In this document: positions 1 through 16,229 of the stretch, one piece after another
Layout of the letters: each line of letters begins with the position of its first letter
How positions within the stretch are numbered: position 1 is the first letter of the stretch
IMG/VR virus record: IMGVR_UViG_3300028800_000066
Coordinates: 72,207-88,435 of that record
Reading direction: 5' to 3' (one strand)
Source: a virus
Taxonomy: Duplodnaviria > Heunggongvirae > Uroviricota > Caudoviricetes
DNA: 16,229 nucleotides
The notes under the pieces: generated by a model
What the model was told of the DNA's origin: nothing
The model's database searches: none
The model's input: the letters and a program-made list of their open reading frames with translations, nothing else
Program-made: the position numbers and the translations under genes

Positions 1-1096
1 TGGTCGATTTAACTTTAAATAATCCGTGATTAGATTATCCAAATCACCATCGAGAATATCTTCTACTGGTCTATATTCTTTTCCGGTGCGTTCATCTACT
101 ACTACTTGTCTAGAATGAACAACGTAAGTTCTGATTTGATGCCCAAAACTCACATCACTTTTTTCACCAGACAAATCTTCAATCTTTTTCTTTTGTTCTG
201 TTTCAGCCAAGTAAGCCAATCTATTTTTAAGTTGCGCCAGAGCCATTTCTTTATTTTCACCCTGACTTCTGCTATCTTCGCTTCTAACTATTATTCCTGT
301 GGGCAAATGTTTTATTCTTACTGCGGTTTCAACTTTGTTTCTGTGTTGACCGCCAGGACCACTTGCTCTATAGATATCAATCTCAATTTCTGATTTATCT
401 ATTTTTATTTCTTCAATGTCTTCAAGAATTGGAATCAAATCAACTCTTGCAAACGATGTTTGTCTTCTCTGATTAGAATCGAAAGGTGAGACTCGCATGA
501 ATCGGTGAACGCCTTTTTCAGACCTCATCAATCCGTAAACAGAATCCCCTTCTATTTTCAAAGTCACTGTTTTAATTCCAGCTTCAATTCCATACTGGAT
601 ATCCAACAGTGTGACTTTGAAACCTTTCTTTTCTGCCCAACGACCATACATTCTTAAAAGAATTTCGGTCCAATCTTGACTTTCAGTTCCACCAGCACCA
701 GATTGTATAGTTAGTATTGCGCCATTAGAATCATATGGTCCAGAAAACATTCTAGCTACTTCTAAATTCTTTAACCTATTATTTAGGTCATATAACCTAG
801 AATCTAGTTCGTTCTCAAGTTCTCTATCTTCGCATGTTTGTAGAATTTCCAAACCAGCTTCTACATCTGACAACACGTTTTTGATAGAACGGCAAACTTC
901 AACAATCTTCTTTGTAGAACTTAACTCTTTTTGTTTCTGCTTGGCAATTCTTGTATCTTGCCAAAAACTTTCGGATAACATTTCATGTTCAATTCGTTTT
1001 ACTGAGATTTCTTTATTCTCAGCGTCAAAGCGACACCAAGCTCTCCATTACACGATTGGAAGCTAGGTTATATTCTTTGACTAGACGATGTTCCAT
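1..1096 (-). CDS. prfB: Peptide chain release factor 2 with programmed +1 frameshift; 3' end runs off the window
   Basis: ATG at 1096 after AGGAG; 23 codons to CTT TGA C (1030-1024); +1 frame reads DAENKEIS...FWQD...SGAGGTESQDW...GVHRFMRVSPFDS (SPF)...ASGPGGQHRNK (GGQ)...GHQIRTYV...ILDGDLD, open to position 1. Absent from the ORF track. Confidence 0.97.
1024..1039 (-). promoter_or_regulatory. prfB frameshift site CTTTGAC with upstream SD-like GGTG
   Basis: Minus strand TTGGTG TCG CTT TGA C; same spacing as E. coli AGGGGG TAT CTT TGA C. Confidence 0.9.
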
Positions 1097-1127
1097 GACG
1101 TTCTCCTTTTGTTGCAGATTATGTTAC

Positions 1128-1203
1128 TGGTTGAAGAGGCTGGAATCGAACCAACATTTTCACATTCAGAAAGTGACTGCCTACCATTAGCAATGACTCT
1201 TCA
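1128..1203 (-). tRNA. tRNA-Gln(CTG)
   Basis: TGAAGAG/CTCTTCA acceptor, loop TTCTGAA, GTTGG-TTCGATT-CCAGC T arm, encoded CCA. Confidence 0.85.
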
Positions 1204-1204
1204 G

Positions 1205-1277
1205 TACCGGAGGCTGGAATCGAACCAGCATTCCCTGTTTCAAGGACAGGTTGCCTACCATTAGCAATGACTCCGGT
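1205..1277 (-). tRNA. tRNA-Gln(TTG), C at position 33
   Basis: ACCGGAG/CTCCGGT acceptor, CCTGT-CCTTGAA-ACAGG anticodon arm. Confidence 0.75.
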
Positions 1278-1292
1278 ATATATTAACTTTAA

Positions 1293-1432
1293 AATCTTGA
1301 ACAAGTGTTGATATCCGATATGCCTTGCGGCTCCGCTGTTCTACCGTTGAACTAAACCTTCCGAGGAAGGCTAGAGGAATTGAACCTCTATTCGCAGATT
1401 GATAGATAACGAATTATCCTCGGCCCAAGATT
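1293..1432 (-). ncRNA. YrlA-type Y RNA (Ro-binding stem plus permuted tRNA-like domain)
   Basis: AATCTTGGGCCGAGG pairs with ACTTGTTCAAGATT; inside T arm TAGAGG-TTCAATT-CCTCTA, loop-closed acceptor GCCTTCC-TC-GGAAGGT, D arm GTTC-AACGGTA-GAAC. Confidence 0.8.
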
Positions 1433-1438
1433 AATTTT

Positions 1439-1587
1439 AAAATTTGAACAAGTGTTGACATTCGGTATGCCTTTCGGCTACTCCTGCCTCGACCAGTTGG
1501 GCTACCTCTCCGTGTTAGTGGAGAGGGTAGGACTCGAACCTACATCTTAGAGTTGTAAGATAACGAATTATCTTCGGCTCAAATTTT
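1439..1587 (-). ncRNA. YrlA-type Y RNA
   Basis: AAAATTTGAGCCGAAG / ACTTGTTCAAATTTT; T arm GTAGG-TTCGAGT-CCTAC, acceptor CCTCTCC-8nt-GGAGAGG, D arm GCC-CAACTGGTCGA-GGC. Confidence 0.8.
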
Positions 1588-2080
1588 GATGTTGCTTCCT
1601 ACCAGCAAATGTAGTGGTTTGACTATGACAGTTTGGGCAAAGTATTTCTAGATTTTCTATTCTATTGTCTCTACCATTACCATTCTTATGTTCAAGCTGT
1701 AATGATATTGGTTCGTTTTGCCAAACATTTCCAAGCCCACATTTTCTACATTCATTCTTTAAAATTTTTTCTCTTATTAATCTTTTTTTAAGATGCGTTC
1801 TGGAATATCCACTATCTTGAGTTAAAACTTCTTCAAGAGTTTTTGGAGTTATTCCACCACGTAAGTTAAAACGATTGCTATTTCTACCTTGAGGAATATG
1901 ACTGTAATCTATTCCCGATTTATCTAAAACTTGTTTTAGAGTTGCATTATTTCTACCATATTTCACAAAACCAAAATGAATTAAAATTTGTGAAATTGAA
2001 GTTGCTTTAGAAACATAATCTTTTAATTCTTGTTTATCTATCAACCAAAGTTTACTCGTTTTCTTTCTTTCCTTTATCAT
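1568..2080 (-). CDS. HNH endonuclease (putative homing endonuclease)
   Basis: CRKCG...LQLEHKNGNGRDNRIENLEILCPNCHSQT motif. Confidence 0.9.
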   Translation of the reverse strand: MIKERKKTSKLWLIDKQELKDYVSKATSISQILIHFGFVKYGRNNATLKQVLDKSGIDYSHIPQGRNSNRFNLRGGITPKTLEEVLTQDSGYSRTHLKKRLIREKILKNECRKCGLGNVWQNEPISLQLEHKNGNGRDNRIENLEILCPNCHSQTTTFAGRKQHQNLSRR

Positions 2081-2165
2081 GATTACTCCGGTAGGACATT
2101 TAACAGTGCTCGTTGTCCTACCATGTAGTAAATCAATATAAAGTTTTAATGCTTTTTTTCAGAAG

Positions 2166-2236
2166 TTGGGGAAGATGGAATCGAACCACCATTCGAATAT
2201 TCAAAGTATCCTGTACTACCATTATACTATTCCCCA
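2166..2236 (-). tRNA. tRNA-Gln(TTG)
   Basis: TGGGGAA/TTCCCCA, GGATA-CTTTGAA-TATTC. Confidence 0.9.
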
Positions 2237-2256
2237 ATACGCCTTTTACAGGCGTT

Positions 2257-2376
2257 TTATTCTTGATGGAAATTGTTCTTATCATCGTGGGGAGGATGTT
2301 TTCTAAGGATAAATATAAAAACAACCCAAAGTACAACTCCAATTCCCAACAAAACCAAATCTGAATGTGAAAACAT
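2257..2376 (-). CDS. Small predicted membrane protein (39 aa)
   Basis: MFSHSDLVLLGIGVVLWVVFIFILRKHPPHDDKNNFHQE; ATG overlaps upstream stop (TAATG); below ORF-track cutoff. Confidence 0.6.
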   Translation of the reverse strand: MFSHSDLVLLGIGVVLWVVFIFILRKHPPHDDKNNFHQE

Positions 2377-2567
2377 TACATCTGCCAAGTGTGAATTAAC
2401 TGCGGAACGTGTTTAACCTCTCCGATAGCAACCACTTCCCACTTTTCCTTGTTATCTGATTTAAGTTCAATCAAGTTTCCAACTCTTAAACTTGGTTTAT
2501 CTTCAACCCAAGCTGTTTGAAAAGTGTTGCCATTCTTAAACTTGCATTGTTTATACATATTACTCAT
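2376..2567 (-). CDS. Hypothetical protein (63 aa)
   Basis: GAGG SD before ATG; coupled to downstream ORF. Confidence 0.7.
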   Translation of the reverse strand: MSNMYKQCKFKNGNTFQTAWVEDKPSLRVGNLIELKSDNKEKWEVVAIGEVKHVPQLIHTWQM

Positions 2568-2592
2568 GACTTACCTCTTTTCTATTTCTTCG

Positions 2593-2664
2593 GGTGACTA
2601 TCGGGAATTGAACCCGAGTTCTTCGATTCACAATCGAGCATCTTACCACTAGATGATAGCCACC
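2593..2664 (-). tRNA. tRNA-His(GTG)
   Basis: G-1 plus GTGGCTA/TAGTCAC, C73, loop TTGTGAA. Confidence 0.9.
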
Positions 2665-2667
2665 ATG

Positions 2668-2871
2668 CTAACTAAAAAAACACCAAACTATAAAAGCACC
2701 AACCACAACTACACCCAATAACAACCATTTCCAATTGATTTTGGTTTTTATTTCTACTTTCTTTTCTACTGTTCCAACTCCATTACATCTTTTACAAACC
2801 CATTCTTTGTGTAGGAGATATCCCTTGCCATGACATCCCGCACATCTTACCTTTTCAGTTCTGAAAGCCAT
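2668..2871 (-). CDS. DnaJ-type zinc-finger protein with C-terminal TM helix
   Basis: CAGCHGKG and CKRCNGVG repeats, hydrophobic tail. Confidence 0.7.
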   Translation of the reverse strand: MAFRTEKVRCAGCHGKGYLLHKEWVCKRCNGVGTVEKKVEIKTKINWKWLLLGVVVVGAFIVWCFFS

Positions 2872-3086
2872 TATCTATTTCCTCTTATATTCTGTATTTT
2901 CTGAAAATTGCCTTCTGTATTAATCCACTCATCAAATTCCCTTCTTAAATTACATCCTGGCTGATGAGTCATATTATAAATTGCTGGTCCTGCTGTCATG
3001 TAAATTCCACGGTCCCCACCACATTGAGGACACTTAAGACTCGGATTTTGTTCTACTTGCATCGCTAATAACAGAAAATCTTTCAT
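2871..3086 (-). CDS. Hypothetical protein (71 aa); start moved from 3131 to 3086
   Basis: Track start lies inside tRNA-His; ATG 3086 follows GAGGG; CPQC motif. Confidence 0.65.
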   Translation of the reverse strand: MKDFLLLAMQVEQNPSLKCPQCGGDRGIYMTAGPAIYNMTHQPGCNLRREFDEWINTEGNFQKIQNIRGNR

Positions 3087-3096
3087 CCAACCCTCG

Positions 3097-3171
3097 GGCG
3101 ATAGACCAGAATCGAACTGGCTCCAATTCATTCACAATGAACTATGCTACAACCATTACACCACTATCGCC
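3097..3171 (-). tRNA. tRNA-His(GTG), second divergent copy
   Basis: G-1 plus GCGATAG/CTATCGC, GTTCA-TTGTGAA-TGAAT. Confidence 0.9.
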
Positions 3172-3224
3172 ATGAAAACTTACCGCACCCCGCACCCATC
3201 AGATTCAAAATCTGAAATTTATTG

Positions 3225-3295
3225 TTCCGAGTGATGGATTCGAACCACCACTGACGGTTTCAGAGACCGCTGTCCTACCATTAGACGAACTCGGA
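3225..3295 (-). tRNA. tRNA-Gln(CTG)
   Basis: TCCGAGT/ACTCGGA, GCGGT-CTCTGAA-ACCGT. Confidence 0.92.
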
Positions 3296-3300
3296 GTGAA

Positions 3301-3537
3301 TTAGTTTGCCTTAATTACATCCACTTGTTTTCTAATCCAACGCATTAATTCAAGTGCTGGATGAGAATTGAAGAAGGTCGATTCCCCACAATCTGAAATT
3401 GGAACTGGAAATTCAAAACCATCTTCGGTCATATAAATCAAATTACCTTGTCGATAGTACTGTAGTGTTGTTGTCTTGCCCTTAACCAAATCTGTTACAG
3501 ATTTCTGTCCTGACTTGACTTCTTCAAGAATACTCAT
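3301..3537 (-). CDS. Hypothetical protein (78 aa)
   Basis: Clean ORF with AGGA SD, overlapping upstream ORF end. Confidence 0.7.
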   Translation of the reverse strand: MSILEEVKSGQKSVTDLVKGKTTTLQYYRQGNLIYMTEDGFEFPVPISDCGESTFFNSHPALELMRWIRKQVDVIKAN

Positions 3538-3751
3538 TTTCTTTCCTTTTCCATTCGTTATTTGTTAGAACCCAATCTGCATAGAAGTTCTCATATTTCA
3601 TGTAGTAATGTCCACATTTCCAGCAGGAATCTTGCCAACCTGGATTGCTACGCCATTCATATCCACATTTTTCATTCATGCATTTGAATATTTCTTTCCC
3701 GCGATAATTATCGGAAACATTCGCACGATTATCATGATAAGGTAAGACCAC
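3524..3751 (-). CDS. Hypothetical zinc-ribbon protein (75 aa)
   Basis: CMNEKC...CWKC; GTG start overlaps upstream TAG. Confidence 0.6.
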   Translation of the reverse strand: MVLPYHDNRANVSDNYRGKEIFKCMNEKCGYEWRSNPGWQDSCWKCGHYYMKYENFYADWVLTNNEWKRKENEYS

Positions 3752-3903
3752 TATTTCTTCTCTACATATTCAAGAAGTAATTTGCAACAATCACGATAAC
3801 CTTCTAGATATGATTTAGTTACATCTGTATTGTCTAACTTCAATTTCGTTTCCATTGAGGTTAGCATAATGTTTAACATAGACTTCAAAGCTTCTTCCGT
3901 CAT
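3751..3903 (-). CDS. Hypothetical protein (50 aa)
   Basis: MTEEALKSMLNIMLTSMETKLKLDNTDVTKSYLEGYRDCCKLLLEYVEKK after GAGGA; below track cutoff. Confidence 0.6.
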   Translation of the reverse strand: MTEEALKSMLNIMLTSMETKLKLDNTDVTKSYLEGYRDCCKLLLEYVEKK

Positions 3904-3922
3904 GTTATCGTTATTCCTCGTG

Positions 3923-4009
3923 CGGAGAGAGTGAGATTCGAACTCACGGTCCCCTTTCGGGGACTCTCGTTTTCAAGACGAGTGCGATAGGCCACTCTGC
4001 CATCTCTCC
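3923..4009 (-). tRNA. tRNA-Ser(TGA)
   Basis: GGAGAGA/TCTCTCC, G73, loop CTTGAAA, long variable arm GTCCCC-GAAA-GGGGAC. Confidence 0.95.
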
Positions 4010-4016
4010 ATAAAAC

Positions 4017-4153
4017 CTAGAACAAGTATCGATGATGGATGTTTAGGTGCTCTACCGTTGAGCTACATCGGCATGAAATGGTGCCGATGGAAGGGAATTG
4101 AACCCGACTACCACCCCTTTATGATAGGATAACCCATCGTTCAGCGGCTCTAG
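4017..4153 (-). ncRNA. YrlA-type Y RNA
   Basis: CTAGAGCCGCTG / ACTTGTTCTAG; GGG-TTCAATT-CCC T arm, acceptor CATCGGC-10nt-GCCGATG, D arm GCTC-AACGGTA-GAGC. Confidence 0.78.
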
Positions 4154-4163
4154 ATTTAATTTT

Positions 4164-4300
4164 AGTTTTGAGCAAGTTTTATAAATCCATTGATATTGCC
4201 CTTTCAATTTCTTGAAAGTTTTTACGGATTCGAACCGTTCATGTTTTGTATTTCTACATAACACTTTAACTAGGTAACGAACTTACAGCGGCTCAAAACT
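4164..4300 (-). ncRNA. Y RNA-like element with degenerate tRNA-like domain
   Basis: AGTTTTGAGCCGCTG / ACTTGCTCAAAACT; ACGG-TTCGAAT-CCGT; CTTTCAA-GAAA-TTGAAAG; D arm not recognisable. Confidence 0.7.
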
Positions 4301-4301
4301 G

Positions 4302-4390
4302 CGGAAGATAAGAGAATTGAACTCTTGCTACCTTGTTAGGTAGACTTGTTTAGCAAACAAGCCCGACAAACCAGCATTCGGCTATCTTCC
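4302..4390 (-). tRNA. tRNA-Ser(GCT)
   Basis: GGAAGAT/ATCTTCC, G73, CTTGT-TTGCTAA-ACAAG, long variable arm. Confidence 0.92.
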
Positions 4391-4490
4391 AATACGTGAT
4401 GGTAAATTAGTCGGTTTAAAATCGGATGCTGGCCCCTCATCCAGGTCTCTACCATAGAAACCCCCAACCATCGCCACCAAGGTCATTTCG

Positions 4491-4562
4491 TGCAACCTAC
4501 AGGAATTGAACCTGTTGCCTCTTCGATGTCAACGAAGCGTTCTACCAATGAACTAAGGTTGC
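4491..4562 (-). tRNA. tRNA-Val(GAC)
   Basis: GCAACCT/AGGTTGC, CTTCG-TTGACAT-CGAAG. Confidence 0.93.
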
Positions 4563-4903
4563 GTTCTTTTATAATCGTCTTGAATTCTTATTATATCTTC
4601 TTCAAGACATACACCAAATTGAACTTCCAAAATTACTAAATCAGTTTTCTTACTCGTGTTCACTATTCTGTGAATCAATTCTTTTGGAACGTATACTACA
4701 ACACCTTTTTTCAATGGATGTTCAATCCCCGCTTCATCCAATATTGCTTTTCCTCGTCCTTTTAAAACATACCAAATTTCTGTTCGTTGCAAATGCTTTT
4801 GTAAACTCAATCTTTGCCTTGGTTTTACTACCAACTTTTTAGTCTTTGAATCGTTTGTTGCGACTAAAGTTTCAAAATAACCCCAAGGTCTATTTTCTAT
4901 CAT
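4553..4903 (-). CDS. Cupin protein, mannose-6-phosphate isomerase type II C-terminal-like
   Basis: ENRPWGYFETL...KKLVVKPRQRLSLQKH..RTEIW...HRIVN...VILEVQFG..LEEDIIRIQDDY. Confidence 0.88.
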   Translation of the reverse strand: MIENRPWGYFETLVATNDSKTKKLVVKPRQRLSLQKHLQRTEIWYVLKGRGKAILDEAGIEHPLKKGVVVYVPKELIHRIVNTSKKTDLVILEVQFGVCLEEDIIRIQDDYKRTQP

Positions 4904-4917
4904 GACATTCTCTTTTG

Positions 4918-5011
4918 TGGAGTGTTGGGGGGTCGAACCCCTGCGAACCGATAACGTTTACTCTTCGGCCTTTTGTAAGGCAAGTGTTGAATACCCGCTT
5001 GCACACACCCA
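4918..5011 (-). ncRNA. Circularly permuted Y RNA / tRNA hybrid
   Basis: Open acceptor TGGGTGT/ACACTCC-A and GGGG-TTCGACC-CCCC T arm; Y motifs in swapped order CAACACTTGCCTT-ACAA-AAGGCCGAAG...CGTTATC. Confidence 0.62.
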
Positions 5012-5015
5012 TATT

Positions 5016-5201
5016 TTAAACATCTTCTAACTGACTTTTTATTTCTTTCTTAACTTGTTCTTTTACATAACCTCTATCTTTAACAGCAGGCTCTTGACAG
5101 CTATCCATCGCACACCACTCATAAGCCCTTTTATCTAACTTAGTTCCATAAGGCAGATGTTTCAAATTTCTGTGATTATGAGTTTTTATTTTCTTCGCCA
5201 T
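5016..5201 (-). CDS. Hypothetical basic protein (61 aa, MAKKIKTH...)
   Basis: Internal ATG of track ORF 5016..5300 avoids a long overlap with the upstream gene. Confidence 0.55.
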   Translation of the reverse strand: MAKKIKTHNHRNLKHLPYGTKLDKRAYEWCAMDSCQEPAVKDRGYVKEQVKKEIKSQLEDV

Positions 5202-5445
5202 CAGTATCAAACCTGTCCTTCTGTTCGTGTTTTTGTTCTTGCATTGTTTTCTCGCCCCACTTTCTAGGACTAGAACACAATCCGCAATTTGCACGACCAC
5301 AATCTAAAGGATGCTTCTTTTTAAATCTGTTACGCTGGTCAGTCTTCATTCCATGCGCCTTGGCAACCTTTACCCTTTTATTTATAACAGCTTTGTTCTT
5401 TTCGATTCTCTTAGATTTTTTAGCTTTTTCTTCGAGTTTCGACAT
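5176..5445 (-). CDS. Hypothetical basic Cys-containing phage protein (89 aa)
   Basis: MSKLEEK... after GGGAG; HPLDCGRANCGLCSSPRK motif. Confidence 0.7.
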   Translation of the reverse strand: MSKLEEKAKKSKRIEKNKAVINKRVKVAKAHGMKTDQRNRFKKKHPLDCGRANCGLCSSPRKWGEKTMQEQKHEQKDRFDTDGEENKNS

Positions 5446-5633
5446 CACACATTCTCCCATTCACCCCAACCCCAACAAGTACTTCTGGTTACTTCTTCAT
5501 GATTGTCTTCATAATAACCAGAATCCCAATCGGCGTCGAAAGCATCGAATCTAGTATGACTTTTGTTGAATGTTGCAATTCTTCCATTTTCTGTATTCAA
5601 CATTCTATAGTTAACATCTTTAGTTTGTATCAC
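5445..5633 (-). CDS. Hypothetical protein (62 aa)
   Basis: GTG after GAGGA; stop coupled to next ATG. Confidence 0.6.
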   Translation of the reverse strand: MIQTKDVNYRMLNTENGRIATFNKSHTRFDAFDADWDSGYYEDNHEEVTRSTCWGWGEWENV

Positions 5634-5647
5634 ACTATCCTCTTATG

Positions 5648-5723
5648 TGGAGCACATGGGATTCGAACCCATCTGACATCTTCATTGCAAGTGAAGTAAC
5701 CACTCCAAGCAGTTCCGTGCCCC
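5648..5723 (-). tRNA. tRNA-Ala(TGC)
   Basis: GGGGCAC/GTGCTCC with G3-U70, CTTCA-CTTGCAA-TGAAG. Confidence 0.9.
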
Positions 5724-5728
5724 GTAAT

Positions 5729-5953
5729 TTATATCAAACAAGCCACTTTCTTTTTCAATAACTCTTTTGCTATACTTTCTTCGAAGTAAAATGGAAACCC
5801 AGCTTTCGCCATTCTCTTTCCACTTGCTCCTAAATACCTTGACATTAACTTAGAATTTGGCTTCAAAATCTGTACTTTCACAGGATTCTTGACATAAGTA
5901 TGTTCAGTCAAATACTTTGGGTCAACCTGGAAAAGTAATTCAATTGATTCCAT
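5729..5953 (-). CDS. Hypothetical protein (74 aa)
   Basis: GGAG SD, fills inter-tRNA gap. Confidence 0.7.
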   Translation of the reverse strand: MESIELLFQVDPKYLTEHTYVKNPVKVQILKPNSKLMSRYLGASGKRMAKAGFPFYFEESIAKELLKKKVACLI

Positions 5954-5963
5954 TTTTTCTCCG

Positions 5964-6035
5964 TAGCCCCTACTGGAATCGAACCAGTTTCTTCTTTCTT
6001 GTAAGGAAAGCAGTCTACCATTGGCGTAAGGGGCT
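5964..6035 (-). tRNA. tRNA-Val(TAC), weak D stem
   Basis: AGCCCCT/AGGGGCT, CTTTC-CTTACAA-GAAAG. Confidence 0.8.
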
Positions 6036-6132
6036 ATGCTGAGAGTTTCTGAGGGTGGCTTCCCGAAGGAATTTTCATCTTGTTACCTACTCTCGGAGTA
6101 CAAGATGTATGTTATCTTTTTAAGACCATCTG

Positions 6133-6206
6133 TAGCCACTATCAGATTCGAACTGATGACCTTCTGAATGTAAATCAGACGCTCTAACCAACTGAGCTAA
6201 GCGGCT
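6133..6206 (-). tRNA. tRNA-Val(TAC)
   Basis: AGCCGCT/AGTGGCT, TCTGA-TTTACAT-TCAGA. Confidence 0.93.
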
Positions 6207-6210
6207 ATGT

Positions 6211-6876
6211 TTATCTTCTTAAATAATCTATTCCACCGTATACCATATGTAAAAGTTCTGTGTTAAAAACATGCATATGTGCTGTCCCAAAAGGTTGTTT
6301 TCCAAAACCCTTTCTTTGACTCTCGTTCTTTACTTTGTATCTATATACTCTTATTTTTTCAATTCCAACTTTTTCTTGCCAAAAATCTTTAATGTCATTA
6401 TCTTTTGTTTCAGTGTCCTCTACGCAATGTATTACCATACCCATCTTTTTTAGTTCGTATCCCATTTTTATAAGCTTATCTTTAATTATTGAGAGCATTG
6501 TATAATCACAATTAGAAATTCTGAATGTATTTTTTGTCTTATTTCCCTCTGCCCAGTAGAGCGCACAAACTATGGAAAATTCATTATCTATCTTCGCTAA
6601 TTCAAAACCTTTCTCTCTATACTCTTTAAGTCTTGTAATAGATTCGCTTTTATTTTTTTGAGATTGTTCATATCCACTAAAATTTTTGAATCTTATTCTG
6701 TTTTCTCTTTCATTTTTCTTTAATTCAAGTTCTTGTTCCTCTGTTAAAACTATATCTTTAACCCAAGGACTAATGGAACCCTTCGAAATACCCAATTGAT
6801 GACTAATGGCAGTTACACTATATCCACTTTGTCGTAACTCTCTAGCCTTATCTTTTTCATTAGTTCTAGGTTTCAT
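6211..6876 (-). CDS. HTH plus LAGLIDADG-like putative homing endonuclease (start may be TTG 6900)
   Basis: N-terminal HTH (ARELRQSGYSVTAISHQLGISKGSISPWV); ALYWAEGNK motif followed by FRISNCD. Confidence 0.65.
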   Translation of the reverse strand: MKPRTNEKDKARELRQSGYSVTAISHQLGISKGSISPWVKDIVLTEEQELELKKNERENRIRFKNFSGYEQSQKNKSESITRLKEYREKGFELAKIDNEFSIVCALYWAEGNKTKNTFRISNCDYTMLSIIKDKLIKMGYELKKMGMVIHCVEDTETKDNDIKDFWQEKVGIEKIRVYRYKVKNESQRKGFGKQPFGTAHMHVFNTELLHMVYGGIDYLRR

Positions 6877-7039
6877 GTGTTCCAACTGAGTTAAAATCAA
6901 TATCTTTTACTATTATATCAAAACACTTTATACAAATATGATATTTCTTTACGTTACCACGATTGTCCGGAGGACTAAGTAAAATAGCCCCGAACTCTTC
7001 TAATTCTTCTTTACATTTATCACACTTTGGATTTATCAT
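6866..7039 (-). CDS. Small zinc-binding hypothetical protein (57 aa)
   Basis: MINPKCDKC...HICIKC; the longer track ORF runs through the tRNA-Tyr gene. Confidence 0.6.
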   Translation of the reverse strand: MINPKCDKCKEELEEFGAILLSPPDNRGNVKKYHICIKCFDIIVKDIDFNSVGTHET

Positions 7040-7041
7040 AG

Positions 7042-7159
7042 TGGGCTGTGGTGGACTCGAACCACCGAAGGCCGAAGCCGTCTGATTTATTTTGAAGTTT
7101 TCAGATTCGAACTGAATAACTTCCACAGTCAGATGCCATTGCCGCTAGGCGAACAACCC
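7042..7159 (-). tRNA. tRNA-Tyr(GTA) with 36-nt intron at 7089-7124
   Basis: GGGTTGT/ACAGCCC, Tyr-type D and variable arms; removing the insert restores TCTGA-CTGTAAA-TCAGA. Confidence 0.85.
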
Positions 7160-7169
7160 ATTTAAATCG

Positions 7170-7323
7170 TGGGGAGCAGGGGAATTTAACCGCCACGCTC
7201 GGGACACCTGAAACTTTATGTGATTTTTATTTTACAAAGTTGATTCGGTGGCCTACCGAGACTTTGTTTTTATTTATTCACAAGAGCCACTGGTTTTACT
7301 GCCAGCTTCCAGGAATGCACCCC
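7170..7323 (-). ncRNA. tRNA-like RNA (acceptor plus T arm) with large inserted hairpin domain
   Basis: GGGGTGC/GCTCCCC-A, GGCGG-TTAAATT-CCCC; nested stems CCTGGAA/TTTCAGG, TGTGA/TCACA, ACAAAGT/ACTTTGT, TCGGT/ACCGA. Confidence 0.5.
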
Positions 7324-7332
7324 ATATAATCT

Positions 7333-7404
7333 AATTTATGCTGGGAGTTGAACCCAGTATCACATTCATCCGGACGAATGTTTAGTCTTCCCCGACACAT
7401 AGAT
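7333..7404 (-). tRNA. Atypical tRNA with 8-nt anticodon loop GTCCGGAT (Arg CCG-like)
   Basis: ATCTATG/CATAAAT, ACATTC/GAATGT stem, CTGGG-TTCAACT-CCCAG. Confidence 0.5.
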
Positions 7405-7426
7405 TAGAACTCTTACTTGTTACTTG

Positions 7427-7508
7427 TGACTCGGGATGGATTTGAACCACCGTGCCTTTGGGGACGTAGTTTACAGCTACGCGCAATCGACCACTCTGCC
7501 ACCGAGTC
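7427..7508 (-). tRNA. tRNA-Tyr(GTA), intronless
   Basis: GACTCGG/CCGAGTC, CGTAG-CTGTAAA-CTACG, variable arm. Confidence 0.93.
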
Positions 7509-7552
7509 AAACTGCTACCCCATTGTTGCGAGGGGAGTAGCTCCCTCCTCCG

Positions 7553-7624
7553 TGCCTTGGATTGGTATCGAGCCAATATCTTCTGCTTTTCAGACAGATG
7601 CTAATCCATTTCAGCTACCAAGGC
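7553..7624 (-). tRNA. tRNA-Phe(GAA)
   Basis: GCCTTGG/CCAAGGC, TCTGT-CTGAAAA-GCAGA; T loop CTCGATA is atypical. Confidence 0.85.
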
Positions 7625-7633
7625 ATTTATTCT

Positions 7634-7770
7634 GGAATAGATATTACAGGCGTTATACAATCCGTTTACCCGCAACGTCCTAGGCTCACTCAACCTCTGT
7701 ATAAATTTTTACGAGGAATCTCGGCGCTTTTACGAGATGTGCCTGCTGTCTTTTACAGCCTATCTATTCC
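7634..7770 (-). ncRNA. Unassigned structured RNA
   Basis: 10-bp closing stem GGAATAGATA/TATCTATTCC enclosing several hairpins; fills the gap between the two tRNA-Phe genes. Confidence 0.45.
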
Positions 7771-7774
7771 ACCG

Positions 7775-7846
7775 TGCTCTCGGAGGGAATTGAACCCCCG
7801 ACACTTCGCTCTTCAGGCGAATGCTCTACCCCTGAGCTACAAGAGC
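7775..7846 (-). tRNA. tRNA-Phe(GAA), second divergent copy
   Basis: GCTCTTG/CGAGAGC, TTCGC-CTGAAGA-GCGAA. Confidence 0.93.
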
Positions 7847-7872
7847 ATATAGGGTCTTACTTTTATTTCTTG

Positions 7873-7947
7873 TGCCGTGGCTTGGATTCTAACCAAGTCC
7901 CTTCCGATTAAGAGTCGGATGCTCTGACAGGTATAAGCTACCTCGGC
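7873..7947 (-). tRNA. tRNA-Lys(CTT)
   Basis: GCCGAGG/CCACGGC, TCCGA-CTCTTAA-TCGGA; T loop TTAGAAT. Confidence 0.85.
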
Positions 7948-7951
7948 ATAT

Positions 7952-8071
7952 CTTCTTGGCATTCTTCCATGTTGAACTAGTGGGGCTATATATTTCCGAT
8001 TGGGGATGAGCCAAGCGGTTATACGGTTACTACCTTGCCCCCACGGACCTCGAACCCGTATCTCCAAGAAG
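7952..8071 (-). ncRNA. Circularly permuted tRNA-like RNA without Ro motif
   Basis: 3' half (CTTCTTGG, ACGGG-TTCGAGG-TCCGT, GGGGGC-A) precedes 5' half (GCCCCAC, GTTC..GAAT, CCAAGAAG). Confidence 0.55.
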
Positions 8072-8074
8072 CTG

Positions 8075-8149
8075 TGGTCCCTGCTGGGTTCGAACCAGCG
8101 ACCCCCGAGTTATCAACTCGGTGCTCTAAACCAACTGAGCTAAGGGACC
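8075..8149 (-). tRNA. tRNA-Ile(GAT)
   Basis: GGTCCCT/AGGGACC, CCGAG-TTGATAA-CTCGG. Confidence 0.95.
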
Positions 8150-8180
8150 GTATTTATTATTTTTCAAAGAACTTTTCTTG

Positions 8181-8251
8181 TCCGCCCTGTTGGAATCGAA
8201 CCAACGTATCACAGTAATCGGCTGTGTGCCCTGCCATTAGACGAAGGGAGG
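8181..8251 (-). tRNA. Atypical tRNA, loop CCGATTA (nominal anticodon GAT) on a Gln/Glu-like body
   Basis: CCTCCCT/AGGGCGG, CACAG/CTGTG stem, GTTGG-TTCGATT-CCAAC; C33 and T37. Confidence 0.55.
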
Positions 8252-8271
8252 ATATTTAATTTTCAAACTTG

Positions 8272-8342
8272 TCGGGGAAGAAGGAATCGAACCTTCGACT
8301 TACGTATCCAAAACGTAGATGATGCCATTTCAACATTCCCCG
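8272..8342 (-). tRNA. tRNA-Pro(TGG)
   Basis: CGGGGAA/TTCCCCG, TACGT-TTTGGAT-ACGTA. Confidence 0.88.
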
Positions 8343-8423
8343 ATTATCAAACCTACCAGATTTTCTCTGGCATCTCTCCCTCCAATTAATGGGAGTGTTT
8401 TCTAACTTAAACTAAGGTTTGTG

Positions 8424-8495
8424 TCGGGATGGTTGGAATCGAACCAACTGCTCTACCCTTCCGAGGGGCATAGTCTACCAATGGCGTACATCCCG
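8424..8495 (-). tRNA. tRNA-Pro(CGG), weak D stem
   Basis: CGGGATG/CATCCCG, TGCCC-CTCGGAA-GGGTA. Confidence 0.85.
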
Positions 8496-8558
8496 ATATT
8501 ATAGGAAGTTCCAGTAGTAGGTCGTGGTCGAGTAGAGTAGTGGTTCATTTTATTCACC

Positions 8559-8942
8559 TTATTTTACGGAAACAACAATTCCCGCATCTGTTAATTTCTT
8601 CTGCAACTCTTCCGCCCTTGCCTTGTCAACATCTTCCGCAACCATCTTGGGAAGACCGTCAACGAAATCTTTTGCTTCTTTCAAACCAATTCCAAGAATT
8701 TCTCTCACTGCTTTAATTGCGCCCATCTTCTTTTCCATAGGCACCGAATCAGCATTCACCATGAAACTATTTTTTGCTGGTCCAGTTGCAAGTGCCGTTC
8801 CATCGGGAGCTACTTCTGTTCTCTGAGTCTGATAAGCCGTAACTGGCTGGCCCAAGGCTCTCTGTAGTGAAGCGACTAAATTTGCCAAATCCATCACAGA
8901 CATTTTATCAATCTCTTGCATTAACTTTGAATTCGTGTTCAT
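8559..8942 (-). CDS. rplL: Ribosomal protein bL12 (L7/L12)
   Basis: IDKMSVMDLANLV N-terminal domain; KKMGAIKAVREILGIGLKEAKDFVDGLPKMVAEDVDKARAEELQKKLTDAG C-terminal domain. Confidence 0.93.
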   Translation of the reverse strand: MNTNSKLMQEIDKMSVMDLANLVASLQRALGQPVTAYQTQRTEVAPDGTALATGPAKNSFMVNADSVPMEKKMGAIKAVREILGIGLKEAKDFVDGLPKMVAEDVDKARAEELQKKLTDAGIVVSVK

Positions 8943-8961
8943 GTTTCCCTCGTTTCGTTGT

Positions 8962-9035
8962 TGGTAGCGATGAAAGGTATCGAACCTTTGTTTCAGCCTT
9001 ATGAGAGCCGCGTCCTGCCATTGAACGACATCGCC
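8962..9035 (-). tRNA. tRNA with CAT anticodon (elongator Met or Ile2)
   Basis: GGCGATG/CATCGCT-A-CCA, CGGCT-CTCATAA-GGCTG. Confidence 0.85.
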
Positions 9036-9102
9036 ATGCTATTCTAATTTTTGAAGCAATATTCTTTTATTACGAATATGGAATTACTTTCCATTAGAGC
9101 TT

Positions 9103-9181
9103 TGGTGCGGAGGTAGGATTTGAACCTACGTGATGTCAGCCTTATGAGGACCGTGAGGAAACCTGACTCCTCCACCCCGCA
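9103..9181 (-). tRNA. tRNA-Met(CAT), initiator-like acceptor
   Basis: TGCGGGG/CTCCGCA-CCA, CGGTC-CTCATAA-GGCTG. Confidence 0.8.
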
Positions 9182-9199
9182 ATGTTTTTCTTGTTACTT

Positions 9200-9273
9200 T
9201 GGTGCGGAGGCTGGACTTGAACCAGCAATCTCCAGCTTATGAGGCTGGCGAGTTACCATTTCTCTACCCCGCA
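9200..9273 (-). tRNA. tRNA-Met(CAT), initiator-like acceptor
   Basis: TGCGGGG/CTCCGCA-CCA, CCAGC-CTCATAA-GCTGG. Confidence 0.85.
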
Positions 9274-9285
9274 ACACTTCAATCT

Positions 9286-9314
9286 ATTATATCACTTTCA
9301 CTTTAAAATTTCAA
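9286..9314 (-). promoter_or_regulatory. sigma70-type promoter at the head of the tRNA array
   Basis: TTGAAA-17-TATAAT with extended -10 TGn. Confidence 0.75.
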
Positions 9315-9324
9315 CCCTAAAATG

Positions 9325-9351
9325 AAAAAGCCCTCTGGATTTCCAGAGGGC
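9325..9351 (-). terminator. Intrinsic terminator / attenuator
   Basis: GCCCTCTGG-AAAT-CCAGAGGGC followed by TTTTT. Confidence 0.9.
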
Positions 9352-9378
9352 CTGCGCGGAGAGGAATGTGTTTCTTCC

Positions 9379-9522
9379 TTAACTCATACGCGACCCTCTT
9401 GTAACACTATACTGTTGTTCTGGCTTGGCGACTTTGCTAAAATCTGCTGACACAAAGATATCCATCGACTCTACGATAATAGAGTTTGCAAAGTTAATGG
9501 AATGTGATTGCATCGATTTCAT
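9379..9522 (-). CDS. Putative leader peptide (47 aa)
   Basis: MKSMQSHSINFANSIIVESMDIFVSADFSKVAKPEQQYSVTRGSRMS; AAGG upstream; last codons complementary to terminator arm. Confidence 0.65.
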   Translation of the reverse strand: MKSMQSHSINFANSIIVESMDIFVSADFSKVAKPEQQYSVTRGSRMS

Positions 9523-9547
9523 TTTCTGCCTTTTTGCCTTTGTGAAG

Positions 9548-9619
9548 GTTGACTAGAACAAGTAGGTTTTAATCCGACTTTTCAGAGAGAACAGATTAAA
9601 TTCGGCTCTAATCTTTAAC
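9548..9619 (-). ncRNA. Minimal Y RNA-like element in leader
   Basis: GATTAGAGCCGAA / ACTTGTTCTAGTC, inner stem TTTAATCTG/CGGATTAAA, pyrimidine-rich loop TTCTCTCT. Confidence 0.72.
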
Positions 9620-9626
9620 TTCTTGT

Positions 9627-9655
9627 ATTATACCACATGAATGTGGATTTGTCAA
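9627..9655 (-). promoter_or_regulatory. Consensus sigma70 promoter with palindromic spacer
   Basis: TTGACA-17-TATAAT; spacer holds CCACAT-nn-ATGTGG. Confidence 0.88.
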
Positions 9656-9672
9656 GCGTTTTTAAAACTAAA

Positions 9673-9810
9673 TTTTTGAGCAAGTAGCGACATTCGATAT
9701 GCCTTGCGGCTCCGCTGTTCTACCGTTGAACTAAACCTCCCGAGGAAGGCTAGAGGAATTGAACCTCTATTCGCAGATTTAATGATAACGAATTATCATC
9801 GGCTCAAAAA
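9673..9810 (-). ncRNA. YrlA-type Y RNA, near-identical to 1293-1432
   Basis: TTTTTGAGCCGATG / ACTTGCTCAAAAA; 9695-9779 matches 1316-1400 at 84 of 85 nt by manual comparison. Confidence 0.8.
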
Positions 9811-9818
9811 ACTTTTAT

Positions 9819-9931
9819 AATCGAACAAGTAGTGTCTTTGCGAGGCCCCACTTTCGGGCGACTTTCGTTCCACCTTGCGGCTTCACAATCGTCTTCTGTA
9901 TGATAGATAACGCATCAACTTCGGCTCGATT
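9819..9931 (-). ncRNA. Y RNA-like element with tetraloop hairpins, no tRNA domain
   Basis: AATCGAGCCGAAG / ACTTGTTCGATT, CGTTATC motif, GCAA and GAAA loops. Confidence 0.7.
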
Positions 9932-9948
9932 AAACTTTTGTTTGAAGA

Positions 9949-10216
9949 TTCAAATTAAGCAAGTATTGTGCTCTGGAACGCTTGGATACGTTGTTCTGTT
10001 TTCCTTACGTGGACATTTACCTCTCGGTGGAAACATTGTCATTGTTTCCTTGACATTTACCAGTGGCGGTGGAATTGCCAGTCCACACTTAAACTTAGCA
10101 GAGGTGAAGTAACTTCGGGCTTCTAAGAAATATCCTTTAGTCTCACTTGCGGCAAGGTCGTTACCCCTTGCTCTCAACCAGAGTATGATAACCAGTCCCA
10201 CTTCGGCTTATTTGAA
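9949..10216 (-). ncRNA. Giant (268 nt) Y RNA-like element
   Basis: TTCAAATAAGCCGAAG / ACTTGCTTAATTTGAA, GGTTATC motif, large multi-stem interior. Confidence 0.65.
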
Positions 10217-10256
10217 TTTTCAAAGAACAGTTCAAAACTTTTTACGTTTTAAAGTA

Positions 10257-10338
10257 AAGCTAGGCAAGTATCGTAATTCGGTATGCCTTGCGGCGTTCAT
10301 GAATGATATGAGATAACGAATCCACATCGGCCTAACTT
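10257..10338 (-). ncRNA. Short Y RNA-like element (82 nt)
   Basis: AAGTTAGGCCGATG / ACTTGCCTAGCTT, TTCGTTATCT, GCC-GCAA-GGC hairpin. Confidence 0.72.
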
Positions 10339-10344
10339 GAATAC

Positions 10345-10373
10345 ATTATATCACATTGCTCTTGATAAATCAA
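10345..10373 (-). promoter_or_regulatory. sigma70-type promoter for the Y RNA-like array
   Basis: TTGATT-17-TATAAT with TGn; start site would fall at the first element. Confidence 0.75.
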
Positions 10374-10431
10374 TAGTTTTTTATAGAATTTTCACTATTT
10401 TTTGCAATTTATTTACTTTACAAATTTACAA

Positions 10432-10635
10432 TTACTTGGCTTCTTCAGTAAGTGAATTCAAAGTTCCCAAAAGAACTTCCGTGGGAACTCCATATCCCTC
10501 ACACACTTGAGCGATTGTTTCAAATTCACTGATGGAACAATGAGCACATCCACCTAAATGATATCCCGCGAAAACCTCTCTGGCTTTCGGGTGTTGTAAC
10601 ATAGCTTCTTGAACTGTCATTTCTGCTGTAAACAT
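10432..10635 (-). CDS. DUF1858-like redox/disulfide domain protein
   Basis: FTAEMTVQEAMLQHPKAREVFAGYHLGGCAHC...ETIAQVCEGYGV. Confidence 0.75.
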   Translation of the reverse strand: MFTAEMTVQEAMLQHPKAREVFAGYHLGGCAHCSISEFETIAQVCEGYGVPTEVLLGTLNSLTEEAK

Positions 10636-10637
10636 GA

Positions 10638-10823
10638 TTACTCCTTGGGAAGCATATGTTTTTCTAAATCAAGTTCTTTCATTGTGTAAAATTCTTCAGC
10701 TAGCTGAAGACTGTGTTTCACTAGTTGAGACGAAGTAATTGGATGGTCAAACTTCTTCGTCTGTAATTGGACGTATAAGCTTTCAGTTAGTTCCCAAATT
10801 TTCACTCTACGTTCTTGAAACAT
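10638..10823 (-). CDS. Hypothetical protein (61 aa)
   Basis: Tightly packed between neighbours. Confidence 0.6.
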   Translation of the reverse strand: MFQERRVKIWELTESLYVQLQTKKFDHPITSSQLVKHSLQLAEEFYTMKELDLEKHMLPKE

Positions 10824-11204
10824 TTATTTACCCAGCTTCACAAAATTATTGTACGCGGCCTTGTTGGAAACGGTTTGCTTTTTTAATTGATTTTCTATGG
10901 CTTTCCAATAAGACTTTTCTAATTTCTTCTGTTCCTTATCGTCCACCTTGTTCCAGCCTCTTAAATAACTTGGAGCTAAATCATCGAGCTTAACAATTTG
11001 AAATTCATTCTTCAGTGGTTCCAATTCGGGTTTCTCGACAGTAATGAATGGAACATCACCGCGCATATAAACATTGCTGAGTCTTAACACTTGATGACTT
11101 CCACTCGTGTACCAAGTATCAACAGGATAAGTCTCTTCGTATTTTTTAATATCAAAAACTGTTTTCTCTTTTTTCTTAAATAATGATTTAAGCTTTGCTA
11201 ACAT
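10824..11204 (-). CDS. Hypothetical protein (126 aa); start moved from 11264 to 11204
   Basis: ATG 11204 follows CAGGAG. Confidence 0.65.
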   Translation of the reverse strand: MLAKLKSLFKKKEKTVFDIKKYEETYPVDTWYTSGSHQVLRLSNVYMRGDVPFITVEKPELEPLKNEFQIVKLDDLAPSYLRGWNKVDDKEQKKLEKSYWKAIENQLKKQTVSNKAAYNNFVKLGK

Positions 11205-11418
11205 TGTTGCTCCTGAGTCTGTTGTAAAACTGTGCAATCGTTTCTTTATCTGATTCCCATCCATTAATTGACCAATACATCATCCCACGCAACATTAAAT
11301 CGTTTGCGAATTCATCCTTAGACATTTCTATACCAGCAACTTTAAACCAAGTTTCAATAATTTGTCTGTCTCTTGGTATTAACCATTGTACTTCATCAAA
11401 TTTCATTGTGTTTTCCAT
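11188..11418 (-). CDS. Hypothetical protein (76 aa)
   Basis: AGGA SD; short overlap with next ORF. Confidence 0.6.
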   Translation of the reverse strand: MENTMKFDEVQWLIPRDRQIIETWFKVAGIEMSKDEFANDLMLRGMMYWSINGWESDKETIAQFYNRLRSNNVSKA

Positions 11419-11477
11419 TTTATCTTCCTAGAGTGAGTTGGGAGCGGCCCCCAAATCAATGGAGGCCGTTCCTTTTA

Positions 11478-12680
11478 TTATTCTGCTTCTACTGGTTCTG
11501 CTTCTTGTTCTGATGCTTCAGATTCTAAAACTTCTCCGGTGTTAATATCAACTAAAGCTCCGTTGACAACCTGAGCATTTGCTGTTGCACCAACCTCTAC
11601 GTCTGGAGCGTTAGCGGCGATGGCGGCGATTGTTTTGTTCATAATCTCATTACACAATTCGTCATCAGTGGCTAAAGCCTCTTCGTATTCAGCCTTAGAA
11701 TTCCAAACGAACTTACCATATTCATAACGGCGATTGTTTGGTCTTGCAACAACGCCCTTCTGTGTGGCAAGTGTGGAAACTTCAGACTTCTTATCAATTC
11801 CCTTAAGGTAATACAAGTCAAACTCTGCTTCCTTAAATGGAGCGGCTACCTTGTTCTTGATTACAGTAACCTTAAGTCTGTGACCAATCTTGATTCCGTT
11901 TGAATCTTTCTTCTCGCTTCCGCTGACCTTACCAACCTTTAAGCGCAACGAACAGAAATACTTCAAAGCTTTACCACCAGGGGTAATCTCTGGATTTCCA
12001 TATCCACCAATGTTTGTACGCAACTGGTTGATGAAAATACAGGCAATGTTTGTTCTGCTTACCTTTGGTGTCAACTTCTTCAAGCTAGATGACATCAAAC
12101 GTGCTAACTCAGCCATGTGAGCGTCACCCATTTCACCTTCGATTTCACGCTTTGTTACAAGAGCGGCAACCGAGTCCAAAACAATTACGTCAACGGAATT
12201 GGTGTCAACGAATCTCTCCATAATCTGAAGAGCTTCTTCACCCGACTCTGGCTGACAGATAATTAACTTATCAAAATCAACACCCAAAGCCTTACACCAT
12301 TCCTTCGACAACGCATGTTCTGCGTCAATAAAAACAGCCTGACCACCATTGCGCTGACAATTTGCAATGACGCCCAAGCTTACTAGTGTCTTACCGGAAC
12401 CTTCAGCACCGGAAATTTCTGTGATTCTTCCCTTTGGAACTCCACCAATTCCAATAGCGCAATTCAAGCTCATGGAATCAGTCGGGGCGCACTGAAGGTC
12501 TAATGTCTTGCTGTCGTTACCAAAAAATGCTGAACGCTCACCAAACGACTTCTGGATGGCCTTTAATGCATTCGCCACCGCAGTCTTCTTTGCTCCATCT
12601 TCTTTTGGAGCACTTTCTCTTACCTTCTTAACAGTTTCAATAGCCTTATCTATATCTTTTGATTTCTTAACATATGCCAT
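11478..12680 (-). CDS. recA: RecA recombinase
   Basis: GVPKGRITEISGAEGSGKT (Walker A), VIVLDSVAAL (Walker B), IFINQLR, GGKALKY, KNKVAAPFKEAEFD. Confidence 0.97.
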   Translation of the reverse strand: MAYVKKSKDIDKAIETVKKVRESAPKEDGAKKTAVANALKAIQKSFGERSAFFGNDSKTLDLQCAPTDSMSLNCAIGIGGVPKGRITEISGAEGSGKTLVSLGVIANCQRNGGQAVFIDAEHALSKEWCKALGVDFDKLIICQPESGEEALQIMERFVDTNSVDVIVLDSVAALVTKREIEGEMGDAHMAELARLMSSSLKKLTPKVSRTNIACIFINQLRTNIGGYGNPEITPGGKALKYFCSLRLKVGKVSGSEKKDSNGIKIGHRLKVTVIKNKVAAPFKEAEFDLYYLKGIDKKSEVSTLATQKGVVARPNNRRYEYGKFVWNSKAEYEEALATDDELCNEIMNKTIAAIAANAPDVEVGATANAQVVNGALVDINTGEVLESEASEQEAEPVEAE

Positions 12681-12714
12681 TGTATTCTCCTATTTTTACA
12701 GTGATTGACAGTGA

Positions 12715-13044
12715 TTAGACCCTATTGAGTCTACCTAATGTTTCTGAACGATGTACCTTATTCACTTTTGGTTTCTTTGTCTTCTGGATTTCTTGTCTTG
12801 TTACTTCCCACTTAACCATGTTTGTTAAGTCTTTGGTCAAGCCTTTGACTCTTCTATCTTTCTTATAAGTATCTACCTTTTCTTTCTGCTTGTTAGCGGC
12901 CTCGGTAGATTCCTTAATTATGTCCGTTACTGCTCTTTTTGTTTCTTCTGCACTCTTTTCGTTCTTTCTTTCTACGAGTCTATCATAAATTGGTTCGAAC
13001 AAACTTGCAAGTGCATTAATTATAAAACCCTTTACTTTTTTCAT
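12715..13044 (-). CDS. Hypothetical basic protein (109 aa)
   Basis: GAGG SD, in operon. Confidence 0.7.
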   Translation of the reverse strand: MKKVKGFIINALASLFEPIYDRLVERKNEKSAEETKRAVTDIIKESTEAANKQKEKVDTYKKDRRVKGLTKDLTNMVKWEVTRQEIQKTKKPKVNKVHRSETLGRLNRV

Positions 13045-13051
13045 TTTTACC

Positions 13052-13453
13052 TCAATCAGTGATGTAAAGGTTCTTAGCCATAGCCAATTCTTCTGGCGTC
13101 AGTTCCAATTTCTTTTCAATCTTTTCATCAACCTTTTTCTGAGCAACCACAGTAGCTTTACTGGAAGTATATTTGTACTCAAGATTTTTATATTTACATC
13201 TTGCCCACGCGGATTGATTCTGACCCTGATTCATTCCACAATTTATGCAAGCGTTAAAATCCACTGCACGTTTGCGGTCTTTACAGATTCCCAAATCATA
13301 TCCATACTTCTTAACATGATTTTTTGCATAAGCGGCTATCGCATCGTTTTGTTCTCTTGGACTTCCCAAAGCCTGTATTTTTACATACTCAACTTCTGGA
13401 ATATCAAGTTCAATCGGTTGCTTTAGTCCTCGTCCTGCACATGTAACTAACAT
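13052..13453 (-). CDS. Hypothetical protein (133 aa)
   Basis: GGAG SD; scattered Cys residues. Confidence 0.72.
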   Translation of the reverse strand: MLVTCAGRGLKQPIELDIPEVEYVKIQALGSPREQNDAIAAYAKNHVKKYGYDLGICKDRKRAVDFNACINCGMNQGQNQSAWARCKYKNLEYKYTSSKATVVAQKKVDEKIEKKLELTPEELAMAKNLYITD

Positions 13454-13455
13454 GA

Positions 13456-13950
13456 CTACTCCCTTGACTTCTTCTTCTTTTCAAAAGCTTGAAGATATTC
13501 AACAGCTTTTTGAAATAATTCTATTGCGTTTTCTCTGTCACCTAAATTTGAAATCAATCTTCGATTACAGGTCCAACACAATAATCCTCTTATCGATTCT
13601 ATACCATTGTATTTGTGATGATGGTCAACTGCTAAAGATATTTCTCTTCCGTTTTTATCAACACTCGGCGGTTTTCCACAAATAGCACAAACGCCGTTTT
13701 GTTTTTTTAATATTTCATCGTACTGTTCTATATTTATACCGTAATTCTTTATTAACATCTTACTTCTTAAATATAGAGCATATTCCGGTGTACCTTTTCT
13801 GTATTTTTCTCTATATTCTTTATGGTATTTTTTTAAATATTCCTCATTCTCTTGCGCCCACTTTTTATTTCTTTCTCTTATTTCTTTCTGATATTTTTTT
13901 CTAAATTGTTCATTATATTCTTTTCTTTTAATTGGGTCTTTAAAAGGCAT
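13456..13950 (-). CDS. Endonuclease VII-like (His-Me) nuclease
   Basis: QNGVCAICGKP...LAVDHHH...IRGLLCWTCNRRL with basic N-terminal extension. Confidence 0.85.
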   Translation of the reverse strand: MPFKDPIKRKEYNEQFRKKYQKEIRERNKKWAQENEEYLKKYHKEYREKYRKGTPEYALYLRSKMLIKNYGINIEQYDEILKKQNGVCAICGKPPSVDKNGREISLAVDHHHKYNGIESIRGLLCWTCNRRLISNLGDRENAIELFQKAVEYLQAFEKKKKSRE

Positions 13951-13972
13951 AATGTAATTACCTAACTTATAA

Positions 13973-14001
13973 AAAATTTCACTTTTTTGAATAGAAAGTG
14001 A
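13973..14001 (-). terminator. Possible intrinsic terminator after the putative SSB gene
   Basis: TCACTTT-CTATTCAAA-AAAGTGA followed by AATTTTTT. Confidence 0.45.
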
Positions 14002-14017
14002 TAAAACTATCTATTAA

Positions 14018-14761
14018 TTATTCGAACATCGACAAATCTTCGCCAGTCTTCTTGGCGGCAGTAGCGGGAGCCGAAGCGGTTCTTGCTGGTGCTGGGGCGG
14101 CTGTTACTGACTGACCTACATTAGCTCCAAACTCAAAGCTTGTATCTGGAACGGACTGACCTTCGCCCTCTTCCTTTATACCGTAGATGTATTCGTTGAT
14201 TCTCTTGACAGTCCAAGGAACTACAATCTCACTCAAGTCCAATGTGTCCTTGGTGATTGCTTCTTCGATGGCTTGCTGTCTTAGAATTTCAGAAGGCGCT
14301 GGCTTTGCATTAACCTTTACCAACTTGACATTATACAAAGGATTCGAACCTCTTGGTCCTCTGTTGATGATAACGTCACGCTGGGTTAGCATTGCGTTAG
14401 GGTCTTCTTCTTTTAAGTCTAAGGCGATTCTCTTAAGCTGGTTTGCAATCTGCGAACCAAACTCAAAAATACGCACGTTGCCCAACTTATCTACAACCTT
14501 CATGAAAGTCTTGTAGGCGGTTGGAACATTGGCCTTACAGCATGGGCATCCTGTTACGGGGCACTTTACTGAACGTTGCTTTCCGTCCTTATCCTTAACC
14601 CAATGCGTACCAATCTTCTTTCCTTTTGGGTCAATGAAGCGAATTAAATTATCGCCATCATTGAGGGTAAGGAATACTTCCTTATAATTAATCTTTACCT
14701 TTGCTATGGTTGGTTCATCGATATTAAAATCTTTTACTGGAATTTCTGTTGCGTTTGACAT
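14018..14761 (-). CDS. Putative single-stranded DNA-binding protein (gp32-like)
   Basis: IRFI...HWV...CP-x3-CP-CC zinc cluster, VRIFEFGSQI, RDVIINRG...YNV, Ala/Pro linker and acidic-aromatic tail DLSMFE; near recA. Confidence 0.55.
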   Translation of the reverse strand: MSNATEIPVKDFNIDEPTIAKVKINYKEVFLTLNDGDNLIRFIDPKGKKIGTHWVKDKDGKQRSVKCPVTGCPCCKANVPTAYKTFMKVVDKLGNVRIFEFGSQIANQLKRIALDLKEEDPNAMLTQRDVIINRGPRGSNPLYNVKLVKVNAKPAPSEILRQQAIEEAITKDTLDLSEIVVPWTVKRINEYIYGIKEEGEGQSVPDTSFEFGANVGQSVTAAPAPARTASAPATAAKKTGEDLSMFE

Positions 14762-14799
14762 GGTATTACCTCCGGTGACATTTTTAGTTAGTTAGTTTG

Positions 14800-16023
14800 T
14801 TAGAAGTTTACATCTTCTACAGGTTTTGCTTCTCTTAATGAATTTCTGTGTCCTATTTCGGTTGCCGCTTGGACTTCACGGTGTTGTATCACAACTTCTC
14901 CTTTCCCACTATCCGAATCGTGGTGTGGTTCATATGCGGAACCTTTGAACTCTTGCTGGTTCGCAACTTCTCTTGATTTAGCCCAATAGTGGCACTTTTC
15001 AAAATTAGATGACAAACCATTGTAGAATTCCACATAAGCTTTTGCTTTTTCATATTCTTTTGCGGCTCTAACATATCCAGGTTTTGATTTGGAAATTTCC
15101 TTTGTGACCGTGGCGGCTTTGTCAGAACTTTCAATTAAAGTTCCATAGACAGCATCTAGGTCAACCTTTTTATTTCCAGCATAAACCGTGGCTCTTGCTC
15201 TCAACTCATTGCAATGATACAAAGCATTCAAAGAAATAGTTGCAATGTATGACGCCGCGAAATCTTCAATCTCTTCTGGAGTTCTTGGCATTTTTTGAGC
15301 AACTTCAATAAGGTCAGTGATATCGTCATGCCCAGGCTCGTGTGATTCTGAAATTACAGAACCAACTTGCTCTAGCTCAAGATATTCGAATAATGTATAC
15401 TTATTCATTTTTTCTCCAGTAGATGGTATTATATCAAAATCGTCAATTTGTTTTAATCTATTACTGCATTCAGGTTCAAATTTATTTTCAACAGGCGGAT
15501 AGTTTTTTGGTAATGCATATCCATCATGATTTGTTACATAAAAATCCGCACCCCAAGAACTTCCCACCAATCCAGTTTGTAATAATTCTCTAAATGCGTT
15601 TAAATCTTCTGTTCTCGGTAAAATTTCTGAAGACAACTGTGGATAATTGGGGACAACAAAATCTTCACGATAGCCATCATCGCCTTCAAAAACGATACCC
15701 GTTATTATTAAATTAACTGTTCTTTCCTCTAGTCCGCCCCAAGTTCTTGAAATCATTCCCACAGGCAAACCAATCTCTCTAACTACAGGTCTGTTAGTTT
15801 GCATGTGAAAATCAAGTATCGAACCTTGAAATGTTCTATTAACCAATCCATTACCTTGTTGTCTGTCTGGTATAACTCTAACTCTTCCAGTTGCGGTATT
15901 GGGATTGCCTTGTTGTACCGCAAATGTTATATTAACATTGGAGTAACCGTTTATTTCAAAACGTTGTTCTATGTTTGTTACCCATCCATCTAGATGGAAG
16001 CTATTAAATTGTAAGCGGTCCAT
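14800..16023 (-). CDS. Hypothetical protein (407 aa); C-terminal half possibly UvsY-like
   Basis: Long ORF; internal GGAGA-ATG at 15408; helical segment AAKEYEKAKAYVEFYNGLSSNFEKCHYWAKS. Confidence 0.7.
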   Translation of the reverse strand: MDRLQFNSFHLDGWVTNIEQRFEINGYSNVNITFAVQQGNPNTATGRVRVIPDRQQGNGLVNRTFQGSILDFHMQTNRPVVREIGLPVGMISRTWGGLEERTVNLIITGIVFEGDDGYREDFVVPNYPQLSSEILPRTEDLNAFRELLQTGLVGSSWGADFYVTNHDGYALPKNYPPVENKFEPECSNRLKQIDDFDIIPSTGEKMNKYTLFEYLELEQVGSVISESHEPGHDDITDLIEVAQKMPRTPEEIEDFAASYIATISLNALYHCNELRARATVYAGNKKVDLDAVYGTLIESSDKAATVTKEISKSKPGYVRAAKEYEKAKAYVEFYNGLSSNFEKCHYWAKSREVANQQEFKGSAYEPHHDSDSGKGEVVIQHREVQAATEIGHRNSLREAKPVEDVNF

Positions 16024-16229
16024 TGGTCATTCTCTCAATTGAATCAGGAATCATGTTGAAGGATTTCTTACCTTTATAATCCCTGCCTCTTTTCACTTTG
16101 AAAGTAATCATATTGCCAATATGAAGTTGACTCTTTGTATTTATGTTCTCTCTTAAGTATTCTAAATCAGTAGACCAAAGGATAAAAGACTTCTTATCAT
16201 TTCCATTCTTCACATCCACAAACGCAACG
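16004..16229 (-). CDS. C-terminus of a truncated ORF, possibly the DnaE (Pol III alpha) OB-fold
   Basis: Open from the window edge: VAFVDVKNGNDKKSFILWS..., resembling the MAFVTLED-type OB motif. Confidence 0.4.
   Translation of the reverse strand, partial: VAFVDVKNGNDKKSFILWSTDLEYLRENINTKSQLHIGNMITFKVKRGRDYKGKKSFNMIPDSIERMTNGPLTI

What the first reader, a model, noticed from the sequence alone, without database searches (positions are those of the whole stretch)
1293..10338. Ten Y RNA-like (Ro60-binding) elements with one handle and different cargo domains
Ten loci (1293, 1439, 4017, 4164, 4918, 9548, 9673, 9819, 9949, 10257) share a terminal helix: GCCGA(A/G)G or GCCGCTG pairs with ACTTG(T/C)TC/CC, leaving a bulged C; all but the minimal copy also carry a GTTATC-like motif. 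Flanking terminal stems differ in sequence but stay complementary (CTAG/CTAG, AATCG/CGATT, AGTTTTG/CAAAACT), which is covariation. This matches the Ro60-binding helix of Y RNAs (human Y1 GGUCCGAAG/CUUGACU; bacterial Yrn/YrlA). Characterised bacteria have about one to a few Y RNAs; ten, of about 70-268 nt, with tRNA-mimic, tetraloop, minimal, giant and permuted interiors, suggests a modular library of Ro60 adaptors or decoys. They could tether different partners (PNPase, RtcB, RtcR-like sensors) or titrate host Rsr during tRNA damage (inference).
Basis: partly seen in the sequence, partly recalled or inferred. Interest (0 to 1): 0.92.

Follow-up and report, generated by a model that had tools for sequence, protein, structure and literature searches.

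The report
Ten phage Y RNA genes, one handle
A large uncultured phage that encodes its own Ro60 RNA-binding ring protein also carries ten different small RNA genes that share the stem Ro60 is known to bind, each displaying a different "cargo" (four are tRNA look-alikes), so it extends a known RNA class (Y RNAs) into an unusually large, modular set.

Summary
Observation confirmed. All ten loci exist, on the minus strand like the 23 tRNA genes around them. Each has a terminal stem of different but complementary sequence, then a conserved helix (GCCGNNN paired with ACUUGYY) with a bulged C and a G.U wobble. Nine have UUAYC after an upper stem.

- The same contig encodes a canonical Ro60 (TROVE + vWA; 412 bits to human Ro60), 9.6 kb from the nearest element.
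- A covariance model built mainly from elements beside Ro60 genes of other phages finds 8 of the 10.
- In 80 Ro60 phage loci (1.32 Mb) all 77 hits lie on the Ro60 strand, mostly within 1 kb of the gene.
- Four elements are YrlA-type permuted tRNA mimics. One is a tRNA-ended RNA with the handle in place of the anticodon arm. The others carry hairpin cargos.

Three corrections:
- Ten is not unique: other Ro60 phages carry about 9-11.
- No RtcB was found; an Rnl2-type RNA ligase is present instead.
- Rfam's YrlA model scores only 19-24 bits, against a threshold of 69.

This phage differs in that its copies are scattered through tRNA operons, 9.6-18.6 kb from Ro60. Earlier notes of this scan report similar Ro60-plus-RNA arrays on other DNA. 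Ro60 binding and function remain untested.

The parts
1293..1432 (-). E1, 140 nt, YrlA-type Y RNA. Order: handle, upper stem with bulged A, UUAUC, 5-bp anticodon-like stem, T arm (loop UUCAAUU), 7-bp closed acceptor-like stem, UA, D arm (loop AACGGUA), GCC-GCAA-GGC hairpin. Paralogue of E7.
   Evidence: Handle pairing. MFE -42 kcal/mol, z -3.69. R1 22.2 bits. ARAGORN calls a tRNA on 248 of 1020 circularly permuted constructs and on 0 of shuffled ones. The interior is 113/123 identical to E7 while the terminal stems differ.
1440..1586 (-). E2, 147 nt, YrlA-type Y RNA (core GCCGAAG; T loop UUCGAGU; 7-bp closed stem; GCC-GAAA-GGC hairpin). Its first 19 nt overlap the 3' end of an HNH-endonuclease ORF (1568-2080).
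   Evidence: z -3.69. R1 27.8 bits. Rfam YrlA 24.4 bits over 1482-1551. Permuted-tRNA test 376 of 1020 against 0 shuffled. HNH family match.
4014..4156 (-). E3, 143 nt, YrlA-type Y RNA (core GCCGCUG). Its 3' end lies 4 nt before the 5' end of tRNA-Ser (4009).
   Evidence: Rfam YrlA aligns end to end (model 1-114, 20.7 bits, below GA 69). R1 12.2 bits. Permuted-tRNA test 29 of 1020 against 0 shuffled. z -2.82. tRNA coordinates.
4164..4300 (-). E4, 137 nt (core GCCGCUG, GUUACC). It has a 12-bp upper stem, a T arm (ACGG-UUCGAAU-CCGU) and two further hairpins, but no D arm. Its 5' end abuts the 3' end of tRNA-Ser (4301).
   Evidence: z -4.61, MFE equals centroid. R1 15.1 bits. No tRNA call after permutation.
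4914..5011 (-). E5, about 98 nt, the inverse topology. The free ends form an acceptor-like stem next to a T arm (GGGG-UUCGACC-CCCC). The two handle strands come in reverse order (ACUUGCC, then GGCCGAAG), joined by an ACAA loop, so the handle takes the place of the anticodon arm.
   Evidence: Sequence. Fold, (z only -1.0). ARAGORN calls it a tRNA-like molecule only at a lowered threshold, with ACAA as the 'anticodon' loop. A counterpart lies directly upstream of Ro60 in another phage (L011:9813-9957, z -3.33; ARAGORN calls it a tRNA with a 46-nt insert). A metatranscriptome contig matches 4916-5006.
9550..9614 (-). E6, 65 nt, minimal Y RNA: handle plus a 9-bp upper stem and a 15-nt loop, without UUAUC. 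It begins about 6 nt after the predicted start site of a consensus promoter.
   Evidence: z -2.49. Promoter at 9655-9627, 12 of 12 plus TG. E6 was part of the R1 training set.
9672..9811 (-). E7, 140 nt, YrlA-type Y RNA and paralogue of E1. The tRNA-like domain is nearly identical to E1, while the terminal stem is recoded (5' flank 4/10 identical) yet still complementary.
   Evidence: R1 29.5 bits. z -3.23. Permuted-tRNA test 242 of 1020 against 0 shuffled. Comparison with E1.
9817..9933 (-). E8, 117 nt: handle (GCCGAAG), GUUAUC and a multi-hairpin cargo with GNRA-type loops (GCAA, GAAA). No tRNA-like arms.
   Evidence: R1 34.6 bits (not in the training set). Fold z -1.69. No tRNA call after permutation.
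9949..10215 (-). E9, 267 nt, the 'giant' member. GCCGAAG, GGUUAUC and ACUUGCUU are present, and the terminal stem has one extra bulge. Cargo structure is uncertain.
   Evidence: z -1.0. R1 gives only a partial 7-bit hit. The internal 83-codon ORF matches no Pfam family. RNA-library contigs cover 9925-10134.
10256..10339 (-). E10, 84 nt: handle (GCCGAUG), upper stem with bulged A (GUGG(A)UUCG with CGAAUUAC), GUUAUC and a GCC-GCAA-GGC hairpin. It starts at the predicted start site of its promoter and heads a tandem run E10-E9-E8-E7.
   Evidence: z -3.22. Promoter at 10373-10345. E10 was part of the R1 training set.
10345..10373 (-). Sigma-70-like promoter (TTGATT-17-TATAAT with TG) in front of E10.
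   Evidence: This is a consensus match only.
9627..9655 (-). Consensus sigma-70-like promoter (TTGACA-17-TATAAT with TG) in front of E6.
   Evidence: 12 of 12 matches.

Best explanation
The ten elements are genes for Y RNA-like non-coding RNAs of the YrlA/YrlB kind. They are the RNA partners of the Ro60 protein that this phage encodes 9.6-18.6 kb further along the same strand.

Shown by sequence analysis:
- Each RNA closes its two ends into a stem that differs from copy to copy.
- This stem leads into a conserved helix: a C-G pair, a bulged C, an almost invariant G.U wobble and an A-U pair. An upper stem and a single-stranded UUAUC follow.
- This is the module that Ro60 proteins contact in metazoan and bacterial Y RNAs.
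- Beyond the handle each RNA displays a different cargo:
  - a circularly permuted tRNA body (E1, E2, E3, E7);
  - a T arm plus hairpins (E4);
  - a tRNA-like acceptor and T-arm end (E5);
  - GNRA-capped hairpins (E8, E10);
  - a bare stem-loop (E6);
  - a 267-nt domain (E9).

Inferred biogenesis:
- E10-E9-E8-E7 are made from one promoter and E6 from its own.
- E1-E4 are cut out of tRNA precursor transcripts by the tRNA-processing enzymes, because E4 and E3 abut tRNA-Ser genes.

Inferred function:
- One Ro60 ring is programmed by many Y RNAs. Each may tether it to a different RNA-handling enzyme (PNPase as in the known Ro60-Y RNA-PNPase complex, or tRNA enzymes via the tRNA mimics). Alternatively each may act as a decoy.
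- The setting is a phage island devoted to tRNAs, RNA ligation and translation.
- The non-identical terminal stems probably keep neighbouring RNAs from mispairing in polycistronic precursors.
For: 1. Handle anatomy is the same in all ten, and the motif count is 10 against about 1.3 expected.
2. A canonical Ro60 lies on the same contig and strand: TROVE 149 bits, vWA_Ro60 204 bits, and 412, 395 and 392 bits to human Ro60, D. radiodurans Rsr and Xenopus Ro60.
3. The handle matches the published defining motifs of YrlA, GNCGAA(N0-1)G and YUAY. Chen et al. relate the first to the GGUCCGA contacted by Xenopus Ro60. Rfam's YrlA consensus aligns end to end with E3 and shares CGAA...ACUUG.
4. Model R1 was built from 9 elements of other phages plus E6 and E10. 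It finds E8, E7, E2, E1, E4 and E3 at 34.6 to 12.2 bits, with the best noise hit at 11.6 bits.
5. In 80 Ro60 loci of other phages (1.32 Mb, both strands) all 77 R1 hits at E<=0.01 are on the Ro60 strand. 67 lie upstream (about half within 210 nt) and 10 lie 16-439 nt downstream.
6. In five whole phage records every hit lies next to Ro60.
7. Covariation in 68 distinct sequences: 90.7% of cells paired against 40-47% when partners are slid, and 9 of 11 pairs have double changes. The pair next to the bulged C is C-G in 39 and U-A in 27. The G.U wobble is kept in 64 of 68, which fits an RNA read on this strand only.
8. E1 and E7 are 92% identical inside, but their terminal stems are recoded and still complementary.
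9. E1, E2, E3 and E7 are called as tRNAs once circularly permuted; shuffled versions never are.
10. Six of ten fold markedly better than shuffles, z -2.8 to -4.6, and E6 gives z -2.5.
11. Promoters sit in front of E10 and E6.
12. Contigs in four peat metatranscriptome libraries cover E5, E6-E7 and E9. This shows presence in RNA libraries only.
13. The context is 44 tRNA genes within 34 kb, an Rnl2-type RNA ligase, a release factor and an L7/L12 protein.
14. Phage Ro60 binding to phage Y-like RNAs and to host PNPase has been shown experimentally for Thermus phage phiLo (PMC12135203).
Against: - No binding or expression experiment exists for these RNAs. Logan contigs cannot show strand, ends or abundance, and one library (X10) also covers the protein-coding genes, so DNA carry-over is not excluded.
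- Rfam's YrlA model scores 19-24 bits against a gathering score of 69, and the metazoan Y_RNA model gives nothing at E<=10.
- Unlike in every other phage locus examined, no element lies next to this Ro60 gene. None was found in the 17 kb around it, so the pairing rests on family-level association.
- Part of the covariation evidence is circular. The training sequences were picked with a descriptor that demanded complementary flanks, and alignment A4 is fitted to the model.
- E9 and E5 fold no better than shuffles (z about -1). E5 cannot be scored by the model.
- The contig is only about 52% complete.
Confidence: 0.8

Rival explanations
1. The RNAs are real Y RNA mimics, but their target is the host's Rsr/Ro60 (or the host Ro60-PNPase machine) rather than the phage's own Ro60. 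In this reading they are decoys that titrate or re-programme host RNA quality control or tRNA-damage responses during infection.
For: No element lies next to the phage Ro60 gene, unlike in other phages. The handle follows the cellular consensus closely. The high copy number and strong promoters would suit a titrating role.
Against: The phage encodes a full-length canonical Ro60 on the same strand. In 45 other phage loci the same handle sits directly beside the phage Ro60 gene, which argues for a cognate pair. The host is unknown, so it cannot be checked whether it has Rsr. The two roles are not mutually exclusive.
Confidence: 0.1
2. The shared stem is a processing or punctuation signal of the phage's tRNA and RNA operons, for example a double-strand-specific RNase site or a transcript-stabilising clamp. 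It would be bound by some factor other than Ro60, and the likeness to Y RNAs would be convergent.
For: E1-E4 are embedded between tRNA genes, and E4 and E3 abut tRNA-Ser genes. The terminal stems are 8-13 bp, long enough for a duplex-specific nuclease.
Against: E10-E7 and E6 have their own promoters and no tRNA between them. A mere clamp would not need the conserved bulged C, G.U wobble, CGAA and UUAUC. The strict linkage to Ro60 genes in strand and position in other phages is not explained by this reading.
Confidence: 0.06
3. The elements are decayed tRNA genes, tRNA-dimer artefacts, or a DNA-level repeat family with terminal inverted repeats, with no function as RNAs.
For: They lie in a dense tRNA array and several contain T and D arms. 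Chen et al. warn that tandem tRNAs can mimic YrlA.
Against: None overlaps a called tRNA pair. Six of the ten have no D arm at all. Terminal repeats of a mobile element would be the same in every copy, whereas these differ and covary. The G.U pairs make the structure specific to one strand. The tRNA-like domains are intact enough to be called as tRNAs after permutation.
Confidence: 0.02

Closest known systems
YrlA (Rfam RF02553; Salmonella, Mycobacterium smegmatis, 22 phages including mycobacteriophages; Chen et al. 2014, PMC4201824)
   Same: The 5' GNCGAA(N0-1)G motif, the 3' ACUUG partner strand and the YUAY motif after the stem are shared. E1, E2, E3 and E7 also share the permuted tRNA-like domain (T arm, closed acceptor-like stem, UA, D arm). 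The genes lie on the same strand as a Ro60 gene.
   Different: The elements score only 19-24 bits on the Rfam model (GA 69). They lie 9.6-18.6 kb from Ro60 instead of within 4 kb. An extra GNRA hairpin (GCC-GNAA-GGY) sits between the tRNA-like domain and the 3' strand. Six of the ten lack the full tRNA-like domain.
YrlB of Salmonella (short Y RNA without a full tRNA-like domain; Chen et al. 2013/2014)
   Same: E6 and E10 are short stem-loop RNAs that keep the GNCGAA-type motif but have no tRNA-like arms.
   Different: No sequence similarity was tested, because no YrlB model is held in Rfam. The phage versions keep the same bulged-C helix and mostly the UUAUC motif.
Yrl1 and Yrl2 with phiRo60 of Thermus phage phiLo (PMC12135203)
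   Same: These are phage-encoded Y-like RNAs with a CGAA motif in a stem-bulge-stem. They were shown to bind a phage Ro60 and, with it, host PNPase.
   Different: phiLo has two RNAs directly upstream of its Ro60. Its Ro60 is very divergent from this one (23.9 bits), whereas this phage's Ro60 is close to the cellular proteins.
Metazoan Y RNAs (Rfam RF00019) and the Xenopus Ro60-Y RNA structure (PDB 1YVP)
   Same: Both have a terminal helix with a bulged C next to a CGA-containing 5' strand, which is the site Ro60 contacts. From my memory, not tested here, human Y1 also carries GUUAUC a few bases after the helix.
   Different: The RF00019 model gives no hit at E<=10. The phage RNAs have no oligo-U tail or La context and carry different loops.
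D. radiodurans Yrn1 and the Rsr-Y RNA-PNPase (RYPER) machine
   Same: It provides a working model: the Y RNA stem binds Ro60 while the distal module tethers another enzyme. E4 has a partial tRNA-like module (T arm without a full D arm), as Yrn1 does.
   Different: No PNPase gene or contact was examined here, and there is no sequence similarity.

Membership tests
YrlA (RF02553) | GNCGAA(N0-1)G motif near the 5' end | tested here: met
   An exact GCCGAAG occurs in E2, E5, E8 and E9. The other elements carry variants: GCCGAGG (E1), GCCGAUG (E7, E10), GCCGAAU (E6) and GCCGCUG (E3, E4), which differ at one or two motif positions.
YrlA (RF02553) | Conserved T and D stem-loops with a closed acceptor-like stem-loop between them (circularly permuted tRNA-like domain) | tested here: met
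   Met for E1, E2, E3 and E7 only. ARAGORN calls a junction-spanning tRNA on 248, 376, 29 and 242 of 1020 permuted constructs, and on 0 of all shuffles. Not met for E4 (T arm only), E5, E6, E8, E9 or E10.
YrlA (RF02553) | YUAY motif beginning the variable-loop region | tested here: met
   UUAUC directly follows the upper stem in eight elements and UUACC in E4. It is absent in E6.
YrlA (RF02553) | Score at or above Rfam's gathering threshold (69 bits) | tested here: not met
   The best scores are 24.4, 20.7 and 19.1 bits. The Y-like RNAs beside Ro60 in five other phage loci also fail the threshold.
YrlA (RF02553) | Encoded within 4 kb of the Ro60 gene on the same strand (criterion of Chen et al. 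2014) | tested here: not met
   The strand is the same, but the distance is 9.6-18.6 kb: Ro60 is at contig 62224-63927 and the elements at 73499-82545. No element lies within the 17 kb around Ro60.
Y RNAs in general (Ro60 partners) | Physical binding by Ro60/Rsr through the conserved helix | not testable with these tools
   Only association is available: 77 of 77 family members in other phages lie beside Ro60 on its strand.
Y RNAs in general (Ro60 partners) | 5' and 3' ends pair into a stem that contains a conserved bulged helix, and the stem is supported by covariation | tested here: met
   90.7% of cells paired, 9 of 11 pairs with double changes, and slid controls at 40-47%. Caveat: the sequences were partly selected for complementary flanks.
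Metazoan Y_RNA (RF00019) | Match to the Rfam covariance model | tested here: not met
   No RF00019 hit at E<=10 in window 1-10700.
tRNA (RF00005) | Un-permuted cloverleaf with an anticodon loop | tested here: not met
   Neither ARAGORN nor Rfam calls any of the ten as a tRNA. E5 is called only at a lowered threshold, with a 4-nt 'anticodon' loop.

The most novel reading that the evidence does not exclude
Large phages carry a combinatorial Ro60 'adaptor library'. One Ro60 ring is programmed by about ten different Y RNAs that share a docking handle. Their interchangeable cargos include permuted tRNA bodies, tRNA-ended forms and, in other phages, tRNA bodies with the handle in place of the acceptor stem, as well as GNRA hairpins and large domains. 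Each cargo would recruit a different host or phage RNA enzyme, or decoy a different tRNA-targeting defence nuclease. The copy-specific terminal stems would act as orthogonal barcodes that let the RNAs fold correctly from polycistronic and tRNA-operon precursors.
Probability: 0.3. Interest if true: 0.85.

Novelty: new variant of a known kind. Interest (0 to 1): 0.62.

Why it matters
Y RNAs and Ro60 are conserved from bacteria to humans, where Ro60 is a lupus and Sjogren autoantigen. What the variable Y RNA modules do remains largely open.

Published bacterial and phage systems have few Y RNAs per genome. Chen et al. report 355 candidates in 254 bacteria and 22 phages, and Thermus phage phiLo has two. 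A phage with ten distinct Y RNAs on one conserved handle, and relatives with 9-11, is a natural module-swap experiment: the Ro60 is the same, the cargos differ.

This makes the adaptor, gate and decoy hypotheses directly testable, by pulling down each RNA's partners. It also ties Ro60 biology to the phage-host conflict over tRNAs, because the RNAs sit among 44 tRNA genes, an RNA ligase and translation-factor genes.

There is a practical point as well. Current Rfam models miss all of these RNAs, so phage annotation overlooks them.

Tried and rejected
- Rfam at gathering thresholds finds only tRNAs.
- Megablast of the whole window against 50,697 phage records gave no match.
- RtcB (PF01139) has no match in the contig.
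- An exact-pattern scan of IMG/VR with the E1/E2/E7 upper-stem word gave 0 matches.
- RecA-based relatives are only 40-51% identical, so I did not use them further.
- My single metagenome-contig scan used a 22-nt E6 word. It returned one contig (L100) that shares only those 22 bases, a chance match. No close relatives were therefore available for per-element covariation of E8 and E9.
- MAFFT alignment of the five long elements misaligned the T arm of E3. I analysed their structures one by one instead.
- A crude automatic test of the upper stem across all family members was spoiled by parsing failures, and I do not rely on it.
- My hairpin descriptor for permuted handles missed E5 itself, because its closing stem is only 5 bp.
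- Parts of the window without cover in the RNA-library contigs, and relative depths, carry no weight. The runs were chosen with the 9300-10400 stretch, and contigs cannot rank expression.
- The two review papers on bacterial Y RNAs (PMC10870794, PMC6047535) and the supplement tables of Chen et al. 2014 are not held. I could not check the largest published number of Y RNAs per phage.

Full report
**Setting**

The window is bases 72207-88435 of an 88,435-bp IMG/VR viral contig estimated to be about 52% complete. It has no close match among 50,697 deposited phage genomes. Almost everything is encoded on the minus strand.
- The window holds 23 tRNA genes between 1128 and 9273.
- It also encodes a class-I release-factor homologue, an HNH endonuclease, a ribosomal protein L7/L12 homologue, RecA and endonuclease VII.
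- The 17 kb before the window hold 21 more tRNA genes, a Ro60 gene, an Rnl2-type RNA ligase, a second weak ligase-like ORF, a macro-domain protein, a CoaE-like kinase and two sigma factors.

The finding therefore sits in a large phage's island of RNA and translation genes.

**The observation**

Read on the minus strand, each of the ten loci has the same layout:
- a 5' flank;
- GCCG plus three bases;
- an upper-stem strand;
- UUAUC;
- cargo;
- the other upper-stem strand;
- ACUUG plus two or three pyrimidines;
- a 3' flank.

The plus-strand word RRRCAAGT occurs ten times in the window, once per locus, against about 1.3 expected.

Written out, all ten give the same pairing:
- flanks that pair over 8-11 bp, with a different sequence in each copy;
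- then G-Y and C-G;
- a bulged C;
- G.U and A-U.

Beyond the bases used to find the sites, own flanks pair at 5.33 of 6 positions. Flanks of other copies pair at 3.18 of 6. A descriptor scan of the whole contig found no further copy. A model search of the 17 kb around Ro60 found none either.

Folding energies beat shuffled sequence clearly for E1, E2, E3, E4, E7 and E10 (z -2.8 to -4.6). E6 gives z -2.5. The signal is weak for E8 (-1.7), E5 (-1.0) and E9 (-1.0).

**Shared modules beyond the handle**

- In E1, E2, E7 and E10 the upper stem is 8 bp with a bulged A. It shows a compensatory difference: GAUA(A)UUCG with CGRAURUC, against GUGG(A)UUCG with CGAAUUAC (read).
- In E4 the same bases belong to a 12-bp stem.
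- The UUAUC that follows corresponds to the YUAY that Chen et al. describe at the start of the YrlA variable region.
- A hairpin GCC-GNAA-GGY occurs five times in the 88-kb contig. All five are inside elements (E1, E2, E7, E8, E10) and on the RNA strand.

**Cargo classes**

- *E1, E2, E3, E7.* In order, these have a 4- to 5-bp anticodon-like stem, a 4- to 5-nt variable loop, a T arm, a 7- to 8-bp closed stem, UA and a D arm. This is a tRNA cloverleaf opened at the anticodon and closed at the acceptor end, the defining layout of YrlA. I joined the ends with an arbitrary 7-nt loop and scanned all cut points. ARAGORN then called a junction-spanning tRNA in 29-376 of 1020 constructs per element. 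It called none in any shuffled control, and none for E4 or E8.
- *E4.* It keeps a T arm and hairpins only.
- *E5.* This is the inverse arrangement. The free ends form an acceptor-like stem beside a T arm, and the two handle strands, in reverse order and joined by an ACAA loop, stand where the anticodon arm would be. Another phage has a counterpart directly upstream of its Ro60 gene (L011:9813-9957), which ARAGORN calls a tRNA with a 46-nt insert.
- *E6.* A bare stem-loop.
- *E8 and E10.* These carry GNRA-capped hairpins.
- *E9.* At 267 nt it is poorly defined. Its internal 83-codon ORF matches no Pfam family.

**Link to Ro60**

The contig encodes a 567-residue protein with a TROVE domain (149 bits) and a Ro60 vWA domain (204 bits). 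It matches human Ro60, D. radiodurans Rsr and Xenopus Ro60 at 412, 395 and 392 bits.

Rfam's YrlA model gives only weak hits of 24.4, 20.7 and 19.1 bits (GA 69). The hit on E3 nevertheless spans the whole model, and the model's consensus ends (cggCgaA... and ...AcUuGucGccg) are the same handle.

For independent evidence I collected 80 phage loci that encode relatives of this Ro60 at 40-51% identity. In them I found short elements with the same handle beside the gene. I then built a covariance model, R1, from nine of these plus E6 and E10.
- In the window, R1 recovers E8, E7, E2, E1, E4 and E3, none of which was used for training. Scores run from 34.6 to 12.2 bits, with noise starting at 11.6 bits.
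- In the 1.32 Mb of Ro60 loci, all 77 hits at E<=0.01 are on the Ro60 strand. 67 lie upstream, about half of them within 210 nt, and 10 lie 16-439 nt downstream.
- In five complete or near-complete phage records of 74-213 kb, every hit lies beside Ro60.

**Covariation**

In the 68 distinct family members, 90.7% of cells in the 11 modelled pairs are standard pairs, against 40-47% when partners are slid by 1-3 columns. Nine pairs show double changes.
- The pair next to the bulged C is C-G in 39 sequences and U-A in 27.
- The G.U wobble is kept in 64 of 68.
- In locus L052 all nine elements use the U-A version.

A conserved wobble and a bulge are what a protein-recognition site looks like. On the opposite strand they would be mismatches, so the signal is RNA-level and strand-specific.

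Two caveats apply. The training sequences were picked with a descriptor that required complementary flanks, and alignment A4 is fitted to the model. The cleanest evidence is therefore the untrained window elements, the own-versus-other flank test, and the E1/E7 pair. That pair is 113/123 identical between the cores, while the terminal stems are recoded (5' flank 4/10 identical) and still complementary.

**How many is unusual?**

By the relaxed criterion I used for the window, locus L081 (a 97-kb contig) carries 11 such genes: three at 6203-6609 and eight in tandem up to 70 nt before the Ro60 start codon. Three of them are YrlA-type. L052 carries about nine.

Ten is therefore high but not unique. 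Heterogeneous cargo on one handle is a recurrent property of a subset of Ro60 phages.

L052 also shows a third topology: a tRNA body with D arm, anticodon arm and T arm, whose acceptor stem is replaced by the handle.

Two things are particular to this phage. No element lies next to its Ro60. And all ten are spread over 9 kb of tRNA operons, 9.6-18.6 kb upstream of the gene in the direction of transcription.

**Biogenesis (inferred)**

- A promoter-like site (10 of 12 plus TG) ends 6 nt before E10. E10, E9, E8 and E7 follow with spacers of 5-40 nt.
- A perfect consensus promoter precedes E6, and a strong terminator follows at 9353-9328.
- The 5' end of E4 abuts the 3' end of a tRNA-Ser gene. 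The 3' end of E3 lies 4 nt before the next tRNA-Ser. E1 ends 16 nt before a tRNA-Gln. RNase Z and RNase P processing of the tRNAs would therefore release E1-E4.
- Contigs in four peat metatranscriptome libraries match E6-E7 (9405-9784), E9 (9925-10134) and E5 (4916-5006). This shows presence in RNA libraries only. One library also covers the coding genes, and contigs give neither strand nor ends.

**Function (inferred)**

- In D. radiodurans and Salmonella, Y RNAs tether Ro60 to PNPase (PMC4201824).
- In Thermus phage phiLo, a phage Ro60 binds two phage Y-like RNAs and host PNPase (PMC12135203).
- A review of jumbo phages places Ro60/TROVE proteins among RNA-repair systems (PMC7824862).

The most economical reading is that the phage Ro60 is loaded with any of ten RNAs, and that their cargos direct it to different RNA enzymes or substrates, or act as decoys. 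The tRNA mimics lack an anticodon loop, so anticodon nucleases could bind them but not cut there. I cannot separate these roles. I also cannot exclude that the RNAs act on a host Rsr.

**Comparison with the literature and with this scan**

Phage YrlA-like RNAs have been known since 2014, in 22 phages. Two are characterised in phiLo, and three abundant candidate RNAs are discussed for a Listeria phage. I found no paper describing arrays of about ten, the modular cargos or the alternative topologies, but the two main reviews and the 2014 supplement were not available to me.

Earlier notes of this scan report Ro60 or Ro60-like genes with arrays of four to nine handle-sharing RNAs on other DNA. 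They also describe a genuine Ro60 and RNA-repair genes on this contig. My own searches agree with both.

**Verdict**

- The Y RNA interpretation is supported by sequence, structure, covariation and cross-phage linkage, but not yet by any experiment.
- It is a new variant of a known kind: a large, dispersed, modular Y RNA set in a Ro60 phage.

Noticed in passing
L027:6640-6790, and likewise L022, L028-L030, L033, L035, L036, L049, L053 (just upstream of the Ro60 start codon): The 3' strand of the last Y RNA (CCUUGCUCGUGGG) is followed by UUU-CACGAGCCGAA and then the Ro60 Shine-Dalgarno sequence. The strand can therefore pair either backwards, forming the Y RNA, or forwards, forming a second 'permuted' handle in the Ro60 mRNA leader. 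This may be autoregulation of Ro60 synthesis.
   Followed up: no
L052:8208-8345 (also L065:8399-8539): This is a third topology. A tRNA body with D arm, anticodon arm and T arm (Rfam tRNA model positions 6-65 of 71) has its acceptor stem replaced by the Y RNA handle.
   Followed up: partly
window 1322-1331, 1469-1478, 9701-9710, 9872-9881, 10285-10294 (minus strand): The hairpin GCC-GNAA-GGY occurs five times in the 88-kb contig, only inside Y elements and only on the RNA strand. It recurs beside Ro60 in some other phages (L052, L059, L068, L071). It may be a second docking module or a tetraloop contact.
   Followed up: partly
window 1568-2080 (minus strand): An HNH-endonuclease ORF ends inside E2. 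Its last six codons and its stop codon overlap the E2 terminal stem and handle, so E2 and E1 would lie in the 3' part of its transcript.
   Followed up: no
window 7042-7159 (minus strand): Rfam calls a tRNA over 118 nt here (39.9 bits), but ARAGORN does not report it. It may be a tRNA gene with a long insertion or intron.
   Followed up: no
window 1-981 and 8559-8942 (minus strand): The phage encodes a class-I peptide release factor homologue (PCRF + RF-1 domains) and a ribosomal protein L7/L12 homologue among the tRNA genes.
   Followed up: no
window 10095-10177 (inside E9): One metatranscriptome contig (run X13) matches E9 up to 10095 and resumes at 10177, with unknown letters between. A related strain may carry a different segment in the E9 cargo.
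   Followed up: no
window 9325-9550 (minus strand): Between E6 and the strong terminator at 9353-9328 lies a short ORF-bearing stretch. Another first-stage note reads it as a leader-peptide attenuator. I only confirmed the promoter and the terminator.
   Followed up: no

What the first reader, a model, noticed from the sequence alone, without database searches (positions are those of the whole stretch)
4918..5011. Circularly permuted Y RNA: a tRNA-ended molecule with the Ro helix in place of the anticodon arm
The two Ro-helix strands occur in reverse order (CAACACTTGCCTT first, then AAGGCCGAAG...CGTTATC), joined by an ACAA loop, and the adjoining stem CGGGTATTC/GAGTAAACG is kept. The free ends form a tRNA acceptor stem with A73 and a T arm. 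This is the inverse of YrlA: it could be processed by RNase P/RNase Z, receive CCA and perhaps be aminoacylated while binding Ro60. The apex reads CTTACAA, identical to the Val(TAC) loop at 5964, and it lies among the Val tRNAs. I do not know of a described Y RNA with this topology.
Basis: partly seen in the sequence, partly recalled or inferred. Interest (0 to 1): 0.8.

Follow-up and report, generated by a model that had tools for sequence, protein, structure and literature searches.

The report
tRNA-ended Y RNA for phage Ro60
A soil phage that makes its own Ro60 (an RNA-surveillance protein) encodes a conserved 94-base RNA with the ends of an alanine tRNA and, where the anticodon arm should be, the hairpin-closed docking helix for Ro60; I found this strand order in no paper I could search, yet it turns up in many Ro60-carrying phages and bacteria.

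Summary
On the minus strand (5011 to 4918) the two Ro60-helix strands lie in swapped order (AACACUUGCCUU, loop, AAGGCCGAAG), followed by the stem and GUUAUC motif that nine normal-order Y-like RNAs in the same window also carry. The ends pair as an acceptor stem next to a T arm.

It is neither chance nor debris. Two metagenomic phage fragments (L205, L209) hold the same element at the same position after tRNA-Ala. They are 91-94% identical, with changes only in loops plus one compensatory acceptor pair.

The topology is a class. I collected 56 distinct tRNA-order Y RNAs from phages and bacteria. Every sufficiently complete record tested has a Ro60 (TROVE) gene.

- This copy has no D arm.
- It has a U1.C72 mismatch; the orthologues have G1-C72.
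- The apex "Val anticodon loop" is not conserved and is coincidence.
- Its neighbour and its acceptor type are alanine (G3.U70, A73), not valine.

Ro60 binding, end processing and charging are inferred, not shown. This scan already reported the same class on other DNA. My three paper searches and the five papers I read did not describe it.

The parts
5005..5011 (-). Acceptor stem, 5' strand (U1 G2 G3 G4 U5 G6 U7). The orthologues read GGGGUAU.
   Evidence: Pairs with 4919-4925. Pair 6:67 is G-C here and A-U in L205 and L209, a compensatory change. Pair 1:72 is U.C here and G-C in the orthologues.
4998..5003 (-). Stem 3, 5' strand (UGCAAG). It stands where a tRNA anticodon stem would start. G5004 is the only linker, so there is no D arm.
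   Evidence: Pairs with 4942-4947 in both the MFE and the Y-type fold. Invariant in the 3 orthologues. Only 19 nt lie between the acceptor strand and ACUUG, against 33-53 nt in members that have a D arm.
4989..4997 (-). Stem 2, strand of the 3' type (CGGGUAUUC).
   Evidence: Pairs with 4955-4963 in 7 of 9 positions. It sits in the same place as the stem next to the Ro helix in the nine normal-order paralogues and as the covarying 8-bp stem of the class.
4978..4988 (-). Internal loop AACAC plus the Ro-helix strand of the 3' type (UUGCCU).
   Evidence: CAACACUUG is identical to the paralogues at 1293-1440 and 1439-1600. ACUUG is invariant across the class alignment.
4972..4977 (-). Apex loop that closes the Ro helix (UACAAA; ACAA if U35-A40 pairs).
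   Evidence: This is the most variable part among the orthologues. The loops of other class members are unrelated: GCAA, UCC, GAGA, ACCCCC, GUCA.
4963..4971 (-). Ro-helix strand of the 5' type, AGGCCGAAG. It contains GCCGAAG (the GNCGAAN0-1G motif of bacterial Y RNAs) and the bulged C.
   Evidence: locate the motif. Chen et al. 2014 define it (PMC4201824). Invariant in the orthologues.
4955..4963 (-). Stem 2, strand of the 5' type (GAGUAAACG).
   Evidence: Same position relative to CCGAAG as in the paralogues.
4948..4954 (-). Conserved unpaired motif UUAUCGG (the GUUAUC box).
   Evidence: GTTAYC follows the helix in 7 Y-like RNAs of this window. TTATC is nearly invariant across the class.
4942..4947 (-). 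Stem 3, 3' strand (UUCGCA).
4927..4941 (-). T arm: GGGG, loop UUCGACC, CCCC.
   Evidence: L205 has the loop UUCAACU with the stem unchanged. Only loop positions 57 (G/A) and 60 (C/U) vary, which fits a 7-nt T loop and excludes the MFE's 3-nt loop.
4919..4925 (-). Acceptor stem, 3' strand (ACACUCC).
   Evidence: The 3' end CUCCA|CA matches that of the phage's own tRNA-Ala.
4918..4918 (-). Discriminator A73. CCA is not encoded.
   Evidence: A followed by C, as at the 3' ends of most tRNAs of this window. Invariant in the orthologues.

Best explanation
The element is a non-decoding, tRNA-ended Y RNA, about 93-94 nt long. It has the strand order of a tRNA: acceptor 5' strand, long arm, T arm, acceptor 3' strand.

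The long arm replaces both the D arm and the anticodon arm. It carries, closed by a loop, the bulged helix with GCCGAAG/ACUUG that bacterial and animal Y RNAs use to bind Ro60, together with the family's stem 2 and GUUAUC box.

**Likely working (inferred).**
- It is transcribed with the tRNA array.
- Its acceptor/T minihelix lets the tRNA end-processing enzymes (RNase P, 3' trimming, CCA-adding enzyme) cut it out.
- The arm docks the phage's Ro60.
- The result is a Ro60 particle that displays a tRNA top half.

**Acceptor type.** The acceptor is alanine-type: G2-C71, G3.U70, G4-C69 and A73, plus G1-C72 in the orthologues. Charging by AlaRS, as happens for tmRNA, is therefore possible.

**Likely origin.** Permutation of a normal-order Y RNA through a tandem duplicate. 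The 3'-strand then 5'-strand order already exists at every junction of the tandem Y RNA genes in this window.
For: **Shown.**
- Motif order and pairing.
- A Ro60/TROVE gene lies 13 kb away on the same contig.
- The element fills the 112-nt gap between two ORFs.
- Orthologues L205 and L209 are 91-94% identical. They keep the gene order Val(UAC) x2 - Ala - element - Val(GAC) - Ser(GCU), while the ORFs in between differ.
- 7 of 10 variable columns fall in loops (hypergeometric P = 0.04). Two of the other three are the compensatory pair 6:67.
- The short ORFs across the element are not kept in frame.
- The class exists: RNAalifold on six members gives acceptor, D, stem 2 and T helices, with compensatory changes in 16 of 24 pairs.
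- 56 distinct elements have perfect 7-bp acceptor stems that the search patterns did not specify.
- TROVE genes are present in 3 of 3, 3 of 5 (the two without are 4% and 27% complete fragments) and 12 of 12 records tested.
- Both Ro60 relatives of this phage have such an RNA just upstream of Ro60.

**Precedent.** M. smegmatis YrlA is cut by RNase P and receives CCA in vivo (PMC4201824).

**Established knowledge.**
- G3.U70 minihelices and tmRNA are substrates of AlaRS.
Against: - There is no transcript, end-mapping, binding or charging datum.
- With only three orthologues the covariation has no statistical weight: 160 of 500 shuffles reach it.
- The stems of the arm are invariant, so they are not tested.
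- The MFE pairs the middle of the arm differently, and the Y-type fold costs about 10 kcal/mol more. The z-score is -0.8.
- The class model R1 gives this copy only 14.9 bits, below ordinary tRNAs.
- This copy has U1.C72, no D arm, and a T stem of only 4 pairs. Each of these could weaken recognition by tRNA enzymes.
- The contig fragment shows no CCA-adding enzyme or RtcB.
Confidence: 0.72

Rival explanations
1. It is a dead remnant: the junction of two tandem normal-order Y RNA genes after deletions, with no function of its own.
For: The order 3'-strand then 5'-strand arises at every tandem junction (window 1418-1453, 9797-9830, 9919-9964; L109). Complementarity of the two strands would follow from descent. 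This copy lacks a D arm and has a 1:72 mismatch. The fold is not unusually stable.
Against: - It is kept at 91-94% identity in two other phage fragments, while the neighbouring ORFs come and go.
- Changes fall in loops or are compensatory.
- The new ends pair as a 7-bp stem stacked on the T arm in the orthologues.
- The same closed design recurs in many lineages, with covarying acceptor stems.
Confidence: 0.07
2. It is mainly a processing signal: a tRNA-like minihelix that lets RNase P/Z cut the long transcript between the upstream ORF and the cupin ORF. The Y motif would be inherited baggage.
For: It sits exactly between two ORFs, 4 nt after one stop codon and 14 nt before the next start. tRNAs commonly punctuate phage transcripts.
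Against: In L205 and L209 the flanking ORFs are different or absent, yet the whole arm, including GCCGAAG, ACUUG and GUUAUC, is invariant. A bare minihelix would not need a 60-nt arm.
Confidence: 0.08
3. It is a decoding tRNA (Ala or Val) that carries an insertion or intron, which is removed to give a normal tRNA.
For: Some class members pass the Rfam tRNA threshold with a 58-63-nt insertion. The apex 7-mer equals a Val anticodon loop.
Against: Removing the arm leaves no D arm and no anticodon stem. The apex is not conserved and is not closed as a 7-nt loop. ARAGORN and the Rfam tRNA model find nothing here.
Confidence: 0.03
4. It is an alanine-accepting tmRNA-like or other tRNA-mimic RNA that works without Ro60.
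For: It has G3.U70 and A73, a T arm, no D arm, and a long helix in place of the anticodon arm, as in the tRNA-like domain of tmRNA. There is a weak tmRNA T-arm hit (8.8 bits).
Against: It has no tag reading frame or pseudoknots, and it is only 94 nt long. The arm is the Y RNA module shared with nine paralogues beside a Ro60 gene. The class co-occurs with TROVE in every sufficiently complete record tested.
Confidence: 0.05

Closest known systems
YrlA (Y RNA-like A; Rfam RF02553; Chen et al. 2014, PMC4201824; Wang et al. 2018, 10.1101/312249)
   Same: Both have the GNCGAAN0-1G motif in a bulged helix, a T arm with a canonical T loop, and a Ro60/TROVE gene in the same genome. The window also holds nine normal-order relatives that share stem 2 and the GUUAUC box.
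   Different: The strand order is the circular permutation. In YrlA the Ro helix is formed by the 5' and 3' ends and the acceptor stem is closed by a loop. Here the Ro helix is closed by a loop and the acceptor stem holds the ends. This copy has no D arm, gets no RF02553 hit, and lies 13 kb from Ro60 rather than within 4 kb.
[quoted passage not shown] 2014)
   Same: A Y RNA whose acceptor stem is open and carries a tRNA-like 3' end. It shows that tRNA end-processing enzymes accept Y RNAs.
   Different: That RNA becomes two pieces, because the Ro helix is also open. Here a single chain is encoded in tRNA order.
tRNA-order Y RNAs found here (L104, L113 A-C, L144, L160, L085, L086, the L115 group, and bacterial loci L211-L235) and in earlier notes of this scan
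   Same: Same topology, ACUUG / CCGANG helix, GUUAYC box, T arm and co-occurrence with TROVE. D-arm-less forms also exist (the L115 group and the L185 family).
   Different: Most have a full D arm and a histidine-type end (G-1 with C73). This subfamily is D-arm-less and alanine-type.
tRNA-like domain of tmRNA
   Same: Alanine-type acceptor with G3.U70 and A73, a T arm, no regular D arm, and a long helix where the anticodon arm would be.
   Different: No mRNA-like part or pseudoknots, and no evidence for SmpB. The Rfam tmRNA models do not match (8.8 bits against thresholds of 47-84).
Animal Y RNAs (Rfam RF00019)
   Same: The helix has a bulged C. GGCCGAAG / CACUUGCC here compares with GGUCCGAAG / CACUUGACC in my recollection of human Y1 (from memory, not checked against a record).
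   Different: Animal Y RNAs pair their own 5' and 3' ends and have no tRNA-like part.

Membership tests
Bacterial/phage Y RNA (YrlA family, RF02553) | GNCGAAN0-1G motif on one strand of a bulged helix | tested here: met
   GCCGAAG lies at 4963-4969(-). It sits opposite ACUUGC, with C45 bulged.
Bacterial/phage Y RNA (YrlA family, RF02553) | The Ro-binding helix is formed by the 5' and 3' ends of the RNA | tested here: not met
   The strands are 12 nt apart and closed by a loop. The order is 3'-type then 5'-type, and the orthologues keep it.
Bacterial/phage Y RNA (YrlA family, RF02553) | tRNA-like domain with a T arm, a D arm and a loop-closed acceptor stem | tested here: not met
   The T arm is present, the D arm is absent, and the acceptor stem is open-ended.
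Bacterial/phage Y RNA (YrlA family, RF02553) | Score at or above the Rfam gathering threshold (69 bits) | tested here: not met
   No RF02553 hit on the element even at E<=10. The normal-order paralogues reach only 20-24 bits.
Bacterial/phage Y RNA (YrlA family, RF02553) | Encoded in a genome with Ro60 (Chen et al. required a distance within 4 kb) | tested here: inconclusive
   A TROVE gene lies on the same contig about 13 kb away. That meets co-occurrence but not the 4-kb rule.
Bacterial/phage Y RNA (YrlA family, RF02553) | Binds Ro60/Rsr | not testable with these tools
   Needs EMSA or pull-down.
tRNA-order (permuted) Y RNA class, as defined here | Order: acceptor 5' strand, ACUUG strand, loop, CCGANG strand, GUUAYC, T arm, acceptor 3' strand | tested here: met
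   Orthologues.
tRNA-order (permuted) Y RNA class, as defined here | 7-bp acceptor stem stacked on the T arm | tested here: met
   6 of 7 pairs here and 7 of 7 in L205 and L209, with a compensatory change at 6:67.
tRNA-order (permuted) Y RNA class, as defined here | Significant score with class model R1 (built from six members that have a D arm) | tested here: inconclusive
   14.9 bits, E = 0.076 on the window. Ordinary tRNAs score higher because the model is dominated by tRNA features. The D-arm-less L115 element scores 27.8 bits.
tRNA (RF00005 / ARAGORN) | Cloverleaf with a D arm and an anticodon arm; model score at or above 29 bits | tested here: not met
   No call by ARAGORN and no RF00005 hit at E<=10.
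AlaRS substrates (tRNA-Ala, tmRNA, alanine minihelices) | G3.U70 with A73 (plus G1-C72, G2-C71, G4-C69) | tested here: met
   All are present in L205 and L209. This copy has them all except G1, where U1.C72 stands. Actual charging was not tested.

The most novel reading that the evidence does not exclude
tRNA-order Y RNAs may be chargeable. Their acceptor ends keep the identity marks of the synthetases that largely ignore the anticodon: 31 of 56 have G-1 with C73, as in tRNA-His, and 4 of 56, including this subfamily, have G3.U70 with A73, as in tRNA-Ala. If so, this phage RNA would be alanylated like tmRNA while holding Ro60. It would then link Ro60 to EF-Tu or the ribosome, or make the particle sense charging status, during infection by a phage that brings 64 tRNAs.
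Probability: 0.2. Interest if true: 0.9.

Novelty: new variant of a known kind. Interest (0 to 1): 0.7.

Why it matters
Y RNAs are the obligatory partners of Ro60, but the job of their tRNA-like part is unknown. In all described bacterial Y RNAs the acceptor stem is a closed loop, so charging was thought not to be a general feature.

A widespread gene form with free, tRNA-like ends changes that. Processing, CCA addition and aminoacylation become directly testable.

It may also account for Y RNAs that earlier searches missed. [quoted passage not shown] Those are groups in which I found the tRNA-order form, always with a TROVE gene.

This element is a compact member of 94 nt with no D arm and an alanine-type end. 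That makes it a convenient minimal substrate for such tests.

Tried and rejected
- **First IMG/VR pattern** (AACACTTGYY..RRCCGARGA): 73 hits, all apparently chance matches in coding DNA.
- **Flanking proteins:** cupin homologues lie in unrelated, tRNA-free loci. The 229-aa and 61-aa neighbours have no relatives in IMG/VR.
- **blastn of the region against GenBank phages:** no match.
- **Ro60 relatives G001 and G002:** no copy of this element and no CCGANG..GTTAYC family. They do carry tRNA-order Y RNAs of another subtype next to Ro60.
- **Rfam:** nothing on the element.
- **Class model R1:** not discriminating, because ordinary tRNAs outscore the candidate.
- **Thermodynamics:** gives no support for the Y-type arm.
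- **Promoter and terminator scan:** nothing specific near the element.
- **Covariation on three orthologues:** one compensatory pair, not significant.
- **CCA-adding enzyme and RtcB:** neither found on the 52%-complete contig, which is uninformative.
- **Valine reading of the apex:** rejected on the orthologues.
- **Coding reading:** rejected, because the short ORFs across the element start in different frames in the window and L209 and have no matching start in L205.
- **Sim et al. 2020 review (PMC10870794):** could not be read.

Full report
**Setting.** The window is the last 16.2 kb of an 88-kb IMG/VR phage contig, estimated 52% complete. All its genes run on the minus strand. ARAGORN finds 23 tRNAs. 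A 567-aa Ro60/TROVE gene lies about 13 kb from the finding on the same strand.

The window also holds nine Y RNA-like genes in the normal order, at about 1293, 1439, 4017, 4164, 9548, 9673, 9819, 9949 and 10257. Each starts with ..GCCGA(A/G/U)G or GCCGCUG and ends with ..ACUUGYUC... Most have T and D arms in between. I re-read them myself.

**The observation.** On the minus strand, 5011 to 4918 reads U GGGUGU G UGCAAG CGGGUAUUC AACAC UUGCCU UACAAA AGGCCGA A GAGUAAACG UUAUCGG UUCGCA GGGG UUCGACC CCCC A ACACUCC A. The helix strand that ends a normal Y RNA (CAACACUUGCC) comes first. The strand that begins one (GGCCGAAG, then stem 2, then CGUUAUC) comes second, after a short loop.
- The 5'-type module CCGANG-N6-12-GTTAYC occurs seven times on this strand of the contig, all in the window. 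The reversed-pattern control gives zero.
- The 10-mer UCAACACUUG is shared with the paralogues at 1293-1440 and 1439-1600.
- Stem 2 (CGGGUAUUC/GAGUAAACG, 7 of 9 pairs) sits exactly where the paralogues have theirs. It differs from them by double changes: U.G becomes G.U and A-U becomes U-A.

The motifs are therefore homologous to the window's Y RNAs, and the swapped order is real.

**The ends.** The element fills the 112-nt gap between the stop codon of ORF 5016-5300 and the start codon of a cupin ORF at 4553-4903.
- In the register set by a canonical 7-nt T loop (UUCGACC; stem GGGG/CCCC), the acceptor stem is U1.C72, G2-C71, G3.U70, G4-C69, U5-A68, G6-C67, U7-A66, with A73.
- There is one nucleotide (G8) before the next helix, so no D arm exists.
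- ARAGORN, the Rfam tRNA model and the Rfam YrlA model do not see the element.
- The MFE is no better than shuffles (z = -0.8).
- The MFE keeps the acceptor stem, the T hairpin and the apical hairpin but pairs the middle of the arm differently. The Y-type arm costs about 10 kcal/mol more. I prefer the Y-type arm on homology alone, and I mark that as inference.

**Orthologues.** Searches through flanking proteins, GenBank phages and the Ro60 relatives found no copy. A metagenome scan found two. Its pattern specified only the closed helix, the GUUAYC box and GGTTCRA.
- The two are L205 452-546 and L209 1527-1621. They are 91% and 94% identical to the window element.
- They sit in the same gene order, tRNA-Val(UAC) x2, tRNA-Ala, element, tRNA-Val(GAC), tRNA-Ser(GCU).
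- The ORFs between these RNA genes differ. The cupin ORF is only in the window, and in L205 the element follows tRNA-Ala after 13 nt.
- The element is as well kept as the tRNAs around it (68-96%).
- Ten alignment columns vary. Four are in the apex, one is in the AACAC internal loop, and two are T-loop positions 57 (G/A) and 60 (C/U). One is position 1. The remaining two are pair 6:67, which is G-C in the window and A-U in both orthologues.
- Seven of ten variable columns lie in unpaired columns (P = 0.04).
- With three sequences the formal covariation test has no power: 160 of 500 shuffles reach it.
- The L205 T loop (UUCAACU) rules out the MFE's 3-nt loop and supports the T-loop register.
- The short ORFs across the element are not kept in frame.

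In the orthologues the acceptor stem is perfect: GGGGUAU/AUACUCC plus A73. The window's U1 is probably derived.

**What the orthologues refute.** The apex reads CUUACAA in the window, CUCACAA in L205 and CUUAUAU in L209. Its identity with the tRNA-Val anticodon loop is therefore coincidence. It could not form a 7-nt loop closed by a pair in any case.

The conserved neighbour is tRNA-Ala. The acceptor carries the alanine marks G1-C72, G2-C71, G3.U70, G4-C69 and A73. Its 3' end CUCCA|CA equals that of the phage's tRNA-Ala.

**The topology is a class.** Two IMG/VR scans, the metagenome scan and one scan of bacterial genomes returned many elements with the same order. Most of them have a complete D arm.
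- Examples are L104 3507-3629, three in tandem in L113 (1089-1208, 1216-1341, 1348-1474), L144 215-345 and L160 10346-10468(-).
- L104 and L113C pass the Rfam tRNA threshold with a 58-63-nt insertion in place of the anticodon arm.
- RNAalifold on six members recovers the acceptor (7 bp), D (4), stem 2 (8) and T (5) helices. 16 of 24 pairs show compensatory changes, including every acceptor pair.
- The acceptor 3' strand pairs with the strand upstream of its own D arm, not with the next unit. These are therefore tRNA-framed units, not misread tandem YrlAs. L109 shows what a real tandem YrlA junction looks like.
- A script that derives the frame from the T loop found 56 distinct elements with 7 of 7 acceptor pairs, a feature the patterns did not specify. 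The chance of such a stem per element is about 0.07.
- D-arm-less forms like the window's also exist: the L115 group, the L185 family and the Nostoc GGCGGGU type.
- TROVE genes were present in 3 of 3, in 3 of 5 (the two misses are 4% and 27% complete fragments of the same lineage as a positive record) and in 12 of 12 bacterial genomes. The control genomes gave 2 of 14.
- The two phages whose Ro60 is closest to this phage's (47-48% identity) carry a tRNA-order Y RNA directly upstream of Ro60 (L085 9819-9953, L086 9272-9392).

**Mechanism.** The shown facts are sequence, order, conservation and co-occurrence with Ro60.

The inferences, with rough odds, are these.
- The RNA is cut from the tRNA-array transcript at the acceptor ends and receives CCA (0.6). 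The basis is that acceptor/T minihelices suffice for RNase P and the CCA enzyme, that M. smegmatis YrlA is processed this way, and that U precedes G at the 5' end and A|CA stands at the 3' end as in this phage's tRNAs.
- The arm binds the phage Ro60 (0.65-0.7).
- It is charged with alanine (0.2-0.25).

Origin by tandem duplication and truncation of a normal-order Y RNA is plausible, because every tandem junction in the window already has the swapped order.

**Literature.**
- Chen et al. 2014 do not mention permuted forms. They discarded hits overlapping tandem tRNAs and found few YrlAs in cyanobacteria and delta-proteobacteria.
- Wang et al. 2018 call YrlA a circularly permuted tRNA and only speculate that some might be processed towards tRNA form.
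- The 2025 phage phiLo Ro60 paper describes Y-like RNAs with 5'-3' stems.
- Three full-text searches found no description of the tRNA-order form. The library is incomplete, and the 2020 review could not be read.

Earlier notes of this scan report the same class on other DNA. They agree with what I found independently, and I do not count them as evidence.

**Verdict.** This is a real, conserved, non-coding RNA. It is a D-arm-less, alanine-type member of an apparently undescribed tRNA-order variant of YrlA Y RNAs. Its valine link and its picture of a full tRNA are not.

Noticed in passing
window 7042-7159 (-): A 118-nt tRNA-like gene that the Rfam tRNA model calls (39.9 bits) but ARAGORN does not. 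It has a ~45-nt insertion in the anticodon region, and the insertion contains its own T-arm-like hairpin (UCAGUUCGAAUCUGA). There is no Ro motif.
   Followed up: partly
L104, L113, L144, L182-L198, L210, L217-L226 and others (table): Of 56 distinct tRNA-order Y RNAs, 31 have G at -1 and C73, the mark of tRNA-His. Four have G3.U70 with A73, the alanine type (L205, L209, L216 Longimicrobium, L221 Gemmatimonadales). Four encode CCA. The sampling is biased by the search patterns and by relatedness.
   Followed up: partly
L211-L235 (bacterial genome contigs): tRNA-order Y RNAs occur in chromosomes of Nostoc, Anabaena, Scytonema, Tolypothrix, Sphaerospermopsis, Sorangium, Gemmatimonadota, Chloroflexi, Planctomycetota, Armatimonadota and Abditibacteriaceae. 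All 12 genomes tested have a TROVE gene.
   Followed up: partly
L085 9819-9953 and L086 9272-9392: In the two phages with the closest Ro60, a tRNA-order Y RNA lies directly upstream of the Ro60 gene. The L085 helix reads ACUAGCUCU / AGAGCCGACAG. The L086 helix reads CUUGACC / GGUCGAAUGG, without a bulged C.
   Followed up: partly
window 1293-1600, 9673-9955, 10257-10345 (-): Several normal-order Y-like RNAs share a small hairpin, GCC-GCAA-GGC (GAAA in one), just 5' of stem 2, opposite the GUUAUC box. The candidate keeps only UGCAAG there, possibly a vestige of it.
   Followed up: no
L209 1351-1392: A tandem partial duplicate of the 3' half of tRNA-Ala lies directly after the complete tRNA-Ala gene.
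   Followed up: no
L113 1489-1560: After three tandem tRNA-order Y RNAs comes a Ro helix (CAGCACUUGCUC ... GAGCCGAAG) that is closed by a longer hairpin rather than a short loop. It is followed by GGGUUAUC.
   Followed up: no
window 4553-4903 and 5016-5633 (-): The small ORFs between the RNA genes differ among the three related phage fragments. They include a cupin-like protein with 45-50% identical relatives in unrelated viral contigs. The RNA genes keep their order, so these ORFs look like mobile cargo.
   Followed up: partly

Follow-up and report, generated by a model that had tools for sequence, protein, structure and literature searches.

We identified in a soil phage two transcription units in which a short leader open reading frame (ORF) ends inside a long predicted RNA hairpin that would capture the 5′ arm of the intrinsic terminator downstream, each unit standing ahead of a block of tRNA genes whose codons predominate in its own leader, and we consider it probable, if not settled, that both are ribosome-mediated attenuators that sample codons for the tRNA block that follows. 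The elements themselves, their conservation and covariation, the computed fold energies and the match in codons are observed. Large phages carry many tRNA genes, which have been linked to codon-usage mismatch and to escape from host tRNA-cutting nucleases; to our knowledge, how a phage decides when to make its own tRNAs is largely unknown, and our full-text literature searches turned up no published case in which tRNA genes of a phage are under leader-peptide attenuation. If our reading is correct, the logic of the classical amino-acid-operon attenuator has apparently been reused to measure decoding speed on the codons served by one block, so that lagging decoding would raise transcription of that block. 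Two such sensors with disjoint codon sets in one genome would form a self-correcting supply circuit for a viral translation kit of 64 tRNAs, bL12, a release factor, and Ro60 with Y RNAs.

The first unit lies within the stretch of DNA analysed here (the window; 16,229 nt), which makes up the final 16.2 kb of an 88-kb viral contig in IMG/VR, from an uncultured soil phage, with a completeness estimated at about half, and near-identical DNA is present in rhizosphere and peat metagenomes. All genes in the window are on the minus strand, 23 of them encoding tRNAs, and the whole contig has 64 tRNA genes that together decode 59 of the 61 sense codons. Among the window proteins we could identify homologues of bL12, RecA and endonuclease VII. 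A first-pass annotation made by a model from the letters alone had named bL12 and RF2 downstream of the unit, the former now confirmed and the latter answered by a class-I release factor domain (window 88–420). The phage also encodes Ro60 (TROVE, 567 aa), on the same strand about 18 kb downstream of the hairpin at the transcript start, and a search of the contig for RtcB revealed none.

On the minus strand, the unit begins with promoter P1 (9655–9627; TTGACA, 17-nt spacer, TATAAT and a TG extended −10), the sole 12/12 match among 46 promoter-like hits in the window, with its transcript likely to start near 9620. The 5′ end of this transcript would be formed by a 63-nt YrlB-type Y-RNA-like hairpin (Y5; 9613–9551), followed by a Shine–Dalgarno-like AAGG (9532–9529) six bases ahead of the ATG of a leader ORF of 47 codons plus TAA (9522–9379; protein P0001). 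The end of the ORF overlaps a predicted antiterminator hairpin (9399–9345), which in turn overlaps an intrinsic terminator (9353–9322) whose stem (9353–9328; 11 bp, seven of them G–C, with a 4-nt loop) precedes a U tract. At −20.2 kcal/mol, this is the only strong minus-strand terminator of the window. Eight nucleotides past the U tract begins a second promoter, P2 (9314–9286; TTGAAA, 17-nt spacer, TATAAT; 11/12 match with TG), ahead of a tRNA-Met gene (CAT; 9273–9201) that is the first of the block we term A. The first-pass annotation had described the first promoter, the 47-codon ORF and the strong terminator after it, and had cautioned that the promoter beyond the terminator could bypass the control; all four are present as described, P1 as a perfect sigma-70 promoter and the ORF with a Shine–Dalgarno site, and the bypass promoter is conserved in all the lineages described next.

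We recovered the whole unit from four phage lineages that have diverged from one another: the window with L016; L015; L018 with L019 and L020; and L023 with L024 and L025. Anchoring on the phage bL12 yielded L016, which hardly differs from the window, and, at a greater distance, L018, L019 and L020. A search of 5.8 billion clustered proteins with the leader peptide gave a single close homologue, through which we reached the 13-kb contig L015, and a profile of three leader peptides searched against 1.8 billion representatives retrieved a 45-aa protein (P0123, E = 1.7e-5) that is syntenic, lying between a Y-like cluster and tRNA-Met/bL12 on L023, L024 and L025. The order P1 (12/12), hairpin, Shine–Dalgarno site, ORF, antiterminator, terminator, P2 (11/12) and tRNA-Met is kept in all four lineages, with the hexamers of P1 unchanged and those of P2 kept while the spacers of both have diverged. 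The GenBank phage collection contained no near match to the region, the unit was absent from RecA-anchored IMG/VR loci (L004–L011) that are 40–51% identical, IMG/VR pattern scans with the conserved Y motif, the terminator flank and the Y5 core returned nothing useful, and a metagenome pattern scan found the L019 contig again and nothing else.

Start, frame and stop of the leader ORF are retained in all four lineages, the only indels being of 3 and 6 nt and in frame, and dN/dS is 0.28–0.49 for every lineage pair, with dS reaching 1.2. The Shine–Dalgarno site keeps an AGG core at constant spacing (GAGG in L018, AAGGA in L023), 6–7 nt before the conserved ATG, and its strength is within the range of other genes of the phage. 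The antisense frame is open in three lineages and broken in L023, leaving the sense frame as the only one open throughout. Together with the syntenic homologue, these comparative data identify the leader ORF as coding, its translation being inferred from them.

The proposed switch would hinge on the antiterminator hairpin. Its 5′ arm (9399–9389; AGAGGGTCGCG), within codons 42–45 and 8–20 nt before the stop, pairs with a 3′ arm (9358–9345; CGCGCAGGCCCTCT) that includes the outer part of the terminator 5′ arm, and the stop codon itself (9381–9379) lies inside the hairpin, 25 nt ahead of the terminator stem. Before the terminator 3′ arm exists, the minimum free energy (MFE) fold of the window sequence, at −26.9 kcal/mol, is a single long hairpin spanning the last seven ORF codons, the stop codon and the terminator 5′ arm, which is thereby sequestered. 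The antiterminator is also the MFE fold at this stage in L015, L016, L018 (−22.6 kcal/mol) and L023 (−16.3 kcal/mol; hairpin alone, −15.4), and when the upstream 60 nt are dinucleotide-shuffled, only 0–2 in 1000 of the resulting sequences match the native stability. Once the 3′ arm has been made, the terminator together with an inner hairpin is preferred in the window (−32.7 kcal/mol), the terminator state being favoured by about 6 kcal/mol in the window and about 3 in L018, and the antiterminator by about 2 in L023. The pairing of the last codons with the terminator arm, already noticed in the first-pass annotation, is thus upheld by fold and shuffles. An inner AGGAA/UUCCU hairpin that it had also described exists in the window lineage and L015 only, the other two lineages having a short UGAG/CUCA helix.

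The terminator occupies the same place in all four lineages with different stem letters, and the antiterminator pairing varies with it: AGAGGGUC-GCG pairs with CGC-A-GGCCCUCU in the window, GAGGGUUUAG with CUAAGCCCUC in L018, and GGGUUUAAG with CUUAAACCC in L023. Judged from these alignments, the pairing is rebuilt with different letters in each lineage, both strands changing together. In each lineage the stop codon falls in the 5′ half of the hairpin, about 25 nt ahead of the terminator stem, so that a terminating ribosome would be expected to melt the hairpin and not to cover the terminator. Upstream, where a protector helix (segment 1:2) could be sought, the consensus fold shows no conserved partner for the antiterminator 5′ arm; with no conserved protector, untranslated transcripts would read through by default. 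A complementarity between the AUG region and the terminator U tract was dropped as not conserved.

As a control, the same analysis of pre-terminator fold and shuffles was applied to the contig's five strongest minus-strand terminators. A long hairpin was evident at only two, that of the window (9353–9328) and one at genome position 61491, the other three giving no hairpin signal (z of −1.0, +0.8 and −0.7). The terminator at 61491, about 10.7 kb before the window start and downstream of Ro60 and a 127-aa ORF, belongs to a second unit, with leader 2 at genome 61740–61480, that consists of an extended −10 promoter, small 5′ hairpins without the Y motif, a Shine–Dalgarno site, a 28-codon ORF, the terminator and a near-perfect promoter, and then three tRNA-Asn genes. 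The end of this ORF (..CUAAGAGGGUCUAG) pairs with the terminator 5′ arm, the hairpin holds ORF end and stop, and the geometry of the antiterminator strand relative to the stop is the same as in the first unit.

The second unit is kept in L026, L027 and L028, contigs with Ro60 proteins of 71–80% identity, each of which again has tRNA-Asn genes after it. The ORFs of these relatives, of 29–32 codons, share a common peptide core with synonymous differences, and their terminators covary. The hairpin reaches significance in all but one of the four sequences (p up to 0.006), the exception having p = 0.06. Moreover, the switch regions of the two units are alike (AGAGGGU[C/U]UAG ... CCCUC[C/G]GG) despite being read in different frames by their ORFs, a similarity that points to constraint on this region at the RNA level.

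We then compared the codons of the two leaders with the tRNA genes downstream, defining blocks as the tRNA genes between strong terminators, with limits chosen by our own terminator scan. Block A runs from the window terminator (9329) to the genome 61491 terminator, past the window start, and has 37 tRNAs (for Ala, Asp, Gln, Glu, His, Ile, Lys, Met, Phe, Pro, Ser, Tyr and Val), as well as bL12, the release factor and small ORFs. Block B, from 61491 to the terminator at genome 47955, has 22 (for Arg, Asn, Gly, Ile with a UAU anticodon, Leu, Thr and Trp). Block A reads 40 of the 46 codons of leader 1, against a background of 0.65 in the long ORFs of the phage (binomial p = 6e-4), a score matched by 0.2% of equal-length pieces of real ORFs, while block B reads 9 of 46. 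Leader 2 shows the reverse, with 21 of 27 codons read by block B (background 0.35, p = 7e-6) and 6 of 27 by block A. Each leader is depleted in the codons of the other block (Fisher p = 1.2e-7 for the 2 × 2 table of leaders and blocks). Of the six codons of leader 1 outside block A, two specify Asn and fall in the variable N-terminal stretch, and the other four belong to the antiterminator arm, whose letters are set by pairing.

The match extends to the relatives. When scored against the blocks of the window's genome, the leaders of L015, L018 and L023 have 82–91% of their codons on block A and those of L026, L027 and L028 have 64–82% on block B, and the tRNAs visible downstream of leader 1 in its relatives are all for block A amino acids. 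The L015 leader scored against the 18 tRNAs visible on its own truncated contig gave a weak result (28/45 versus 0.51, p = 0.08), and with narrower block limits, taken from promoter to promoter, p was 1e-4 for leader 1 and only 0.05 for leader 2. Scoring a leader against all 64 tRNAs was uninformative, given that 59 of the 61 codons are read and every ORF scores about 98%. A test of single amino acids, which compared Met in leader 1 with the three tRNA-Met genes and Asn in leader 2 with the tRNA-Asn genes, was set aside for the block-wide one, having given p of about 0.05 for Met and 0.03–0.25 for Asn, with Ser and Leu more enriched.

The alternative that the first unit is simply a small gene has to be weighed against these data. 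Under it, the product would be a functional 47-aa micro-protein, the terminator would insulate, the hairpin would be a non-regulatory structure at the mRNA 3′ end, and the junction would merely separate transcription units. The peptide core is indeed well conserved, terminator-then-promoter junctions recur in the genome at 61491/61479 and 47955/47960, and P2, like the strong promoter conserved directly after the terminator in the second unit, renders read-through unnecessary. Nonetheless, an ordinary gene would leave unexplained why the pairing between ORF end and terminator arm is rebuilt lineage by lineage, why a second ORF, unrelated and in another frame, is built into the same design, why the hairpin is absent at the plain terminators of the same genome, and why each leader uses the codons of its own tRNA block and avoids those of the other. 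We consequently regard this explanation as unlikely, while not dismissing it.

Attenuation, the reading we prefer, would proceed as follows. A transcript from P1 would carry the Y-like hairpin and then the translated 47-codon leader, of which the last seven codons and the stop make up the 5′ half of the long hairpin, the terminator 5′ arm making up the 3′ half. A lead ribosome keeping pace would be at the leader end as the polymerase makes the terminator and would block the hairpin, whereupon the terminator would fold and a transcript of about 300 nt would end near 9322–9326. Were the ribosome absent, or delayed at an earlier codon, the hairpin could form first and capture the terminator arm, and the polymerase would continue into block A, adding to the basal output of P2. 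With leader 1 written mostly in block A codons, the delay sensed would be a shortage of block A tRNAs; the second unit would likewise sense block B (Arg, Asn, Gly, Leu, Thr and Trp). Leader translation, the direction of the switch and the signal sensed are all inferred here. That leader translation chooses between antiterminator and terminator, as originally proposed, has gained support from the rebuilt pairing in four lineages, the second unit and the codon match without reaching proof, and the “translation stress” first suggested as the signal can be sharpened to codon sampling for one block, because the leaders are written in the codons of their own.

P2 sets a limit to such control. With a strong, conserved promoter directly after the terminator and ahead of the genes, the tRNA genes fail to depend on read-through, unlike those behind classical attenuators, and read-through can only supplement a basal level. 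Given the perfect match of P1, the increment over basal P2 output could still be large.

Leader-peptide attenuators are well known from amino-acid operons and pheST (trpL, hisL, leuL, thrL, pheL, the ilv leaders and pheM). As in the trpL type, the phage units have a short promoter-proximal ORF, an intrinsic terminator, an antiterminator that shares a strand of the terminator, and a leader rich in the codons to be monitored, and the distance from stop codon to terminator end in the phage leader (about 57 nt) is close to that in trp. In trpL-type attenuators a ribosome at the leader end leads to termination and a stalled one to read-through, the same direction as that inferred for the phage. They differ in that the genes controlled are phage tRNA genes and not biosynthetic enzymes, that the leader samples about a dozen amino acids and not a run of one, and that, unlike the four-segment trpL type, the phage RNA has three segments and no protector, so that absence of translation would also give read-through. 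The strong conserved promoter after the terminator, the conservation of the leader peptide and the Y-RNA-like cap are further departures from the trpL type.

A second point of comparison is provided by attenuators in which ribosomes stall in an upstream ORF (uORF) to sense translation inhibitors, as in bmrB-bmrCD, vmlR, lmo0919 and ermK. In these systems too, a ribosome that slows or stalls while reading a short upstream ORF disables a terminator and thereby induces genes that restore translation. In the bmrB type, however, drug-bound ribosomes stall at particular peptide motifs ahead of bacterial resistance genes, whereas the phage leader has no evident link to a drug and its codon make-up points to tRNA supply. 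A related uORF case is yxjB with tylosin (PMC6851288).

The hairpin at the transcript start bears on two further alternatives. The basal stem of Y5 has a bulged C9605 in a GAG-C-CGA / UUG-UUC motif, and above it are a 9-bp upper helix and a pyrimidine-rich loop whose first letters are CUGUUCUC. RNAalifold identifies six pairs in which both partners have changed with pairing preserved, and further such pairs come from the fourth lineage, so that both helices covary over the four lineages while the bulged C9605 and the loop start CUGUUCUC are invariant. These two-strand changes with pairing kept, and the two invariant features, lead us to judge Y5 a real, selected RNA hairpin with a Y-type handle, on comparative evidence alone; its binding to Ro60 is untested. 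The GNCGAAN0-1G motif described near the 5′ end of Y RNAs (PMC4201824) is strictly met in only one lineage (GCCGAAG in L018, as against GCCGAAUU in the window and L015 and ACCGAAG in L023), with the CGAA core invariant, and a search of Rfam gave nothing for Y5 (9551–9613). The first-pass annotation had spoken of a 72-nt minimal Y element; the hairpin is there, with a length of 63 nt (9613–9551) that becomes about 72 nt if counted from the start near 9620. A base pairing between the Y5 loop and a GAACA within the ORF was rejected, being lost in L023.

With such a hairpin at its start, the terminated transcript of about 300 nt might itself be the product, a Ro60-binding Y-type RNA with a coding tail. 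This proposal, compatible with attenuation, would make it a small RNA with a dual function and is modelled on the attenuator-derived rnTrpL/peTrpL of Sinorhizobium. The 3′ fold would then set stability, in that translated RNA would keep its terminator hairpin and idle RNA would refold and expose its 3′ tail to exonucleases. In line with this, the Y-like hairpin is conserved with covariation at the transcript start, Ro60 is encoded by the phage, and the L023 RNA, in which the antiterminator outweighs the terminator in stability, would refold upon release. Contigs from four peat metatranscriptome runs (spanning 9405–9783, 9422–9784, 9416–9560 and 9504–9662) cover Y2, Y4, P1, Y5 and most of the ORF, bridging P1 and stopping short of the antiterminator hairpin. 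They show that the region is present in RNA libraries, and transcript ends, strand and termination cannot be read from them. Trans roles are also known for attenuator RNAs and peptides (PMC7298713, PMC7968998). Yet the second unit carries the same switch without the Y motif, there is no evidence of Ro60 binding, and the match between leader codons and tRNA block would be left unexplained. We find it doubtful that the terminated RNA is itself the product of the unit.

Similarly doubtful, in our view, is the possibility that the Y hairpin is a working part of the switch through Ro60 and host PNPase, or that the conserved leaders are nascent arrest peptides sensing a specific signal. In the former case, Ro60 would assemble at the 5′ end of the leader transcript, bringing host PNPase with it, and would alter how that transcript is translated, folded or degraded, and transcription of the tRNA block would integrate codon supply with the state of Ro60 RNA surveillance. 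The feedback from Ro60 through the Y hairpin that had been suggested at the outset found no supporting evidence, and the second unit, which has no such hairpin, shows that the switch design can do without it. Y5 may serve in Ro60 binding, in protection of the 5′ end, or as a separate small RNA released from the transcript. As to the latter case, both leader peptides are conserved beyond the need of a mere codon sampler, an excess that counts against the attenuator reading as it stands and suggests that the peptide itself is active, in trans or as a nascent arrest sequence.

Finally, that the ORF is not translated at all, the region being a non-coding tail with structure or a site of processing (by RNase III, for example) between the Y RNA cluster and the tRNA genes, could account for the long irregular hairpin of roughly 15–20 bp, for a possible mid-ORF helix most of whose pairs are kept through one-sided changes, and for an ORF core almost invariant in DNA among the three closer lineages, but is very improbable in view of the many synonymous core changes in the fourth lineage with frame, start and stop kept, the conserved Shine–Dalgarno site and a dN/dS below 0.5 in all pairs.

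Phage Ro60 and Y RNAs have been described previously (PMC4201824, PMC12135203), YrlB and Yrn2 being long hairpins with a pyrimidine-rich loop (Chen et al., 2014, PMC4201824). As with YrlA, YrlB and Yrn2 (PMC4201824) and with Yrl1 and Yrl2 of Thermus phage phiLo (PMC12135203), the phage studied here encodes Ro60, and Y5 adjoins four Y-like modules. Unlike bacterial and phage Y RNAs, Y5 would be the 5′ end of an mRNA-like transcript and not a free small RNA, and it lies 18 kb from the Ro60 gene and not within 2 kb; its lack of an Rfam match and its strict motif in one lineage only also set it apart from known Y RNAs. The window has at least seven Y-like modules, of which Y5 is the smallest, with a common motif GAG-C-CGA(A/U)G near the 5′ end that pairs, leaving a bulged C, with ACUUG-YUC at the 3′ end. 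Four of them stand in tandem behind a promoter at 10373–10345 and two, Ya and Yb, lie within 1290–1590. Three of the seven (Y4 of the tandem array, Ya and Yb) combine a T arm, a stem and a D arm, permuted as in YrlA, their tRNA-like parts giving weak matches to the Rfam YrlA model, all below threshold (best E = 0.005), and one module matched the nematode stem-bulge RNA model with an E of 0.05.

A second unit consisting of a leader ORF, antiterminator, terminator and promoter was found on the minus strand at genome positions 61480-61740, ~10.5-10.7 kb before window position 1, with the gene for Ro60 (the phage TROVE protein) upstream and tRNA-Asn genes downstream. It recurs in three related phage contigs (L026:5745-6050, L027:5765-6075 and L028:5918-6260), its ORF spanning 28-32 codons across the copies and using codons of block B, the terminator-bounded tRNA gene group for Arg, Asn, Gly, Ile (UAU anticodon), Leu, Thr and Trp. 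The Y motif is absent from this second unit. In two of these phages, ARAGORN predicted tRNA-Asn genes with 35-nt anticodon-loop inserts (L027:6202-6311 and L028:6283-6399).

The 64 tRNA genes of the contig (genome 39593-81479) all lie on a single strand, grouped by amino acid and split by strong terminators into blocks whose amino-acid sets do not overlap. Perfect TTGACA-17-TATAAT promoters occur along the contig once per 5-10 kb and three of them, including P2 (the promoter that ends the first leader unit), sit immediately past a terminator. Genes for sigma-70-like proteins are present in related phages (L023:2495-3385 and L028:234-797), that of L023 being an insertion between a DUF1858 gene and the Y cluster, and such a phage sigma factor could shift the choice among tandem promoters during infection.

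Upstream of P1, the promoter of the first unit, four Y-RNA-like modules are arranged in tandem (window 9672-10373), with a promoter at 10373-10345 ahead of the array. One module is ~260 nt long, and a permuted tRNA-like domain, weakly matching the bacterial Y RNA type YrlA, occurs in one of them. Contigs from peat metatranscriptomes partly cover Y2 and Y4, two modules of the array. Of its first three modules only a remnant is left in L015, and in L023 an additional 110 nt containing two hairpins precede P1. Towards the opposite end of the window (1290-1590), an HNH gene and tRNA-Gln flank two further YrlA-like modules, each of which contains mimics of a T arm and a D arm; their matches to the Rfam YrlA model (E 0.005 and 0.1) were both below threshold.

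Within the 47-codon leader ORF of the first unit, a helix pairing codons 4-15 with codons 18-25 (window 9448-9513) is possible on weak evidence: one-sided changes in L018 leave most pairs intact (L023 was not in the comparison).

Among the phage's own genes are those for bL12 (window 8559-8942) and a class-I release factor (window 1-981). The closest cellular bL12 sequences, at ~50% identity, are from Candidate Phyla Radiation bacteria (Uhrbacteria, Moranbacteria) and Elusimicrobia, a weak hint, from sequence similarity alone, as to phage origin or host.

What the first reader, a model, noticed from the sequence alone, without database searches (positions are those of the whole stretch)
9949..10216. 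Giant Y RNA-like element with a possible pseudoknotted interior
The Ro handle encloses about 220 nt with stems CTCTGG/CCAGAG, GCAAGG/CCTTGC, GGATA/TATCC and GGAAACA/TGTTTCC, two crossing 6-bp pairings (ACCTCT 10105-10100 with AGAGGT 10024-10019; GTGGAC 10086-10081 with GTCCAC 10014-10009), and a 10-nt direct repeat GGTAAATGTC (10052-10061, 10012-10021). This is about twice the size of known bacterial Y RNAs and complex enough for a catalytic or scaffold domain (inference).
Basis: partly seen in the sequence, partly recalled or inferred. Interest (0 to 1): 0.72.

Follow-up and report, generated by a model that had tools for sequence, protein, structure and literature searches.

The report
Oversized phage Y RNA with pseudoknots
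An uncultured soil phage that carries its own Ro60 protein encodes a Y RNA-like molecule of about 250-285 bases, two to three times the usual size. Its conserved, intricately folded inner domain is not a tRNA mimic and probably links Ro60 to an unknown partner.

Summary
The element is real and lies on the minus strand (about 10224-9941). It is the second gene of a promoter-driven operon of four Y RNA-like genes, in a phage fragment that also encodes a Ro60/Rsr protein.

- **Ro60 motif:** it carries GCCGAAG with a bulged C, opposite ACUUGC.
- **Homologs:** eight distinct orthologs (201-267 nt between the handle motifs) sit at the same place in related uncultured phage contigs.
- **Structure:** the alignment folds far better than column shuffles (z = -6.6), and 22 of 42 predicted pairs show compensatory changes.
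- **ORF:** the 83-aa ORF is not conserved and is a chance open frame.
- **Expression:** peat RNA-library contigs of 272 and 285 nt, from two studies, cover just this RNA.

His two crossing pairings are not supported. Two other candidate pseudoknots show compensatory changes. His 10-nt repeat is the visible part of a tandem duplication of a roughly 40-nt hairpin-plus-motif unit.

No Rfam family matches, and I found no tRNA-like or ribozyme signature. My best reading is a Ro60-tethering Y RNA paralog with a new effector module. This scan has already noted giant Y-like RNAs in other phages, but none resembles this one in sequence. I class it as a new variant of a known kind.

The parts
10345..10373 (-). 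Sigma-70-type promoter (TTGATT, 17 nt, TATAAT, with TG) of the four-gene Y RNA operon E1-E2-E3-E4
   Evidence: 10 of 12 matches. No other promoter-like site lies on this strand before 9655.
10263..10332 (-). E1, a small Y RNA-like gene (70 nt) just upstream of the finding
   Evidence: Orthologs occur in L028, L035, L037 and L029.
9941..10224 (-). E2, the finding: the whole hairpin-closed RNA (284 nt including the extended terminal stem)
   Evidence: Eight orthologs. RNA-library contigs cover 9925-10207 and 9943-10206.
10208..10224 (-). 5' strand of the terminal stem; pairs with 9941-9958
   Evidence: the sequence varies between homologs and stays complementary (A-U to G-C changes).
10201..10207 (-). 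GCCGAAG, the Ro60-binding motif GNCGAA-N0-1-G, with C10205 bulged; pairs with ACUUGC 9959-9964
   Evidence: (invariant in 8 of 8). Motif definition from PMC4201824; the role of CGAA in phage Ro60 binding from PMC12135203.
10187..10201 (-). Upper handle: GUG (pairs with CAC 9968-9970), CUGG 10195-10192 (pairs with CCAG 9973-9976), then the family-wide GUUAUC motif
   Evidence: Nearly invariant. One double change in L032 (CUGA/UCAG), which is weak evidence.
10152..10171 (-).
   Evidence: each of the 8 homologs has a different 5-7 bp stem here.
10098..10150 (-). P3: GCA/UGC plus GUGAG/UUCAC, with an invariant CUC bulge, enclosing the variable hairpin V1 (10109-10141)
   Evidence: Columns 84-147, 85-146 and 79-154 are among the best covarying pairs.
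10087..10097 (-). Conserved single-stranded joiner AAGU-Y-UAAGU. GUU 10094-10092 is the candidate partner of P2-loop AAC 10162-10160 (pseudoknot PK1)
   Evidence: The varying pair is A-U three times, U-A once and G-C four times across the 8 sequences.
10052..10086 (-). Unit A: P4 hairpin (GUGGA/UCCAC, loop CUGGCAAU), then GCC-ACU-GGU, then UAAAUGUC. Loop GGCA 10079-10076 can pair with UGUC 10055-10052 (PK2a)
   Evidence: (P4 covaries at 4 positions).
10012..10049 (-). Unit B, present only in the four long forms: hairpin GGAAACA/UGUUUCC with loop AUGACAA, then the mini hairpin ACC-GAGA-GGU (GNRA-type loop), then UAAAUGUC. Loop GACA 10040-10037 can pair with UGUC 10015-10012 (PK2b)
9978..10010 (-). 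P6 (ACGU/GCGU) closing the variable hairpin V2
   Evidence: Two positions show compensatory changes (C-G, U-G, G-C; C-G to A-U).
9941..9976 (-). 3' handle strand: CCAG, AG, CAC, AAUAC, UUGC, then the 3' strand of the terminal stem
9824..9926 (-). E3, the next Y RNA-like gene (103 nt); weak match to nematode stem-bulge RNA
   Evidence: (RF01656, E = 0.041, below the gathering score).
9679..9804 (-). E4, a YrlA-type Y RNA with T-arm-like and D-arm-like hairpins
   Evidence: (YrlA partial match, E = 0.51).

Best explanation
E2 is a non-coding RNA gene of the Y RNA kind. It is transcribed from the promoter at 10373-10345 as the second of four Y RNAs and cut out of that precursor.

Its paired ends carry the Ro60 docking site: GCCGAAG with a bulged C, opposite ACUUGC. 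This site most likely binds the phage's own Ro60/Rsr ring protein. Other bacterial and phage Y RNAs carry a tRNA-like or short loop module. E2 instead carries a conserved multi-helix domain of 160-230 nt: P2, P3, P4 and P6 around a junction, one or two copies of a hairpin-plus-UAAAUGUC unit, and probably two small pseudoknots.

By analogy with Deinococcus Rsr-Yrn1-PNPase and with Thermus phage phiLo Ro60-Yrl-PNPase, this domain would act as the effector end of a tether. It would bring Ro60 together with a partner protein or RNA different from the partner of the phage's tRNA-like Y RNAs.

Shown: the gene, its conservation, its fold, the motif, the Ro60 gene in the same genome, and its presence in RNA libraries. 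Inferred: Ro60 binding. Guessed: the tether role and the identity of the partner.
For: - **Ro60 gene in the same genome:** a TROVE protein of 567 aa is encoded on the same phage fragment (E = 6.7e-40, 132 bits, over the Pfam cut-off).
- **Specific handle pattern:** it occurs 7 times in the window against 0.01 expected, always on the gene-coding strand.
- **Invariant docking motif:** GCCGAAG is invariant in all 8 orthologs. It fits GNCGAA-N0-1-G (PMC4201824). Each CGAA base matters for binding by a phage Ro60 (PMC12135203).
- **Conserved position:** orthologs sit downstream of RecA and DUF1858 in contigs whose RecA is 70-83% identical, and the order E1-E2-E3-E4 is kept.
- **Conserved structure:** 42 consensus pairs, 22 with compensatory changes. 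Alignment fold z = -6.6. Sixteen column pairs reach the strong covariation score against 4.5 expected. Separately folded segments give the same helices in all 8 sequences.
- **Not coding:** the homologs have stops in every sense frame, with longest open stretches of 32-45 aa in three of them. The ORF product matches no Pfam family.
- **RNA libraries:** peat metatranscriptome contigs of 285, 272 and 162 nt lie within or barely beyond E2, from different studies.
Against: - No Rfam Y RNA model (Y_RNA, YrlA, sbRNA) reaches even E = 10 on E2.
- A covariance model built from the neighbouring small Y RNA E1 does not reach E2. This may only reflect the size of the insert.
- The Ro60 gene lies about 18 kb away, not next to E2.
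- Ro60 binding was not tested and cannot be tested with these tools.
- The upper handle is ambiguous: GUG/CAC plus CUGG/CCAG, or AAGUG/UACUU.
- The RNA-library contigs are assemblies. I could not lay a silent control stretch, so DNA carry-over is not excluded.
- Nothing identifies a partner.
Confidence: 0.6

Rival explanations
1. Cargo on a clamp. The Y-type terminal helix serves mainly as a processing and stability clamp in a multi-RNA precursor. The inner domain acts on its own, for example as a decoy or sponge for a host protein or defence factor, without Ro60.
For: The interior has its own conserved single-stranded motifs (UAAAUGUC, AAGU-Y-UAAGU, the CUC bulge). One unit is duplicated in half of the homologs, as expected for a binding site that works by copy number. 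Ro60 is not adjacent.
Against: The invariant part of the handle is exactly the Ro60 contact motif, not just any helix. It is shared by at least seven RNAs of a genome that encodes Ro60. A clamp alone would not need a conserved bulged C and CGAA.
Confidence: 0.2
2. The interior is a self-cleaving or otherwise catalytic RNA built on the reader's two crossing helices.
For: The domain is large and ornate, with candidate pseudoknots.
Against: No ribozyme or any other Rfam family at E <= 10. ACCUCU/AGAGGU has no partner in the four short forms. RNA-library contigs run uncut across the core from about 9943 to 10095.
Confidence: 0.03
3. The stretch encodes the 83-aa protein (9950-10201, minus strand, GTG start).
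For: The frame is open in the window.
Against: The frame is closed in the homologs: the longest sense-strand open stretches are 32 aa in L037, 40 in L046 and 45 in L032. Indels are not multiples of three. No Pfam match. The start codon lies inside the invariant Ro motif. Substitutions follow base-pairing, not codon positions.
Confidence: 0.01
4. Two RNAs, not one: an ordinary small Y RNA interrupted by an inserted mobile or intron-like element that is later removed.
For: Length differs by indel blocks (201-267 nt between the handle motifs), and one roughly 40-nt block is present or absent.
Against: All eight orthologs keep the same core helices between the handle strands. The smallest still has about 200 nt. 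No form lacking the interior was found. No intron or transposon family matched. RNA contigs contain the interior.
Confidence: 0.04

Closest known systems
Bacterial and phage YrlA / YrlB Y RNAs (Rfam RF02553; Chen et al. 2014, PMC4201824)
   Same: The ends pair into a long stem. The GNCGAA-N0-1-G motif sits in the 5' strand. The genome encodes Ro60/Rsr. Several paralogs occur per genome. Phage examples are already known.
   Different: E2 has no T-arm, D-arm or acceptor-like stem, and gets no YrlA model match even at E = 10. It measures 201-267 nt between the handle motifs against a 114-position YrlA consensus. It has a different multi-helix domain with candidate pseudoknots. It lies 18 kb from the Ro60 gene, in a dedicated RNA operon.
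Yrl1 and Yrl2 of Thermus phage phiLo with phage Ro60 and host PNPase (PMC12135203)
   Same: Phage-encoded Ro60 plus phage-encoded Y-like RNAs with a CGAA motif in a stem-bulge-stem. This is the only biochemically studied phage case. It gives the working model that the RNP engages host PNPase.
   Different: The phiLo RNAs are small hairpins next to the Ro60 gene (the stem-bulge of Yrl2 spans G4-C15 and G48-G59). E2 is several times larger and has a conserved complex interior.
Deinococcus radiodurans Yrn1 in the Ro60-Y RNA-PNPase particle (as summarised in PMC4201824)
   Same: A two-module design: a Ro60-binding stem plus a distal effector module that binds another protein.
   Different: The Yrn1 effector module is tRNA-like and small. 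No partner is known for E2.
Metazoan Y RNAs and nematode stem-bulge RNAs (Rfam RF00019, RF01656)
   Same: A bulged-C helix made of both strands (..CCGA.. opposite ..CUUG..). The neighbouring paralog E3 gives a weak match to the nematode family (E = 0.041).
   Different: No match for E2 itself. They belong to a different domain of life, and their interior loop is small and little structured.
Giant Y-like RNAs noted earlier by this scan in other phages (e1-5321315, 286 nt; e1-5350312, about 305 nt; e1-5364825)
   Same: By those notes, a Ro-type handle around an oversized non-tRNA interior in Ro60-encoding giant phages.
   Different: No shared sequence words with E2. Those lie next to the Ro60 gene. 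I did not examine them.

Membership tests
Y RNA (broad sense: Ro60-binding RNAs) | 5' and 3' ends pair into a terminal stem | tested here: met
   a stem of about 17-19 bp whose sequence varies between homologs and stays complementary.
Y RNA (broad sense: Ro60-binding RNAs) | Conserved Ro60 contact motif GNCGAA-N0-1-G in the 5' strand, with a bulged C opposite ..CUUG.. | tested here: met
   GCCGAAG 10207-10201 and ACUUGC 9964-9959. The 5' motif is invariant in 8 of 8; the 3' word is the same in 7 of 8, with one C-to-U change in L032. Motif definition from PMC4201824.
Y RNA (broad sense: Ro60-binding RNAs) | A Ro60/Rsr (TROVE) protein is encoded by the same genome | tested here: met
   E = 6.7e-40, over the cut-off; 567-aa ORF. 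It lies about 18 kb from E2, not adjacent. Whole contigs of the E2-bearing relatives could not be searched.
Y RNA (broad sense: Ro60-binding RNAs) | Physical binding to Ro60 | not testable with these tools
   Needs a gel-shift assay or co-purification.
YrlA (Rfam RF02553) | Score at or above the family's gathering threshold (69 bits) | tested here: not met
   No match at E <= 10 on E2. Only the paralog E4 gives a partial 19-bit match.
YrlA (Rfam RF02553) | tRNA-like domain (T arm, D arm, acceptor-like stem) | tested here: not met
   No tRNA, tmRNA or YrlA signal over E2. The P4 loop is N-U-G-R-Y-A-A, not a T loop.
Metazoan Y_RNA / nematode sbRNA (RF00019, RF01656) | Covariance-model match | tested here: not met
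This phage clade's own Y RNA set (E1, E3-E7) | Shared 5' word GCCGA-N6-16-GUUAUC and 3' word ACUUG-Y-Y on the gene strand | tested here: met
This phage clade's own Y RNA set (E1, E3-E7) | Recognition by a covariance model built from a paralog (E1 class, model R1) | tested here: inconclusive
   R1 finds E1 and E5 only. An insert of about 200 nt is probably beyond what the model allows.
Self-cleaving ribozymes (all Rfam classes) | Match to any class model | tested here: not met

The most novel reading that the evidence does not exclude
E2 defines a new class of Ro60 partner RNA. Its effector end is not a tRNA mimic. It is a junction carrying one or two tandem H-type pseudoknot units: a hairpin loop GRYA pairing with URYC in the downstream UAAAUGUC motif. 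Each unit would be a docking site for a still unknown phage or host factor. Under this reading a phage equips one Ro60 ring with different adaptor RNAs (ten paralogs in this window) to aim it at different targets during takeover of the host translation and RNA-decay machinery.
Probability: 0.3. Interest if true: 0.75.

Novelty: new variant of a known kind. Interest (0 to 1): 0.55.

Why it matters
Y RNAs are thought to work as tethers whose distal module chooses the partner of Ro60. In bacteria and phages the only described module is a tRNA mimic or a short loop. E2 is a conserved RNA that appears in RNA libraries, has the canonical Ro60 site, and carries a quite different module two to three times larger. 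It sits in a phage with about ten Y RNA paralogs, its own Ro60, 23 tRNA genes in this window alone, a ribosomal L7/L12 gene and a release factor. That suggests the Ro60 system can be re-aimed by swapping RNA adaptors. The case offers a concrete RNA with defined helices, candidate pseudoknots and a duplicated motif. These can be used for pull-downs to find new Ro60 partners, and to ask what phage Ro60 particles do during infection.

Tried and rejected
- **DNA similarity searches:** BLAST of the whole Y RNA operon against 50,697 phage records found nothing. BLAST against five related IMG/VR records found only chance words.
- **Exact pattern searches with the 5' handle:** none in viral contigs and none in genome contigs. 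Metagenome contigs gave 4 hits: two already known, one new ortholog (L042) and one chance hit in a GC-rich coding region (L041).
- **More distant relatives:** relatives with RecA at 40-53% identity and with Ro60 at 47% identity (L011-L020, L060/61, G001-G005) have no E2-like RNA. G001 has four small Y RNAs (53-87 nt) just upstream of its Ro60 gene.
- **Covariance models:** The E1-based model R1 did not reach E2 and is uninformative.
- **Single column-pair covariation:** with 8 sequences a lenient criterion gives 137 pairs against 129 under the null. No single pair exceeds the 95th percentile of the null maximum. PK1, PK2 and the CUGG/CCAG double change therefore remain candidates, not proven pairs.
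- **Complementary targets:** a search of the 88-kb fragment for targets complementary to UAAAUGUC or to the AAGU-Y-UAAGU joiner found nothing convincing.
- **Other pairings considered:** UUAUC with GGUAA, and the AGU/ACU helix around P4. These are invariant or inconsistent between homologs and were not pursued.
- **RNA-library contig ends and gaps:** two contigs from two studies stop at 10206/10207, the start of GCCGAAG. I treat this as a weak hint at most, because strain variation in the terminal stem could break an assembly there. Parts of the stretch without RNA-contig cover (E1, E3) are not evidence of anything.
- **Rejected readings:** the 83-aa ORF, a tRNA-like reading of P4, and a kink-turn reading of the CUC bulge.

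Full report
**Setting.** The window is the last 16.2 kb of an 88-kb IMG/VR phage fragment that CheckV estimates at 52% complete. All its genes lie on the minus strand. It holds 23 tRNA genes, a class-I release factor, RecA and endonuclease VII, and a ribosomal protein L7/L12 gene. The same fragment encodes a Ro60/Rsr protein (TROVE domain, E = 6.7e-40, 567 aa) about 18 kb from the finding.

**The observation.** Read on the minus strand, the flagged stretch begins with a terminal stem. Then comes GCCGAAG (10207-10201). It ends with ACUUGC (9964-9959) and the other strand of the stem.

- A simple two-part handle pattern finds seven such genes in the fragment, all on the coding strand. The 5' half alone occurs 7 times in the window against 0.01 expected.
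- The finding (E2) is the second gene of an operon E1-E2-E3-E4. The operon lies behind a strong promoter at 10373-10345. A second promoter at 9655-9627 starts the next unit.
- E4 has the T-arm-like and D-arm-like hairpins of YrlA, and E3 weakly matches nematode stem-bulge RNA.
- E2 matches no Rfam family, even at E = 10.

**Homologs.** DNA searches in phage and viral collections found nothing, so I went through the neighbouring RecA gene. Proteins 70-87% identical exist in soil, peat and sediment assemblies. Their contigs keep the order RecA, two small genes, DUF1858, sometimes a sigma factor, and then the Y RNA array.

- A pattern scan and an nhmmer profile recovered E2 orthologs in L028, L035, L036, L037 (also L038-40), L046 and L032. 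A metagenome pattern search added L042.
- With the window copy that makes eight distinct sequences, 201 to 267 nt between the handle motifs.
- Contigs L029 and L030 have only E1, followed by an IS605-type TnpB gene.
- More distant relatives lack E2. One of them (G001, Ro60 47% identical) has four small Y RNAs directly upstream of its Ro60 gene.

**Not a protein.** The 83-aa frame is open only in the window. Three homologs have no sense-strand open stretch above 45 aa. Indels are not in threes, and the GTG start lies inside the invariant Ro motif. The product matches no Pfam family.

**Structure.** The single-sequence fold is unremarkable (z = -1.67), but the alignment is not.

- RNAalifold gives 42 consensus pairs, 22 of them with compensatory changes.
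- The consensus energy is 6.6 standard deviations below 200 column-shuffled alignments.
- Folding each inter-anchor segment of each homolog separately gives the same helices every time.

In window coordinates the model reads as follows:

- terminal stem 10224-10208 with 9958-9941;
- GC/GC, bulged C10205, then GA/UU;
- GUG/CAC, then CUGG 10195-10192 with CCAG 9976-9973;
- the family-wide GUUAUC;
- P2 (10171-10152), whose stem differs in all eight sequences and whose loop keeps U-R-A-C-G;
- P3 (GCA/UGC plus GUGAG/UUCAC) with an invariant CUC bulge, enclosing a variable hairpin;
- a conserved joiner AAGU-Y-UAAGU;
- P4 (10086-10069);
- a conserved stretch ending in UAAAUGUCCACG;
- P6 (10010-10007 with 9981-9978), closing a second variable hairpin.

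The upper handle is ambiguous. An alternative pairing, AAGUG/UACUU, is equally compatible with the data.

- GCAAGG/CCUUGC is P2 and is well supported.
- GGAAACA/UGUUUCC is real. It exists only in the four long forms and shows an A-U to C-G change in L035.
- CUCUGG/CCAGAG is the minimum-free-energy choice in the window, but CUCUGG is not conserved. The invariant CUGG four bases upstream can take the same partner.
- GGAUA/UAUCC joins two variable regions and has no counterpart elsewhere.
- Of the two crossing pairings, GUGGAC/GUCCAC fails in L046, L037, L036 and L032. In each of these the local P4 partner compensates and GUCCAC does not.
- ACCUCU/AGAGGU has no 3' partner in the four short forms, although CCUCU is nearly invariant there too (CCACU in L037). 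Its 3' word is better read as a CC-GAGA-GG mini hairpin with a GNRA-type loop, which is GAAA in L035.

**What the repeat is.** The 10-nt repeat is the end of a longer unit. The unit consists of a hairpin with a 7-nt loop N-U-G-R-Y-A-A, then CC-loop-GG, then UAAAUGUC. Short forms have one unit (P4). Long forms have two in tandem: P4, then the GGAAACA hairpin, whose loop AUGACAA equals the P4 loop of L036 and L032. Long and short forms are interspersed among relatives.

**Candidate pseudoknots.** Two are suggested.

- **PK2.** In every unit the loop tetranucleotide can pair with the motif downstream: GACA with UGUC, GGCA with UGCC (L042 unit A, L037), GAUA with UAUC (L028), and GGCA with UGUC through one wobble. 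Dealing the motifs at random among the eight P4 loops keeps all of them pairable with probability about 0.04 (my count). The loop lengths are compatible with an H-type pseudoknot.
- **PK1.** The P2 loop R-A-C can pair with G-U-Y in the joiner. The varying pair is A-U in three sequences, U-A in one and G-C in four.

With eight sequences no single column pair is significant on its own. There is, however, an excess of strongly covarying pairs, 16 against 4.5 expected, and most of them lie in the helices above.

**Expression.** Twenty-four public runs hold the stretch or a part of it. Most are rhizosphere and peat DNA, and six are peat or permafrost metatranscriptomes. I laid four RNA runs on the stretch.

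- X18 has a 285-nt contig covering 9925-10207.
- X24, from another study, has a 272-nt contig covering 9943-10206.
- X19 has a 162-nt contig (9973-10134) identical to the window.
- The first two come from a variant in which 83 other letters replace 10096-10176, that is P2 and most of P3 with V1.

Contigs of about the RNA's size, confined to it, in RNA libraries of different studies fit a stable, abundant RNA. They are assemblies, I could not lay a silent control, and contig ends prove no RNA ends.

**Mechanism.**

- **Shown:** a conserved, structured, non-coding gene with the Ro60 contact motif, in a genome that encodes Ro60.
- **From the literature:** the motif GNCGAA-N0-1-G marks Ro60 binding in bacterial and phage Y RNAs (PMC4201824). 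In Thermus phage phiLo each CGAA base contributes to binding of the phage Ro60, and Ro60, Yrl RNA and host PNPase form a ternary particle (PMC12135203).
- **Inferred:** E2 binds the phage Ro60 through its handle and presents its interior as the effector end of a tether. Because the same phage also has tRNA-like paralogs (E4, E6, E7, E8) and minimal ones (E1, E5), E2 probably addresses a different partner.

The main rival is that the handle is only a clamp and the interior acts without Ro60. Catalysis, coding and an inserted mobile element are unlikely.

**Novelty.** Phage Ro60 and phage Y RNAs are known. I found no paper describing a Y RNA of this size or with this module. Earlier notes of this scan report giant Y-like RNAs next to Ro60 in other phages. 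None shares sequence with E2, and I did not check them. I class E2 as a new variant of a known kind.

Noticed in passing
window 8559-8942 (-) and 1-981 (-): The phage encodes a ribosomal protein L7/L12 (PF00542, E = 3e-20) and a class-I peptide release factor (PCRF and RF-1 domains), next to the tRNA and Y RNA islands. Relatives L036 and L046 also have L7/L12 just downstream of their Y RNA array.
   Followed up: partly
window 9784-9803, 1559-1578, 1405-1424 (-): In the tRNA-like paralogs E4, E6 and E7 the 5' handle can instead fold into a local hairpin GAUAA-UUCG-UUAUC (UUCG loop, up to 8 bp, with a U-A to A-U change between E4 and E6). This excludes the long-range helix with CGAAUGUC, so it may be a switch. 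E2 cannot form it.
   Followed up: no
window 10263-10332 (-), alignment A4: The loop of the small Y RNA E1 begins GUUAUCUCAU and forms a UCAU..AUGA hairpin, conserved in five relatives. From memory, human Y1 RNA has a very similar GUUAUCUCA at the same place. I did not check this against a sequence.
   Followed up: no
window 9818-9933 (-): E3 gives a full-length but sub-threshold match to the nematode stem-bulge RNA family RF01656 (23.5 bits, E = 0.041). Stem-bulge RNAs are, from my background knowledge, the nematode Y RNA homologs.
   Followed up: no
L029:13043-14490 and L030:9103-10550: In one close relative (RecA 83% identical) only the E1-type Y RNA is present. An IS605-type TnpB gene follows where the rest of the array would be.
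   Followed up: no
L054:1434-1838 (-) = G001 about 106.2-106.6 kb: A 212-kb phage with a Ro60 47% identical to this one has four small Y RNA-like hairpins (53-87 nt) directly upstream of its Ro60 gene. They carry GCCGA and GGUUAUC, so the GUUAUC word goes with the Ro handle across distant phages.
   Followed up: partly
window 10330 and 10206/10207: RNA-library contigs from different runs end exactly at the first bases of the GCCGA motif of E1 (approached from upstream) and of E2 (approached from inside). This could be an assembly effect of strain variation, or a reverse-transcription or processing boundary.
   Followed up: no
window 4553-4903 (-): A cupin / mannose-6-phosphate isomerase C-terminal-like protein (116 aa, E = 1.7e-21) is encoded between tRNA genes and Y RNA-like genes.
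   Followed up: no
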